This document shows, piece after piece, positions 1 through 52,396 of a stretch of 52,396 nucleotides of DNA. Location: NCBI GenBank assembly GCA_038249175.1, contig JBBRWP010000001.1, forward strand, positions 1 through 52,396, given 5' to 3'. Source of the DNA: Acetivibrionales bacterium. Its GTDB lineage: Bacteria > Bacillota > Clostridia > DSM-8532. The notes beneath the pieces are model-generated. The model saw nothing but the letters and a program-made list of their open reading frames with translations, did not search any database and was not told where the DNA came from. Position numbers and translations under genes: made by a program. How positions within the stretch are numbered: the stretch's first letter is position 1; each line of letters begins with the position of its first letter.

Positions 1-38
1 GAAAAGTCGTGTAACGACTTTCTGGGGGACAATCACAG
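1..38 (+). repeat. Family-B hairpin repeat copy (AAAGTCGT-GTA-ACGACTTT stem-loop plus CTGGGGGACAATCA tail), possibly cut by the window edge
   Basis: Nearly identical to 18959-18996 (GAAAAGTCGTGaAACGACTTTCTGGGGtACAATCA). Related hairpin plus AATCA tail at 16470-16499, 18821-18860 and 49128-49165. Confidence 0.7.
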
Positions 39-131
39 AACAGTTTTTCTTCTTTTGAATGAAATTCGGTTCTGTTTTTTTCCGCAATCAATAGTGCATC
101 CCTTCATCTTAAGGGGTTGAGAAGGATTACA

Positions 132-1241
132 ATGCTAAAGAGGGATAGAAAAATTTTTTTTCTACGACACAAGTGGTTTCTGGGATTAGTCCTGCTCATG
201 CTTACTCTGCTATTGGCCGGTTGCGGTAAGCAGGGGATGAGCAAATACACCTATGAATTTATGGGTTCTTTCGATACCCTCATTCAGTTTATGGGTTACG
301 CAGAAAGCGCAGAAGCCTTCGAGACGATGGCGCAGGAAGGGCAGACGGAGTTTGAAACTTTGAACCGGCTTTTTGACCGCTACCATGACTATGCTGGTAT
401 CAACAATATCAAAACTATCAACGATGCCGCAGGTGGTTCACCGGTGAAAGTTGATCAAGAGATCCTTGATCTTTTGCAACTATCAAAAAGGCTTTATGGG
501 GAAACCGGAGGTGTTTGCAACATTGCCATGGGTCCAGTCCTGTCGTTATGGCATGATGCCAGAACAGAGGGGTTGGATAATCCCGAAGCGGCTGTGCTGC
601 CGGACATGAAAAAGCTGCAGGATGCATCCCGCCTATGTGATATAGGCAACGTTCTGGTAGATGAGGCTGCCGGCACCGTTTTTCTAAAAGAGAAGGGAAT
701 GTCTTTGGATGTTGGGGCTGTAGCAAAAGGATATGCCTGCAAAATTGTGGCAGAATCACTCAAAGCAAAAGGCTATGATTCTTTTCTGATCAGTGGCGGT
801 GGCAACATTGTTGCCGTGGGATCACCCAAAGACGGTTTGCGTCCCAAGTGGGGCATTGGCATTCAGAACCCGGATGGCAATGCCTTAAATCCGGATGATC
901 CGCCACTGGACATTGCTTATGTATCGGATGAAGCAGTTGTCACATCCGGCGATTATCAGAGAACCTATGTTGTGCAGGGAAAAGCATATCACCATCTGAT
1001 TGACCCGAAAACGCTGATGCCGGCCACGTACTTTCGTGCGGTCACCGTGGTTTCCAAAGATTCCGGCCTTGCCGACTTTATGTCCACAACGTTATTTTTA
1101 CTGCCTTTGGAAGAGGGTAGACCGCTTGCAGCAGTCATGGGTGTCGATGTGCTCTGGATTTTACCGGATGACACACAAGTGGCAACAGAGGGTATGAAAA
1201 CCAAGCTGAAAAAACTTGGTGGTGCGGTCAATAAGTATTAG
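132..1241 (+). CDS. apbE: FAD:protein FMN transferase (ApbE family) lipoprotein
   Basis: Hydrophobic signal segment ending in lipobox LLAGC. ApbE-like motifs GAVAKGY, TSGDYQR, HHLIDPKT. ATG at 132 follows GAGAAGGA; the track ORF begins at an upstream TTG (117). Confidence 0.85.
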   Translation: MLKRDRKIFFLRHKWFLGLVLLMLTLLLAGCGKQGMSKYTYEFMGSFDTLIQFMGYAESAEAFETMAQEGQTEFETLNRLFDRYHDYAGINNIKTINDAAGGSPVKVDQEILDLLQLSKRLYGETGGVCNIAMGPVLSLWHDARTEGLDNPEAAVLPDMKKLQDASRLCDIGNVLVDEAAGTVFLKEKGMSLDVGAVAKGYACKIVAESLKAKGYDSFLISGGGNIVAVGSPKDGLRPKWGIGIQNPDGNALNPDDPPLDIAYVSDEAVVTSGDYQRTYVVQGKAYHHLIDPKTLMPATYFRAVTVVSKDSGLADFMSTTLFLLPLEEGRPLAAVMGVDVLWILPDDTQVATEGMKTKLKKLGGAVNKY

Positions 1242-1300
1242 CAGGCAGAGCAATCAATTCGCCCACCAAACTTGCGATTTTCTCATTTACTCATGGTTAA

Positions 1301-1398
1301 AATCTGAAAATGCGCAGCATTTTCAGCAGGTTTTGTGCAAACTCCACGAGGACGCATGGGGTATAAATCTGAAAGAAATGATTTTTTCAGAATTCACC
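1301..1398 (+). repeat. REP-A repeat: one full unit (perfect hairpin CTGAAAATGC-GCA-GCATTTTCAG at 1304-1326 plus about 40-nt tail) and a degenerate second hairpin
   Basis: Same unit recurs at 2145, 2602, 7643-7845, 15392-15597 and 23811-23880. Confidence 0.9.
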
Positions 1399-1477
1399 CA
1401 AAGCCCTTGAACATCTCATTTGCTCATGTTAGGATGAACAAAGTGAGATGTATTGTCTTTGCAATTCTTGGATAATT

Positions 1478-1565
1478 CCTGGACAAACCCTGAACAAACC
1501 CTGGACAAACCCTGGATAAACCCTGGACAAACCCTCGATAAACCCTGGACAAACCCTCGATAAAC
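1478..1565 (+). repeat. Eight tandem 11-bp units CCTGGACAAAC (variants CCTGAACAAAC, CCTGGATAAAC, CCTCGATAAAC)
   Basis: Direct reading. Exact 11-bp register over 88 bp, about 95 bp upstream of the hndA start. Confidence 0.9.
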
Positions 1566-1623
1566 CTTACTTTCTGCCATTGCTATTGTCGAAGTAAAAA
1601 ACGCAGTATTGGCAAACATCAAT

Positions 1624-1641
1624 TTGTTACGAAATTAACAA
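1624..1641. promoter_or_regulatory. Candidate Rex (redox-sensing repressor) operator TTGTTACGAAATTAACAA
   Basis: Matches the Clostridia-type Rex consensus TTGTTAANNNNTTAACAA at 13 of 14 specified positions. Palindromic half-sites, 19 nt upstream of the hndA ATG. Confidence 0.6.
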
Positions 1642-1659
1642 AGAAAGGCTGATGAAACG

Positions 1660-2142
1660 ATGTGTAAAAATGCATTGACCGATGAAATGTTCATCAAAAT
1701 CGACAAGTATGTAGACAGTCTGCCGGAAAAACGCGGTTCTCTGATTTCCGTGCTGCACAAAGCCCAAAGCATATTTGGCTACCTGCCGAAAGAAGTGCAG
1801 CTCCATGTGGCACGAAAGCTGGATTTGCCGGCATCCAAGGTCTACGGGGTGGTCACTTTTTACTCCTTCTTTACAGAAATACCCCGTGGAGAGCATGTTG
1901 TGAACGTCTGTATGGGCACTGCCTGTTTTGTGCGTGGTGCAGAAGCCATTTTAAGGGAAGTGGAATCCCGGCTGGAGATAAAATCGGGAGGGACAACGCT
2001 GGATGGTCAATTCAGTATCGACGCCCTGCGCTGTGTCGGTGCCTGCGGTTTGGCCCCTATCATCATGGTAGATGGCAAAGTATATGGCCGTGTCAAAGTG
2101 AATGAAGTGGCCAGCATTTTAAAAGAATATATGACCGTATAA
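1660..2142 (+). CDS. hndA: NuoE/HndA-like thioredoxin-fold [2Fe-2S] subunit of NAD(P)-linked [FeFe]-hydrogenase
   Basis: Cys pattern CMGTAC ... CVGACGLAP typical of the NuoE family. First gene of a four-gene cluster with NuoF-like and HydA genes. Confidence 0.85.
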   Translation: MCKNALTDEMFIKIDKYVDSLPEKRGSLISVLHKAQSIFGYLPKEVQLHVARKLDLPASKVYGVVTFYSFFTEIPRGEHVVNVCMGTACFVRGAEAILREVESRLEIKSGGTTLDGQFSIDALRCVGACGLAPIIMVDGKVYGRVKVNEVASILKEYMTV

Positions 2143-2144
2143 AA

Positions 2145-2167
2145 CAGAAAATGCGCAGCATTTTCAG
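2145..2167 (+). repeat. REP-A hairpin-only copy (CAGAAAATGC-GCA-GCATTTTCAG) in the hndA-hndB gap
   Basis: Starts 3 nt after the hndA stop codon. Confidence 0.85.
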
Positions 2168-2209
2168 CAAATCTTTAGTCAGCTCAAAACGAAAGGAAGG
2201 ACAATCAAT

Positions 2210-2599
2210 ATGGCGATTAAATCATTGGACGAATTAAAATCCCTGCGGGATAAGTTGAAAACAGATATCAATGTGCGGTCATCCGGAGAAATCGAGTCCA
2301 ATACCCGTGTCATTGTCGGCATGGCCACCTGCGGTATTGCGGCTGGGGCCAGACCGGTATTCGCCGCCATGGTGGATGAAGCCAGAATACTGGAAATGCA
2401 TAACGTAACTTTTATTCAATCAGGCTGTATGGGTGCCTGCCACAGTGAGCCAACGGTTGAAATCAGGTTTCCTGGTAAGGATCCCATTCTCTACGGCAAT
2501 GTCACAGCAGAACTGGGTAGAGAAATTATCCGTAAGCATGTCAGAGCAGGAGAACTTGTGCAAAACCTGATTATCGGACGGCCGTTCGAAACCGTATAA
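2210..2599 (+). CDS. hndB: Small [2Fe-2S] ferredoxin-like hydrogenase subunit (HndB-like)
   Basis: MATCGIAAGA ... GCMGACHSEP cysteine pairs. RBS AAGGAAGG. Position between the NuoE-like and NuoF-like genes. Confidence 0.75.
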   Translation: MAIKSLDELKSLRDKLKTDINVRSSGEIESNTRVIVGMATCGIAAGARPVFAAMVDEARILEMHNVTFIQSGCMGACHSEPTVEIRFPGKDPILYGNVTAELGREIIRKHVRAGELVQNLIIGRPFETV

Positions 2600-2601
2600 C
2601 T

Positions 2602-2624
2602 CTGAAAATGCGTAGCTTTTTCAG
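2602..2624 (+). repeat. REP-A hairpin-only copy (CTGAAAATGC-GTA-GCTTTTTCAG, one stem mismatch) in the hndB-hndC gap
   Basis: Starts 3 nt after the hndB stop codon. Confidence 0.8.
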
Positions 2625-2678
2625 CGAAACAGCGCTTGATTGAAATGAGAGTCTTATTTATATAGTGGAGGAGAGAAC

Positions 2679-4472
2679 ATGAGCACATATAGAATGCACC
2701 TGTTGGTATGCGGTGGTACCGGATGCCAGGCATCAGAGAGCAAGCAGCTGGTAGAAAACCTGCAGGCACAAGTACTCATGGCCGGTATGGGCAATGAAGT
2801 ACAGGTGGTCACCACAGGCTGTTTCGGCTTTTGCGAAAAAGGACCCATTGTAAAAGTGTTGCCTGATAATATCTTTTATGTTGAGGTGAAACCCGATGAC
2901 GCCGAAGAAATTGTGAATGAGCATGTGATGAAGGGGCGTCCGGTCAGTCGCCTGCTCTTCACAGAACCTTCCCGCAATGAAAAAATCAGTGAACATAAAG
3001 AAATGCCTTTTTACAAAAAACAAGTGCGCATTGCCCTGCGCAATTGCGGTTTTATTGATCCGGAGAATATTGATGAGTATATTTCCGTGGACGGTTATCA
3101 AGCACTGGGAAAAGTATTAACAGAAATGACACCGGAAGCACTCATCGTCTTAATGAAGAAGAGCGGTCTCCGTGGTCGTGGCGGCGGCGGATTCCCTACC
3201 GGATTGAAGTGGGAAGCGGCATCAAAAAATCAAGCTGATGTCAAATACATCGTTTGCAACGCCGATGAAGGCGATCCGGGCGCATTTATGGATCGTTCTA
3301 TTTTAGAAGGTGATCCACACACGGTGCTCGAAGCCATGGCCATCGCAGGGTATGCTACTGGTGCACGTTATGGTTATATCTATATTCGTGCAGAATATCC
3401 GCTGGCGGTTCACCGCCTGGAAGTGGCCATTGAACAAGCAATGGAAATGGGTCTTTTAGGGGAAAATATCTTCGGAACCGATTTTTCATTTGATATTGTC
3501 ATAAAATACGGTGCCGGAGCTTTTGTCTGCGGCGAGGAAACCGCTCTCATCCACTCCATTGAAGGCGAACGTGGTGAGCCCACCAACAAGCCACCCTTTC
3601 CTGCTGAAAGCGGTCTGTGGGGAAAACCCACGTCCGTGAATAATGTTGAGACCTTTGCCAATGTGCCGCCCATCATTTTAAACGGTGCAGAGTGGTTTGC
3701 ATCCATTGGTTCTGAGAAGAGTAAAGGCACGAAAGTTTTTGCCCTGGCTGGGAAAGTCAACAATGTCGGATTGGTTGAAGTGCCAATGGGGATTGCCCTC
3801 CGTGAAATTATTTTCGATATTGGTGGAGGCATCAAAGATGGGAAAAAGTATAAGGCGGTGCAGACCGGGGGACCGTCCGGAGGCTGTATTCCTGAGGCTG
3901 GTCTTGATACGCCGATAGATTATGAAAACTTAACACGCATCGGATCTATGATGGGTTCAGGCGGTATGATTGTGATGGATGAAGATGACTGCATGGTAAA
4001 TGTGGCAAAATTTTACCTGGAATTTACCTGTGATGAATCTTGTGGCAAATGCACCCCCTGCCGTGTCGGCAATAGAAGGTTGTATGAAACACTCACCCGA
4101 ATTACCGAGGGAAAGGGCACGATGGAAGACTTGGAAACGATGAAGGAATTGGGACCCATTATCAAGGACACTGCCTTGTGTGGTCTGGGTCAAACCTCAC
4201 CGAATCCGGTGCTTTCAACCATGAAGTATTTCTGGGACGAATATGTGGCCCATGTCGTGGATAAAAAATGCCCGGCAGGTGTCTGTACGGCGTTGTTGTC
4301 TTACTATATTCTCCCGGACAAGTGTATCGGCTGCACCGCCTGTAAGCGGGTTTGCCCGGTCAGCTGTATTTCCGGTGAAGTGAAGAAAATCCATGAAATT
4401 GACCAGAGCAGATGTATCAAATGTGGCGCTTGCCATACAGCTTGTAAGTTCAGTGCCATTGTAAAGAAGTAG
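2679..4472 (+). CDS. hndC: NuoF/HndC-like flavoprotein subunit (FMN/NAD(P)H site, N-terminal 2Fe-2S, C-terminal 2x[4Fe-4S])
   Basis: VCGGTGCQA..TGCFGFCEKGP; GRGGGGFPTGLKW; CGKCTPCR; CIGCTACKRVCP and CIKCGACHTACK. RBS GGAGGAG. Confidence 0.9.
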   Translation: MSTYRMHLLVCGGTGCQASESKQLVENLQAQVLMAGMGNEVQVVTTGCFGFCEKGPIVKVLPDNIFYVEVKPDDAEEIVNEHVMKGRPVSRLLFTEPSRNEKISEHKEMPFYKKQVRIALRNCGFIDPENIDEYISVDGYQALGKVLTEMTPEALIVLMKKSGLRGRGGGGFPTGLKWEAASKNQADVKYIVCNADEGDPGAFMDRSILEGDPHTVLEAMAIAGYATGARYGYIYIRAEYPLAVHRLEVAIEQAMEMGLLGENIFGTDFSFDIVIKYGAGAFVCGEETALIHSIEGERGEPTNKPPFPAESGLWGKPTSVNNVETFANVPPIILNGAEWFASIGSEKSKGTKVFALAGKVNNVGLVEVPMGIALREIIFDIGGGIKDGKKYKAVQTGGPSGGCIPEAGLDTPIDYENLTRIGSMMGSGGMIVMDEDDCMVNVAKFYLEFTCDESCGKCTPCRVGNRRLYETLTRITEGKGTMEDLETMKELGPIIKDTALCGLGQTSPNPVLSTMKYFWDEYVAHVVDKKCPAGVCTALLSYYILPDKCIGCTACKRVCPVSCISGEVKKIHEIDQSRCIKCGACHTACKFSAIVKK

Positions 4473-4483
4473 GAGGGAATGCC

Positions 4484-6229
4484 ATGAGATTGGTGACAAT
4501 ACATATCAATGATAAGGAGCTGACCGTTCCGGACCATTACACAATATTAGAGGCTGCCAAAGAAGCGAATGTGAATATCCCGACACTTTGTCATATGGAC
4601 TTGGGGGATTTAAAAGCCGTAAATCAGGTTGCCTCCTGCCGCGTGTGCATGGTGGAAGTGGCAGGACGCCGCAATTTGGCCCCTTCCTGTGCCACAAAAA
4701 TCACGGATGGCATGGTCATCCGGACAAATACACCCCGTGCGGTGAAGGCAAGAAGAACATCGGTGGAACTCTTGCTTTCGGACCATCCGTTTGAGTGCCT
4801 GATTTGTGAGAAAAACCAAAAATGTGACTTGCAAAAATTGGCGGCCGATTTAGGCGTACGCGGACAATTGAAGTATCAAGGGTCTATGTCCACTTACGAA
4901 AAAGACGTTTCCAGCAAATCCATTTACCGTAACCTCGACAAGTGTATTCTCTGCCGTCGTTGCGAAACCATGTGCAATGAAGTGCAGACGTGTGGTATTC
5001 TTTCTGCTGTCGGCCGCGGTTTTGAAACGGTTATTTCCCCTGCCTTCTCGCTGCCCATGAGCGAAACCATGTGTACTTTCTGTGGACAGTGCGTCGCGGT
5101 TTGTCCCACGGCTGCTTTAACAGAAATCAGTTGCATCCGTGAAGTCTGGGATGTCATTAATGATCCCGAAAAGTTTGTTGTGGTGCAAACCGCTCCGGCT
5201 GTTCGTGTTGCTTTGGGGGAAGAGTTCGGTATGGAACCTGGCACCATTGTTACGGGGAAAATGACTTCTGCCCTTCGCATGATGGGCTTTGACCGTGTTT
5301 TTGACACGGACTTTGGTGCCGATTTGACCATAATTGAAGAAGCCTCTGAATTCGTGCACCGTCTGCAACACGGAGGGCGTTTGCCAATCTTGACAAGTTG
5401 CTGTCCTGCGTGGGTCAAATTCTTTGAACATCAGTTCCAGGATTTGCTGGACATTCCGTCCACCTGCAAATCCCCGCATGAGATGTTCGGTGCAGTGGCC
5501 AAAACCTATTATGCCAAAAAATACAATATCGATCCAGCGAAAATGGTGGTGGTTTCTGTGATGCCTTGCTTGGCAAAGAAGTACGAGTCCGCCCGCCCGG
5601 AACTGACTGGCGAAGGGGTTTCAAACGTGGACTACGTTGTGACTACCCGTGAGCTGGGGATGATGATTCGCGAATCCGGCATCAACTTTGTGGACTTGGA
5701 AGACAGCCAGTTTGACAACCCGCTTGGGGAATCGACCGGCGCATCTGTCATCTTCGGTGCTACCGGCGGTGTTATTGAAGCAGCCCTGCGAACTGCTTAT
5801 GAATGGCTGACCGGAGAAACGTTGGAACAGGTAGAATTCCATGCACTGCGTGGTTTGGATGGCATTCGTGAAGCCACAGTAAAAGTGGGGGATTTGGAAG
5901 TAAAGATTGGTGTGGCGCATGGACTTGGCAATGCCAGAAAACTTCTGGAAGCCATTCGAAGCGGTGAAGCCAACTACCATGCCATTGAGATTATGGCTTG
6001 TCCCGGCGGATGCGTTGGTGGCGGGGGACAACCGTATCACCATGGTGATTCTGAAATTATAAAGAAACGTACCGAAGCCATTTATCGTGAAGATGCCGGG
6101 AAACAAAAACGCAAGTCACATGAAAACGAGCAGGTCATGACCTTATACAAAGAATTCCTCGGGGAATTCTATGGTGACAAAGCGCATGAATTGCTCCACA
6201 CGCACTACACGGCAAGAGAAAAAATATAG
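4484..6229 (+). CDS. hndD: [FeFe]-hydrogenase catalytic subunit (HydA/HndD type)
   Basis: N-terminal 2Fe-2S and 4Fe-4S motifs. Canonical H-cluster motifs TSCCPAW, MPCLAKKYE, EIMACPGGCVGGGGQP. Confidence 0.93.
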   Translation: MRLVTIHINDKELTVPDHYTILEAAKEANVNIPTLCHMDLGDLKAVNQVASCRVCMVEVAGRRNLAPSCATKITDGMVIRTNTPRAVKARRTSVELLLSDHPFECLICEKNQKCDLQKLAADLGVRGQLKYQGSMSTYEKDVSSKSIYRNLDKCILCRRCETMCNEVQTCGILSAVGRGFETVISPAFSLPMSETMCTFCGQCVAVCPTAALTEISCIREVWDVINDPEKFVVVQTAPAVRVALGEEFGMEPGTIVTGKMTSALRMMGFDRVFDTDFGADLTIIEEASEFVHRLQHGGRLPILTSCCPAWVKFFEHQFQDLLDIPSTCKSPHEMFGAVAKTYYAKKYNIDPAKMVVVSVMPCLAKKYESARPELTGEGVSNVDYVVTTRELGMMIRESGINFVDLEDSQFDNPLGESTGASVIFGATGGVIEAALRTAYEWLTGETLEQVEFHALRGLDGIREATVKVGDLEVKIGVAHGLGNARKLLEAIRSGEANYHAIEIMACPGGCVGGGGQPYHHGDSEIIKKRTEAIYREDAGKQKRKSHENEQVMTLYKEFLGEFYGDKAHELLHTHYTAREKI

Positions 6230-6293
6230 CGGTTTGTCTCGAACGAGCGTGGACAGCGAAACGGACCCCAAAGCCAAAAAATCTTGTTTTTAA

Positions 6294-6324
6294 AGGACGA
6301 TGCCCTTCGGGCATCGTCCTTTTG
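6294..6324. terminator. Intrinsic terminator between convergent hndD and the PHP phosphatase gene
   Basis: AGGACGATGCCC-TTCG-GGCATCGTCCT followed by TTTT. Confidence 0.8.
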
Positions 6325-6425
6325 CGTCCACAGATGATGGTGGTGAGGGTTGACCACAAGAAGAGTGATTTTTCATGTTGTGCTCGAGGAAAAGCGCAAT
6401 AAACCTGGAAGGTTTGATGCAATAA

Positions 6426-7271
6426 TTATCTGGTTTTCATCGTCTGAAGGGGGACATCCTGCCAAACACCACCCATCAAAACACGTTGTTTGGTGAACCC
6501 GATGGCCAAAAGTTTTGGACGGACTTCCATATAGGCAAAATCTACCTGTTGCGGGTTATGGACGTCGGAATTGAGCACAATTGAGATGCCAGCTTTTTGG
6601 ATCTCCTCCAATATCCACCATGATGGATAAGGATTGTCCATATAGCCACGGGCCATGCCCCCGGTATTTACTTCGATAATCACCTCTGAAAGAGAGGCAA
6701 CGTCAAGGGTTTTCATAATTTCCTCCTGGTACCAGGGTTCATCTTCATCGAAGAATTTACCATTGGCATTGTTCTTTCTAAAGACATCCATATGGGAAAG
6801 AATGCTTGGCGGCATCGTCATCATCATGTCGCGCAGGGTGCTGTAGTACGCTTCTCCAAACAGTTGAATATCCCCGTTGAAACCCTGTTCCAGAGAATCC
6901 TTGAATTCCTTCATGCTGCCATCCACCTGATGTACCGCATCCGTGACAGGGTTGATTAAAAAATGGACGCCGCCCAAGGTATATTGAATTCCCGGTACTG
7001 TTCTCCAATCGGTGCATCCCGGAAAATAATCTGCTTCCAGGCCGGTGTAGAGTTCTATTTGATCCGTATATTTTTCTTTGAGGCGCTGCGTTTCATGTAC
7101 GTACGCATACAAATCTGCTAAACGCATGTTCCAGTCGGTATCAAAGGGCAGAGGGGCATGGCTGGAAAAGCCGAAGGCTGAAAAACCTTTATCAATGGCG
7201 GAACGGACATATTCTTCCGGTTCCCCTTTACCGTCACAAAAACGGCTGTGGGAATGGTAATTTACAATCAA
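6426..7271 (-). CDS. PHP-family histidinol-phosphatase (HisJ/HisK type)
   Basis: N-terminal YHSHSRFCDG metal motif and about 280-aa length typical of PHP histidinol phosphatases. Confidence 0.75.
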   Translation of the reverse strand: MIVNYHSHSRFCDGKGEPEEYVRSAIDKGFSAFGFSSHAPLPFDTDWNMRLADLYAYVHETQRLKEKYTDQIELYTGLEADYFPGCTDWRTVPGIQYTLGGVHFLINPVTDAVHQVDGSMKEFKDSLEQGFNGDIQLFGEAYYSTLRDMMMTMPPSILSHMDVFRKNNANGKFFDEDEPWYQEEIMKTLDVASLSEVIIEVNTGGMARGYMDNPYPSWWILEEIQKAGISIVLNSDVHNPQQVDFAYMEVRPKLLAIGFTKQRVLMGGVWQDVPLQTMKTR

Positions 7272-7642
7272 TGTTTTATCCTCCGGCTAGGCAGATGTTC
7301 TATTTAGCGAATCAACGGCCTGTAAACCTTGTAACCTCAAAAATGTTGCTTTTTGTCGACGGCGCCTTTATTATACTGGTTCTGGTCCACGATGAAAAGG
7401 GGATGATCGCATTTTGGAGGAGAGAATTGGCGCAGATATGGAAATGGTTCTGTTCTTTTGCCTACACATTGTTATGACAAGGGAGGAGAACGCAATATAT
7501 TGAAAAAAAATGAAACTTTCTTGCATCCGTTTTCGCGCATATGATATGATGTTGCTGGCATAAAGTTTTTTGTTTTTGAAGGCAGGAAGAAGGAGCCTAC
7601 ATTTGGAGTGGTAGGGTTTTTCCCTGAAAAAACATGAGTTTA

Positions 7643-7845
7643 CAGATTTATACCCCATGCGTCCTCGGCGAGTTCGCACAAAACCTGCTGAAAATGCTCC
7701 GCATTTTCAGAGTTGTCCCCCATGCATCCTCGTCGCGTTCGCACAAAACCTGCTGAAAATGCTGCGCATTTTCAGGTTTTATACCCCATGCATCTCGTCG
7801 AGTTCGCATAAAAACCTGCTGAAAATGCTCCGCATTTTCAGATTG
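7643..7845 (-). repeat. Three head-to-tail REP-A units in reverse orientation (hairpins 7688-7710, 7753-7775, 7819-7841; period 65-66 bp)
   Basis: Reverse complement matches the 1301-1367 unit. Lies in the divergent region between the phosphatase gene and the LysM-protein gene. Confidence 0.9.
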
Positions 7846-7931
7846 TTCTGCTCCGAAGCAATGGACGTGTAATTTTTTCAGTAGCACAATGACATCCTTT
7901 TTCACAGAATAACGCAAAAGAGGAGAAAACG

Positions 7932-9269
7932 ATGGGTAACGTGATCAGAATCAATGCGTGTCTTTTTACTAGAATGGGCTATGGCAGAAGCCGCAATACA
8001 ACCGACTTTTATATGAACGGGCGATTTCAATCGCCACTGAACCTGGATAACCTACAAGCATCTTTGGAAAATCGCGGCAGTGACTATCTTTTCTCTCTTG
8101 CAGACCATATGGAAAATGCGGCAGACACGACGGCCAGCGTTTCCATTAGCAAAGAAATGCTACGTTTGCATGAGAAAATCTCCGTACAGAACGGGGATAT
8201 GAATGATAAAGTACGTGAGCTGTCTTCCAGAATTGGTGGGGCTGCCAGAATGCTTGACAGTATTCTCGATATGAACCATACATCGGAAACTGATGAGTTC
8301 CGAAGATACGGTTTTTCTTCCTTTGTTTTTTCAGGGGGTACCGTGGTTGCAGCAACTGTTGCTTATGGTCATGCATTTTTGTACCGTGAAGATGGCCTGC
8401 AAACATTGGCAAAAGATACGTCAGAACGGGGTAAACTGGTACGCCTTGGGGTCTTGTCGGAGGAAGAGGCGGGACGGGAAGAATTGGATATCCCGGAAAG
8501 CGAAGACGTTACCGATGAACTGACCGACAGCCCTGTGATATTCTCTGAGCCTATCCCTTTTTGTGAAAATGATACCTATTTGCTCATCAGCCAGGGTGCC
8601 TATGAAGCCCTCAATGAAGAGCGGATTGAAGATATTCTGGGAGAAGGCGGAGACAGCACACATTTTGCTGCCAGAATAGTTTCGGAAGCAATGAAACGGA
8701 CGTCCCATGGAGATTTGTCCGCCATGGTGGTTCAGGTTGAAAAGATTTATGATGTGCAGGGATCAGCTCACCGGCCTGCCCTAAAGGCGCGTGTGGATGC
8801 TTTGAGTCGTACACCGCCGGTTACCTACAAATACAACCGGAAACCCAGAGGAAAAGACGGCTTCATTTTTGCCGGCTTAATGGGCTTAACTGCCATTGTA
8901 TTCATTGCCATTTTGGCCATCATCATCTCTTCTTTTTTTGGATCTGAAGACCCTGCTAAAGTGGCATCCGACACGCCGGCCCCCAGTATACATGCAAGTG
9001 CTATGCCGGAAGTAAGTCCTGAAGTGGTTGTTACCCCGGAACCGGAAGGCGCCGTGACACCGGAACCGACCCCGGAGCCTACGTCTGTAGTGAATAACCC
9101 GGATACCTACACAATACAAAAAGGAGATACCATGAGTGGCATTGTCAGGAAGCTCTATGGCGATGTAAAGTACCTGGATGCTTTTTCTTCCTATAACAAG
9201 ATTTCCGATCCCGCTAAAATACAGCCGGGGCAAGTCTTGAAGGTACCATTGGTTGACGCTTTACAGTAA
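7932..9269 (+). CDS. Single-pass membrane protein: degenerate PP2C-like cytoplasmic domain, TM helix, Pro/Glu-rich linker, C-terminal LysM
   Basis: PP2C-like blocks with altered metal ligands (LADHMEN, YLLISQGAYEAL, GDLSAMVVQV). TM GFIFAGLMGLTAIVFIAILAIIISSFF. LysM YTIQKGDTMSGIVRKLYG...IQPGQVLKVP. Confidence 0.65.
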   Translation: MGNVIRINACLFTRMGYGRSRNTTDFYMNGRFQSPLNLDNLQASLENRGSDYLFSLADHMENAADTTASVSISKEMLRLHEKISVQNGDMNDKVRELSSRIGGAARMLDSILDMNHTSETDEFRRYGFSSFVFSGGTVVAATVAYGHAFLYREDGLQTLAKDTSERGKLVRLGVLSEEEAGREELDIPESEDVTDELTDSPVIFSEPIPFCENDTYLLISQGAYEALNEERIEDILGEGGDSTHFAARIVSEAMKRTSHGDLSAMVVQVEKIYDVQGSAHRPALKARVDALSRTPPVTYKYNRKPRGKDGFIFAGLMGLTAIVFIAILAIIISSFFGSEDPAKVASDTPAPSIHASAMPEVSPEVVVTPEPEGAVTPEPTPEPTSVVNNPDTYTIQKGDTMSGIVRKLYGDVKYLDAFSSYNKISDPAKIQPGQVLKVPLVDALQ

Positions 9270-9322
9270 TATTTCTCATTGAATCTTGCCGTTTTTTCCA
9301 GGCATCCTATATATGATGAACG

Positions 9323-9354
9323 AAAAGCCGTTTCCTTTTATGGAAACGGCTTTT
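9323..9354. terminator. Hairpin terminator after the LysM-protein gene
   Basis: AAAAGCCGTTTCC-TTTTAT-GGAAACGGCTTTT. A-run and T-run on either side, so potentially bidirectional. Confidence 0.75.
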
Positions 9355-9640
9355 CGTATCTTTTCGTATCTTTTCGTATCTTTTCGTATCTTTTCGTATC
9401 TTTTCGTATCTTTTCGTATCTTTTCGTATCTTTTCGTATCTTTTCGTATCTTTTCATGCCTTTATGTGCCTTTACGTGTCTTTTCATGCCTTTTCGTATC
9501 TTTTCATGTCTTTATGTGTCTTTATGTGCCTTTACGTGTCTTTTCATGCCTTTTCGTATCTTTTCATGTCTTTATGTGTCTTTATGTGCCTTTACGTGTC
9601 TTTTCATGCCTTTACGTATCTTTTCATGTCTTTTCATGTT
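9351..9640. repeat. 29 consecutive 10-bp units starting TTT(T/A) (TTTTCGTATC x10, then variants), with an exact 60-bp higher-order duplication (9481-9540 = 9541-9600)
   Basis: Direct reading. The register stays exactly 10 bp for 290 bp. ORFs predicted here (9279-9856) are repeat artefacts. Confidence 0.95.
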
Positions 9641-9688
9641 GTTCATAGCCTTCGAATTTTTCGTGTGAATTGCAGGATTTATGCTTTA

Positions 9689-10924
9689 TTATGTTTCTTT
9701 TTCAAGCAACATCTTCATCAGCATATACGCCTCTGCAACAAAAATCCCTTCTGCGGCAGTTTTTTCTGTGAAATATTTTTTTTGATTCGGCACGGCCGCA
9801 TTTTTCCGGCTGTCAAACAGCAAAAATGGTACCGGGTCATGTGTATGGGTTCTTAGTACGATGGGTGTGGGATGGTCCGGGAGGATGAGCATACGAAAAT
9901 CGCCCAACGCAGGCAGATCCTCCAGCAACACCGAGAGCAACTCGGCATCAATCCGTTCAATGGCTTTAACTTTGTCTTCTGCCTGTCCCTGGTGACCACA
10001 TTCATCCGGCGCTTCGACATGCAGGTAGACAAAGTCTTTGCCATGGGCCAGTTGGTCCATGGCGGCTTGCGCTTTTCCACGATAGTTTGTATGTAAATTA
10101 CCAGTCGCTCCAACCACGTCAATCGATGTCAGCCCGGCGGCCATACCGATACCCTTGATCAGGTCCACGGCTGAGATGACAGCCCCGGATACACCAAACA
10201 TTTCCTGAAAGGATGTGAGCGCGGGGCGGCTGCCCTGACCCCAAAGCCAGATAGCATTGGCCGGATTCAATCCGCGTTTTATGCGGGAACAGTTCACCGG
10301 ATGGTCTTTCAGCACAGCCAATGATTTCTCAATCAGACTAACTGCAAGTTCAGCACCAGGTCCAGCAGGCAGGTATTCCCGGATGCCTTTGCCACTGATG
10401 TCATGCGGTGGTGTGAGCCGTATGTCCAGTGGACCATTTTCCCACAAAAGGCAATGTCGATAGCTGATGCCGGGATGAAAGGTGTGGCTGCCATCCCTGG
10501 ATTTATCAGGTGAATCCAGTGCTTTGGCAATGGCTGCCATGAGGATGCGGGATTCTTCTGTGGTAATTTCACCGGCGCTGTAATCTTCCATGGTGCGTTC
10601 TGCTAGAGGACCGTCCCCGCCCAGGGTGACCAGGTTACACCGTAGCGCCGTGTCGTTTTCCTTCATGGAAACGCCCATGCTGATGGCTTCCAAGGGAGAG
10701 CGGCCGGTATAATATGTCTCCGGCTTGTAGCCAAAGACAGAAAGGTTGGCTACATCACTGCCTGCCGGCATATGGTCCGGCACGGTTTTGGATAAACCTG
10801 TTAGTGCCGTTTCAAAGAGGCTGTCCATATTGGGTTTATACGCTTTTTCCATTGGTGTCAGTCCGTCCAATGCGGGAACCGGGGTATCAGCCATGCCGTC
10901 GCATAGTAAAACAATGGTTTTCAT
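9689..10924 (-). CDS. apgM: Cofactor-independent phosphoglycerate mutase, archaeal ApgM-type (alkaline-phosphatase superfamily)
   Basis: N-terminus MKTIVLLCDGMADTP and HVEAPDECGHQG motif, about 410 aa. Confidence 0.75.
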   Translation of the reverse strand: MKTIVLLCDGMADTPVPALDGLTPMEKAYKPNMDSLFETALTGLSKTVPDHMPAGSDVANLSVFGYKPETYYTGRSPLEAISMGVSMKENDTALRCNLVTLGGDGPLAERTMEDYSAGEITTEESRILMAAIAKALDSPDKSRDGSHTFHPGISYRHCLLWENGPLDIRLTPPHDISGKGIREYLPAGPGAELAVSLIEKSLAVLKDHPVNCSRIKRGLNPANAIWLWGQGSRPALTSFQEMFGVSGAVISAVDLIKGIGMAAGLTSIDVVGATGNLHTNYRGKAQAAMDQLAHGKDFVYLHVEAPDECGHQGQAEDKVKAIERIDAELLSVLLEDLPALGDFRMLILPDHPTPIVLRTHTHDPVPFLLFDSRKNAAVPNQKKYFTEKTAAEGIFVAEAYMLMKMLLEKET

Positions 10925-11061
10925 GATCGTTTAGCGGACGGAGGCCCGTGACTTCAGTCATGGGAGACTGCCGCTTTCCTCCATTCTTTTCATCGGTCTT
11001 TCAACGATATCCCTTATTTCCCAAGAAACGTGCGGTTGTGATGAACCGGCTGCGGTTCTGG

Positions 11062-11089
11062 TTGCGAAATCTTCAAAAAATGATATAAT
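11062..11089 (+). promoter_or_regulatory. Sigma-A-type promoter TTGCGA-N16-TGaTATAAT (extended -10)
   Basis: Direct reading. About 118 nt upstream of the DUF1858 start. Confidence 0.55.
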
Positions 11090-11206
11090 TTATTATAGAT
11101 GCAAAATGTGTTTGTGTCGAATAGTAAAGGGTTCAGGCAGAATTGTTGGTTCGTGCGATACGTCGTAATCGGTACAACGGCTGTCTTGAAGAATATGGAG
11201 GTTGGT

Positions 11207-11407
11207 ATGGCTAAAGTCACTGGGGATATGATTATTATGGATGTGCTGCAGATGGATCGTAAAACGGCACCCATTTTTATGCAGCACGGGATGCATTGTA
11301 TCGGATGTCCTTCTGCATCTGGCGAAAGCATCGACGATGCTTGCATGGTGCATGGCATCGATCCGACAAAGCTGGTTGATGCGTTGAATACGCACTTTTC
11401 AGCTTAA
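11207..11407 (+). CDS. DUF1858 / hybrid-cluster-protein-associated redox disulfide protein
   Basis: GMHCIGCPSASGESIDDAC motif. GGAGG 5 nt upstream of ATG 11207; the longer track ORF from 11099 has no RBS. Confidence 0.7.
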   Translation: MAKVTGDMIIMDVLQMDRKTAPIFMQHGMHCIGCPSASGESIDDACMVHGIDPTKLVDALNTHFSA

Positions 11408-11630
11408 CGGGTTTTTGACAGAAAAAAAGAGCTACCGTTCTCACTTGTTGAAACGGATTGGCTTATCAATGCCGGGGTTAGGAAACTCCGGCATTTTTAA
11501 AGGAATGAACTGATGTAGGGTATCGTTGTTTTTTAGACGCGTCTGCTTTTTATTTCTTTCACGCAGGTTTATGCGTGAAGCTTTGCCTATGCAGTAGTTT
11601 TTCAATAACGTATATGTCAGCGATACACTA

Positions 11631-11759
11631 CACTAGTGTACTGTCTTGTTGATATATAGCTAATATATGGCTTAATAAAAACCGGTAATCATTATAGTTG
11701 GAAATATGAATCACTGAACCTGTTATTATGTTAAATTTGAACCAGACAGTACACTAGTG
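11631..11759. repeat. Perfect 15-bp inverted repeat pair CACTAGTGTACTGTC ... GACAGTACACTAGTG flanking 99 AT-rich bp (operator pair or MITE-like unit)
   Basis: Arms at 11631-11645 and 11745-11759 are exact reverse complements. The first arm lies within the 12-bp palindrome TACACTAGTGTA (11629-11640). A TTGATA-N17-TTAATA promoter-like sequence lies between the arms. Confidence 0.8.
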
Positions 11760-11802
11760 GTAAGGTAAAAAAAAACTCACTGGAAGTCACCGAGGTAGCG
11801 AC

Positions 11803-12150
11803 ATGCATATTCAAGAAATAGCAGAGATTTTGGACGCTCAGATTCACACGGTTGCGGAAGAAGAGAATTTTGAGATATTTTCTGCCTGCGGCGCAGATTT
11901 GATGAGTGATGTGATGGCGTTTTCAAAGGAAAATGCCATGATGATTACCGGTCTTGTGAATCCGCAAGTTATTCGGACAGCGGAAATGATGGACATCCGC
12001 GTCGTTGTGTTCGTCCGGGGAAAAAAGCCGCAGGAATGCATGATTTCAATGGCGCAGGAACGGAATATTTCTGTTCTGTCCACAGAATTGCCCATGTTCA
12101 CAGCCTGTGGACGACTTTATATGAACGGCATTCATGGCCGCGGAGAATAA
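11803..12150 (+). CDS. DRTGG-domain protein
   Basis: About 115 aa, sequence pattern like stand-alone DRTGG proteins found next to hydrogenase-like sensors. Recognised by eye only. Confidence 0.55.
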   Translation: MHIQEIAEILDAQIHTVAEEENFEIFSACGADLMSDVMAFSKENAMMITGLVNPQVIRTAEMMDIRVVVFVRGKKPQECMISMAQERNISVLSTELPMFTACGRLYMNGIHGRGE

Positions 12151-12151
12151 A

Positions 12152-12583
12152 ATGGATACCCATGTCATTGTACGAGAATATACCATCCCTAAGAATGATT
12201 TTGTTGTGGCGGGTGAGGCATCGAGCGGTATGCGCAAAATGCTGAATCAGATGGGCGTTGCACCGGCTGTTGTGAAACGGGCTTCCATTGCCATGTACGA
12301 AGCAGAGATTAATGCAGTGATCCACGGCCATGGCGGTCATGCTACAGTGGAGATATACCCGGAAAAGGTCAGCATCTGCATAAAAGATGAAGGCCCGGGC
12401 ATTGCTGATGTGGCTTTGGCCATGCAGGAAGGCTACTCCACTGCACCGGATAGCATCCGGGAAATGGGTTTTGGTGCCGGTATGGGGCTTTCCAACATAA
12501 AAAAGCAATCCGACCACTTCTCAATCGTAAGCGAGCCGGGTGTTGGCACGGAGGTTTTTATTGTTGTCTATTTCAACGCGTGA
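12152..12583 (+). CDS. GHKL-type ATPase / anti-sigma-factor-like serine kinase (RsbW/SpoIIAB fold)
   Basis: N-box YEAEINAVIHG and G-boxes DEGPGI, GFGAGMGLSNI. ATG 12152 preceded by GGAGA, 1 nt after the upstream stop. Confidence 0.75.
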   Translation: MDTHVIVREYTIPKNDFVVAGEASSGMRKMLNQMGVAPAVVKRASIAMYEAEINAVIHGHGGHATVEIYPEKVSICIKDEGPGIADVALAMQEGYSTAPDSIREMGFGAGMGLSNIKKQSDHFSIVSEPGVGTEVFIVVYFNA

Positions 12584-12649
12584 AAAACAGGCACCCCGAA
12601 AAAGGGTGTTGCAGTCAGGCCAATTTTGTTTTGAACTACATTAAGAAAC

Positions 12650-12858
12650 GAACAAATCGGGGGAAGAACCGTGCCACAAGAATACGATCACTCTGTGACA
12701 CTGGACAAAGAAATGTAAAAAAGAACAAATCGGGAGAAGAACTGTGCCACAAGAATACGACCATTCTGTGGCACTGAACTAAGAAATGTAAAAAAGAACA
12801 AATCGGGGGAAGAACCGTGCCACAAGAATACTATCACTCTGTGACACTGGACAAAGAC
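12650..12858 (+). repeat. 73-bp unit present three times in tandem (12650, 12723, 12796), each carrying RBS GGGGGAAG/GGGAGAAG, a GTG start and the first 11-13 codons of the hydrogenase-like gene
   Basis: Direct alignment. Copies 1 and 2 end in stop codons, giving mini-ORFs 12671-12718 (MPQEYDHSVTLDKEM) and 12744-12782 (MPQEYDHSVALN). Copy 3 continues into the 428-aa ORF. Confidence 0.9.
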
Positions 12859-14103
12859 AAGTGCAAAGGCTGTACCAATTGCATCAAACATTGTCCGACA
12901 GAAGCCATACGGGTTAGAAACGGAAAAGCGGAGATTACACGGGAACGCTGCATTGACTGTGGTGAGTGCGTGCGTGTCTGTCCTTACCATGCCAAAAAAG
13001 CAGTCAGCGACCCTATTGAAGTTATCCACAACTACCCGTATAAAATTGCCCTGCCGGCACCCTCTTTTTATGGTCAATTCAGCCCGGCTTATGGGCGGGA
13101 AAAAATACTGCAGGCGCTCTTGCAGATAGGTTTTGATGATGTGTTTGAAGTGGCAGCCGGCGCCGAAGTGGTGTCAGATGCCACAAAACGATACCTGGAG
13201 AATCACCTGGTGAAGAAACCGGTCATTTCAACCGCCTGTCCGGCCGTTGTACGCCTGGTACAGGTGCGTTTCCCTATTTTGCTGGAGAACCTCCTGCACA
13301 TCGATTCACCGATGGAAGTGGCGGCGGCACTGGCCAAAAGAAGAGCGGCCAAGAAAACCGGTTTGCCAATGAAAGACATTGGTGCCTTTTTTCTTTCCCC
13401 GTGTGCCGCAAAGGTAACCAGTGTGAAGGCACCGTTTGGAAAAGAAAAGTCGGATGTGGATGCCGTTTTTGCAATGAAGGACATTCACCTTTCAATGATA
13501 GAACAACTGAAAAAAATGAATGAAATGCCAACAGTCAAGAGAACCATGGCTGGTCCGGCCGGTGTACTGTGGGCATGTACCGGGGGTGAAAGTGACAAAA
13601 TGAGCGGCGAAAAACACCTGGCTGTTCATGGTATTGCCAATGTCATTGCCATTTTAGAGGAGACGGTAGAAGAGCGCCTGGAAGATGTCGATTTTATTGA
13701 AGCGCTTTCCTGTATTGAAGGTTGTTTGGGTGGCCCGTTAACCATAGAAAATCCTTTTGTAGCCAAGGCAAACTTAAAGGCGGTTATGGCAGCGGCCAAA
13801 CAAGAAGACTTTAACGAGGACTGTTATGTTTCGGATCCGGAAGAATTGGTGTGGACAAGAGAAATGGCCTATATTCCTGTTTTAAAGCTGGATGATGATA
13901 TGACGAAGGCCCTTGAAAAGCTGCAAAGAATTGATGAAATTGATGAAGGATTGCCGGGATTGGACTGTGGTGCCTGTGGCGCACCCTCCTGCCGTGCTTT
14001 GGCAGAAGATATTGTGCGGGGTATTGCCAAAGAAACAGATTGTGTGGTCAAACTCCGTGAAAAGGTCAGCGACTTTGTCCATCGTATGGGAGATTTCGCG
14101 TAG
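12817..14103 (+). CDS. Sensory-type [FeFe]-hydrogenase-like protein (2x[4Fe-4S] + modified H-domain + C-terminal CX2CX4C Fe-S domain)
   Basis: CKGCTNCIKHCP and CIDCGECVRVCP. H-cluster motifs altered to STACP, SPCAAK, EALSCIEGCLGGP. C-terminal CGACGAPSC. GTG start with RBS GGGGGAAG. Confidence 0.8.
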   Translation: MPQEYYHSVTLDKDKCKGCTNCIKHCPTEAIRVRNGKAEITRERCIDCGECVRVCPYHAKKAVSDPIEVIHNYPYKIALPAPSFYGQFSPAYGREKILQALLQIGFDDVFEVAAGAEVVSDATKRYLENHLVKKPVISTACPAVVRLVQVRFPILLENLLHIDSPMEVAAALAKRRAAKKTGLPMKDIGAFFLSPCAAKVTSVKAPFGKEKSDVDAVFAMKDIHLSMIEQLKKMNEMPTVKRTMAGPAGVLWACTGGESDKMSGEKHLAVHGIANVIAILEETVEERLEDVDFIEALSCIEGCLGGPLTIENPFVAKANLKAVMAAAKQEDFNEDCYVSDPEELVWTREMAYIPVLKLDDDMTKALEKLQRIDEIDEGLPGLDCGACGAPSCRALAEDIVRGIAKETDCVVKLREKVSDFVHRMGDFA

Positions 14104-14322
14104 CTATTGCAATTTTGGAAGTATTGATTGTGGATAGTGTTATGTTCGAAGTGTCTTTGGCATGAACTGGTACAGCTGTTCTCATGTCCGATATGTGTTT
14201 TAGGCACTGAGACAGCCATTCCATGGCATAAAATAGTGATTGTGATGCTGCCGATATCCGGCAGGTAGTAAGATTTTGGATAACAATCCTGTTATAAAAA
14301 ATATTGAACTAAGGGGTAAAAA

Positions 14323-14676
14323 ATGACAGTCACAGAGTTTGCAGCTCAAGGGCATTATGCTATTCTCACATGCGAAGCAGACGCTGCGCACAAAAATATA
14401 AGTGGCGTGTATGTCTGTGATTTGCTAAGTTGGGCAATGGCGAAAATTTCTTCCGGCGACGTGTGGATTACCGTACACACCAACTTGAATGTGGTGGCGG
14501 TTGCTCTGTTAACAGATGCGTCTTGTGTGGTTATCCCCGAGGGCATATTGGTAGAACAAAGCACACTGGACCGTGCCGACAATCAGGGTATTATTTTATT
14601 GTCTGCCAAAGAGGGCGCAGCGCAGATTGTTTTACAAACGGCAAAATGCCTGAAGATGGATGGGATGTCAGGATGA
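14323..14676 (+). CDS. Second DRTGG-domain protein
   Basis: 117 aa, similar architecture to 11803-12150. RBS AAGGGG. Stop overlaps the next start (ATGA). Confidence 0.55.
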   Translation: MTVTEFAAQGHYAILTCEADAAHKNISGVYVCDLLSWAMAKISSGDVWITVHTNLNVVAVALLTDASCVVIPEGILVEQSTLDRADNQGIILLSAKEGAAQIVLQTAKCLKMDGMSG

Positions 14677-15395
14677 ATCTACCCTACGATTTGCATATTC
14701 ACTCCTGTTTATCCCCTTGTTGCGATGATGATATGACGCCTTGCAACATCGTGAATATGTCAGAACTGAAAGAGCTTAAAATTATCGCAGTGTCAGATCA
14801 CAACACTGTTGGAAATATCGGTGCTGTGATGACAGCGGCAAAAGGAAAAGACCTCCTGGTTGTTCCGGCAATGGAATTGTGCACGTCAGAAGAAATTCAC
14901 CTGCTGTGTCTTTTCCCGTCATTGCCTGCAGCAGAATCTTTTGAGGCCTTCGTTCTTTCTGCCGGCCCACTGGTTTTGAACCGGCCGGACATCTTCGGAA
15001 ACCAGTGGAAAATGGATGCAGAAGATATTGTGTTGGGCACAGAAAAAAGAATGCTCATTGCCGCTGCCAATATGGACATGTCAGAGGCGCTATCGCTATT
15101 GCAAGGACTTGGCGGCATGGCTATTCCGGCCCATATCGACCGGGATGCTTATGCCATGGGTGCTACACTGGGCACAATACCCAAAGAATATGGATTTCAT
15201 ACGGTTGAAATATCCAGGCAGGCGACAGTTGAACAGGTTTTACAACAATATCCTGAAATTGCACAGATGAACCTGCTGTTCAATTCTGATGCACACCATC
15301 TTTGGGATATCTCGGAACCAGAGCATTTTATTGAAGTGGAAGTATGTAGCATTCCGGCTTTGTTTGCATCATTACAACGGGATATAAAAATCTGA
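14673..15395 (+). CDS. PHP-domain phosphoesterase
   Basis: N-terminal YDLHIHSCLSPCCDD (HxH metal motif), later DHN, PAHIDR and SDAHH. Start chosen at the ATGA overlap rather than the track start 14430. Confidence 0.75.
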   Translation: MNLPYDLHIHSCLSPCCDDDMTPCNIVNMSELKELKIIAVSDHNTVGNIGAVMTAAKGKDLLVVPAMELCTSEEIHLLCLFPSLPAAESFEAFVLSAGPLVLNRPDIFGNQWKMDAEDIVLGTEKRMLIAAANMDMSEALSLLQGLGGMAIPAHIDRDAYAMGATLGTIPKEYGFHTVEISRQATVEQVLQQYPEIAQMNLLFNSDAHHLWDISEPEHFIEVEVCSIPALFASLQRDIKI

Positions 15396-15597
15396 AAATG
15401 CGCAGCATTTTCAGCAAATTTTGTGCAAACTCACCGAGGATGCATGGGGTAAAAATCTGAAAATGGCAAAATTTTATCACTTTTTGTGCCTGAGCGAAGC
15501 GAAAGGAATGTCTAAAATCTGAAAATGCGCAGCATTTTCAGAAAGTTTTGTGTGAACTCAACGAGGACGTATGAGGCATAAAATTTGAAAATGCGCT
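15392..15597 (+). repeat. REP-A array: intact hairpins at 15392-15414 and 15519-15541, degenerate copies at about 15457 and about 15584
   Basis: The TGA stop of the PHP gene (15393-15395) lies inside the 5' arm of the first hairpin. Confidence 0.9.
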
Positions 15598-15677
15598 AAT
15601 GGTCCGGTAGAATCAAAGAATTGGTCGCACAGGATTGAGACCTGATTGCGCAGTTAAAGGTGAGAGGAACGAAGTGG

Positions 15678-16445
15678 ATGTTGTGTAAAATTCAAAAAAT
15701 GGACTGCCTTTCTGAAGATGTGGTTCGTATGGTAGTGCAATCAGAGGCATTGCGAAGCATTCGCCCCGGGCAATTTGTGAATGTGCGTTGCGGCGACTCT
15801 TTGAAGGCTTACCTGCGACGACCCATCAGCATCTGTGACTGGCATGCTCAGTATGATGAAGCGGATATTGTTTTCCAAATGCGTGGAGAAGGTACCCGTT
15901 TACTGGCAGCCATGAGGCCCGGAGAAATGGCGGACCTTATGGGTCCCTTGGGGACACCTTTTCAACTTGCGGAAAAAGGACAGCACATTGTGGTTGTCGG
16001 TGGAGGCATTGGTTCCTTTCCCTTACTCTATTTGCTACGGGAAATGTCAGGCGTTCACCGTACCGCCTTGCTGGGCTTTCGGAACAAAGACTCAGTTGTC
16101 CTGGAGAATGAATTTCAACGTTTCAGTGAGAATTGTACGGTTTCAACGGACGACGGCAGTTACGGTTTGCATGGCTTCGTAACGGCAGCACTGGCAGAAC
16201 AAATCCAAACAGCAAAACCTGACATGGTGTATGTCTGCGGTCCTATGCCTATGATGAAGGCCGTGGTTGCCTTATGTCAGAAAAACGGGGTTAGGACTCA
16301 GATTTCTATGGAACAACGCATGGGCTGCGGTGTTGGGGCTTGTCTGGTATGCGCCTGCAAAAAAAAGAGCGGTGATGATTACACCTACACCCATGTTTGC
16401 AAAGAGGGACCTGTTTTTAATGGGGACGATGTTGTTTTTGACTGA
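15678..16445 (+). CDS. pyrK: Dihydroorotate dehydrogenase B electron-transfer subunit
   Basis: Ferredoxin-reductase-like fold with RPISI FAD motif. C-terminal 2Fe-2S motif CGVGACLVCAC...C. Start could also be GTG 15660. Confidence 0.85.
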   Translation: MLCKIQKMDCLSEDVVRMVVQSEALRSIRPGQFVNVRCGDSLKAYLRRPISICDWHAQYDEADIVFQMRGEGTRLLAAMRPGEMADLMGPLGTPFQLAEKGQHIVVVGGGIGSFPLLYLLREMSGVHRTALLGFRNKDSVVLENEFQRFSENCTVSTDDGSYGLHGFVTAALAEQIQTAKPDMVYVCGPMPMMKAVVALCQKNGVRTQISMEQRMGCGVGACLVCACKKKSGDDYTYTHVCKEGPVFNGDDVVFD

Positions 16446-16452
16446 CTTTTTG

Positions 16453-16678
16453 CAACTTGCATGAAAAACCGAATATCGACTTTTTGCACCAGAATCATTC
16501 TTGATTCTACCGTAATAACCCGAAAATGCTCCAATTTGATGCCAAATCGCGGCGTTATCGGCAGTACAATGCGCCGCATTGTACTGGTAGACCGTGATAT
16601 TAGCCTAAAATTGGGCATTTTCAATCGATTTCGACTCCTGCGGAGTTGAAATCAGGGTTTCTTACACCAGAATCATCC
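16453..16678 (+). repeat. Family-B repeat copy interrupted by an extra segment of about 118 bp (16500-16617) that contains the perfect hairpin CAGTACAATGCG-CC-GCATTGTACTG (16562-16586)
   Basis: The two flanks align to the contiguous copy at 49121-49225. Confidence 0.75.
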
Positions 16679-16833
16679 TTTATGTGGATTTGATTGATTT
16701 TTAAGGGGCTGTGGGGCTATAAAAGTAATTGTCAGGCTCTTTTAGATTTGTATGGGTAAAGATATATGTAATTTTATGTAATAATATGTAAAAATTTTTG
16801 ATCGTTTTGTTTATTTGATGGAAAGGAAACAGC

Positions 16834-17769
16834 GTGAAAGAAATGCAAGAAAAACCGATTTCACTGGAAGTGGATATTGCCGGTCTGAAAATGAAGAATC
16901 CTGTCATTGCCGCTTCCGGGACATTTGGTTTTGGCCGTGAGTATGCAGCCTATTTTGACCTGTCAAAACTCGGCGGTATTTCCGTTAAAGGGCTCACCTT
17001 GGAACCCCGCAGGGGAAATGCTCCACCACGGATAGCTGAAACACCGGGCGGCATTCTGAACAGTGTTGGTCTGCAAAACCCGGGGGTTCACGCATTTATC
17101 AAAAATGAAATCCCATTTCTACGCCAGCATGACGTAGCCATTCTGGCCAATGCCTCCGGTAGTACGCTGGAGGATTACATTGCTATAACAGAAATCCTCT
17201 CGGACGCGGATGTGGATGCGATTGAACTGAATCTTTCCTGCCCCAATGTAAAACAAGGCGGGATGACCTTCGGAGCGACAGCCTGCGGCATGTCTGAAGT
17301 GGTGACCGCTGTCAGGAAAAAATGCAGGAAGCCCTTGATGGTCAAACTGACACCGAATGTCACGGACATCGCAGAAATTGCCAGAGCGGCTGAAGCGGCC
17401 GGTGCGGATTCTTTGTCGCTGATTAACACGGTATTGGGGTTGGCTATAGACATCGAAAGTCAAAAACCCGTATTGGGCAATATTATGGGCGGTTTGTCCG
17501 GCCCCGCAGTGAAGCCAATTGCGGTACGTATGGTCTGGCAGGTTGCCAGGGCGGTTTCTATCCCCGTTGTCGGTATGGGGGGCATCTCATCCGGAAAGGA
17601 TGCGGTGGAATTCTTTCTGGCCGGAGCGTCTGCGGTAATGATTGGCACTGCCGGCTTTGTAGATCCGCTTGTCTGGCCGCGTTCGGTGGATGAAATTACC
17701 GACTATATGGCACGTCACCACATCAAAGATATTCCGGCCATGGTCGGTGCTTTGAAACTACCGTTTTGA
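16834..17769 (+). CDS. pyrD: Dihydroorotate dehydrogenase B catalytic subunit (class 1B)
   Basis: ASGTFGFG, LSCPN, GGISSGKDAVEF motifs. GTG 16834 (RBS AGGAAA) or ATG 16843. Confidence 0.9.
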   Translation: MKEMQEKPISLEVDIAGLKMKNPVIAASGTFGFGREYAAYFDLSKLGGISVKGLTLEPRRGNAPPRIAETPGGILNSVGLQNPGVHAFIKNEIPFLRQHDVAILANASGSTLEDYIAITEILSDADVDAIELNLSCPNVKQGGMTFGATACGMSEVVTAVRKKCRKPLMVKLTPNVTDIAEIARAAEAAGADSLSLINTVLGLAIDIESQKPVLGNIMGGLSGPAVKPIAVRMVWQVARAVSIPVVGMGGISSGKDAVEFFLAGASAVMIGTAGFVDPLVWPRSVDEITDYMARHHIKDIPAMVGALKLPF

Positions 17770-17789
17770 ATGTATGCAAGGAGGATAAA

Positions 17790-18671
17790 ATGGACAAAAC
17801 AATTGTGAAATGGCTATTTGAAACAGCGGCTGTCAGGGTCTGCGAACCAAACATGCCTTTTTGGTATACTTCTGGTAAAATCGGTCCTTTTTATATCAAT
17901 ACACATTTTCTCTTTGGGGGGGAAGTACTGGCAACCGCTTTCCTGAAAAAAATAGACAACCTTACGCAGCAAGCTGAATCCTGCAGTGCTGTGATGGAAG
18001 CGTCTGTTCTGGAGAATCTTGAGAAAAACAATATTTATGCCGGTGTCATTGACGCCATGGTCAAAAAGCTTCTTGCGGAAGTTCCACTGGTTGAAATTGA
18101 TGCGATATCCGGCGGAGAGCGTCGGGATTGGTTTTTTTCTTTTGCTGTGGCACACCGACTGAACAAACCCCATGTCACATTGTTTAAAAATGGCACAACA
18201 CAGCTCTATACCGGCAAACAGGTAGAACAACAGTTAGGTTTTCCGCCAACTGGTTCTTCCTTTGTTTCCAATATTCAGGGCAAAAAAGTCTTGCATGTGG
18301 CAGATTTAATCACATCAGCTTCCAGCTATGAACGTGCCTGGGTACCGGCCATTGCAGCACTTGGCGGGCAGATGACGCACAGTTTGGTGGTGGTCGACCG
18401 CCTGCAGGGCGGCGAAGCCTGCCTCAATGCGCTCGGGATAGTATCCATGGCCATGACCGATGTGCAGCCAGCCCTCTTTCAAATTGCTGTTGAAGAAGGG
18501 GTGTTGGATGCCTCGCAATTGTCTCTTGTGCGCCAATATATGAAGGATCCAGACGGTTCTATGAAGGTCTTTTTGCAGGAACACCCGGAATTTATGGCAG
18601 AGGCGCTGGCAGGGGATGAAAAGACTGCACAACGGGCGCGGCTGTGTATTGATCGTAAGTTTTACGATTGA
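17790..18671 (+). CDS. Type-I phosphoribosyltransferase family protein, OPRT-like but about 80 aa longer than canonical PyrE
   Basis: PRPP-loop-like KKVLHVADLITSASS. Location after pyrD. AGGAGG 6 nt before ATG 17790. Confidence 0.55.
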   Translation: MDKTIVKWLFETAAVRVCEPNMPFWYTSGKIGPFYINTHFLFGGEVLATAFLKKIDNLTQQAESCSAVMEASVLENLEKNNIYAGVIDAMVKKLLAEVPLVEIDAISGGERRDWFFSFAVAHRLNKPHVTLFKNGTTQLYTGKQVEQQLGFPPTGSSFVSNIQGKKVLHVADLITSASSYERAWVPAIAALGGQMTHSLVVVDRLQGGEACLNALGIVSMAMTDVQPALFQIAVEEGVLDASQLSLVRQYMKDPDGSMKVFLQEHPEFMAEALAGDEKTAQRARLCIDRKFYD

Positions 18672-18820
18672 TCATTTTGGAAAGCCGGCATGATTGCTGA
18701 TCGACTTTATGTGCTTACTAGGCTGCTTTGCAGCCGCCTTTGCTCATTAACATTATGGCGGCTGAGTTCATCCGGCATCGCACAAGGGTGCGTTATTTTA
18801 TCAAGATTATGATTATATCC

Positions 18821-18996
18821 CAAAAAGTCACTTAGTGACTTTTTGGTGCAATTTATCACCAGATAACTTGCACCAGCATTTGCAGAATGCTGGGTAATCG
18901 TGATAATTTGTCCCGGATTGCAACTTTGTTGCAATTCCCCGCAAGAAAACTTGTGGGGAAAAGTCGTGAAACGACTTTCTGGGGTACAATCAGATT
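18821..18996. repeat. Run of six different short perfect or near-perfect hairpins, ending in a family-B copy (18959-18996)
   Basis: CAAAAAGTCAC-TTA-GTGACTTTTTG; GGTGCAA..TTGCACC; CAGCATT-TGCAG-AATGCTG; ATTGCAAC-TTT-GTTGCAAT; CCCCGCAAG-AAAA-CTTGTGGGG; AAAGTCGT-GAA-ACGACTTT. Confidence 0.8.
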
Positions 18997-19426
18997 ATGC
19001 TTCATTCAAAGGAACCAGTAACGTGATGCGTGTGCCCTGCGGGCTGTTTGGAACAATATGAATATCCTCAGAAAGGCTTTCCAGGATGGAAAAGGCCCAG
19101 CCTCTTGCGTAGAGGTCATCGTCCGACAAGGCGACCCGATTGAACTTTGGGTCATTGGCTTTCATGCCCTTGCCTTCATCGGCAATCTCGAGACGGATGA
19201 CATCACCACAGTGTGTCATGGAAACTGTCACGAGACCAGGTTGTTTACCATAGCCGTGCTCAACAGCATTTTGTGTCAGTTCATCCACAGCGGTTTTGAG
19301 AAGGAAACGTGCATGGACTTTTGTGGTCATCGAAAGAATGGCCGATTCGCACAAATTGACGAAGCGGTCGATGCTTTCCGGGGTGTAATCGACTCGGGCA
19401 GACAGTTGGAATTCTTGAATCTCCAT
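18995..19426 (-). CDS. Orphan RsbW/SpoIIAB-like GHKL serine kinase (anti-sigma-factor type)
   Basis: ELTQNAVEHG N-box and ADEGKGM G1-box, about 143 aa. No STAS protein or sigma factor gene nearby. Confidence 0.7.
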   Translation of the reverse strand: MEIQEFQLSARVDYTPESIDRFVNLCESAILSMTTKVHARFLLKTAVDELTQNAVEHGYGKQPGLVTVSMTHCGDVIRLEIADEGKGMKANDPKFNRVALSDDDLYARGWAFSILESLSEDIHIVPNSPQGTRITLLVPLNEA

Positions 19427-19502
19427 TCGCCCTCCACTTTGGAAAGTTGATGATGGTCATTGGTACCCATTTTCAGGTCAATTATAGCATATTTTTTTGC
19501 AT

Positions 19503-19771
19503 GAGATGAAAACAATGCGTGCGGGTTTGGATCATGTAGGGATGAAAAATGCAAGAAAACTTGCTGAACACGGGATGCAAATATGCGTGCGGGTTTGGAT
19601 CATGTAGGGATGCAAATATGCGAGAAAACTTGCTGCACGCGGGATGAAAACAATGCGAGAAAACTTGCTGAACACGGGATGCAAATATGCGAGAAAACTT
19701 GCTGAACACGGGATGAAACAATACGTGGTCTCTTGCTTAATACGGGATGAATACAATGCATAGGTTGTTGC
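19503..19771 (+). repeat. Eight tandem 33-36-bp units all starting G(G/A)GATG(A/C)AA, in two alternating subtypes (..GCGTGCGGGTTTGGATCATGTA / ..GCGAGAAAACTTGCTGAACAC)
   Basis: Direct reading. Fills most of the divergent intergenic region and ends 20 bp before the rsmF-like start. Confidence 0.9.
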
Positions 19772-19791
19772 TTTATTAGAAAGGGTTTTTC

Positions 19792-21276
19792 ATGAATTTA
19801 CCGCTTGCTTTTACAGAAACGTTACAGACCCTCCTGGGAGATGAAGCCGCCGCTTTCTTTGCGGCATTTGATGCACCCAGAACCTGGGGTTTGCGTGTGA
19901 ACACACTGAAAGAGGATGTTCCTTCTTTTATTGCAAATGCACCCTTTGGGATGCGTCCTGTTGCATGGACAAGGGACGGTTTTCATTTGAACGGAGAGGA
20001 TGCCCCGGGAAAGCACCCCTACTATCATGCAGGTCTGTATTATTTACAGGACCCTAGTGCCATGCTGCCGGCAGAAATTCTAAACCCGCAACCCGGAGAC
20101 AGGGTGCTGGATTTGTGTGCTGCACCGGGAGGGAAAACAGTGCAGTTGGCCGCCATGATGAAAAACACGGGCTTTCTCCTGGCCAATGATATCAGTCCTA
20201 AACGGGTGAAGCCCTTGCGCCGGAATTTAGAGGGGTTGGGTGTCGCCAATGCCATTGTCAGCAATGCCTCTCCGGAAGTACTTACAGCAGTATACCCATC
20301 GTTTTTTGACAAAATACTGTTGGATGTTCCCTGTTCCGGTGAAGGGATGTTTCGCAAAGATGACATGGCAGTTCGCAGTTGGAAAAGGCATGATGCCCGG
20401 GAACTGCAGGCATTGCAACGGGACATCATGAGCAAAGCCTGGACCATGCTCAAACCGGGTGGCCACCTTGTTTATTCCACCTGTACCTTCAATCCGGAAG
20501 AGAATGAGCGAAATATTGCCTGGGCCTTATCTCATTTTTCAGATATGCAGGTTGAGCCTGTGCCATTGATGAATGACCTCAGTCCGGGTCGTGGAGACTG
20601 GGCAGGGGTGGATGCGTTGAACGGTGCGGTGCGAATATGGCCGCACTTGGCAGAGGGAGAGGGCCACTTCGCTGTCTTATTACAAAAAACGGGTGAAGAA
20701 CGAGGTGATTTATCACCAGAAACATTTACAAATGCAGAGGTGCATTCCTTGGAAGAAGATACCCTGCACCTTGCAGGCCAAAGGGCAAAAAGCCTCAGTC
20801 CTGCTGAACAGACCGCAGTGATTGAGGGTTTTCGGCATTTTTGTGTACAACAGTTTTCATCCGACGTCTGCATGATTGGATCCCATGAAAGACTTTCTGA
20901 CAAAGCGGCATTCTACCTGCAAGGTGCCTTGCTATACCGAATCCCGTCAGCCCTTTCGGGTCATCTTGCAAGATTGAATACCCCGGTAACATTGGAAATG
21001 CCGGGGTTATGCCTGGGAGAGATTAAAAACGGCCGCTATGAACCTTCTGCTGCTCTCTTGCATGCACTGCAGGCAGATGGACTGATGCATGTGGTGATGT
21101 TCACCATGGCAGAAAATGCCGATCTGGTACGGCGCTACCTGTACGGAGAAACCTTGATGGTTGAAGGTGAAAAAGGTTGGACGGCCATTCTGGTGGATGG
21201 CTTCCCTCTGGGGTGGGGTAAGCAGGAAGATGGAAACATCAAAAACGGCTACCCGAAAGGGTGGCGCATGCAATGA
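19792..21276 (+). CDS. rsmF: RsmB/RsmF-family rRNA m5C methyltransferase with C-terminal PUA-like domains
   Basis: VLDLCAAPGGKT, LLDVPCSGEGMFRK, YSTCT motifs. Confidence 0.8.
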   Translation: MNLPLAFTETLQTLLGDEAAAFFAAFDAPRTWGLRVNTLKEDVPSFIANAPFGMRPVAWTRDGFHLNGEDAPGKHPYYHAGLYYLQDPSAMLPAEILNPQPGDRVLDLCAAPGGKTVQLAAMMKNTGFLLANDISPKRVKPLRRNLEGLGVANAIVSNASPEVLTAVYPSFFDKILLDVPCSGEGMFRKDDMAVRSWKRHDARELQALQRDIMSKAWTMLKPGGHLVYSTCTFNPEENERNIAWALSHFSDMQVEPVPLMNDLSPGRGDWAGVDALNGAVRIWPHLAEGEGHFAVLLQKTGEERGDLSPETFTNAEVHSLEEDTLHLAGQRAKSLSPAEQTAVIEGFRHFCVQQFSSDVCMIGSHERLSDKAAFYLQGALLYRIPSALSGHLARLNTPVTLEMPGLCLGEIKNGRYEPSAALLHALQADGLMHVVMFTMAENADLVRRYLYGETLMVEGEKGWTAILVDGFPLGWGKQEDGNIKNGYPKGWRMQ

Positions 21277-22019
21277 GTATTTTGCCAACAGGAAATGAAA
21301 AAATAATGTTGCGATTGGACAAATGCCTTGCAGATTGCGGCATTGCGTCACGGCGGGACATTAAAAAAATGATTCAGAAAAGTCGGGTATGGGTGGATGG
21401 CGTGCCCGAAAAAAATGCTGCCTGTCACGTTGATCCAATCGGTCAAGTCATTATGGTGGATGGACAAAGGCTGTATTGGAAACAGACTTTTGTCTTTTTG
21501 TTGAATAAACCACGGGGTGTCATTACCGCTACCGAAGATAAGAAATTACCAACGGTCATGGATATTTTACCTGAACGAATGCAAAGAATGAACCTTGTGC
21601 CGGTCGGTCGTTTGGACAGAGATACAGAAGGCTTGCTGCTCCTGACCAATGACGGTGTTTTGGCGCATACTCTTTTGACACCCAAAAAACATGTGGATAA
21701 ATTATATGAAGCCGTATTGGACAAAATGCCGGATTTGGATGCGGAAAAGCGCTTTCAGGAAGGCCTTGTCCTGGCCGATGGCACAGTCTGTCGACCGGCG
21801 GTTTTAGAAAGGGTGATTTGCGGGGTGCCGACCGCCTGTGTGACCCTTGTGGAAGGTAAATTCCATCAGGTGAAACGCATGTTGCAGGCTGTCGGCAGTC
21901 ATGTCGTTGCGTTGAAGCGCTTGCGAATGGGTCCTATTCATCTGGATGAGGGCATGGCACCTGGTGCTGTGCGTGAATTATCGGAAAAAGAAGTGCGGCT
22001 GTTGTATCGGGATGAATAA
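21273..22019 (+). CDS. RsuA/RluB-family pseudouridine synthase with S4 domain
   Basis: S4 RLDKCLADCGIASRRD; catalytic GRLDRDTEGLLLLTNDG. Start uncertain (ATGA overlap at 21273, or ATG 21306). Confidence 0.8.
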   Translation: MSILPTGNEKIMLRLDKCLADCGIASRRDIKKMIQKSRVWVDGVPEKNAACHVDPIGQVIMVDGQRLYWKQTFVFLLNKPRGVITATEDKKLPTVMDILPERMQRMNLVPVGRLDRDTEGLLLLTNDGVLAHTLLTPKKHVDKLYEAVLDKMPDLDAEKRFQEGLVLADGTVCRPAVLERVICGVPTACVTLVEGKFHQVKRMLQAVGSHVVALKRLRMGPIHLDEGMAPGAVRELSEKEVRLLYRDE

Positions 22020-22028
22020 GTATAGTTT

Positions 22029-22272
22029 GTGTCATGGGGACGTGCGTGTGTCATGGGGACGGTGTCATGGGGACGTGTCTATTGGAGTGTAGTGTGTCAT
22101 GGGGACGTGTCTATTGGAGTGTGTCATAGGTGGGGGTGTATGTCATAGGGACGTTTTTATTGGCACAGTCCCTGTGTCACAGGGATAAAAAAGCATGGCA
22201 CTTGTGACACTGGCGTGACAAGAGCACCGTCAAAGTGTCACACAACAAGAGAACCGTACCCATGTCACACAT
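22029..22272. repeat. Dense array of GTGTCA(T/C)(G/A)GGGAC(G) motifs (4 exact GTGTCATGGGGACG at 22029, 22048, 22062, 22094, plus variants), a 17-bp perfect palindrome TCCCTGTGTCACAGGGA (22169-22185) and further GTGACA/TGTCAC words
   Basis: Direct reading. Occupies the whole 270-bp region upstream of the 22290 gene. Confidence 0.85.
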
Positions 22273-22289
22273 AAAAGAAGGAGGTTTCA

Positions 22290-23591
22290 ATGGAGAAGCA
22301 AACAACAGGTAAACTGACGCTTTTACTGACGGGTATTGTTGCAAGACTAGAAGAAAACTTTGATTATCTGATAGAGATAAAAGGGCACTTTGTTTCGGGT
22401 ACCGTTCAGACCCCCTTTTCGTTTATACCCGAAGGTGGTCTTTTACTGGGCGCAATCGGCGCCGAAAAAAAGACAATACCCTTGGATGTTTTTCAGGAAA
22501 CAGTATTGGCAGAAGCCAAGCGGCAGGACGCCATCATCATGAAAATCATCTATCGTGGCGAAACACAGGTACTTGAATCCAGCCCGCAAATGACTCGGAT
22601 AAAATCGCTTGAACAGGAAGTCCTTTCTGTGTTACAAACCACTGGGGGCTCAACGGGGGATAGCCCAAAGAAAAAAAATACTATTTATGCACAGCAGGCA
22701 AATGCTATTCATGACAGTGGCACGAGCACCCTGATGATGCATCGTAACTATCTGGTGAAGCCGGGCGAAGCAGATGTCCTGCTCAAAGAGATTGGCATTA
22801 TGGCTGAAAACGGAAAGGTCAGAAACGACAGAATTCGGAAGTACAACCAAATTGACCATTTTGTAGAATTATTGTCTCCGATGATAGAAACACTGGCAAA
22901 AGAAAAAAGCGACTTGTTCATCGTGGATTGCGGGTGTGGAAAATCTTATCTTTCTTTTGTTTTGAATTATTACATTCGTGAGATCATGAAAATGAAAGCG
23001 CACATTCTGGGGATCGATATTGCAGAAGGAGTGATTGCCTCCTCGCGGGAAACAGCACGGAAATTACAATATCGCAATATGGACTTTTACTGCGGCAATA
23101 TACGGGAACTCTTCATTGATGGAGAAGGGCCTGTGAAGCGGCAACCGGATCTGGTCATTAGTCTGCACGCCTGTGATGTGGCAACCGACTACGCCCTGGC
23201 TTTTGGTATGCGAAACGGTGCCAGAGCCATCGTGTCCGTTCCTTGTTGTCACCATGAATTTGTCGGTCAAATGAAAAATGAAGGTTTGCTGGAAGATCTT
23301 CTGCGCTTTGGCCCTTTGAAGGCACGGTTTGCGGACACACTGACGGACAGCTTGCGGATGCTGATGTTGGAGGCCGCCGGCTATGAAGTTTCCTGCGTTG
23401 AATGGGTTTCGCCATTGGAAACACCAAAAAATCTAATGATACGGGCCAATCAGAAGACAGAAGGCAATGAGGATAAGCGGAAACGTGTAGAGGAGATTAT
23501 GGTCGAGTACCATCTGCGCTTTACTTTGTATGAAGAGATGCGCGGGTTTTTAGGCAATGGCGCTTTACGAATAGACGGGTCTGCTTATTGA
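22290..23591 (+). CDS. Class I SAM-dependent methyltransferase with N-terminal domain of unknown function
   Basis: Motif I FIVDCGCGKSY and ISLHACDVATD. RBS GAAGGAGG. Confidence 0.65.
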   Translation: MEKQTTGKLTLLLTGIVARLEENFDYLIEIKGHFVSGTVQTPFSFIPEGGLLLGAIGAEKKTIPLDVFQETVLAEAKRQDAIIMKIIYRGETQVLESSPQMTRIKSLEQEVLSVLQTTGGSTGDSPKKKNTIYAQQANAIHDSGTSTLMMHRNYLVKPGEADVLLKEIGIMAENGKVRNDRIRKYNQIDHFVELLSPMIETLAKEKSDLFIVDCGCGKSYLSFVLNYYIREIMKMKAHILGIDIAEGVIASSRETARKLQYRNMDFYCGNIRELFIDGEGPVKRQPDLVISLHACDVATDYALAFGMRNGARAIVSVPCCHHEFVGQMKNEGLLEDLLRFGPLKARFADTLTDSLRMLMLEAAGYEVSCVEWVSPLETPKNLMIRANQKTEGNEDKRKRVEEIMVEYHLRFTLYEEMRGFLGNGALRIDGSAY

Positions 23592-23644
23592 CAGATGCGC
23601 AGGACATTTGTATAATGGGTCGTGCAGTGGAAAACCGCAGAGAT

Positions 23645-23718
23645 GCGGGTGTAGTTCAATGGTAGAACTCCAGCCTTCCAAGCTGGTCGCGTGGGTCCGA
23701 TTCCCATCACCCGCTCCA
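23645..23718 (+). tRNA. tRNA-Gly (anticodon UCC), CCA encoded
   Basis: Cloverleaf read by hand: acceptor GCGGGTG/CACCCGC, D arm GTTC-AATGGTA-GAAC, anticodon arm CCAGC-CTTCCAA-GCTGG, T arm GTGGG-TCCGATT-CCCAT. Confidence 0.92.
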
Positions 23719-23725
23719 TAGAAAA

Positions 23726-23751
23726 GATGCAACGGAAGTTGCGTCTTTTTT
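23726..23751 (+). terminator. Intrinsic terminator after tRNA-Gly
   Basis: GATGCAAC-GGAA-GTTGCGTC followed by TTTTTT. Confidence 0.8.
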
Positions 23752-23810
23752 GTATATGAAATGATTGGTTTCATAGAACCGGTCACATTTATGCTGGGTC
23801 TCTTTTTTGT

Positions 23811-23880
23811 CAGATTTATACCCATGCGTCTTCGTTGTGTTCGCACAAAGCCTGCTGAAAATGCTGCGCATTTTCAGATT
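23811..23880 (-). repeat. REP-A unit, reverse orientation (hairpin 23855-23877)
   Basis: CAGATTTATACCCATGCG...CTGAAAATGC-TGC-GCATTTTCAG. Confidence 0.9.
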
Positions 23881-23997
23881 TTTATCACTGCTTACAAAAA
23901 TAAAAAACGGGCAAATTTGACAAAGCTGTTGAATAAGCGTAGCCTTGAAGAGAGGTATTAGCGGTGATGAATACTATACGATATTGTAAAAATTTTC

Positions 23998-24029
23998 TAG
24001 CCGCTCTTATATAAGAGCGGCTATTTTTT
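23998..24029 (+). terminator. Strong hairpin plus T-run with no obvious upstream gene
   Basis: TAGCCGCTCTTAT-ATAAGAGCGGCTA followed by TTTTTT. Confidence 0.7.
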
Positions 24030-24055
24030 GGGATTATAGACCATGGCTGTGTAAG

Positions 24056-24096
24056 AACCCCGGGTTCTCCCGGAAAGTATTGAAACCGGGGTTTTT
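24056..24096 (+). promoter_or_regulatory. Terminator-like leader structure 55 nt upstream of the glucan-synthase start
   Basis: AACCCCGG (24056-24063) pairs with CCGGGGTT (24086-24093), followed by TTT. A competing local CCGGG/CCCGG pairing is possible. Confidence 0.4.
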
Positions 24097-24151
24097 ATAC
24101 CAGAAACGAACTGAGACACAACAATAAATGAAGATCCAATAGAAAGAAGGT

Positions 24152-27100
24152 ATGCGATTGCAGTATTCAATTTGGATTCCTACGGCAATTTTAGCGTTGT
24201 TGATGTTATCGGTTGTCGTGTTCCTTATGCGCGTCAGAAAAAATAGGGACTTGAACATACGGTATGCTTCTTTGACAGTAGAGGAACTTGAAAAGCGTGC
24301 CAGGAGAATGGCTCAGGATCATACGATTACCGCAAAACATAATGTACTGAATTGGCCAATCACGCGAATGAATGAAAATTACGACCAGATTTTATCGCTT
24401 TACAAAAGTTTGAATGAAGATATCAATCATAAGCGATCCATACCGCCGGCAGCAGAATGGCTGCTCGATAATTTTTATATTATAGAAGAACAGGTAAAAG
24501 GTGTTCGCGGTGCATTAACAAAAAAAAACCATTATCAGTTGCCCGTTCTTAAAAAAGGACCTTTTCAGGGCTATACCCGTGTATTTGCTATAGCCATAGA
24601 GTTTATTTCTTTCGTTGACGGTCAGGTTGAAGAAGGCACCTTGTTAAGATATCTGGAAGCGTACCAATCACACAGCATCCTTTTTGACAGGGAGATTCGT
24701 GTCCTGCCCATTATGATGCGTATCGCTTTGATCGAGCATGTTCGCTTAACCTGCGAAAAGATTAAAGACACCCAGATTGAATGGAATAAGGCAGATGCGA
24801 TTGTAGACAAATATTGGTCTGATGACGTGTCGGATATGGATAAAACAATGTCTCAGTTTAACACTGTGCTTGAAAAGGAGGGTGAAGCCAATCTTTCCTT
24901 TGTTGAGCATTTGATCTACCGGCTAAGAAGGGCAGGCCGAAGTTACTCAAATATTTCAAGGAAGATCGACGATGTGCTGGACAAGTATGGGTTGACCATC
25001 GAACAAATTGCGCAAAGAGAACATAATGCACAAGCTGTCAGTACGGTATCTTTTGGGAATTGCATTATGAGCTTGAAATATGTATCCAACCTGAACTGGA
25101 GTTATTTTTTTGAATGTGCCAGCTATACTGAAAAAATACTGCAAAGTGATCCGGCCGGCGTCTACTTGTTGATGGATGAAACATCACGTGGCTATTATTT
25201 AAGAAAAATTGAGACACTTGCCAGGGAATATGGAATTGCAGAAATTCGCATTGCCAGGAGCGCTGTTGCGTTGGCAGAAACAGCCGCAGCATTCGGAAAT
25301 CCAGAAAATGAACCGCCCAATATGGTTCATCGAAAAACGCATGTTGGCTATTATTTGCTGGGTGAAGGTTTAAAGCAACTGGAAAGTACACAAGCAGGAA
25401 AGATGAACTTCACCACGCGCCTTTCCAAAAATATCAGAAACCATTATGGGTATCTCTATGCGGGATCCATTGTTTTGATCATGGCCATTCTGATACAAAC
25501 CGCAGGTTATTATGGGTATACTCAACTAGAGGGTAAATCGGTATGGTGGATATTGGCGCTACTTGTTGTTGTTTTTATACCGGCATCGGAGATGGCAATT
25601 TCTTTGGTGAATTGGTTGGTGACATTACTGAAGAAACCCGCAATATTTCCAAAAATTGAGTTTAAAGAAGGCATTCCCGTAGAATACAGCACAATGGTGG
25701 TCGTTCCAACGTTATTGAACAATGAAGCACGCGTTGTTGAACTTCTGAAGCGATTGGAAAACCACTATCTTTCCAATCAGGAACAAAACCTCTATTTTGC
25801 ACTATTGGGTGCGTTTAAAGATTCAAAATCCGCCAATTCTGAAGAAGATCTTGAAATTTTACTTGTAGCGGAACGTGGTGTTGAAGCTTTAAATCTACGC
25901 TATGCAAGGGATAGAGCCCCTGTGTTCTATTTTTATCACCGACAGAGTGTCTATAACAAAAACGATCATTACTGGGCAGGCTGGGAGCGTAAAAGAGGTG
26001 CGCTCATGGAGTTTAATGACTTGCTTTTGGGCTCCTCTGAAACGAGTTTTTCGGACTATTTAAACAATGCGATTCCTATTTCAAAAATAAAATATATCAT
26101 CACTTTAGACGCAGATACGATATTACCTTTGGGGATGGCAAAACGGATGATTGGCGCGATGGCCCATCCACTGAATACACCCCTCATTGATCCAGATAAA
26201 GGAATCGTCGTCGATGGATATGGACTAATGCAGCCACGCATTTCATTTGATGTTGAAAGCTCAAATCGTTCCTTGTTTTCAAGAATATTAACAGGTCAAG
26301 AAGGTATGGATCCTTACGCCAGCGCTATTTCCAACGTTTATCAGGACTTATTCGGGGAAGGTGTTTTCACTGGGAAAGGTATTTATGATCTACAAGTGTT
26401 CAACGAGGTTTTGAAGAACGTTATCCCGGAAAATGCTGTTTTAAGCCATGATTTGCTTGAAGGATCATATGTCAGAGCGGCACTGGTTTCTGATTTGGAA
26501 TTGGTGGATGCCTATCCTACGAAATACAATGCCTATATGGCACGGCTTTACAGGTGGGTGCGTGGAGACTGGCAACTACTTCCATGGCTTGGGAAAACGA
26601 TTGCCAATAAAAATCAGCAAACCATTCATAATGCAATTTCAATGCTCTCGAAATGGAAAATTATAGATAATTTAAGAAGAAGTTTAACTGCTCCCTCAAT
26701 TATGGTTTTACTTATTGCTGGATTGAGTATATTGCCTGGAAATCCATTGGTTTGGATTGGATACGGCTTAGCAGCGATGGCGCTGCCACTCTTCATCCAT
26801 ATCTTCAGTGAAGTTTTTATAAATCCACCTGCGCTCAATTGGGTAAAGCGTTATGTTCGCGGTTTTTTTGGGATCAAATCCTCCCTGTTCCAACTCATCA
26901 TGTCCATTGTATTTTTGCCATATCAATCTGTTATGGCTGTCGGTGCTATATGCACGACATTATATCGTGTTCTTTTTTCCAAGAAAAAAATGCTTGAATG
27001 GGTCACATCGGATGATTCGGAAAGACTTCTAAGCAATACACTAATAAGTTATATCCAATCAATGGGACCCAGTCTCAGTCTAGGATTGATCATGGTGCTT

Positions 27101-30100
27101 TTATCTTATCTATCAAAACTGGAGGATATGGTCCTGGCTATACTTTTGGCAGGCATATGGCTTACTTCGCCTGTCATCGCATATTTTATCAGTAAAAACA
27201 GAGAAGAAAAGGATGAGCAGCTGAAACCAGAGGCATACCTGGAACTTAGAAAAATTATGCGAAGGACATGGCGTTATTTTGAAGAGTTTGCCAATGAAAA
27301 AAACAGCTGGCTGGCACCCGATAATTTTCAAGAAGAACCCAATCGTGGTATCGCGTATAGAACCTCTCCGACAAATATCGGATTGGGGCTTCTGGCAACA
27401 TTAACCGCACGGGATATGGGTTATATTGGTACCGTTAAAATGATTGATTTGTTGGGGAAAACCATATCAACAATTGAAAATATGGAGAAGTGGCACGGTC
27501 ATTTGTATAACTGGTATGATACTCGGTCTTGCGAAACACTGAGACCACGATACATATCCACCGTGGATAGTGGCAACTTTGTTGGTTATCTGACAACATT
27601 AGAACAAGGATTAAGAGGATTCTTCCAGCAAACAGTGGTCGATCCGGCATATGTAAGAGGCATTGAAGATACGCTTGCCAATGCGGCCAGTGATGCATCT
27701 GTCATGTCAATCACGGATATTGGGATGAATAAGGCAGCTTTTGAGGGGAAAATTAGCCTCGATGCCTGGTTAGCCGAACTGAATCAAGTACTGAATAATC
27801 CGGTGCTTTTGAGTTTGAAGGATAAACAATGGCATGGTAAGACCCTTCGGCTTGTGCAATCTTTAAAAAGTGATGTACTGAATTTTGCGCCTTGGTTGGA
27901 ACAAATGAATCAAATGCCCGGGGTTTTAATGGATGAAAGTTTGAGGCTATGCACACAGGAACTTCTTGATTTGCTCCTGGAAAATGGAAAAATCATTGAT
28001 TTGCCTGAAAAAAACGCACAAATTCTGACCCAAATAGAAAAAATTCGGCAGATTCACAATGATTCAGACATTAAGGATGCAGAATCAGAGATAAGTGCAA
28101 CTGTATGGTTGGACAATTTGGAAGAAACAGTGAAGTCAGCACAGGAGTTCGTGCAAGGCTTTATGGATAAATTGGAGACAATCATCGACAAAGTAAATCA
28201 GATGTCCATGGCAACGAATTTCCAGGTGCTTTTTGACAACAAGAGACAACTTTTTTCTATTGGGTTCAGTATAGAAGACAATCGCATGTCGAACTCTTAT
28301 TATGACCTGTTGGCATCCGAAGCGAGGCAGACAAGTTATATAGCGATAGCAAGAGGAGAAGTGCCTGTGAAGCATTGGTTTATGCTAGGCAGATCACTCA
28401 CGGTCGTTGATCATTATAAAGGATTGATTTCGTGGAGCGGGACAATGTTTGAATACCTGATGCCGTTGCTGATCATGAAAAGTTATCACAACACGCTGTT
28501 GGATGAAACGTATTCATTCGTCATAAAATGCCAGAAAAAGTATGGGAAAGAGAGAAATATGCCCTGGGGGATGTCAGAATCTGCATTCAATTCATTGGAT
28601 ATTCATCTGGATTATCAATATAAGGCGATTGGTATACCTTGGATTGGACTAAAAAGAGGTCTGATTGAAGATGCTGTTACAGCACCCTATGCCACGTTCC
28701 TGGCATTCATGGTTGCGCCTCTCGAGGCATACAAAAATATGGAAGCTTTAAAGGCGATCAATGCAGAAGGACCTTACGGATACTACGAAGCGGTGGATTA
28801 TACACCTGAAAGACTGGGCTTTGGCAATAAACCAGTCATAATAAAAAGTTATATGGCCCATCATCAGGGAATGAGTTTGCTGGCGCTGACCAACTACTTG
28901 AATAATAATATTATGCAGAAACGATTTTCAGACGATCCATATGTTAACGCTGCAAAGCTGTTGCTTCAGGAAAGAGTTCCGACAAATGCCGTTTTAAGTA
29001 AAGAGAATATAGAAAAAATTATGCCATTCAAAGGCACAGTATATAAAGAAAAGGCCGTATCCAGAAGTTTTACCAAAATGAATTCCCCCCTGCCAATGGC
29101 TCATATTTTGTCGAATGGCAGTTATTTCGTGATGCTCACGGATAAAGGTACCGGGTACAGCAAAAGTAAAACACTCGCAGTCACAAGATGGCGTGAAGAT
29201 CCTGTGGTGGATAATTATGGTATGTTCTTCTATGTGAAAAACAAAAGCACGAACCAGACATGGTCATCGACGTATTCTCCAGTGAAAACACAGCCGGATA
29301 CTTATGAAGTTGTTTATCAAGCGGACAAGGCTGTTTATAAAAGGACTGATGAAAATATTGAGACGACAACGGAAGTCATCGTAACGTCATCGGATGCAGC
29401 TGAAGTACGAAGAATAAAACTGAAAAATACCGGGCTGGAAACATCGTTGCTGGAAATAACAAGTTATTTTGAAGTGGTTCTGGCACCTCAAAATAGTGAT
29501 GTGGCGCATTCAGCATTCAGTAACTTATTTGTTGAAACGGAGTACAATAAGGATTTGAATGTACTTTTAGCCCATAGACGTCCTAGGAGTACGGAGGATA
29601 ACCCCGTATGGGTTGCACATATGGCTGTGAACGAAGGTGAAACGTTTGGAGAATTGCAGGTTGAAACAGATCGTGCCCAATTCATCGGGCGTGGCCGCAC
29701 TGTGGAAAATCCGATCATGATAGAACGGGATAAGCCATTATCCAATACGGTTGGAACAGTATTGGATCCCGTTTTAAGCATGCGGATTAAATTGAAGATA
29801 GATGGCGGGAAGTCAGTTAGAGTTTCCTTTGTGACCATGATGGCCAATAGTAAAGAAGAAATTATGGAATTAATTATTAAATACAAAAACCTGGAAACGT
29901 GCGATGCTTCGTTTTGGATGGCAATGGCAATGAGTGAAGTTGAAGCGAAATATCTGAATATCAAAGCAGCCGATATGGAAATATACCAAAATATGATCAA
30001 AGACATCCTCTATATCAGTCCTGTAAGAAGGATGAATCATCAAATGATTTCCCAAAACCATAAAGGCCAAACCTCTTTATGGGCATATGGTGTTTCGGGA

Positions 30101-32926
30101 GATTTTCCCATAGTCCTGGTCATTCTGGATAAAACAGATGAAGTTGAGATTTTGTTTGAATTACTCAAAGCGCAAGAATTCTGGCGGATAAAGGATCTGA
30201 AAGTCAATCTGGTTATTCTGATAAAAGAAGAAAACAGTTACACAAATCCATTATCGTCCCTGGTGAAAGAAATCGTCTACGACAGTCAGGTCAGTGGTGC
30301 CCAAAACAATCCGGGAGACATTTTCATCCTTAATGCCAACAATATGGCAGATGGCGATGTGGATCTGATGACAGTAAGTGCACGCTTGATTTTCCTGGGA
30401 GATGGCAGAACAATGGAGCAACAGCTAAATGTTGAACTGCTTTCTGAGCAGATGCCAATCATGGAAAAAGCGACGATGCTTGCACTGGATATTCAGAATA
30501 ATGCGCTTGAACCACTCATTCAAGTGCGTCAATACCTTCATTATTTTAATGACGTGGGTGGTTTTAGTGAAAATGGTGAGTGCTACATCATACAACTTGA
30601 AAATGAACAAACGACACCGGCGCCATGGTCAAATATCATCTCGAATCCCGAGTTTGGATTTATGGTAACTGAGTCCGGGGGTGGCTATACCTGGAGCGGT
30701 AACAGCCGCGAAAACAAGCTGACGCCATGGAGCAACGATGCCGTCAGCGATTCGCCGGGTGAAACGTTCTACATTCGTGATGAATCGCTGGATGTCTGGT
30801 CTATAACACCACAGCCGATTCGGGAAAAAGAACCGTATAAAATAGAACATGGCTTTGGATATACAACATTTCAGCATGCAAGCCATGGCATCCATCAAAA
30901 ACTGGTACAATTTGTACCACTGAAAGGTCGCATTAAAATTAACATCATTGATCTGAAAAATGAAGGGAATGTGCCTAGAAATTTGTGGATAACCTATTAT
31001 GCGACGCCGGTTTTGGGTGTTGAACCAGGTGTGACTGGCATGCATCTAAAGAGTTCGATACTGGAAGCAGGTCCCTTAATCGTTGAAAATCCCTATAACC
31101 AGGAATATATTGGTGAAATGATGTACATGGATGTATCCACAAACAACAGAACCGTTACGGGTGACCGTCATGCGTTTTATGGTCAGGGACATTCAAATGC
31201 TATGGAACCATTAAAACTTACGGGACTTTCAGGAACAGTGGGTGCGGGTTACAACACTTGTATGGCTATGCAGACACAAGTATCCATTGCACCTGGTGAA
31301 ACGTGCAAGATTGTTTTTGTTCTTGGCATGGGTCAGAATGAAGAGGCCGTTGTAGAAGAATCCAGGAAATATCTTTCATATGATGTTGCACTGGAAGCAT
31401 TGAATAATGTGATTACATTTTGGAAAGAGAAACTGCAAATTATTCAGGTAAGTACCCCGGAATCGTCGATGAATTTGATGATGAACGGATGGCTTCTTTA
31501 TCAGACCATTTCATGTCGTTTATGGAGTCGATCCGCATTTTATCAATCGGGAGGGGCCTATGGTTTTCGTGACCAGCTTCAGGATTGTCTTTCTGTGGCA
31601 CATGTTTGGCCTCAAATAACAAGAGAACAGATACTAAAACATGCACAGCACCAATTTAAAGAAGGAGATGTACTGCACTGGTGGCATGAACCAAGCAATA
31701 AAGGCATGAGAACCCGTATCTCAGATGATTATTTATGGCTGCCCTTTGTCACGGCTGAATATATCAAGATTTCAGGGGACGCGGCTATTCTGGATTGTGA
31801 AGTGCCTTTTGTCGTCGATGAACTTTTGAAGGATTATGAAGATGAAAAATACTGTTCGCCGAGAGTCTCCGAGGAAATGGAAACCCTCTACACACATTGT
31901 ATACTGTCTTTAGAGCATGGCCTCAATTTTGGGATAAATGGATTGCCCCTCATGGGTACAGGAGATTGGAACGACGGGATGAACACGGTTGGCAATAAAC
32001 AAAAAGGGGAGAGCGTTTGGCTGGCATGGTTTCTATATGTGACACTTCAAAAATTTATACCTATTTGTATAAAAAAGGGTGATGCAGAACGTGCACACCA
32101 TTACCAGGAAATTTGTGAAAATCTTATCGCTGCTGTTGAAACAGTTGCCTGGGATGGTGAGTGGTATAAACGTGCATTTTTTGATAATGGCGATTCTTTG
32201 GGATCGATTCAAAACAGTGAATGTAAAATTGATTCTCTTGCTCAAACCTGGGCTGTTCTTTCGGGTGCTGCAAATAAAGAAAGAGCAGAAAGAGCCATGC
32301 ATTCACTTGAAGAATACCTTGTCATGAAAGAAGAAGGTTTAATCAAACTGCTGACACCCCCGTTTAATGATGGCAATCTGGAGCCGGGCTATATCAAGGG
32401 CTATGTACCTGGGGTCCGAGAAAATGGCGGTCAGTATACACATGCTGCAACATGGGTCATCGCAGCCTTTGCAAAACTCGGCAATGGCGACAAAGCCCTT
32501 GAATTATTCGGCCTGATCAACCCAATCAATCACACGCGAACCGACCATGAAGTTTCAGTCTATAAAGTGGAACCTTATGTATTGGCAGCAGACGTTTACA
32601 GTGCTTATCCGCATGTAGGAAGAGGGGGGTGGACCTGGTATACGGGCTCATCCAGCTGGATGTATAAAGTGGGGGTTGAAAGTATACTCGGTTTTAACAA
32701 AGAGGGCAGCACGTTGATGATTGAACCATGTATCCCCAAAAAATGGGCGGATTTTTATATGAAATACCGGTATATCGATACGACATATGAAATTAAAGTT
32801 CTGAATCCAAACAACATGAGTCATGGGGTAGAAAGAACAACGCTTGATGGAATTGTTCAAGAGGATCATAAAATATCCTTGATCAATGATGGTGGAAATC
32901 ATTGGGTTGAAGTTGTTATGGGATAA
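24152..32926 (+). CDS. cgs: Cyclic beta-1,2-glucan synthase-like giant protein (N-terminal TM/GT84 glycosyltransferase, central alpha-helical glucan-processing domain, C-terminal GH94 phosphorylase domain)
   Basis: AAEWLLDNFYIIEEQ; ITLDADTILP; SHDLLEG; RWVRGDWQ; TSPTNIGLGLLA; GH94-type FRDQLQD, HWWHE, GDWNDGMN, ENGGQYTHAATW. Several TM segments. 2924 aa uninterrupted. Confidence 0.85.
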   Translation: MRLQYSIWIPTAILALLMLSVVVFLMRVRKNRDLNIRYASLTVEELEKRARRMAQDHTITAKHNVLNWPITRMNENYDQILSLYKSLNEDINHKRSIPPAAEWLLDNFYIIEEQVKGVRGALTKKNHYQLPVLKKGPFQGYTRVFAIAIEFISFVDGQVEEGTLLRYLEAYQSHSILFDREIRVLPIMMRIALIEHVRLTCEKIKDTQIEWNKADAIVDKYWSDDVSDMDKTMSQFNTVLEKEGEANLSFVEHLIYRLRRAGRSYSNISRKIDDVLDKYGLTIEQIAQREHNAQAVSTVSFGNCIMSLKYVSNLNWSYFFECASYTEKILQSDPAGVYLLMDETSRGYYLRKIETLAREYGIAEIRIARSAVALAETAAAFGNPENEPPNMVHRKTHVGYYLLGEGLKQLESTQAGKMNFTTRLSKNIRNHYGYLYAGSIVLIMAILIQTAGYYGYTQLEGKSVWWILALLVVVFIPASEMAISLVNWLVTLLKKPAIFPKIEFKEGIPVEYSTMVVVPTLLNNEARVVELLKRLENHYLSNQEQNLYFALLGAFKDSKSANSEEDLEILLVAERGVEALNLRYARDRAPVFYFYHRQSVYNKNDHYWAGWERKRGALMEFNDLLLGSSETSFSDYLNNAIPISKIKYIITLDADTILPLGMAKRMIGAMAHPLNTPLIDPDKGIVVDGYGLMQPRISFDVESSNRSLFSRILTGQEGMDPYASAISNVYQDLFGEGVFTGKGIYDLQVFNEVLKNVIPENAVLSHDLLEGSYVRAALVSDLELVDAYPTKYNAYMARLYRWVRGDWQLLPWLGKTIANKNQQTIHNAISMLSKWKIIDNLRRSLTAPSIMVLLIAGLSILPGNPLVWIGYGLAAMALPLFIHIFSEVFINPPALNWVKRYVRGFFGIKSSLFQLIMSIVFLPYQSVMAVGAICTTLYRVLFSKKKMLEWVTSDDSERLLSNTLISYIQSMGPSLSLGLIMVLLSYLSKLEDMVLAILLAGIWLTSPVIAYFISKNREEKDEQLKPEAYLELRKIMRRTWRYFEEFANEKNSWLAPDNFQEEPNRGIAYRTSPTNIGLGLLATLTARDMGYIGTVKMIDLLGKTISTIENMEKWHGHLYNWYDTRSCETLRPRYISTVDSGNFVGYLTTLEQGLRGFFQQTVVDPAYVRGIEDTLANAASDASVMSITDIGMNKAAFEGKISLDAWLAELNQVLNNPVLLSLKDKQWHGKTLRLVQSLKSDVLNFAPWLEQMNQMPGVLMDESLRLCTQELLDLLLENGKIIDLPEKNAQILTQIEKIRQIHNDSDIKDAESEISATVWLDNLEETVKSAQEFVQGFMDKLETIIDKVNQMSMATNFQVLFDNKRQLFSIGFSIEDNRMSNSYYDLLASEARQTSYIAIARGEVPVKHWFMLGRSLTVVDHYKGLISWSGTMFEYLMPLLIMKSYHNTLLDETYSFVIKCQKKYGKERNMPWGMSESAFNSLDIHLDYQYKAIGIPWIGLKRGLIEDAVTAPYATFLAFMVAPLEAYKNMEALKAINAEGPYGYYEAVDYTPERLGFGNKPVIIKSYMAHHQGMSLLALTNYLNNNIMQKRFSDDPYVNAAKLLLQERVPTNAVLSKENIEKIMPFKGTVYKEKAVSRSFTKMNSPLPMAHILSNGSYFVMLTDKGTGYSKSKTLAVTRWREDPVVDNYGMFFYVKNKSTNQTWSSTYSPVKTQPDTYEVVYQADKAVYKRTDENIETTTEVIVTSSDAAEVRRIKLKNTGLETSLLEITSYFEVVLAPQNSDVAHSAFSNLFVETEYNKDLNVLLAHRRPRSTEDNPVWVAHMAVNEGETFGELQVETDRAQFIGRGRTVENPIMIERDKPLSNTVGTVLDPVLSMRIKLKIDGGKSVRVSFVTMMANSKEEIMELIIKYKNLETCDASFWMAMAMSEVEAKYLNIKAADMEIYQNMIKDILYISPVRRMNHQMISQNHKGQTSLWAYGVSGDFPIVLVILDKTDEVEILFELLKAQEFWRIKDLKVNLVILIKEENSYTNPLSSLVKEIVYDSQVSGAQNNPGDIFILNANNMADGDVDLMTVSARLIFLGDGRTMEQQLNVELLSEQMPIMEKATMLALDIQNNALEPLIQVRQYLHYFNDVGGFSENGECYIIQLENEQTTPAPWSNIISNPEFGFMVTESGGGYTWSGNSRENKLTPWSNDAVSDSPGETFYIRDESLDVWSITPQPIREKEPYKIEHGFGYTTFQHASHGIHQKLVQFVPLKGRIKINIIDLKNEGNVPRNLWITYYATPVLGVEPGVTGMHLKSSILEAGPLIVENPYNQEYIGEMMYMDVSTNNRTVTGDRHAFYGQGHSNAMEPLKLTGLSGTVGAGYNTCMAMQTQVSIAPGETCKIVFVLGMGQNEEAVVEESRKYLSYDVALEALNNVITFWKEKLQIIQVSTPESSMNLMMNGWLLYQTISCRLWSRSAFYQSGGAYGFRDQLQDCLSVAHVWPQITREQILKHAQHQFKEGDVLHWWHEPSNKGMRTRISDDYLWLPFVTAEYIKISGDAAILDCEVPFVVDELLKDYEDEKYCSPRVSEEMETLYTHCILSLEHGLNFGINGLPLMGTGDWNDGMNTVGNKQKGESVWLAWFLYVTLQKFIPICIKKGDAERAHHYQEICENLIAAVETVAWDGEWYKRAFFDNGDSLGSIQNSECKIDSLAQTWAVLSGAANKERAERAMHSLEEYLVMKEEGLIKLLTPPFNDGNLEPGYIKGYVPGVRENGGQYTHAATWVIAAFAKLGNGDKALELFGLINPINHTRTDHEVSVYKVEPYVLAADVYSAYPHVGRGGWTWYTGSSSWMYKVGVESILGFNKEGSTLMIEPCIPKKWADFYMKYRYIDTTYEIKVLNPNNMSHGVERTTLDGIVQEDHKISLINDGGNHWVEVVMG

Positions 32927-32961
32927 TCTGTATCGCTAATGGACACATTAATGCTGTTGAG

Positions 32962-33019
32962 CCAGCAGCACCTATCCGAACAACTCTCGTGGGAATGACC
33001 ATTCCCTGCACCAGCTGCA
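32962..33019 (+). pseudogene. Decayed partial copy of the tRNA-Gly 3' half (anticodon arm to acceptor/CCA)
   Basis: CCAGC..TCCGAA..TCTCGTGGG..ATTCCC..CACCAGCTGCA aligns by eye to tRNA positions 23670-23718. No 5' acceptor or D arm is present. Confidence 0.5.
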
Positions 33020-33026
33020 AAAGAAA

Positions 33027-33053
33027 GCGTAACATAAGTTGCGTCTTTTTTTT
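33027..33053 (+). terminator. Terminator after the glucan-synthase gene, related in sequence to the tRNA-Gly terminator
   Basis: GCGTAAC-ATAA-GTTGCGT(C) plus T8. Shares the 16-nt core AAGTTGCGTCTTTTTT with 23735-23751. Confidence 0.7.
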
Positions 33054-33217
33054 GTACATGAGTAAGGATGTGTTATGATAAGGATAAATAATCATCTTGT
33101 GAAAAGGTACACTTTGCTTTGACTTGTTGTAGACACAGTGATATGTGTGCTGTATGCTGAAGGTTATTGAAAGAAATACAGTTACTTTATTTTTGTTGTA
33201 TACCGGGAGGAAATACT

Positions 33218-35161
33218 ATGGATTTCATTCGTATTGCAACAGCATCACCAGCGCTTCGTGTCGCAGATGTGCAATATAACATTGAAAATATGTGTACATT
33301 AGCCACACAAGCCAGAGAAGCAGGGGTTCAGATTGTTTTGTTCCCGGAGCTTTGTGTGACGGCTTACTCCTGCGCAGATTTATTTCGACAATCCATTTTG
33401 CTGGAAACTGCTGAAGAGGGTGTTGCAAGTTTCGTTGCTGCATTTCAGGATTGGGAAGGCATACTGGTTTTTGGTGCACCAATCGCTATGGACGGGCGAA
33501 TATACAACTGTGCTATTGTAGCGCAGGACGGAAAGATTTGTGGTATAGTACCCAAAACACACATTCCCGGGAATAACGAGTATTACGAACCACGTTGGTT
33601 CTCTCCGGCGATGTCTTGCAACCGTGGAATGATAGTGTATGCCGGCTTTGAAGTGCCTATTGGTGCCGATATCCTGTTTCCTCTTGAAGATGAACCCAAT
33701 GCCGTTATTGGTATTGAAATCTGCGAAGATTTGTGGATGCCTGTTCCGCCAAGTAGTCTGCAGGCACGCGCAGGAGCAACAATACTGATGAATTTATCCG
33801 CGTCTAATGAGTTGGTGGGTAAGGCGGACTATCGTCGCAGCCTTGTTCTAAATCAATCAGCACGATGCCTCGGAATATATGCCTACGCGTCAGCCAATCC
33901 CGGTGAGTCAACAACGGATACAGTTTTTGGTGGTCATATGCTTATAGCGGAAGGCGGGCATTTGCTTGCTGAATCATCCCGTTTTGAAACAGCTGGTACC
34001 CTGCTCATTGCAGACGTTGATGTGGACAGGATGGCCCATGACAGACAGAATATGGGTTCCTTTCATCAAACGCTGAAAATGGATGCTACGACGCCTGTCT
34101 GGCGCAGTGTGTTTTTAGAATTGGCTTGTACGAAAGAAGATTCATTGTTCAGAAAAAACGATTCTCAGCCTTTTGTCCCCCAGAATCCAGCTGTGCGAGA
34201 AGCACGCTGTCAGGAAATCCTCGCAATTCAGACGGCCGGTTTAGCCAAACGCCTGATTCATACAGGACTGAAAAGACTTGTGGTTGGTGTTTCCGGCGGT
34301 TTGGACTCCACGTTGGCCTTAATCGTGGCCGCACGCACGATGGATCGCCTGCATTTGCCGCGAGAAAATGTCCTGGCTGTAACAATGCCCGGGTTTGGAA
34401 CGACGGACAGAACCTACCAAAATGCGCTGGCGCTGATTGAAAGTCTGAATGCAGAGAAAAAGGAAATACCCATTGTTGAGGCTTCCTTGCTGCATTTTCG
34501 AGATATCGGACACGATCCGAAAATTCATAATGTCACTTATGAGAATGTACAGGCAAGGGAACGCACACAAATACTAATGGATCTGTCCAACCTTAACGCA
34601 GGGTTGTTGGTTGGAACTGGCGATCTTTCTGAACTGGCACTGGGATGGTGTACCTATAACGGTGACCACATGTCCATGTATGCCGTAAATACCGGCGTGC
34701 CCAAAACACTTGTCCAATATCTTGTGGGATGGTACGCAGATCATGAAGCCGGTGAGAACTCAAAGCATATTTTGCTTGATATTTTAGCAACGCCAATCAG
34801 CCCTGAACTCCTCCCGCCAGGTGAAAATGGTGAAATTGAACAGAAAACAGAAGATGTTATCGGCCCTTATCTGTTACACGATTTTTTCCTGTTTCACTTT
34901 GTGCGGTATGGTGCAGAACCCCGTAAAATCCTGCGTTTGGCTTGTGATGCTTTTGCAGGAACGTATGAAAAGCATGAGATCAAGAAATGGCTGCAAGTGT
35001 TTATCCGGCGGTTTTTTTCACAACAATTCAAACGTTCCTGCTTGCCTGATGGGCCCAAAGTTGGCACCATCAGCCTTTCACCAAGGGCGGATTGGCGTAT
35101 GCCCAGTGATGCATCAGCGGCACTTTGGCTAGCCGATTTGGAGAGATCGGATGAATCCTAG
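33218..35161 (+). CDS. nadE: Glutamine-dependent NAD+ synthetase (CN-hydrolase + NAD synthetase domains)
   Basis: IGIEICEDLW nitrilase-type Cys; PP-loop GVSGGLDSTLAL. GGGAGG before ATG 33218. Confidence 0.88.
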   Translation: MDFIRIATASPALRVADVQYNIENMCTLATQAREAGVQIVLFPELCVTAYSCADLFRQSILLETAEEGVASFVAAFQDWEGILVFGAPIAMDGRIYNCAIVAQDGKICGIVPKTHIPGNNEYYEPRWFSPAMSCNRGMIVYAGFEVPIGADILFPLEDEPNAVIGIEICEDLWMPVPPSSLQARAGATILMNLSASNELVGKADYRRSLVLNQSARCLGIYAYASANPGESTTDTVFGGHMLIAEGGHLLAESSRFETAGTLLIADVDVDRMAHDRQNMGSFHQTLKMDATTPVWRSVFLELACTKEDSLFRKNDSQPFVPQNPAVREARCQEILAIQTAGLAKRLIHTGLKRLVVGVSGGLDSTLALIVAARTMDRLHLPRENVLAVTMPGFGTTDRTYQNALALIESLNAEKKEIPIVEASLLHFRDIGHDPKIHNVTYENVQARERTQILMDLSNLNAGLLVGTGDLSELALGWCTYNGDHMSMYAVNTGVPKTLVQYLVGWYADHEAGENSKHILLDILATPISPELLPPGENGEIEQKTEDVIGPYLLHDFFLFHFVRYGAEPRKILRLACDAFAGTYEKHEIKKWLQVFIRRFFSQQFKRSCLPDGPKVGTISLSPRADWRMPSDASAALWLADLERSDES

Positions 35162-35223
35162 ACCTTACTGGCAATACATCGAGGCATCTTTATCATAGTG
35201 ATGTGCATAAGAGAAGAGGGTTT

Positions 35224-35952
35224 ATGATTGGTTTGGGGACATTGGTCAATGTCGGCGCAATTATTGCAGGGGCAACTGTTGGTTGGTTGGCAAAAAAGGG
35301 AATTCCTGAGCGCTTTAAAACAACGATTATGCAAGGCATTGGTTTGGCAGTTCTTGTTGTAGGGCTATCAGGAAGTCTCCAGGGTATATTTCAAGTGAAT
35401 GCGCAGCATCTTGACAGGACATATTTAACGGGCATGATTCTTTGTCTTGTTATTGGCGGCGTGATTGGTGAAGTGCTCAATATAGAGAAAAAAATTAACC
35501 AGCTGGGGGAGTGGTTTCAGTATAAATTCTCAAAAGGAGAAAGTACCTTTGCAGAAGGCTTTGTAACCGCCAGTCTGATATACTGTGTCGGCGCTATGGC
35601 TATTGTTGGTTCACTGGAAGACGGTTTAGGCGGCAATACACAAATTCTCTTTGCAAAGGCTGTATTGGATGGTGTTTCGGCTATTGTTTTTGCTGCAACA
35701 CTTGGTATTGGTGTTGCTTTTTCATTTATTCCGGTGCTTCTTTTTCAGGGGAGTGTAACGTTACTTGCCAAATTTGTTGAACCCTGGATGACGCCGGATG
35801 TTATCTCGCAAATGTCCATCATTGGTGGTGTGCTGATCATGGGTATCGGCATTGACATCTTAGGAATTAAAAAGATAAAGGTAGGAAATCTGCTGCCGGC
35901 AATTTTTCTGCCAATTGTTTATGACGTTGTTTCCCGACTGCTTTTCTCCTAA
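35224..35952 (+). CDS. DUF554 family membrane protein
   Basis: MIGLGTLVNVGAIIAGATVG N-terminus and polytopic hydrophobic profile typical of YdfK/YqgA-like proteins. Confidence 0.7.
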   Translation: MIGLGTLVNVGAIIAGATVGWLAKKGIPERFKTTIMQGIGLAVLVVGLSGSLQGIFQVNAQHLDRTYLTGMILCLVIGGVIGEVLNIEKKINQLGEWFQYKFSKGESTFAEGFVTASLIYCVGAMAIVGSLEDGLGGNTQILFAKAVLDGVSAIVFAATLGIGVAFSFIPVLLFQGSVTLLAKFVEPWMTPDVISQMSIIGGVLIMGIGIDILGIKKIKVGNLLPAIFLPIVYDVVSRLLFS

Positions 35953-36027
35953 TGGTTCAAAGGCGCCTGAAATCATTTTTTAAACTTAGTGAATTACTGT
36001 CAATCATTTTCAAACTTAGTGAATTAC

Positions 36028-36056
36028 TTGACAGCCTACGCAATATGTCATATAGT
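36028..36056 (+). promoter_or_regulatory. Promoter TTGACA-N17-TATAGT for the opp operon, overlapped by a 2x about 31-bp direct repeat (35972-36033)
   Basis: ATCATTTT(TT/C)AAACTTAGTGAATTACT occurs twice. The second copy ends in the -35 box. Confidence 0.6.
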
Positions 36057-36150
36057 TTTTTAACAGAAGCAATGGTGCTTGTCTCAAAAACAATGGACAA
36101 GCTCTTTTTGTGTCATGAGAACCCTTCCAAAATTGAGAGGAGAACCTATA

Positions 36151-37857
36151 ATGAGAAAAACAAGAACCCTGCTCGCGTTTCTACTTGTGTTCGCGATGGC
36201 CATCAGTTTTGTTGCATGTGGCAACGCTACTGACACAACACCCACGCCCACAGCATCAGCTGAAGCCACGGCTACCCCTGCTGCCGGGGGCGGCGATGCA
36301 ACTGCCGGAGGCGTCCTTAACGTCATGATTGAAGTCGAAGTCTCCAGCCTTGATCCCCAGCTTGCCACCGATGGCACCAGCTTCGAGGTCATCGCGAACT
36401 ATACAGATGGCCTCATGCAAATGGATGCAACCGGTAAATCTGTTCCCGCCATCGCCGAGAGCGTTGACGTGAGTGCCGACGGTCTTACCTACACTTTCAA
36501 ACTGCAGAAGGATGCAAAGTGGAGCAACGGTACCCCTGTGACTGCCGACGACTTTGTGTTTGGCTGGCAGCGCGCCGCTGACCCGGCTAACGCATCCGAA
36601 TATTCCTACATGCTCAGCGACATCGGTCAAATCAAGAACGCCGCTGAAATCATCGCAGGCACAAAGCCTGTCACCGATTTGGGTGTGAAGGCTGTGGATG
36701 AGAAAACACTCGAGGTTTCGCTCCTTGTGCCGGTATCCTACTTTGACAGCCTCATGTACTTTCCGACCTTCTACCCGGTTAACCGCGCTTTTTATGATAA
36801 ATTGGCTACCGGCACTTTCGGCACCAGCCCGGAAACCGTCCTTAGCAACGGTGCATTTAAGCTTGAAAGCTACGAGCCGGCTGCCTTGGCGTTCAGCCTT
36901 GTGAAGAACCCCGACTACTTCAATGCTGCTGCCGTAAAACTGGACGGACTTAGTTATCAGGTCGTAAAAGACAGCCAACAGGCGTTCCTGAGCTATCAGA
37001 ACGGCAACCTGGATATCGTTAAACTCAGTGGCGATCAGGTAGATCAAGTGACGGGAGACCCGGAACTTAAGGTTGTCGGTGCAGGTTACCTGTGGTACCT
37101 GACCATGAACGGTAAAGATGTAGCAGCTCTTGGCAATGCCAACATGCGTCTTGCCATCACCAATGCTGTGAATCGTGCAGTCATCGTCAAGGATGTTATC
37201 AAGGACGGTTCTGTTGCTACCTACACCAGCGTTCCTCCGCAGTTTGCCACCGGTCCGGACGGCACAGATTTCAGTGCTGACCAAACCGCGTTCGCTGACG
37301 TTTGCTCAGATGATCCTGCAAAAGCGTTGCAATTTTATGAAAAAGCCAAAGCAGAGTTGGGTCAAGACACGTTCACTTTTGAGTTATTGCTCGAAGACCA
37401 AACTGAAACCCAAAACACGGCTGCTGTGCTAAAGGAACAGATTGAAAACGCACTACCGGGTGTCACCCTGAACCTCAAGGTGGAACCGAAGAAACAGCGT
37501 GTAGAAGACATCCAAAACGGCAACTACGAAGTATGTCTCACACGCTGGGGACCAGACTATGCCGATCCAATGACCTATCTTGGCATGTGGGTCACCGGCA
37601 ACAGCAACAACTATGGTCTGTGGAGCAATGCCGAATACGATCAGTTAATCGCAGACTGCACCACCGGCAAATACATCACAGATGCCAAAGCTCGCTGGGA
37701 AGCCATGTTCAAAGCTGAGAAAATCACCATGGACGAGGCAGTCATTGCTCCGCTCTATACCAAAGCGGATGCCAACATGATCAAGTCCACTATTTCGGGC
37801 ATTGAATTCCATCCTGTGGCACTCAACCGTGTCTACAAAAACGCATCAAAGAAATAA
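36151..37857 (+). CDS. oppA: Oligopeptide ABC transporter substrate-binding lipoprotein
   Basis: Signal peptide with lipobox FVACG. Family-5 SBP length and motifs. RBS GAGAGGAG. Confidence 0.85.
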   Translation: MRKTRTLLAFLLVFAMAISFVACGNATDTTPTPTASAEATATPAAGGGDATAGGVLNVMIEVEVSSLDPQLATDGTSFEVIANYTDGLMQMDATGKSVPAIAESVDVSADGLTYTFKLQKDAKWSNGTPVTADDFVFGWQRAADPANASEYSYMLSDIGQIKNAAEIIAGTKPVTDLGVKAVDEKTLEVSLLVPVSYFDSLMYFPTFYPVNRAFYDKLATGTFGTSPETVLSNGAFKLESYEPAALAFSLVKNPDYFNAAAVKLDGLSYQVVKDSQQAFLSYQNGNLDIVKLSGDQVDQVTGDPELKVVGAGYLWYLTMNGKDVAALGNANMRLAITNAVNRAVIVKDVIKDGSVATYTSVPPQFATGPDGTDFSADQTAFADVCSDDPAKALQFYEKAKAELGQDTFTFELLLEDQTETQNTAAVLKEQIENALPGVTLNLKVEPKKQRVEDIQNGNYEVCLTRWGPDYADPMTYLGMWVTGNSNNYGLWSNAEYDQLIADCTTGKYITDAKARWEAMFKAEKITMDEAVIAPLYTKADANMIKSTISGIEFHPVALNRVYKNASKK

Positions 37858-37890
37858 GTAAGTAAGTTCCTGCTAAAACATATCTTTCAT

Positions 37891-37932
37891 CGCGCAGCGG
37901 CTTTGGCGTTATAACGAAGCCGCTGCGCGTTT
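37891..37932 (+). terminator. 13-bp-stem hairpin plus TTT between oppA and oppB (partial terminator or stabiliser)
   Basis: CGCGCAGCGGCTT-(loop)-AAGCCGCTGCGCG TTT. Confidence 0.65.
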
Positions 37933-37961
37933 GCAGTTTCACAACGAAAAGAGGGAATGGC

Positions 37962-38963
37962 GTGAAAAGCTTTATATTCAAGCGGATTCTCATCTCGGTG
38001 TTCACCCTTTTGGCGATCACCTTGTTACTGTTTCTTCTGCTTCAGTTGATGCCCGGTTCGCCCTTTAATGACGAAAAGCTCAACGATGACCAACGTGCGG
38101 TTCTAAATACCAAATATGGCCTTGATCAACCTTTGCCTGTTCAATTTTGTAAATATGTATTGAATCTGGTCAAGGGAGATTTTGGTGTCAGCTACAACAT
38201 CAGCAAAAATACGCCCATCAGCCAGTTGGTACAATCCCGTATTCCAGCCAGCGTCAAGGTTGGCGGCATGGCGGTCAGTCTTGGGGCGCTTACTGGTTTG
38301 CTGCTTGGCATCGTTGCAGCGCTGAAGCGGGGTACTTTTTGGGACAGTCTTTCTACAGTTATCTCCGTATTGGGGGTTTCGGTTCCGAGTTATGTATTTG
38401 CGCTCGCGTTAAGCTATTTTGTTGGTTTTAAACTCAATTTGCTGCCCATGCTATATAACATGAAAGAGCCATTTGCATCGATCATATTACCGAGCATTGC
38501 CCTGTCCATGTTTACAATGGCTTCCATAGCACGGTTTACGCGCAATGAGATGTTGGAGGTGCTTGGCAGCGAATATATGCTTTTGGCTGAAAGTAAAGGG
38601 ATTAGCGGTGCACCACTAATCCTGCGACATGCGCTCAGAAACGCACTCATCCCTATTGTTACGGTTCTTGCACCGCTTATCGTAGACCTCATCACAGGGA
38701 GCCTTGTGGTCGAGAAGATTTTCTCCATTCCTGGCATTGGCAGCCTGTTGGTCACGGCCATCCAATCCAACGACTACAATGTTGTTATCGCACTCAGCTT
38801 CATCTATAGTGCGCTTTACATCGCCATCATGCTGGTTGTGGATATCCTTTACGGTCTTATCGATCCGCGAATCCGCCTTTCAAAGGAAGGTGGCGCCCCT
38901 GGCAGACCCGGGTTTATCACGCGCTGGGCACGTGTCCTGCGTCCAAAAAGAAAGGCGGTGTAG
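37962..38963 (+). CDS. oppB: Oligopeptide ABC transporter permease
   Basis: BPD_transp_1-type permease; EAA-like region SKGISGAPLILRHALRNALIP. GTG start. Confidence 0.85.
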   Translation: MKSFIFKRILISVFTLLAITLLLFLLLQLMPGSPFNDEKLNDDQRAVLNTKYGLDQPLPVQFCKYVLNLVKGDFGVSYNISKNTPISQLVQSRIPASVKVGGMAVSLGALTGLLLGIVAALKRGTFWDSLSTVISVLGVSVPSYVFALALSYFVGFKLNLLPMLYNMKEPFASIILPSIALSMFTMASIARFTRNEMLEVLGSEYMLLAESKGISGAPLILRHALRNALIPIVTVLAPLIVDLITGSLVVEKIFSIPGIGSLLVTAIQSNDYNVVIALSFIYSALYIAIMLVVDILYGLIDPRIRLSKEGGAPGRPGFITRWARVLRPKRKAV

Positions 38964-38964
38964 C

Positions 38965-39999
38965 ATGAGTGAAAAAACTGAATTTTTCCCGGACGATTTC
39001 GAACGCATCGCCGGTGAACCGGATGCTGTAGTAGATTCAGGCTTCACCAGTGACAGTTACTGGCGTGATGTGCGCAGGAGATTCATCACCAACCGTGGTG
39101 CCGTCATTGCCCTCGTTTTCATCATATTGATCGTCTTTTTCGCAGCATTTGGACCGGTAATGAACCAGTACAGCTACAAAGACCAGAACCTGTCCCAGAA
39201 GAACTTTGCACCGCGGATACCCTTGCTGGAGAAATTGGGTATTTTTAATGGTGATGAAGCACTGAAAACCACGATGGGTGTAAAAAACATCAATGGTTAT
39301 CGGGATAAGAATCTGCCGGACGTCTATTACTGGTTCGGCAGTGACACTTTAGGGCGTGATATCTGGACCCGGGTATGGGAGGGAGCACGTATATCACTCG
39401 GCATCGCTGTCGTCAGCGCACTGATTAATATGACGCTTGGCTTGTGCTTCGGACTGATTAGCGGCTATTTTGGCGGATTAACCGACAGCATTATGCAGCG
39501 TTTTGCGGAGATTAATAATGGGATACCCCGTCTGGTCATTGTCACTTTGCTGCTGCTTGTTTTTAGACCCGGCTTTGTCACCATTGTGCTGGCGCTGGTC
39601 ATTACAGACTGGATTAGTATGAGCCGCATTGCTCGAGCTGAAATGCTAAAACTCAAGGAGCAGGAATTTGTACTGGCAAGCCGGACCCTGGGTGCAAATC
39701 ACCGTACGATCATTTTCCGCGAAGTACTCCCAAACATCATTGGTCAGGTGTTTACGCAACTCATGTTCAGTATCCCGACAGCCATTTTCATGGAAGCATT
39801 TTTAAGTTTCGTCGGCCTTGGCATCCCGGTGCCACAGTGCAGTCTGGGATCGTTGATCAACGATGCATTCAACAGCTTCACCACGCACCCCTATCAGATT
39901 ATCCCGCCAATTCTGGTGTTGGCCCTCTTGATGCTCTGCTTCAATATTCTGGCGGATGGACTGCGCGAAGCCTTTGACCCAAAACTAAAGGAGATGTGA
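38965..39999 (+). CDS. oppC: Oligopeptide ABC transporter permease
   Basis: OppC N-terminal domain plus permease core. ATG 38965 lies 1 nt after the oppB stop; the track start 38704 overlaps oppB and is rejected. Confidence 0.85.
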   Translation: MSEKTEFFPDDFERIAGEPDAVVDSGFTSDSYWRDVRRRFITNRGAVIALVFIILIVFFAAFGPVMNQYSYKDQNLSQKNFAPRIPLLEKLGIFNGDEALKTTMGVKNINGYRDKNLPDVYYWFGSDTLGRDIWTRVWEGARISLGIAVVSALINMTLGLCFGLISGYFGGLTDSIMQRFAEINNGIPRLVIVTLLLLVFRPGFVTIVLALVITDWISMSRIARAEMLKLKEQEFVLASRTLGANHRTIIFREVLPNIIGQVFTQLMFSIPTAIFMEAFLSFVGLGIPVPQCSLGSLINDAFNSFTTHPYQIIPPILVLALLMLCFNILADGLREAFDPKLKEM

Positions 40000-40015
40000 G
40001 AAGGAGGGATTATCC

Positions 40016-41104
40016 ATGGAAAACCAGACCCGAAAAAAGGTAATGGAAATCCGTAATCTTTCCATCACTTTCCGTACGGCTGTAGGACCTGTGCACGCCA
40101 TCCGGGGCGTGGATTTGGATATGCACCGCGGAGAAACTGTTGCCATTGTCGGAGAATCCGGCAGCGGCAAATCCGTCACCATGAAGGCTGCAATGGGCAT
40201 CATGGATAAAAATGGCCAGGTAGATTCGGGCACCATTTTCTATACCTATCTCAGTGACGACAAAACGGAGAAGACTGTCGATATCCTGCAAATGAAGAAA
40301 AAAGAGCTCCGCCGCCACATCAATGGTAAGCGGATTGCCATGATTTTTCAAGACCCTATGACCAGCCTTGACCCGACGATGATGATTGGCAGGCAAATTA
40401 TTGAAGGCATGCTCTGGCACAAGCGCGCAACCCGCAAAGCCGCTTGGGGAAAGGCCGTCAAACTTCTGGAAGAGGCCGGTATCGACGATGCGGAAAAACG
40501 GATGAAAAACTACCCGCATCAACTCTCGGGCGGCATGCGCCAGCGTGTGGTTATTGCCATTGCACTCGCCTGCGACCCGGATCTGCTTATTTGTGATGAA
40601 CCAACCACAGCACTCGATGTGACCATTCAGGCCAAAATTCTGGAACTGATTCAGCGCATTCAAAAGGAACGCAATATCTGCGTTATCTATATTACCCATG
40701 ACCTTGGCGTGGTCGCTAAAATTGCCGACTACGTCAACGTGATGTACGCGGGCCGGATTATTGAAAAAGGAACGGTGGATGAAATTTTCTTCGACCCCCG
40801 CCATCCGTATACATGGGGTCTTTTAAGCGCCATGCCGGATATGGACATGTCGAACGAACGGCTGTTTGCCATCCCCGGATCCCCGCCGAATCTCTTGCAT
40901 GACATACAAGGCGATGCCTTCGCCCCGCGCAATCCCTTTGCGCTAAACATCGATAAAAGGCTTGAACCGCCAATGTTTCGCATCAGCAAAACGCATTTCG
41001 CCGCAACCTGGCTGCTGGACCCGCGCGCGCCGAAGGTGGAAATGCCGGAAATACTGAAAAACCGTATACAAGCCATGCGGGAAGGAGAAATTGGACATGG
41101 ATAA
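40016..41104 (+). CDS. oppD: Oligopeptide ABC transporter ATPase
   Basis: Walker A GESGSGKS, signature LSGGMRQR, Walker [13 protein letters not shown], oligopeptide C-terminal domain. Confidence 0.9.
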
Positions 41105-42155
41105 TTGTGAGCCGCTTTTAAAAGTCCAAGGGCTCAGTAGTGAACCACTCTTAGAAGTCCAAGGACTCAGTAGTGAACCACTCGTAGAAGTCCAAGGACT
41201 CAGTAGTGAACCACTCGTAGAAGTCCAAGACCTCAGACGTGAACCGCTTTTAAAAGTCCAAGGACTCAAACAGCACTTTGTGATGAATGGACACTTCACG
41301 GTCAAGGCCGTGGACGGTGTTGATTTTGTGATTTATCCGGGTGAAACATATGGACTTGTTGGCGAATCCGGCAGCGGCAAAAGTACAATCGGCCGAAGCC
41401 TCATCCGTCTCTACAAGCCAACTGGCGGCAAGATTGAATTTAGTGGCATGGACATATCCGGGAAAATGGATAAATCAACCACCAGCCGGCTCCGCATCGA
41501 GATGCAAATGATTTTTCAGGACCCTATGGCTTGTCTCAATCCACGCAAAAAGGTGGGCGAGATTATTGCCCAGGGCTTGGACATCCATCATTTATACCAG
41601 TCACGGGCTGAACGCAAGGAGAAAGTGGCGCAGATGCTCAAAAAGGTTGGCCTTTCTCCAGAGCATGCAGACCGGTATCCTCACCAGTTCAGTGGCGGAC
41701 AGCGCCAGCGTGTGGGCATTGCACGTGCGCTGATCATGAACCCCAAGCTTGTGATTGCAGACGAATGTATCAGCGCGCTGGATGTGTCCATTCAGGCACA
41801 GGTGGTGAGCCTCATGCAGGATCTGCAGGCTGAAACAGGAACCACGTATTTGTTCATCGCGCATGACCTGTCTATGGTTAAGTATATTTCAAACCGTATT
41901 GGTGTTATGCACATGGGTCATCTGGTAGAAACAGGAACGACAGAAGAAATATTCAGCAATGCCATACACCCCTATACCAAGAGTTTGTTGAGCGCAATCC
42001 ACCGCCCCAATCCAAAATCAGAGCGAGTGCGTGTGGCGTTAAGCTACGACTACAAAGAGCAGGGCGTAGACTATCATAAAGGGATACAGCAGCATTTAGG
42101 CGGGTCGCATCTTGTGTTGGCAACGGCTGAAGAACTGGTAAAATGGACACAGTGA
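41097..42155 (+). CDS. oppF: Oligopeptide ABC transporter ATPase with repeat-expanded N-terminus
   Basis: Walker [31 protein letters not shown]-terminal EPLL(K/E)VQGL unit present five times. Confidence 0.88.
   Translation: MDNCEPLLKVQGLSSEPLLEVQGLSSEPLVEVQGLSSEPLVEVQDLRREPLLKVQGLKQHFVMNGHFTVKAVDGVDFVIYPGETYGLVGESGSGKSTIGRSLIRLYKPTGGKIEFSGMDISGKMDKSTTSRLRIEMQMIFQDPMACLNPRKKVGEIIAQGLDIHHLYQSRAERKEKVAQMLKKVGLSPEHADRYPHQFSGGQRQRVGIARALIMNPKLVIADECISALDVSIQAQVVSLMQDLQAETGTTYLFIAHDLSMVKYISNRIGVMHMGHLVETGTTEEIFSNAIHPYTKSLLSAIHRPNPKSERVRVALSYDYKEQGVDYHKGIQQHLGGSHLVLATAEELVKWTQ
41109..41273 (+). repeat. Five in-frame tandem 33-bp units inside the oppF 5' end
   Basis: EPLLKVQGLSS / EPLLEVQGLSS / EPLVEVQGLSS / EPLVEVQDLRR / EPLLKVQGLKQ. 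Confidence 0.95.
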
Positions 42156-42227
42156 ATGCTTTGTTTGTATAAAAAAATATAAGGTAGGAAAAGGTTTGCA
42201 ACAAAGAAGTTGCAAAAGGAGGAATCA

Positions 42228-43670
42228 ATGGCAAAAGATGGTGGGAAAAAGCTGGTGGAAGCCATTACATCTATGGATGTGGATTTCGCACAATGGTACA
42301 CAGACATTGTGAAAAAAGCAGAGCTGGTGGATTATGCGGCGGTGCGCGGCTGCATGATTATTCGCCCCTATGGCTACGCCATTTGGGAGAACATTCAGCA
42401 TGAGCTGGACCGTCGCTTCAAAGAAACAGAGCATGAAAATGTTTCTATGCCCATGTTTATACCGGAGAGTCTGCTGCAAAAAGAAAAGGACCATGTGGAA
42501 GGCTTTGCACCGGAAGTGGCCTGGGTAACCCATGGCGGCAACGAAAAGCTGGCAGAACGCCTTTGTGTACGGCCGACTTCGGAAACACTGTTCTGCGACC
42601 ATTACAAGGATATCATCCAGTCCTGGCGCGATTTGCCGAAGCTCTATAACCAATGGTGTTCTGTGGTGCGCTGGGAAAAAACGACCCGTCCATTCCTGCG
42701 CTCTGTGGAGTTTTTATGGCAGGAAGGACACACGGCCCACGCCACGCCGGAAGAAGCGCAGGAAGAGACGTTGCGGATGCTGGACACCTACGCAGACTTC
42801 TGCGAAGAATTCCTGGCTATCCCTGTTGTGAAAGGACGTAAAACCGACAAGGAAAAATTTGCGGGTGCGAACGCAACGTATACCATTGAAGCCATGATGC
42901 ACGATGGAAAAGCCTTGCAATCCGGCACGTCGCACAATTTTGGAGACGGCTTTGCCAAAGCTTTTGGTATACAGTTTACAGACAAAGACAACACACTGAA
43001 ATATGTGCATCAAACCTCGTGGGGCCTTTCGACCCGTATTATCGGTGGTATTATTATGGTCCATGGCGACGACAACGGTTTGGTCCTGCCACCCCGTGTT
43101 GCACCAGTGCAGGTGGTCATCGTGCCTGTACAGCCTCAGGTTGAAGGCGTTTTGGAAAAAGCCAATGAGCTGAAGGAAATGCTGTCAAAAGTTTGCCGTG
43201 TGAAAATTGACACATCGGACAAACAACCCGGCTGGAAATTTGCTGAACATGAAATGCGTGGTGTGCCGATTCGTTTGGAAGTCGGGCCCAAAGACATTCA
43301 AAAAGAGCAGGTGGTGCTGGTCAGAAGAGACAACCGTGAAAAATTGTTTGTGTCTATGAATGGCCTGGATGAAACGGTAAAAGCTTTACTGGATGATATT
43401 CACGATAGTATGTTGGAAAAAGCACGGTCTTTCCGTGAATCCAGAACGACGACCGCAACGAACATGGAAGAATTTGAAACGCAGTTGAATACAAAACAGG
43501 GTTTTATCCGTGCCATGTGGTGTGGCGATGTTGCCTGTGAATTGGCCATTAAAGAAAAAACTGCGGCCACATCCAGGTGCCTGCCCTTTGACCAGACCAG
43601 TGTTTCCGAAACCTGCGTCTGCTGCGGCAAACCCGCCAAATCCCTCGTTATTTGGGGCAGAGCGTATTAA
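42228..43670 (+). CDS. proS: Prolyl-tRNA synthetase, archaeal/eukaryotic-like type
   Basis: About 480 aa, class II motifs, C-terminal Cys-rich domain ending ...WGRAY. AAGGAGG before ATG 42228. Confidence 0.88.
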
Positions 43671-43735
43671 CCTGCGCATGAAACCCCTTGCCTCTTTGCA
43701 CACATCACCTCGAAATGCCCTGCCTCTTTGCACCG

Positions 43736-43958
43736 AGAGCGCTCGCCTAGCGTGCGCGGCAGGTGCATTATAGAGGCAGGAGTGATTTCAAGGTGAAGTA
43801 AGAGCGCTCGCCTAGCGTGCGCGGCAGGTGCATTATAGAGGCAGGAGTGGATTTCAAGGTGAAGTAAGAGCGCTCGCCTAGCGTGCGCAGCAGGTGCATT
43901 ATAGAGGCAGGAGTGATTTCAAGGTGAAGTAAGAGCGCTCGCCTAGCGTGCGCGGCAC
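43736..43958 (+). repeat. About 3.4 tandem copies of a 65-66-bp unit (AGAGCGCTCGCCTAGCGTGCGCGGCAGGTGCATTATAGAGGCAGGAGTGATTTCAAGGTGAAGTA)
   Basis: Unit starts at 43736, 43801, 43867 and 43932. Preceded by two copies of TGCCTCTTTGCAC, which is complementary to part of the unit. Confidence 0.9.
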
Positions 43959-43977
43959 CCTAAAGTATTCTGATTCT

Positions 43978-44022
43978 AAAAAGTGCTGATTTATGCCTGA
44001 AACGCATAAATCGGTGCTTTTT
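43978..44022. terminator. Bidirectional-looking terminator between proS and the convergent MFS gene
   Basis: AAAAAGTGCTGATTTATGC-loop-GCATAAATCGGTGCTTTTT. Confidence 0.65.
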
Positions 44023-44032
44023 GGGATTATTC

Positions 44033-45322
44033 TTATACAGCGGATGGTTTTTGCTTCATAAAAAGCTTCACATAAGCGGCACAAACCAGAACGAAGATGC
44101 CGGAAGTGAGAAATAATACCTGTTTTATACCAAAGCTGACCCCAAACAACTCGCCTTGCATGTGGCTCAGTTTACCAACCAGCACAGCCCCAATCATCGA
44201 TGAGCCATAACCAAGCAAACCGCTGATGGTTGCATTGAAACCAATATAAACGGTCCTTTTTTCTTCCGGCATAAAGTCGTACTGCAGGTTAAACATGGAG
44301 ATGTTGATGCCAGACCAGGCGAGCCCCGCAGTCACCATGGCCAAACCCATAAGGGGATAGAGCATAGGGCCTTTGACAATGAAAAACCAGATGAGGCTGG
44401 TGATGCCAATGAAGAGAAAACTAAGGGATGTAGTAAAAGCCCAGCCTTTTTTGTCGGCGATGCGTCCCCATAGAAAAGCGGCACCAAAATACACCACATT
44501 TGAAACCATACCAAAGACATTGATTGTTGTGTAGCTCAAAGCCAGCTCATTGACTTGATAAACCCCATAAAATGAAGAAGAAATCATGAATCCAAAGCTC
44601 CAAAGTACGGATAAAACAAAGAAGCGTAAGAATAAAGGGCTTTTAAAGGGGAGGGTAAAGACCTCTTTGATTCGCATTTTCTCAGGGTGATGCTGTAATG
44701 GGACCTCTTTCATGCCAAGGTAAGACCACAAATTCACAGCGGTCATCACAAGGATAACCACATAGACGGAAACAAAGCCGCCACGCTCATTTCCGGCTTC
44801 CCGAAACAAGTCGAGGACTCTACCCATGACAAGGTTCATCACCGTTGCAAAGACCAGGATGTAGGATTCTCTGGTGCCAAAATACTTCCCGCGATTTTTC
44901 GTATCCACAAAACTGACATACATATTGGAAACGGCAGGTGAAACAAAAGATACAGCCAGATTGGATATCAAATAGACGACCGCGGCGGTAATAAGCTTGG
45001 CAGTCGAAGAAAAGGGGATAAATGGGATAATAATCAGAGAAAAGAGGAGCAGCCGGTGCAGTTCGCTGCCAATCATAATAATTCGCTTACGAAACGCCAA
45101 TTGTTCAAGAACAATTGGCGCTAAAAACTGTATCGTAGCAGCGAGAATGGGTATAGCCAGAATATAACCGCATACTGTATCGCTGGCACCCAAAAGTTTT
45201 AAGAAACCAACCATAAAAGAGCCGCTGGTCAAATTGAAAATAACCCGTGCGGTACCGCCCTCGAACACACCGAGCAGACGGTTTTTTTGCATCACCTTTT
45301 CGGGTAAAACACCGTTTGTCAT
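44033..45322 (-). CDS. MFS transporter (12 predicted TM segments)
   Basis: Hydrophobic periodicity and about 430-aa length. Substrate not inferable. Confidence 0.75.
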   Translation of the reverse strand: MTNGVLPEKVMQKNRLLGVFEGGTARVIFNLTSGSFMVGFLKLLGASDTVCGYILAIPILAATIQFLAPIVLEQLAFRKRIIMIGSELHRLLLFSLIIIPFIPFSSTAKLITAAVVYLISNLAVSFVSPAVSNMYVSFVDTKNRGKYFGTRESYILVFATVMNLVMGRVLDLFREAGNERGGFVSVYVVILVMTAVNLWSYLGMKEVPLQHHPEKMRIKEVFTLPFKSPLFLRFFVLSVLWSFGFMISSSFYGVYQVNELALSYTTINVFGMVSNVVYFGAAFLWGRIADKKGWAFTTSLSFLFIGITSLIWFFIVKGPMLYPLMGLAMVTAGLAWSGINISMFNLQYDFMPEEKRTVYIGFNATISGLLGYGSSMIGAVLVGKLSHMQGELFGVSFGIKQVLFLTSGIFVLVCAAYVKLFMKQKPSAV

Positions 45323-45327
45323 GCAGT

Positions 45328-45657
45328 TTATGCCTTCAAGAACTGTTCAACATTCACGATGAACACAATGGCACCGCCAACATTAATCTCTACCGGCATG
45401 GCCATATTGAATGCCCCGAAGCTGCCTGGCAGTTTTTCAGGAGAAATCATGCGCCGACGGCTTTTGCAGGTATCTTTGATAATTTCCAAAGCCCTGTCCA
45501 CACGGTTGTCGTCCGTTCCGATTATAAATGTTGTATTGCCACTTTTGAGGAACCCACCGCTAGAGCAGAGTTTCGTTGTACCAAATCCATCGCTGTTGAG
45601 ACTGTCCGCAAGAATGTTGCTGTCTTCATCGCTTACAATGGCCATAATGAGTTTCAT
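45328..45657 (-). CDS. darA: PII-like cyclic-di-AMP receptor (DarA/PstA, DUF970)
   Basis: MKLIMAIVSDEDSN...TKLCSSGGFLKSGNTTFIIG closely follows the B. subtilis DarA (YaaQ) sequence as I recall it. 109 aa. Confidence 0.85.
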   Translation of the reverse strand: MKLIMAIVSDEDSNILADSLNSDGFGTTKLCSSGGFLKSGNTTFIIGTDDNRVDRALEIIKDTCKSRRRMISPEKLPGSFGAFNMAMPVEINVGGAIVFIVNVEQFLKA

Positions 45658-45818
45658 GGGGAACCTCCTTTGTTTGTACCCGAATTTCTGTTATTTCCGG
45701 GACATGGTTTGCTGTGAAACCTTTTTAAAGTGGCAACAGCAGGAAGCCAAGCCTTGAAATAATCCTATACATTTATTATATGCCACTTTTCGCTACCTTT
45801 CAATCAAGAATGAATGAA

Positions 45819-46874
45819 TTATGTTACGTTCCGTATGCGCTCAGAGGCTTGTCTGTTCAGATAGGCTTTTTCCATGTCATCAAGAATGGTTTGCATGCGT
45901 GGCGTTAACAGGTCTTTCCACGGTAAGGAGAAATTTGCGAACGTTTTTTCAGATACAGTCTGAAGGACACCGGTTTCGATTGTCGGAAAAACAATCTGAT
46001 AGGCCCATAACGCTTGCTTCTGTGTGCGGTAAGCCCGGTTTGTTTTGTTGGCACCATACTTGGAATCCCCGATAATGGGATGACCAAGACGTGCCATTTG
46101 GGCCCGTATTTGGTGGGTGCGTCCGGTCATAATCTCGACTTTTAGCAATGTGCTTTTCCCATCTGTTGAAATGGTTTGATAAACCGTTTCTATCGGTAAA
46201 GCGCCGTTTTTGGGTGCTTCGTGAATGTAAACACGCCCTTTTTCGCTGTCCTTTTCCAACCAGGCATTTACGGTGGTTGATGCCGGATACGGCTTTCCTT
46301 CCACCAGACAGAGGTAGAATTTCCTTATTTGGTGATGCTTTAGGGCCAACTCGGTGCAACGGAGTGCGTCAGCGGTCTTGGCAAACAACAACAAACCACC
46401 GGTGTTTCTGTCCAGTCGGTGGCAAAGTGCCGGGTAACCCGTTTCCAGAGGTGGTCGGTTTTGTGCCCACCATGCACTTAATGCAATATCAAAGCCAGAT
46501 GCACCATCCGATTGTGCGGGGATGCCTTGTGGCTTTATTGCCACAAGGATATCGTTGTTTTCCCAAAAGATGTTTTCCTCTCTAAAAAGCAACAATGCCT
46601 TTGCTGTTTCGTTGGGATCAGATGGTGCTAAAACAGAAAATGTATCCATTAAGTTTTCTTCTCCAGAACGCTCTCTGAGAATTGGCAGGAAAACGGTGAC
46701 CGTATCTCCGGTGGTCACTATGAAATTCTCTTTCTCCCGCCGACCATTCACTTTTACATCTTTGTTTTTAAAGGCTTTGTGAATGGCGGCACCTGGGAAT
46801 TCTGAACAGAGAGAAAAAAGGAAGCGGTCCAACCGCTTCCCGGAACTGGAAGTTGATACAGTGTATTGATGCAT
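45819..46874 (-). CDS. RluA-family pseudouridine synthase with N-terminal S4-like domain
   Basis: Catalytic HRLDRNTGGLLLFAK and GRTHQIRAQ motifs. Confidence 0.85.
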   Translation of the reverse strand: MHQYTVSTSSSGKRLDRFLFSLCSEFPGAAIHKAFKNKDVKVNGRREKENFIVTTGDTVTVFLPILRERSGEENLMDTFSVLAPSDPNETAKALLLFREENIFWENNDILVAIKPQGIPAQSDGASGFDIALSAWWAQNRPPLETGYPALCHRLDRNTGGLLLFAKTADALRCTELALKHHQIRKFYLCLVEGKPYPASTTVNAWLEKDSEKGRVYIHEAPKNGALPIETVYQTISTDGKSTLLKVEIMTGRTHQIRAQMARLGHPIIGDSKYGANKTNRAYRTQKQALWAYQIVFPTIETGVLQTVSEKTFANFSLPWKDLLTPRMQTILDDMEKAYLNRQASERIRNVT

Positions 46875-47092
46875 ATCTCACCTAAATTCCTTTATTTGTT
46901 GATTAGAACTTGCCTTTAGACATATGGATGACAATTTGTGGACTTCACTTCCCTCTTCACAGTTTTGGATATTGATCGTATGGTTTGAACATCCCCGCAC
47001 ATACAGTTCAGGAGCAAGTAAGCGAAACACCACAAAACCTTACATTTTCTCTGTCGATTCTTTAGGTTAATAGAACTTTACCCTTGTATCCT

Positions 47093-48958
47093 TTATTGAA
47101 ACGACTTTTTAATCGAGGGGTACCCGAGATGAGCCTGCGGCGCTGGCAGGGGTTGGTAACGGCTCGTGAATAGACGCCACTCTTCAATAAGATTTTCGCC
47201 AGAAAAGCTTTGATACCAAGTTTCGACTAAAAGTTGCGTATTCAAACCAGCGGGTTCACGTTCAATGGCTGAATCCAAGGCAGTCGTAGCAAAAAACACA
47301 CTTGTCTTAATGGAAGTACCGACCCACTTTGTGAATAAGCGAATGCCTTTTTTATGAACAGAGGCGTCCAGAAGAACTTTAACAGTAAGCACGTTGTCCG
47401 TTGTGTCCGCAAGTATTTGAACCGGGGAAGGGTAAGGGTTGGCAAACTGCAAGTCTTGCGTACCATAAGAAACAGAGGCATCTCTTCCTGGTGCAACGTA
47501 GGCAACGGGAAACATATGCGGGTGGCGTTCTTCCGGGGTTAAACCGGCCAGCAGCATGGCATTGAACAGGGTGGATGACACCTGGCAGACACCGCCGCCA
47601 ATACCGGTCGCAACGGCACCGTTTTCATAGACGGGTGCCGGAAGATAGCCGGCAGAATGGCTGCGTGGTCCGGTGACATCATTAAAAGAAAAATGTCCCA
47701 TTGATGGCACAATGGTACCATTTAAAGCCTGAACTGCCAGGCGAATGTTTTTTGTTCTGTTTTCCACTGCATTTCCTATTTCAGGAATTATTGTTTGGAA
47801 AATACCGCCAATCTGCTGATCGGTTGAACGCTGCAGCGATTGAGTTGTGACTTCCGGTTCTGTAAATGTTACTGGTAAGGCTCTTGTCACAACGGATCGG
47901 TCGGTACGGTTTTCCAATTTATTTATTTCTTCCGTCAGGATATCAATGTCAATATGACGCCCTGTTTTCGATGGTACAACGGTGGTATTTCCGTCTGCAT
48001 CGGTTAAACTCTTTGCGTTTTCTGCCTTCTGTTCAATGGCTTTTATCACAGTTTCTGCAGCAATGGCGGGGGGACGCACCGGATCTGTCGGCACAAATAG
48101 GCGTCCGCCCTGTCGTGTCCCCAGGAGATTGATGATATCTGCTGCCAGGCGGTTGGTGTTGAGGTACACACCATCACTACCGGCTGTCAGTGTCGCTTTG
48201 GTGTCCGAGACAAAGAGTTGTGCACTGCTGGTTTTTCGATGCAGTCTCTCGTAAACCTCTTGCAAGAGCGTATCCATCTTGTCATGAGAAAAGCTTATGG
48301 GGACTGTAACATCCGTACCCTTTCGCACCAGCGCAATCCGCTCACTGAGGCGATTTAAGAAGCGGCCCGTATTGCCTTTAGCCAGTACATCATTGACCAG
48401 TTGCGTGCTGTCTACCTGAACCGACAGGTCATCAAAACGAACGGCTTTTTGCCATTCGCCGGCATAGAGGACAATCTCTGTTTGACCAGTCGGTTGTGGC
48501 CACTGTTTTTGAACAAAGGCTGTCAGGGTATCCTTATCGGTTGCGGTTACCGGGATGCCTTCAATCAAGATGCCCTGAGCAATCGTTGGAGACTTTGTAT
48601 AACGCTGTGCGAGCAAAATAAACACCGTTAAGAAGAGGATAAACAACAACATCGCAGGCAATAGCGCCTTTTTGGAAAACGCCAGCAGAAAGGTTTTCCT
48701 TTTTGATTTTTCTTTTTTATCCGGTTTTTGTTTTGTTGTCGACGCTTCTGCCTTGGGTCTCTGTTCACTTTTCGAAAGCTTATCTTTTTTCGAAGTTTTA
48801 TCTTTGGGTGCAGGTTTTTCGTTCTTTGCATGCTTTTCTTTTTTTACAGGTTTTTCCTTTACTGCGGCCTTTGGCTTCTTCTTTTTTTTCCCCCGGATTT
48901 CCTCCAGCAGCGGTGTATTCAAATTTTCAGAATTTTCCGGTTTTTCTTTTTTTGCCAT
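47093..48958 (-). CDS. VanW-family protein with Lys-rich disordered N-terminus and one TM helix
   Basis: GGGVCQVSSTLFNA VanW motif; K/E/P-rich first 90 aa; TM LLPAMLLFILFLTVFILLA. Start at ATG 48958 (GGAGG upstream) preferred over 49021. Confidence 0.75.
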   Translation of the reverse strand: MAKKEKPENSENLNTPLLEEIRGKKKKKPKAAVKEKPVKKEKHAKNEKPAPKDKTSKKDKLSKSEQRPKAEASTTKQKPDKKEKSKRKTFLLAFSKKALLPAMLLFILFLTVFILLAQRYTKSPTIAQGILIEGIPVTATDKDTLTAFVQKQWPQPTGQTEIVLYAGEWQKAVRFDDLSVQVDSTQLVNDVLAKGNTGRFLNRLSERIALVRKGTDVTVPISFSHDKMDTLLQEVYERLHRKTSSAQLFVSDTKATLTAGSDGVYLNTNRLAADIINLLGTRQGGRLFVPTDPVRPPAIAAETVIKAIEQKAENAKSLTDADGNTTVVPSKTGRHIDIDILTEEINKLENRTDRSVVTRALPVTFTEPEVTTQSLQRSTDQQIGGIFQTIIPEIGNAVENRTKNIRLAVQALNGTIVPSMGHFSFNDVTGPRSHSAGYLPAPVYENGAVATGIGGGVCQVSSTLFNAMLLAGLTPEERHPHMFPVAYVAPGRDASVSYGTQDLQFANPYPSPVQILADTTDNVLTVKVLLDASVHKKGIRLFTKWVGTSIKTSVFFATTALDSAIEREPAGLNTQLLVETWYQSFSGENLIEEWRLFTSRYQPLPAPQAHLGYPSIKKSFQ

Positions 48959-49120
48959 CCGTTCCGTTTCCTCCTTAGCCACTATCGGACATAATGAATC
49001 GCTGTTCACGGCGGCTGTCATCTAGACAATCATGGACGCATACGCATTGTAACACTACCAATCAAGGTTTTCCTGCCAGCATACGGCAACTCCTTTGGCT
49101 GCATGAAAGTTACATTTTGA

Positions 49121-49225
49121 GACTTGCATAAAAGTCGAAAATCGACTTTTGGCAAACCAATCATTTTCATTCAATTTCAGTCCCTTCGGAACTGAAATTG
49201 GAGTTCTTACACCGAAATCAATCAT
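49121..49225 (+). repeat. Contiguous family-B repeat copy with two hairpins (AAAGTCGA-AAA-TCGACTTT; ATTTCAGTCCC-TTCG-GAACTGAAAT)
   Basis: Aligns to the two halves of the interrupted copy at 16453-16678. Confidence 0.75.
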
Positions 49226-49290
49226 AGTTCAATTATCGCAGTTGTCACCCGTAAAAACAAGATAAAAACCTGTAAAAGCTTGGTCAGTTG

Positions 49291-49319
49291 CTGACAAGGT
49301 TAACGCTGTGGGTTATAAT
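49291..49319 (+). promoter_or_regulatory. Promoter CTGACA-N17-TATAAT upstream of the CPBP protease gene
   Basis: Direct reading. About 110-nt leader. Confidence 0.55.
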
Positions 49320-49430
49320 CACTGTAAAAAGAAGCAATAAGAAATGGTGTAGTTTACTGCCGGACTTTTGGTTACCGGTATTTTGATCAGAGAAGCGTTT
49401 ACAAAAATGTAAAGGGGAACCGGAGGATTC

Positions 49431-50684
49431 ATGAACGACAATGGAAGAGAATCTTTTCCAAACCAGAGCGATATAAAGGATTTGAGAAGTGAAAAACAGC
49501 TTTTGGATGAAAGGGTGATAGAGGATGTTGACAATAAGCCTTTTTCGGATGCAATGGCTCAACCATTGCTATTCGAAGATGCAGGCAGACCTTTTTCGGG
49601 AGACGGCATAGAAGCTGCAACGCATGCGGATCAAGAGATGATCCTGCAAAAAACCCCGCGTGTGCCCGGACCTTTGGAAGCCGGCCTCCTGTTCAGCCTG
49701 ATGGCTGTAATACAGCTCTATGGCGGCCAATTACTGTCTTTGCTCAACCTGACAGGTGTTCCGCTGATTGCCCTTTCTGAGGTTATTCTCATCGCTTTGC
49801 CGCCAACGGTATTTGCCCTACTGTTCCGCCACAGTCTGACAGCCACTTTCCGTATTCGCCGCCCACGCCTGCGAGATGTTGGCGTGGTTCTGATGATATC
49901 CCCTGTGGCAACCATTGCTGCATACTGTGCCGGGCTTTTGGCCATAGTTCTGGTAAAGATGACGTTTGGTACCATGCAGATGAATGGGGATTTGGGGGAT
50001 GTGTTCTCTCAAGGTGTGCCTTGGGCCGTTGTTGCCATTGGTTTATTTCCTGCTGTTTGTGAAGAGTGGATGTTTCGGGGCTTTTTTCAGAGGGGTATGG
50101 AAGGTTTCGGCGGGAAAAAAGCGGTTATTCTCAGTGGCGTCCTGTTTGGTCTGTTTCACTTTGATTTTCAGCGCTTTGCAGCCCAAGCCCTGCTTGGCTG
50201 CATTATCGCCTATGTGGTGTACCGCACCGGTTCTATTTTTAACGGCATGATCATTCATTTTTTGCACAATGCCGGCAGTGTGGTCCTTTCAAGCCTTACG
50301 GGCGGGCTGGGTTTCGTGGGACAGAAGACGGGTGCCTTCTCATGGTTTGCCGCGACGGCATCTGGAGATGTATTTAGCTCTGAGGCCTTTAACAGCTATG
50401 TCAAACAAAGTGGGATGAGCCTGGATGAACTGATACAGGCGATGGCCGTTGGTTCATCCGTGGCATTGATTCTTTCCCTCTTTGTGTTATTTGGCCTGCT
50501 TTTACTTTTGCGTTACATTACCCGCGACGTGTCACACCCTTCTGCAAAAGCCGTTTACCCTAAAAAAGCATTTTTGCCAGCCGTTCCGGGCCTATTGTTG
50601 ATATTGCTGGTGTACAGCGCCATTGGTTTGAGCCTCTTGAACCTGCCAGCCGGTGAGTGGATTATGAACTTGCTGCGGTTGTAG
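49431..50684 (+). CDS. CPBP-family intramembrane glutamic endopeptidase (CAAX protease-like) with long N- and C-terminal extensions
   Basis: EEWMFRG, FGLFH, HFLHN motifs in order. Multiple TM segments. Confidence 0.8.
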   Translation: MNDNGRESFPNQSDIKDLRSEKQLLDERVIEDVDNKPFSDAMAQPLLFEDAGRPFSGDGIEAATHADQEMILQKTPRVPGPLEAGLLFSLMAVIQLYGGQLLSLLNLTGVPLIALSEVILIALPPTVFALLFRHSLTATFRIRRPRLRDVGVVLMISPVATIAAYCAGLLAIVLVKMTFGTMQMNGDLGDVFSQGVPWAVVAIGLFPAVCEEWMFRGFFQRGMEGFGGKKAVILSGVLFGLFHFDFQRFAAQALLGCIIAYVVYRTGSIFNGMIIHFLHNAGSVVLSSLTGGLGFVGQKTGAFSWFAATASGDVFSSEAFNSYVKQSGMSLDELIQAMAVGSSVALILSLFVLFGLLLLLRYITRDVSHPSAKAVYPKKAFLPAVPGLLLILLVYSAIGLSLLNLPAGEWIMNLLRL

Positions 50685-50866
50685 GTATTGAGATGAACGA
50701 CTAACTTTCTATATGATCATGAATCATGGATGTTTCATTTGAAGAATATCGATTTTAGTCAAGATTGTGCTATTTGTGCAGTGCATGGCACAATGCCAAA
50801 GATTGATTCGGCTTAAAACTAATCATGTTCGTGTTATTACACTAGAATTATGAATGGGGAAAAACA

Positions 50867-51727
50867 ATGGAATTGGCAAAAAAATGGCAGGATTATCGCA
50901 TATTGGACGCTGGCGACGGGGAAAAACTTGAGCAGTGGGGAGAGTTCCTCTTGCGCAGGCCGGATCCTCAGGTGCTCTGGCCTTGGACAGGCAGTGAAGC
51001 CCTTCGAAATCAGGTGCATGCCCATTATCACAGAAGCGATAGAGGTGGAGGTACCTGGGAGATGCTGCGGCCGGTGCCATCTCATTGGAATGTTGCTTAT
51101 GCAGCGTATACCTTTCGCGTGGAACCCACCGGCTTCAAACATACCGGTCTTTTTCCTGAGCAGGCGGTGAACTGGGACTGGATGGCAGAGCGTATTGCGC
51201 TGGCAGGACGCCCCATCCGTGTGTTGAACCTTTTTGCCTATACGGGCGGTGCCACGGTAGCTTGCGCTGCAGCCGGTGCAGAGGTTTGCCATGTGGACGC
51301 GGCCAAAGGGATGGTTGCATGGGCCAAACAGAACCTGGCTTTGTCGGGCTTGGCAGACGCACCGGTACGCTTTATTGTGGATGATTGCATGAAGTTTGTG
51401 GAGCGGGAAGCACGGCGCGGCAAGACTTATGACGCCATTGTGATGGATCCGCCAACTTACGGAAGGGGTCCGAATGGAGAGCTGTGGAAATTGGAAGACG
51501 CCTTGTTCGACCTCATTAAATCGTGCATGGCTGTGTTGTCTGATGACCCCTTGTTCTTTCTTGTGAATGCCTATACATCCGGCTTTTCACCACAAGTTCC
51601 CGCCAACTTGATTTCGTTTTTTCTGGGAAATGTCGGCGGTTCTGCACAATCCGGAGAAATTGGCCTACCCATTGGAACGTCGAACCTCATTTTGCCTTGC
51701 GGTTCTTTCGCCAGATGGTGGCGGTAG
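50867..51727 (+). CDS. Class I SAM-dependent (RlmI/RlmK-like) methyltransferase
   Basis: Motif I VLNLFAYTGGATV and motif IV IVMDPPTYG. Confidence 0.7.
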   Translation: MELAKKWQDYRILDAGDGEKLEQWGEFLLRRPDPQVLWPWTGSEALRNQVHAHYHRSDRGGGTWEMLRPVPSHWNVAYAAYTFRVEPTGFKHTGLFPEQAVNWDWMAERIALAGRPIRVLNLFAYTGGATVACAAAGAEVCHVDAAKGMVAWAKQNLALSGLADAPVRFIVDDCMKFVEREARRGKTYDAIVMDPPTYGRGPNGELWKLEDALFDLIKSCMAVLSDDPLFFLVNAYTSGFSPQVPANLISFFLGNVGGSAQSGEIGLPIGTSNLILPCGSFARWWR

Positions 51728-52138
51728 AAAGGTGGACAGTTGGCCGTAGCAGAGCACACTGGTGGCGTAGAATCGCAGATCGTTGGCCAAAACGCATGAA
51801 GCCTTATTCCTACCACCATTCGGCGTGAACAGAAGTATCTTTTTAGCTGAACGGTAGTGGCACTTTTTTATCCTTTTGTGTTATGATATCTATGTTTCGT
51901 GCTGTGTTTTCATGTTAATTACAGATTCCCTCAATATTGTCACAACACCATAACCAATGAAACAAAACATGATTTACATACAATCAAGTTTTCTGCTTGA
52001 CACAAACATAGTCAACCATGTAGAACCTGCATCAAATGTGCATCAGTAAACTGTAATACAGGACGAACCATAGAAAATGACAACAGAAAACGGGCGAAAA
52101 ACACTCTCTGTTTTTCGATCAGAATTAAAGGAGTATTT

Positions 52139-52396
52139 TTGAAAGAACGGCAAAGAAAAGATGCGGAGTCCCTGGACACTGTAGAAATGCAGCAAACCGC
52201 AGACCAAATGAATCAAAAAGCCAGAAAAACCATGCAAACTGCTGTTTTGGCACTACAGGATAAAAAAGCCAGAAATCCCCAGGTTATCGATATCTCGAAG
52301 GTGACTACGGTGGCAAAATACTTTGTTATTGCCAGCGGCACGTCCAACACGCACCTCAAAGCGTTGGCCGATACGGTAGAAGATAAGCTCAAAGAA
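52139..52396 (+). CDS. rsfS: Ribosome silencing factor RsfS (iojap), 3' end outside the window
   Basis: AVLALQDKKARNPQVIDISKVTTVAKYFVIASGTSNTHLKALAD is typical of RsfS. Start ambiguous: TTG 52139 (AAAGGAG 5 nt upstream), ATG 52187 or ATG 52208. Confidence 0.75.
   Translation, partial: MKERQRKDAESLDTVEMQQTADQMNQKARKTMQTAVLALQDKKARNPQVIDISKVTTVAKYFVIASGTSNTHLKALADTVEDKLKE

Follow-up and report, generated by a model that had tools for sequence, protein, structure and literature searches.

A sensor role was proposed for group D (M2e) [FeFe] hydrogenases because their genes precede those of bifurcating hydrogenases and have kinases close by (Carere 2012, PMC3561251; Land 2020, PMC8163306). The closest known system to the locus described here is the group D enzyme TamHydS of Thermoanaerobacter mathranii (Land 2020, PMC8163306; Cabotaje 2023, PMC10407848; Schumann 2026, PMC13104023), whose class also takes in Cthe_0335 and TTE0887 (Carere 2012, PMC3561251). 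Other putative sensors, Thermotoga maritima HydS, Ruminococcus albus HydS, and Thermoanaerobacterium HfsB, fall in group C (M2f) (PMC8924675, PMC5707799, PMC11837493). In the window, by which we mean the whole 52,396-nucleotide stretch of DNA analysed, a protein of the TamHydS type is encoded within a cassette of five genes:

11803..12150, + strand: DRTGG1, single-domain DRTGG protein, 115 aa (Pfam DRTGG 29.3 bits, cutoff 25.2)
12152..12583, + strand: minimal GHKL ATPase of the SpoIIAB/RsbW type, 143 aa (HATPase_c 45 bits, HATPase_c_2 41 bits)
12817-14103, + strand: HydS, group D (M2e) putative sensory [FeFe] hydrogenase, GTG start, 428 aa
14323..14676, + strand: DRTGG2, diverged DRTGG paralogue, 117 aa (Pfam DRTGG 20.5 bits, under the cutoff)
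14673..15395, + strand: PHP-family trinuclear-metal phosphoesterase, 240 aa (from metal ligands, AF2 model, and Foldseek)

HydS has a complete H-cluster site and lacks the group A proton pathway

Domain searches and alignment confirmed the ORF at 12817-14103 as a putative sensory hydrogenase of group D (M2e), TamHydS type. Pfam returned Fe_hyd_lg_C (120.8 bits), PF04060 FeS (50.9 bits), and two N-terminal Fer4 motifs (C16/19/22/26 and C45/48/51/55); the C-terminal motif Cx2Cx4Cx16C is formed by C384-x2-C387-x4-C392-x16-C409, and the Pfam search found no PAS domain in the ORF. This is the domain layout that the sequence-only reading had described: two N-terminal 4Fe-4S motifs, a C-terminal Fe-S domain, and no PAS. 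Its motif claims, that the Cys ligands are kept while STACP replaces TSCCP and SPC replaces MPC, were likewise borne out when HydS was aligned with the HndD protein of the same window. All four H-cluster Cys are retained (C141, C196, C299, C303), VISTACP stands against LTSCCP, with Ala140 in place of the proton-relay Cys, LSPC stands against VMPC, and the third motif reads EALSCIEGCLGG---P against EIMACPGGCVGGGGQP.

In CpI numbering, Ala140 occupies C299, Ser194 occupies M353, and Leu297 occupies M497, with two active-site Met lost; further changes are Leu160 at S319 and the loss of E279. HydS carries the group D residues E258 and E295, equivalent to TamHydS E252/E289, and D383/D408 and K37/K60 are conserved in the homologue alignment. 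The diagnostic residues are those published for TamHydS (PMC8163306, PMC10407848, PMC13104023). The proton pathway, checked by alignment, places the protein in group D/M2e with the group A pathway absent (PMC8163306, PMC10407848), which upholds the view of it as a sensory-type paralogue. TamHydS D265 is replaced by His271, which is nearly invariant among close homologues of the window's subclade. HydS thus combines an intact H-cluster site with sites for three accessory 4Fe-4S clusters but has no fast proton pathway of the kind found in catalytic enzymes; it is accordingly expected to bind H2 and turn it over slowly, and not to carry metabolic flux.

The five genes are conserved as a unit

We examined the cassette in 80 loci from other species. 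The gene order DRTGG1, GHKL, HydS, DRTGG2, PHP was complete in 67 of these, nine were cut by contig ends, and four deviated; so constant an order lies far beyond chance. A one-genome-per-species collection held at least 595 matching stretches. Co-conservation of the five genes, which the sequence-only reading had set beforehand as its own test, was thus found, and these data show that hundreds of Clostridia-type genomes inherit the genes together, with or without a hydrogenase operon beside them. The cassette is widespread, and the enzyme type was already known. Median identity to the window was 53-55% for DRTGG1, GHKL, and HydS and 41-44% for DRTGG2 and PHP, showing that the first three evidently share one evolutionary rate and that the other two change faster.

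The GHKL gene was found wherever the contig extends to it, the four deviant loci included. In deviant loci the GHKL-HydS pair adjoins an MCP-fused hydrogenase (L037) or CheW (L041), which points to a signalling character of this core.

HydS might instead be a catalytic hydrogenase of a slow and specialised type, such as a safety valve or redox poise enzyme, whose neighbours serve its stability or maturation; no group D enzyme is known to give a sensor output, which would favour this. TamHydS turns over H2 at a low rate through its own proton pathway, E252/E289, matched here by E258/E295, but its specific activity is orders of magnitude under that of group A enzymes (PMC10407848). The partners, moreover, are signalling-type domains, with CheW or an MCP beside the core in variant loci, and no conserved electron-carrier partner gene adjoins HydS. 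We regard a purely catalytic role as quite improbable.

The cassette is a predicted self-contained operon with a triplicated hydS start

Two DRTGG proteins, an RsbW-like GHKL ATPase, and a PHP protein do flank the sensor with tight or overlapping junctions (12150/12152; ATGA at 14673), as had been read from the sequence. The GHKL ATG at 12152 lies one base past the DRTGG1 stop, and this junction is ≤10 nt in 85% of loci, which suggests translational coupling. The DRTGG2 stop and the PHP start overlap as ATGA (14673-14676); this junction is ≤10 nt in 68% of loci, with a 4-nt overlap as the commonest form. The sensor is thus flanked by two tightly spaced pairs, DRTGG1 with GHKL and DRTGG2 with PHP, each probably co-translated. 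Noncoding elements in and around the cassette are as follows:

11470..11499, + strand: hairpin and T-run (tgccgggg-ttaggaaa-ctccggca-ttttta), read from the sequence, after the DUF1858 gene
11631..11759, no strand: inverted repeat upstream of the cassette, 28-nt arms, 86% complementary, 73 nt apart (repeat search)
12646..12867, + strand: tandem triplication, period 73 bp, covering the hydS ribosome-binding site, GTG start, and first ~15 codons
15392..15414, + strand: terminator-like hairpin CTGAAAATGCGCAGCATTTTCAG, then a T-rich tail, overlapping the PHP stop codon (15393-15395)

The hairpin at 11470..11499, which a simple terminator scanner did not flag, is likely a terminator that sets the 5' boundary of the transcription unit. 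The hairpin at 15392..15414 is the first unit of an array of ~65-bp repeats (15387-15596). From the junction statistics and the flanking hairpins, the predicted unit is a self-contained five-gene operon of about 11.5-15.4 kb. The inverted repeat showed no conservation in the upstream regions of relatives, and its palindrome core was not significant against shuffles; it is confined to this lineage, where it may represent an insertion of MITE type or a stem in the 5' UTR.

The GHKL-HydS gap is 233 bp in the window, against a median of 56 bp in aligned relatives, and the gap ahead of DRTGG2 is 219 bp. The 73-bp repeat is present in 2.9 copies with 88% matches (TRF; 89-92% identity in the repeat search). 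Its first two copies form decoy mini-ORFs, MPQEYDHSVTLDKEM and MPQEYDHSVALN, each closed by a stop, and the third is the real hydS start at 12817.

The hnd operon in the window is probably not the cognate partner

In other genomes the cassette usually adjoins an operon of the order NuoE-[orphan kinase ATPase domain]-HndB-NuoF-HydA. In the window, a different arrangement precedes it:

1624-1641: Rex-box-like site upstream of hnd
1660..6229, + strand: hndABCD-type operon (NuoE-like, HndB, NuoF-like, HydA; Pfam, NCBIfam; context only)
6426-7271, - strand: PHP-family gene
7932-9269: LysM gene
9689-10924, - strand: phosphoglycerate-mutase-like gene
11099-11407: DUF1858 gene

The end of hnd lies 5,574 bp from DRTGG1 with four genes between, in agreement with the 5.5 kb and four genes reported earlier. 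Detachment special to the window was rejected: a NuoE-type operon was absent within 10 kb at 24 of the 80 cassette loci, with at least five independent origins, and the window sits in a clade in which detachment is fixed.

In an NJ tree of catalytic subunits, drawn from two biased samples, the window's HndD grouped with 78 hnd operons lacking a cassette within 10 kb, and all 40 cassette-adjacent HydA proteins fell in the other clade (clade II). In 40 loci, each of them cassette-coupled, nuoE and hndB are separated by a HATPase_c-only gene of ~185 aa, which none of 80 clade-I operons has; no such gene was found in the whole 52-kb window, where the nuoE-hndB gap is 67 bp, nor was a clade-II operon. 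Because its HndD lies outside clade II and the orphan HATPase_c gene is missing, the window's hnd, a clade-I hydrogenase, is probably not the cassette's cognate operon. What is new here is this placement of the hnd operon 5.5 kb upstream in a different HydA clade from the cassette-coupled hydrogenases; the window therefore lacks the operon that usually partners the cassette and is its presumed target. The earlier description of the module as uncoupled from the catalytic operon stands as far as the cassette lies apart from a hydrogenase operon, but the HydA tree and the orphan HATPase_c gene indicate that hnd is probably not the partner from which it was detached.

The orphan gene also bears on the idea that the five proteins assemble on the NuoEF-type hydrogenase complex and throttle its activity post-translationally according to H2, without transcriptional control, docking through the kinase ATPase domain encoded in clade-II operons. 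Its strict association with cassette-coupled operons fits such docking, no DNA-binding protein occurs in or beside the cassette in any arrangement class, and the Rex-box-like site, a candidate for redox-responsive transcriptional control of hnd, has no counterpart ahead of the cassette. However, the cassette has repeatedly persisted with no hydrogenase operon beside it, and the window has no orphan gene of the clade-II type, so that in this lineage the proteins would have to act on an unlinked clade-II enzyme or be re-targeted to the clade-I Hnd. We hold direct regulation of the enzyme to be doubtful, though deserving some weight.

Could the cassette of this lineage instead be an orphaned relic, drifting and non-functional after loss of its partner operon? 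The local architecture is looser than in relatives, with the widened gaps and triplicated start, the inverted-repeat insertion upstream, the change of TamHydS D265 to His271, and no clade-II operon in 52 kb. Yet none of the five ORFs is truncated or has lost a catalytic or ligand residue, and an entire clade, reaching down to about 58% HydS identity, has the detached arrangement while keeping the five genes. Such clade-wide retention implies long-term purifying selection, and decay is very improbable.

The partner proteins and a proposed mechanism

DRTGG1 ranks among the best-conserved proteins of the cassette, with 36 invariant positions in 36 homologues, DLMSDVMA and TGL.NP.V.RT.EMM among them. 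Its AF2 model (pLDDT 86) matches AF1212 (TM 0.83) and the DRTGG domain of CBS-PPase. DRTGG2 was linked to the DRTGG1 profile by hhalign (E 6.6e-5, 96 aligned columns). The best NCBIfam match of the GHKL protein is spIIAB at 56 bits, under the 135-bit cutoff, and it falls well short of the SpoIIAB and RsbW equivalog cutoffs. Its PDB sequence matches are SpoIIAB only (E 5e-5); the alignment takes in the E/N box, DEGxGI, and GMG motifs, and the ATP-binding boxes are intact; it is a putative Ser kinase or protein-binding switch.

The PHP protein had no Pfam match at E≤0.01. Its metal ligands (HxH, DH, E, H, DxH) are present and invariant in 39 homologues, and its AF2 model (pLDDT 95) matches PHP folds. 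The top Foldseek matches were EndoQ (TMq 0.73-0.75), RNase AM, TrpH-like enzymes, TM0559, and Pol III PHP; no PHP-type (CpsB/YwqE) protein tyrosine phosphatase was among the best 50. NCBIfam matches of the N-terminus were to PHP-containing families, including 3',5'-nucleoside bisphosphate phosphatase and RNase RNM. The modelled protein thus finds its closest likeness among phosphoesterases that act on nucleic acids and nucleotides, and not among protein phosphatases, and its earlier casting as a protein phosphatase was unsupported, its nearest structures being EndoQ, RNase AM, TrpH-like pAp phosphatases, and Pol III PHP.

These matches would suit an output in which the H2 signal drives turnover of a nucleotide signal or a specific RNA, with PHP as a nuclease or nucleotide phosphoesterase and the DRTGG proteins as ligand-binding adaptors; DRTGG domains do occur in nucleotide-regulated enzymes such as CBS-pyrophosphatase. 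In that enzyme, however, the nucleotides bind the CBS domains and not the DRTGG domain. Identity of the PHP protein to EndoQ, RNase AM, and TrpH-type enzymes is just 13-20%, the zinc-finger and DNA-binding parts of EndoQ are missing (240 vs 400 aa), and fold neighbours do not fix a substrate. A nucleotide or RNA output seems to us unlikely.

We favour, at a rough probability of 0.5, a self-contained operon of an H2-sensing HydS and four conserved partners that signals in trans. H2 would reduce the H-cluster of HydS, and a conformational or redox change would be read by the SpoIIAB-like GHKL ATPase docked via DRTGG1. The ATPase would phosphorylate a partner, most likely a DRTGG protein, or switch binding partners in an ATP-dependent manner, and the DRTGG2-PHP pair would hydrolyse the phospho-ester to reset the state. 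The output would act on a protein encoded elsewhere, as is suggested by a cassette that was separated from hydrogenase operons at least five times independently and lost none of its genes. In most genomes the target would presumably be the adjacent clade-II operon or its enzyme; no such operon lies close by in the window lineage, and the upstream hnd belongs to another clade.

A kinase/phosphatase switch is plausible. Against it stand the GHKL score of 56 against 135 bits, the absence of a STAS partner and of a nearby sigma factor, and the DRTGG fold, which structure comparison found unlike STAS and which, to our knowledge, is not known as a kinase substrate. The closest structural relatives of PHP cleave nucleic acids or nucleotides, not phosphoproteins, which argues against the phosphatase step. 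The module contains no STAS protein, sigma factor, or DNA-binding protein, as the sequence-only reading had stated, and we found no account of its signal output in the literature, again as stated there. The redox state of the TamHydS C-terminal cluster is unchanged under H2 (Schumann 2026, PMC13104023), which removes one proposed relay and counts against the sensing mechanism, as does the fact that group D is still termed functionally undefined (Greening 2024, PMC11216029).

Comparison with known systems

TamHydS and the window's HydS share two [4Fe-4S] motifs, the H-domain, and the Cx2Cx4Cx16C domain in the same order, without PAS. Both have Ala at C299(CpI), Ser at M353, Leu at M497, the E252/E289 equivalents, the Asp beside the C-terminal cluster Cys, and the Lys/Arg of the N-terminal domain. 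A Thermoanaerobacteraceae homologue (L035) has a 54% identical HydS in the same five-gene cassette. The window differs from TamHydS in that no bifurcating hydrogenase operon follows its cassette, D265, the last residue of the proposed group D proton path, is His271 in its subclade, and the hydS start region is triplicated.

Group C enzymes have likewise lost the proton-relay Cys, carry N-terminal clusters and a C-terminal 4Fe-4S cluster, and lie near hydrogenase operons and kinase/phosphatase-type genes, with an H2-sensing role proposed for both. They have a C-terminal PAS domain and Ser/Thr kinases and PP2C/SpoIIE-type phosphatases as partners, whereas the window's HydS has no PAS and is accompanied by a SpoIIAB-like GHKL protein, two DRTGG proteins, and a PHP enzyme.

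The SpoIIAB-SpoIIAA-SpoIIE and RsbW-RsbV-RsbU partner-switching modules resemble the cassette in joining a minimal GHKL protein of ~145 aa, small single-domain partners, and a phosphoesterase in one operon. The cassette lacks their STAS protein, PP2C phosphatase, and sigma factor; its small partners have the DRTGG fold, its hydrolase is a PHP enzyme, and its GHKL protein scores below the family cutoff. The same logic, a crippled hydrogenase as H2 receptor coupled to a kinase-type ATPase, is found in HoxBC-HoxJ-HoxA, the Ralstonia eutropha regulatory [NiFe] hydrogenase system (as summarised in PMC5707799), but the metal site and protein family of that system are unrelated, and HoxJ, a histidine kinase that contains PAS, has HoxA as its cognate response regulator, whereas the cassette has no linked response regulator or DNA-binding output.

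The PHP protein shares the PHP barrel and full metal-ligand set with EndoQ (5zb8, 7k30), RNase AM (7ug9, 9etk), and TrpH/Cv1693-type pAp phosphatases (2yb1, 3o0f), its best structural matches (TMq 0.55-0.75, E 4e-11 to 3e-7), at an identity of just 15-20%. Unlike theirs, its gene always has a closely spaced DRTGG2 gene 5' of it, mostly overlapping or within 10 nt. The DRTGG domains of AF1212 (2ioj) and of the regulatory insert of Clostridium perfringens CBS-pyrophosphatase (3l2b, 3l31) have the same fold as the cassette proteins (TM 0.77-0.83). Unlike CBS-pyrophosphatase, the latter stand alone at 115-117 aa without CBS domains, and in their family the eponymous GDR/DRTGG residues are replaced by the nearly invariant DLMSDVMA...TGLxNPQVxRTAEMM...FVRGKKP.

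A conserved five-gene cassette

The putative sensory [FeFe] hydrogenase HydS is encoded within a cassette made up of five co-oriented ORFs.

Features of the cassette and its flanking hairpins in the window (nt)
11470-11499: hairpin and T-run, 3' of the upstream DUF1858 gene
11803-12150: DRTGG1, 115 aa, DRTGG profile
12152-12583: GHKL, 143 aa, HATPase_c and HATPase_c_2 profiles
12817-14103: HydS, 428 aa, Fe_hyd_lg_C, two Fer4 motifs and PF04060 FeS domain (profile searches)
14323-14676: DRTGG2, 117 aa, sub-threshold DRTGG profile plus profile comparison
14673-15395: PHP, 240 aa, PHP-containing families, matched via the N-terminus only
15392-15414: terminator-like hairpin overlapping the PHP stop codon

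Since hairpins flank the five ORFs, the cassette looks like one transcription unit. The sequence-only reading had described tight or overlapping junctions, correctly: the DRTGG1 stop codon occupies 12148-12150 and the next ATG lies at 12152, while an ATGA at 14673-14676 joins the DRTGG2 stop to the PHP start. Across related loci, with the caveat that these statistics rest on a heuristic choice of start codons, the DRTGG1-GHKL junction measured ≤10 nt in 85% of cases and the DRTGG2-PHP junction in 68%, a 4-nt overlap being the commonest form of the latter, and GHKL and HydS were typically about 38 nt apart. DRTGG1-GHKL and DRTGG2-PHP are closely spaced, probably translationally coupled enzyme-adaptor pairs.

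When we compared the window proteins by tblastn with 80 loci of other species (HydS identity 49-81%), the full order DRTGG1-GHKL-HydS-DRTGG2-PHP was found in 67. Nine further loci are cut by contig ends and consistent with the full order, and only four deviate. The proposal that these genes form a module had been made to depend on their co-conservation, which is borne out, and the comparison shows a cassette that, judged by gene order, is inherited as a unit. Three of the four deviant loci keep GHKL-HydS alone; the pair is kept in 4/4 deviants, in signalling company. In one deviant (L037), the gene after GHKL-HydS encodes a fusion of a hydrogenase with an MCP signalling domain (L037:11401-13314), and another (L041) has CheW (L041:9050-9517) 5' of GHKL-HydS; these variants, which are without the DRTGG and PHP genes, hint at H2-taxis wiring of the GHKL-HydS core. 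DRTGG1, GHKL, and HydS had a median identity to the window of 53-55%, compared with 41-44% for DRTGG2 and PHP; by this measure, DRTGG1-GHKL-HydS evolve at one rate and the DRTGG2-PHP pair evolves faster.

HydS has the features of a group D hydrogenase

We aligned the HydS ORF with HndD (the HydA catalytic subunit of the hnd operon in the window), HydA proteins from other loci, and group D homologues. All of the H-cluster Cys ligands are kept in HydS (C141, C196, C299, and C303), which scored 120.8 bits against Fe_hyd_lg_C, and Ala140 occupies the position of the proton-relay Cys (C299 in CpI), confirming the earlier claim that this residue had been replaced. The group A proton pathway is absent, with Leu160 in place of S319 (CpI) and a non-acidic residue at the E279 position, and the GGGGQP loop is shorter. 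Ser194 (LSPC) and Leu297 (EALSC) replace M353 and M497, respectively. The C-terminal motif reads C384-x2-C387-x4-C392-x16-C409, with a PF04060 match at residues 379-410. A profile search of HydS gave no PAS match, and the chain stops 19 residues past C409; the profile searches thus agreed with the two N-terminal 4Fe-4S motifs, C-terminal Fe-S domain, and missing PAS domain described from the sequence.

These features can be set against those of the Thermoanaerobacter mathranii counterpart, TamHydS, for which Land 2020 listed as M2e/group D hallmarks an Ala for C299, Ser and Leu for the two Met residues, Cx2Cx4Cx16C, and absence of PAS (PMC8163306). The same work separates group C from group D by Gly and Ser versus Ser and Leu at M353 and M497 (PMC8163306). 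Group C (M2f) enzymes carry a PAS domain C-terminal to the extra 4Fe-4S cluster, unlike the window HydS. Loss of the proton-relay Cys and of the group A pathway matches published group D enzymes (PMC8163306, PMC10407848), for which Cabotaje 2023 proposed a separate proton path (PMC10407848). At its positions E252-E289-S249-D265 (TamHydS numbering), HydS has E258, E295, Thr255, and His271, the last of these at the outermost position of the path. His271 is nearly invariant among close HydS homologues, and other group D homologues (L035, L023, L047, and L077) have Asp at this position. [quoted passage not shown]

A family search with HydS returned at least 8000 clusters, the best 120 of which all have the PF02906+PF04060 architecture, and at least 595 matching stretches were present in a one-genome-per-species collection. 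We conclude that HydS is very probably a group D (M2e, TamHydS type) [FeFe] hydrogenase, and the alignments show a predicted slow, H2-binding-competent hydrogenase scaffold. TamHydS-type group D criteria also include low H2 turnover, CO tolerance, and stabilised Hred states of the purified enzyme. In a rival reading, HydS is simply a slow catalytic enzyme; against this stands the company that it keeps in the cassette. The PDB set searched with the HydS sequence has no group C or D structure, and the best matches there were catalytic [FeFe] hydrogenases, of group A type and others (E ~1e-22).

The accessory proteins

The ATP-binding N, G1, and G2 boxes of GHKL align with those of SpoIIAB (EAEINAVIHG, DEGPGI, and GFGAGMG). 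GHKL scored 41 bits against HATPase_c_2, and SpoIIAB was the only protein with solved structures of detectable sequence similarity, the Mg/ATP boxes being intact. In NCBIfam, it reached 56 bits against a cutoff of 135 for spIIAB, its best match, and 25.8 bits against 145 for RsbW. Neither a STAS antagonist nor a sigma factor was found in the cassette or the surveyed window flanks, as had been noted for the module itself, or among the recurrent cassette-neighbour genes in the 80 related loci. GHKL therefore differs from the SpoIIAB/RsbW equivalogs both in score and in its missing STAS and sigma partners. The earlier label of an RsbW-like ATPase holds insofar as this is a minimal GHKL protein with its ATP boxes, and its predicted activity can fairly be described as that of a SpoIIAB/RsbW-like ATPase or Ser kinase.

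DRTGG1 scored 29.3 bits against the PF07085 cutoff of 25.2, and DRTGG2 fell under it at 20.5 bits. By profile comparison (hhalign, E 6.6e-5), DRTGG2 is a diverged paralogue of DRTGG1. The DRTGG1 model (pLDDT 86) matched the folds of AF1212 and the CBS-pyrophosphatase DRTGG domain (TM 0.77-0.83; 0.83 to 2ioj) and, more weakly, the HprK/P N-terminal domain. We also considered the DRTGG protein as a STAS mimic and rejected this, because the fold search returned DRTGG and HprK N-terminal domains only. DRTGG1 is strikingly conserved for its size: over 36 homologues, 36 positions of the 115-aa protein are invariant, and one of the invariant stretches, DLMSDVMA, falls in the lowest-confidence block within the domain of the model. 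The invariant S35, T49, T59, and T94 are candidate phosphosites.

Although PF02811 did not match the window PHP protein at E≤0.01, as it does most homologues, the model (pLDDT 95) matched PHP structures down to E 4e-11. Because all of its metal ligands are invariant (H8, H10, D42, H43, E68, H76, H154, D206, and H208), it is probably an active phosphoesterase. The best structural match was the endonuclease Q PHP domain (TMq 0.73-0.75), with RNase AM, TrpH/Cv1693-type pAp phosphatases, TM0559, and Pol III PHP domains also among the best matches and histidinol phosphatases far down the list. We rejected a CpsB/YwqE-like protein phosphatase, none of which appeared in the top 50 Foldseek PDB matches. 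The PHP phosphoesterase of the sequence-only reading is thus supported in its barrel and metal ligands; the protein-phosphatase branch is not the closest. Nucleic-acid and nucleotide enzymes lead the Foldseek ranking, and a rival reading is that the cassette has a nucleotide or RNA output via the PHP enzyme, set against one in which DRTGG2-PHP would act on the signal state of the other cassette proteins.

The cassette is detached from its usual hydrogenase operon

The hnd operon of the window (1660-6229) encodes NuoE-like, HndB, NuoF-like, and HydA proteins. It had been placed 5.5 kb away behind four unrelated genes, in agreement with the 5574 bp and four genes that we count from its end to DRTGG1. 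Among the 80 related loci, 48 have an adjacent A-type NuoEF (bifurcating) operon: in 39, a NuoE-X-HndB-NuoF-HydA operon comes immediately after the cassette in the same orientation, and in 9, the cassette and such an operon diverge. In 24, there is no NuoE-type operon within 10 kb of the cassette. The window has no such adjacent operon, and pyrK follows the cassette. A location upstream of a bifurcating operon is typical of group D but does not define the protein. X, a protein of about 185 aa with a histidine-kinase-type ATPase (CA) domain and a tail of about 80 aa but no DHp domain, occurs in 40 loci, each time inside a coupled operon between nuoE and hndB (e.g., L010:4413-5006). No X gene was found anywhere in the window, where the nuoE-hndB gap of hnd spans 2143-2209.

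In the HydS tree, the window falls in a monophyletic clade with L001-L007 and L009, in which, at every locus with visible flanks, pyrK-pyrD and not a hydrogenase operon follows the cassette. A DUF1858 gene lies 5' of the cassette in L002-L005, the clade loci with a recovered upstream flank, and L081, from a 4.9-Mb genome, shares the pyrK-pyrD/DUF1858 arrangement. Because detached loci are scattered across the tree, detachment arose at least five times with the cassette intact, and the loci show a cassette that is independent of its genomic neighbourhood.

Several neighbouring genes deserve mention. The DUF1858 gene of the window (11099-11407; TIGR03980, 94 bits) encodes a hybrid-cluster-protein-associated redox-disulfide domain; it lies directly 5' of the cassette, as in L002-L005 and L081, with a terminator-like hairpin intervening, and may either have been added in this clade or merely be syntenic. 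Between the PHP gene and pyrK, L081 (GCA_942493335.1, the closest complete genome, with 79% HydS identity) encodes a 1005-aa hybrid sensor kinase (L081:12510-15527; PAS-GAF-PAS-HisKA-HATPase_c-receiver), a position at which the window contains nothing but repeats. The window also encodes a second orphan GHKL protein that is RsbW/SpoIIAB-like and 143 aa long (18995-19426, minus strand; HATPase_c_2, 50 bits), with neither a STAS protein nor a sigma factor in its vicinity; it lies in synteny 3' of the pyr genes in L002, L003, L009, and L081, i.e., the clade with the detached cassette. A 2924-aa ORF at 24152-32926 with glucoamylase-like and GH94 domains (cyclic beta-1,2-glucan synthase or phosphorylase-like) is unrelated to the cassette.

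A scan of metagenome contigs with HndD gave 80 HndD-like operons (62-90% identity), none of which contained an X gene and none of which had a cassette within 10 kb. The sole cassette-linked HndD-like operon (L082) shares a contig with L002, where some 13 kb separate the cassette from hnd on its upstream side. When 125 catalytic subunits were placed in an NJ tree, whose samples are biased by mode of retrieval, HndD joined 78 module-less operons and four 'upstream' operons of distinct architecture (clade I), and all 40 cassette-coupled HydA proteins formed the other clade (clade II). NCBIfam did not separate the clades, since every one of the proteins clears the same broad A6 model (860-954 bits); the evidence for the split is the NJ tree together with operon content, which is consistent with it (X in coupled operons and absent from HndD-like ones). 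On these results, the neighbouring hnd is probably not the orthologue of the hydrogenase that usually accompanies the cassette. The earlier view of an uncoupled cassette holds in that no hydrogenase operon adjoins it. Its claim that the window does not encode the target is strengthened, and the framing of hnd as the detached partner is weakened.

Repeats and candidate regulatory sites

The window cassette is less compact than those of its relatives. A 73-bp tandem triplication (12646-12867; copies 89-92% identical) takes in the ribosome-binding site of hydS together with its GTG start and first ~15 codons, so that two decoy mini-ORFs of 15 and 12 codons immediately precede the actual start at 12817. 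Relatives lack the triplication (median aligned GHKL-HydS spacing, 56 bp), and an exact search of metagenome contigs found no strains with another copy number. A 219-bp spacer lies 5' of DRTGG2. Upstream of DRTGG1, a 28-nt inverted repeat (11631-11658/11732-11759; 86% complementary, 73 nt apart), absent from the shorter upstream regions of relatives, may reflect a miniature inverted-repeat insertion or else structure in the 5'-UTR. These features, like the detachment itself, could be read as signs of a decaying orphan cassette; the reading frames are undisturbed by the triplication, the spacer, the inverted repeat, and the repeats that follow PHP.

Two palindromes 5' of DRTGG1, CTACACTAGTGTAC and GTACACTAGTGGTA, were considered as a shared operator. 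They were not significant (20/100 shuffles reached 2 matches) and lack conservation in relatives; a better reading is that they form arms of the local inverted repeat. A Rex-box-like palindrome, TTGTTACGAAATTAACAA (1624-1641), lies 18 nt before the hndA ATG with one mismatch to TTGTTAANNNNTTAACAA; this candidate site suggests NADH/NAD-responsive repression of hnd. No Rex-box-like site precedes the cassette, and we rejected Rex control for it. An 11-bp repeat, CCTGGACAAAC, occurs in about 8 copies just upstream of hndA (1469-1566). Rfam searches at gathering thresholds, with riboswitches or known RNAs in the long intergenic gaps in mind, gave one tRNA in the whole window. A dispersed family of ~65-bp tandem repeats is present at 15387-15596 (3' of PHP), 7639-7844 (reverse complement), and about 1298-1372; its unit, a hairpin CTGAAAATGCGCAGCATTTTCAG followed by a T-rich tail, is terminator-like and recurs in several intergenic regions in both orientations. 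Other tandem arrays lie at 9350-9639, 19515-19773, and 43736-43957, and intergenic sequence in this genome is filled by unrelated 34-65-bp tandem arrays as well.

A possible H2-signalling route and its relation to known systems

We propose that H2-dependent reduction of HydS would be read by GHKL bound via DRTGG1, that ATP-dependent phosphorylation or partner exchange would create a signal state, and that DRTGG2-PHP would reset it. The output would act in trans, canonically on the clade II hydrogenase operon or enzyme, and the orphan ATPase X embedded in that operon possibly transmits it. We put the probability of this outline at about 0.5. In a rival reading, the cassette is a direct post-translational regulator. 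We found no literature linking DRTGG or PHP proteins with hydrogenases or resolving the output of the cassette. TamHydS has been characterised spectroscopically (PMC8163306, PMC10407848, PMC13104023), its C-terminal cluster, one proposed relay, does not respond to H2 (PMC13104023), and group D is still termed functionally undefined (Greening 2024, PMC11216029).

Group D [FeFe] hydrogenases, which lack PAS, are intensively studied as presumed H2 sensors. How they signal is a question for the whole family and not for this locus in particular, and the window is a natural 'detached' case, not a new kind of system. Our comparison offers testable candidates in the five-gene cassette, the faster-evolving DRTGG2-PHP pair versus DRTGG1-GHKL-HydS, and X as a marker of coupled operons. 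H2 sensing in fermenters bears on interspecies hydrogen transfer, the H2 balance of rumen and gut, and the engineering of ethanol or H2 yields in Clostridia. Compared with classical partner switching, the cassette might represent an undescribed type, a tentative idea that we think rather unlikely, in which a group D hydrogenase would serve as the H2 receptor, a SpoIIAB-like GHKL protein as the switch or kinase, two DRTGG proteins in place of STAS antagonists or adaptors, and PHP in place of PP2C, with an output in trans and a module that, cut loose from its ancestral clade II operon, may control another target.

Follow-up and report, generated by a model that had tools for sequence, protein, structure and literature searches.

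Background

Islander maps tRNA-linked genomic islands from an intact tDNA together with a displaced fragment of the 3' part of that tDNA; the anticodon-centred class is the commonest (2083 of 3919 islands), and the definition keeps lengths of 2-200 kb and uses the integrase gene as a required filter (PMC4383910). The segment described here has much the same layout: an intact tRNA gene stands at one end, a 3' fragment in the same orientation that reaches the tRNA end lies downstream, detectable homology runs from the anticodon loop, the length of 9.3 kb is inside the 2-200 kb limits, relatives lack the insert at the corresponding site, and the composition of the insert is anomalous. It differs from Islander islands in having no integrase gene inside the interval (the only long open reading frame (ORF) is cgs), so that the filter would pass it over, as well as in its single-gene cargo, in the decay of its tRNA fragment (73% identity) and in a repeat that includes the tRNA terminator.

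A second related class consists of the CIMEs, described in Streptococcus thermophilus, which are att-flanked remnants of integrative elements that lack recombination and conjugation modules. Like a CIME, the segment is bordered by direct repeats of att type, sits at a conserved site in the chromosome and has no integrase or transfer genes, but its distal repeat has decayed so far that it is unlikely to act as a substrate. To our knowledge, no cognate integrative element exists for this lineage, and the segment is best called a degenerate islet that is CIME-like in anatomy. Degenerate tRNA-linked islets are already a known kind; the passage of a 9-kb module between orders and the reuse of a terminator, as proposed below, are neat and unsurprising.

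Cyclic beta-1,2-glucans are known chiefly from host-interacting Proteobacteria. The CGS of Thermoanaerobacter italicus has had its cyclization domain characterised (PMC10834661). The product of the islet gene resembles this enzyme and the Cgs/NdvB/ChvB proteins (PDB 8rf0, 8rf9) in its full-length match to 8rf0/8rf9 and in a C-terminal GH94 phosphorylase-type domain; it differs in that its host belongs to an uncultured sediment lineage of Clostridia.

In this report, we examined the window, that is, the whole stretch of 52,396 nucleotides (nt) in which the islet lies. The reading we prefer, to which we give a probability of about 0.65 for acquisition and mechanism jointly, is that the segment is a degenerate tRNA-linked genomic islet, acquired and inserted by site-specific recombination. 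It would make a well-bounded case of a single very large gene that crossed Clostridia orders with its own leader and settled at a tRNA gene, the att scar being the sole remaining trace of its insertion. Features are listed in Table 1.

Table 1. Features of the islet and of its native flanks, with positions in the window
Feature	Position	Strand	Basis
Methyltransf_32-family methyltransferase, left native flank	22290-23591	+	Pfam PF13679
tRNA-Gly promoter TTGACA-17-TATAAT, 12/12 consensus, sigma-70-type	23588-23616	+	Consensus scan
tRNA-Gly(UCC), intact, proximal islet end	23645-23718	+	ARAGORN; Rfam RF00005, 68.3 bits
Direct repeat, proximal copy	23674-23759	+	Alignments and shuffles
tRNA-Gly intrinsic terminator, GATGCAAC GGAA GTTGCGTC + T6	23726-23751	+	Fold -18.3 kcal/mol, z = -6.1
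Native REP-like intergenic repeat copy, inside islet	about 23801-23885	+	BLAST, 86-89% to other copies
cgs promoter and leader	23912-24035	+	Alignment with upstream of cgs in L081-L084, L094
cgs -35, TTGACA	23917-23922	+	Alignment
cgs -10	23940-23945	+	Alignment
Leader hairpin, 5 bp, conserved loop GCGGTGAY	23955-23959/23970-23974	+	Alignment
Leader intrinsic terminator and T-run	23998-24023	+	Terminator scan, fold; compensatory changes
cgs, 2924 aa from ATG	24152-32926	+	ORF; Pfam GH94 supersandwich, GH94 catalytic, Glycoamylase
tRNA-Gly 3' fragment, displaced, decayed (anticodon loop to CCA)	32971-33019	+	73% identity
Distal tRNA-type terminator, first after cgs stop	33027-33052	+	Terminator scan; fold -13.2 kcal/mol
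nadE, glutamine-dependent NAD+ synthase, right native flank	33218-35161	+	Pfam CN_hydrolase and NAD_synthase

The 3' half of tRNA-Gly and its terminator are repeated 9.3 kb downstream

The tRNA-Gly(UCC) gene is the sole tRNA that ARAGORN finds in the 52,396-nt window; the stretch from its -10 hexamer into its leader (23610-23642) is similar to positions 389-421 of a related locus, L091 (85% over 33 nt). The initial annotation, made by eye, had proposed that a segment of about 9.3 kb is bracketed by this gene and by a decayed copy of its 3' half with the terminator. Alignment against shuffled controls bears this out. The proximal copy of the repeat begins in the anticodon loop, takes in the tRNA 3' end and the terminator and stops 8 nt further on, the distal copy (32971-33061) has the same span, and weak similarity reaches on to 23775; about 9.3 kb separates the two. 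Local alignment of 23645-23770 with 32941-33075 gave a score of 46, against 14.7 +/- 2.2 for shuffled sequences (none of 2000 as high), and with softer scoring the block 23674-23775 against 32971-33080 gave z = 18.4 (none of 3000 as high), so that the whole repeat stands at z = 14-18 across both scorings. By local alignment of the parts, the T-arm and acceptor alone reach z = 4.6 and the terminator region after the tRNA z = 9.8, while the 5' half of the tRNA has no counterpart downstream (z = -1) and similarity is absent beyond the repeat (23760-23900 against 33063-33218, z = 0.8).

Detectable homology begins at the anticodon loop (CCT-TCCAAG versus CCTATCCGAA); a CCAGC match that had been read in the anticodon stem is unsupported. 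The displaced tRNA fragment, downstream and on the same strand, corresponds to tRNA positions 30-74 and carries a T-loop insertion of 3 nt; neither ARAGORN nor Rfam recognises it as a tRNA. Identity varies from block to block, from 73% in the tRNA part and 56% in the spacer, 5' arm and loop of the hairpin to 96% (23/24) in the 3' arm, T-run and GTAYATGA (contrast between blocks, Fisher p = 0.009). The last block contains the 16-nt terminator core, followed by GTA(T/C)ATGA, to which the eye had been drawn: the 16-mer AAGTTGCGTCTTTTTT is found at 23736 and 33036 only, its proximal occurrence being 23736-23751. Decay of the distal copy, also proposed at the outset, would fit the tRNA part, with its 73% identity and 3-nt indel, and fits the terminator 3' arm less well. 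In the metagenome, the distal copy occurs once, at the depth of unique sequence (about 13), and is thus not a dispersed repeat.

Related loci have tRNA-Gly directly before nadE

A NadE search of 5.8 billion proteins returned a nearest group at 67-74% identity, from which five loci were read (L085, L086/L087, L088 and L091); a scan of GTDB genomes with NadE found only relatives of at most 56% identity and missed this group. In all five syntenic loci, a single tRNA-Gly(UCC), the same as that of the window or 1 nt off (the same in L088 and L091), stands 128-395 nt upstream of nadE; no gene intervenes, and cgs is absent. Since tRNA-Gly directly precedes nadE in relatives, the 9.3 kb constitute an insertion in the lineage of the window, in agreement with the initial proposal, which had named this synteny as its check. 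The distance from the end of the pseudo-tRNA to the start of nadE in the window, 199 nt, is inside the range of the relatives.

The flanks are native. Collinearity with L085, L086 and L088, the loci with contigs long enough to show it, runs from 15660 to ProRS at 42210, and with L086 from 12817, where a hydrogenase-like gene and the one after it also match. The gene order common to these three loci is DHODB Fe-S subunit, PyrD, a conserved protein, RsmF, a pseudouridine synthase, Methyltransf_32, NadE, DUF554 and ProRS, the backbone proteins being 50-86% identical to those of the window and the methyltransferase orthologues, in the same position, 55-57%. Two genes of the relatives are missing from the window: a glyoxalase gene before the tRNA (L085, L086 and L088) and an RlmA-like gene after nadE (all syntenic relatives). 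A megablast of 23000-35200 against plasmids matched only the tRNA.

The islet gene, a predicted synthase of cyclic beta-1,2-glucan, is nested in a foreign clade

Cgs matches the cyclic beta-1,2-glucan synthases PDB 8rf0/8rf9 over its full length in two stretches (E = 0, 1854 bits), and its residues 1020-1620 match PDB 8wy1, deposited as 'Glycosyltransferase 36'. The architecture is complete, with an N-terminal membrane/GT region, a cyclization region and a C-terminal GH94 catalytic domain (residues 2423-2847), and the size agrees with the 2800-2900 aa or so expected; we annotate the gene as a predicted synthase of cyclic beta-1,2-glucan. The database copy begins at TTG 24158 and counts 2922 aa. 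No NCBIfam model matches the protein, an exact-sequence look-up of Cgs and of the methyltransferase returned no record, and a metagenome scan with an alignment of the Cgs N-terminus yielded one locus, at 52%.

The closest relatives of Cgs (P0002-P0008, including Fusibacter sp. 3D3) are 67-73% identical over the full length, P0002-P0006 being at 70-73%. In a bootstrapped neighbor joining (NJ) tree of 44 proteins, Cgs is placed inside the clade P0002-P0008 (100% bootstrap), as sister to P0002 plus Fusibacter sp. 3D3 (97%), with P0004-P0008 outside that group. The four Fusibacter-like cgs loci that were read (L081-L084) have 35-39% G+C and present two contexts, each common to a pair of genomes, namely DUF6198 ... 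cgs ... CLC channel and YibE_F - cgs - ABC permeases. They have no tRNA within 10 kb of cgs, and neither tRNA-Gly fragments nor REP copies near it.

The backbone tells otherwise. ProRS is 84-87% identical to proteins of the syntenic group; next, at about 78%, come MAGs that bear the label Acetivibrionales or Clostridiaceae, and no Fusibacter-named protein appears among the best 120 ProRS matches, these being cluster representatives that hide their members (as they hide the L085 ProRS, 86% identical). Cgs is thus incongruent with its host, lying in a foreign clade where the backbone proteins side with a different, syntenic group; the incongruence is that of an NJ tree of Cgs with backbone similarity, and the host taxonomy is approximate, based on few named MAG matches. 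This conflict points to an acquisition of cgs from a Fusibacter-like lineage. A phylogeny of the giant protein had been suggested at the outset as a check on its horizontal acquisition, which is now favoured by the foreign clade and its other contexts, by the absence of the gene from the site in relatives and by the composition described below. All the checks suggested in the initial annotation turned out to favour its reading. In annotation, the cgs of this sediment bacterium should be flagged as acquired.

The composition offset is real yet modest

G+C is 41.5% in 23719-33060 and 47.2% in the rest of the window. The segment had been estimated at 30-37% G+C; the direction of that estimate holds, but its values were too low, and the gap, at about 6 points instead of 11-18, is roughly half as large as expected from it. 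In codon usage the offset is visible too: cgs (41.6% G+C) has a GC3 of 0.405, its nine chunks ranging from 0.37 to 0.44, and the other genes, 26 in number, stand at 0.50 +/- 0.046 (p = 3e-5 versus the cgs chunks, Mann-Whitney test). Native neighbours are also low in GC3 (nadE 0.43, DUF554 0.39), and GC1 and GC2 of cgs are low too, partly because of amino-acid content. Since the host clade spans 40-57% G+C, with its closest NadE relative (L091) at 40%, composition alone is weak evidence. As a rough check of consistency, a divergence like the 27% or so of the unconstrained tRNA fragment would shift GC3 by about a quarter of the distance between the 0.35-0.39 of the sister clade and the 0.50 of the host, to about 0.40, as observed.

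cgs came with its own promoter and leader

Homology upstream of cgs spans 240 nt (23912-24151) and is common to the window, the four Fusibacter-like loci and a 62%-identical outgroup, L094; it follows that cgs arrived with its own promoter and leader. Within the leader, the stem of the hairpin covaries (AU/GC, CG/UA), and Rfam has no family for this RNA. The transferred unit would comprise promoter, leader and cgs, about 9.0 kb, and would have brought no terminator along. A search with a 13-mer, allowing 3 mismatches, matched too loosely to be of use.

A tentative extension, which we regard as possible and rather less than probable, is that the cgs unit is a self-contained module, that its leader is a new, unclassified cis-regulatory RNA attenuating cyclic-glucan synthesis, and that the whole is an integrase-less cassette placed at tRNA-Gly by a recombinase acting in trans. 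The conserved leader, with its hairpin and terminator, may be the newest lead of this study, based on six sequences only (those of the window, L081-L084 and L094), and would offer a handle on the regulation of cgs.

The displaced terminator may now serve cgs

From the cgs stop it is 100 nt to the distal copy of the tRNA terminator, and the terminator scan found no other terminator-like site in this interval, which makes that copy the only candidate terminator for cgs in the sequence. At four of six related loci (L083, L084, L093 and L094), an inverted repeat was seen by eye, unfolded, within about 100 nt of the cgs stop (110 nt were printed per locus). As read from the sequence, the distal hairpin has the same 3' arm and T-run as the proximal copy, and its 5' arm differs through transitions that leave the pairing to that 3' arm intact, a pattern that fits selection on the hairpin. 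The displaced terminator would have been preserved because cgs has no other candidate. Its reuse would account both for the 96% identity of the 3' arm and U-tract and for the pairing-preserving transitions; more generally, conservation of the 3' arm is better explained by reuse by cgs, or by a role as the recombination core, than by uniform decay. We infer that a displaced tRNA terminator has here been co-opted by the incoming gene, a reuse that the islet would exemplify.

The terminator of tRNA-Gly is lineage-specific, the syntenic relatives carrying different hairpins, and the spacers that follow the tRNA in relatives are too diverged to tell which of the two window copies is the native one.

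How the islet may have been inserted

We propose that the incoming DNA was a circle with a single transcription unit, made up of promoter, leader and cgs and derived from a Fusibacter-like lineage (low-G+C Clostridia), and that it also bore an attP-like copy of the tRNA-Gly(UCC) 3' half and terminator. On the chromosome, this circle would have recombined with tRNA-Gly, either at the anticodon loop or close to it or else in the terminator-proximal core, most likely by a site-specific exchange of the tyrosine-integrase type. Detectable homology starts at the anticodon loop, with an edge blurred by decay, and the 96% terminator block could be the core instead. Recombination would have rebuilt an intact tRNA-Gly at the left and moved the other 3' half and terminator some 9.3 kb downstream, beside nadE. 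The recombination module would later have been deleted, cleanly, or would have acted in trans and never have been part of the insert. The displaced tRNA fragment would then have decayed to 73% identity with its 3-nt indel, while the displaced terminator was kept, probably as the present terminator of cgs. A native REP-like repeat would have inserted later, in the stretch that separates the left att copy from the cgs promoter.

The role of an integrase is inferred from the anatomy of the islet. No integrase gene or remnant and no other mobility gene is present within the 52-kb window: a Pfam search of 26 window ORFs returned no integrase families (two ORFs were without any family), and ORFs of at least 20 aa in the non-coding ends of the islet look like noise by eye, with nothing integrase-like among them. 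Beyond the att copy, REP, leader and cgs, the islet leaves less than about 120 nt, so that a former integrase would need to have been removed very cleanly. The loss of an integrase, as supposed in the initial annotation, would as a past event have left no trace in the sequence. Island finders that require an integrase will miss such islets.

The main competitor, which we consider improbable though worth serious attention, dispenses with the enzyme altogether: a foreign fragment, circular or linear, carrying cgs and a stretch like the tRNA-Gly 3' half and terminator would have come in through RecA-dependent Campbell-type recombination or else through homology-facilitated illegitimate recombination, with the highly conserved tRNA as anchor and never an integrase. 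The lack of an integrase or remnant and the near absence of spare DNA suit this route, as does a repeat of about 90-100 nt that runs past the tRNA into the terminator; past the tRNA end, the identity block continues for about 40 nt, more than is seen in many tRNA islands, and this extension is equally compatible with homologous recombination. tRNA-Gly is also near-identical across distant Firmicutes (for example, 98.7% to a copy on a Brevibacillus plasmid). However, a homology of about 100 nt gives RecA little length to recombine efficiently, and homology starts at the anticodon loop, a preferred sublocation of integrase crossover. Moreover, a foreign donor would lack the lineage-specific terminator. 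Because this terminator is repeated, the incoming DNA must already have had host-type sequence, as an element excised from a close relative would, and this favours site-specific recombination.

Tandem duplicates of tRNA genes are common in bacteria and the window is rich in local tandem repeats, so that the repeat might be imagined to stem from a local duplication of tRNA-Gly with its terminator, cgs, native or foreign, having landed between the copies later, in an unrelated event in which the 5' half of the second copy was removed. We think this quite unlikely: all five related loci have a single tRNA-Gly, the scheme takes two events plus a deletion that ends exactly at the anticodon loop, and it leaves unexplained why the insert runs precisely from promoter to stop.

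It is more doubtful still that cgs stood here ancestrally and has disappeared from the relatives, its composition reflecting constraints of the protein itself. The relatives do represent only four independent lineages, which are distant (NadE 67-74%), and amino-acid content contributes to the low GC1 and GC2. Nevertheless GC3 is low too, Cgs and its leader nest in a clade from unrelated contexts, and a clean loss would not give both an intact tRNA before nadE everywhere and a duplicated tRNA fragment in the window.

Finally, chance similarity, or a chimeric metagenome assembly at the tRNA and REP repeats, where the Logan unitigs of the source run do break, can be practically dismissed, since no shuffle equals the alignment score, depth is even over the methyltransferase, cgs and nadE, the right junction is contained in single contigs of two runs (X1 and X3), and the REP core, at about 45 nt, is shorter than a read.

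A native repeat within the islet, and the islet in other samples

The islet has been resident long enough to receive a native repeat, as the initial annotation had also proposed. Other REP-like copies are located in the window at 1299-1381, 2138-2171, 2595-2628, 7639-7847 and 15384-15589, the BLAST partners of the islet copy being 1299-1381, 7643-7847 and 15384-15582 (repeat families D3, D5 and D10); Rfam has no family for them. As the repeat is native here and absent from the Fusibacter-like loci, it entered the islet after arrival. Its core reaches a depth of about 3300 in the source run (X1), against 13 for unique sequence, and the short unitigs of that run fail to bridge the 45-nt core at the left junction.

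Near-identical sequence was found in four further public runs. Among the best-supported joints listed for contigs of four metagenome runs, there was no excision joint, and contigs derived from cgs occur in all four runs examined (X1-X4); in X1, depth is about 13x over the methyltransferase (MT32), cgs and nadE. That a free-living anaerobe has an acquired cgs, intact and population-wide, suggests that the gene has a selectable role, for example in osmoadaptation or in the envelope. The right junction (end of cgs, pseudo-tRNA and nadE) is spanned in X1 and, through a contig covering 32891-33292 from an independent assembly of another sample, in X3, so that the insertion is present in at least two sampled populations.

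Conserved leader of the glucan synthase gene

The region 5' of cgs, the gene for the synthase of cyclic beta-1,2-glucan, carries a promoter and leader that are conserved between the window, the cgs-bearing loci of the Fusibacter-like clade (L081-L084) and the outgroup locus L094, whose cgs is 62% identical (see the table). Throughout this set, the leader contains a hairpin with a covarying stem of 5 to 7 bp and a conserved loop, GCGGTGAY, and an intrinsic terminator with compensatory changes lies 3' of it; the window's leader has a second hairpin at 24056-24093. A comparison with Rfam returned no matching family. The leader may act as an attenuator or as a riboswitch-like element.

Positions of the leader, the transporter operon and the REP/MITE-like repeats
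Feature	Locus	Position
Conserved promoter and leader 5' of cgs	window	23912-24093
Conserved promoter and leader 5' of cgs	L081	9820-9950
Conserved promoter and leader 5' of cgs	L082	9751-9881
Conserved promoter and leader 5' of cgs	L083	9804-9934
Conserved promoter and leader 5' of cgs	L084	9821-9951
Conserved promoter and leader 5' of cgs	L094	about 5880-6000
Opp/Dpp-type ABC transporter operon (SBP_bac_5, two permeases, two ATPases)	window	36079-42155
REP/MITE-like repeat copies	window	1299-1381, 2138-2171, 2595-2628, 23801-23885
REP/MITE-like repeat, three tandem copies	window	7639-7847
REP/MITE-like repeat, two copies	window	15384-15589

Variable spots in the backbone

The interval between the DUF554 and ProRS genes is a second variable spot of the same backbone: it holds the Opp/Dpp-type operon in the window, and other genes or nothing (L088) in relatives. 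Among the syntenic relatives in which tRNA-Gly directly precedes nadE, a glyoxalase gene lies 5' of the tRNA in L085, L086 and L088, and an RlmA-like methyltransferase gene follows nadE on the opposite strand in all those read; the window's 52 kb contain neither gene (positions compared with L085, L086, L088 and L091: 23591-23645 and 35161-35203). In L091, the closest NadE relative, GAGACGATATAATA-like units of roughly 14 nt form an array in the tRNA-Gly-nadE spacer (700-860), and the same spacer is therefore a hotspot where other insertions or expansions occur. In one relative, L088, the BREX defence genes brxA, brxB and brxC (1-1612) adjoin the syntenic block.

Repeats and the hydrogenase cluster

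The REP/MITE-like repeat is about 65-80 nt long, with the hairpin core CTGAAAATGCKSCGCATTTTCAG. In the source metagenome run this core reaches a depth of ~3300, against 13 for unique sequence, which implies very many copies. A second small dispersed repeat, also hairpin-bearing (GAAAAGTCGTGTAACGACTTTC...; 1-35, 16463-16497, 18958-18992, 49129-49163), is possibly a shared terminator-type element.

The initial annotation had labelled a group of genes hnd, and rightly so: positions 1660-6229 encode an NADH-dependent [FeFe] hydrogenase cluster of the electron-bifurcating type, with 2Fe-2S thioredoxin-like, Nuo51-like and Fe-only hydrogenase large subunits.

Next to a LysM-protein gene, a 10-nt unit (CTTTTCGTGT) is repeated 29 times in tandem with a super-period of 60 nt (9350-9639); the overlapping ORFs are mechanical only. 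Further intergenic tandem repeats are numerous (1469-1566, 12646-12857, 19515-19773, 22046-22163 and 43736-43957, with units of 11/22, 73, 34-35, 32-46 and 65 nt), often immediately 5' of genes (hydrogenase-like at 12817, RsmF at 19792, Methyltransf_32 at 22290) or 3' of ProRS. Within the opp-like operon, the gene for the second ABC ATPase contains, at its 5' end, 4.9 in-frame tandem copies of a 33-nt unit (41107-41268).
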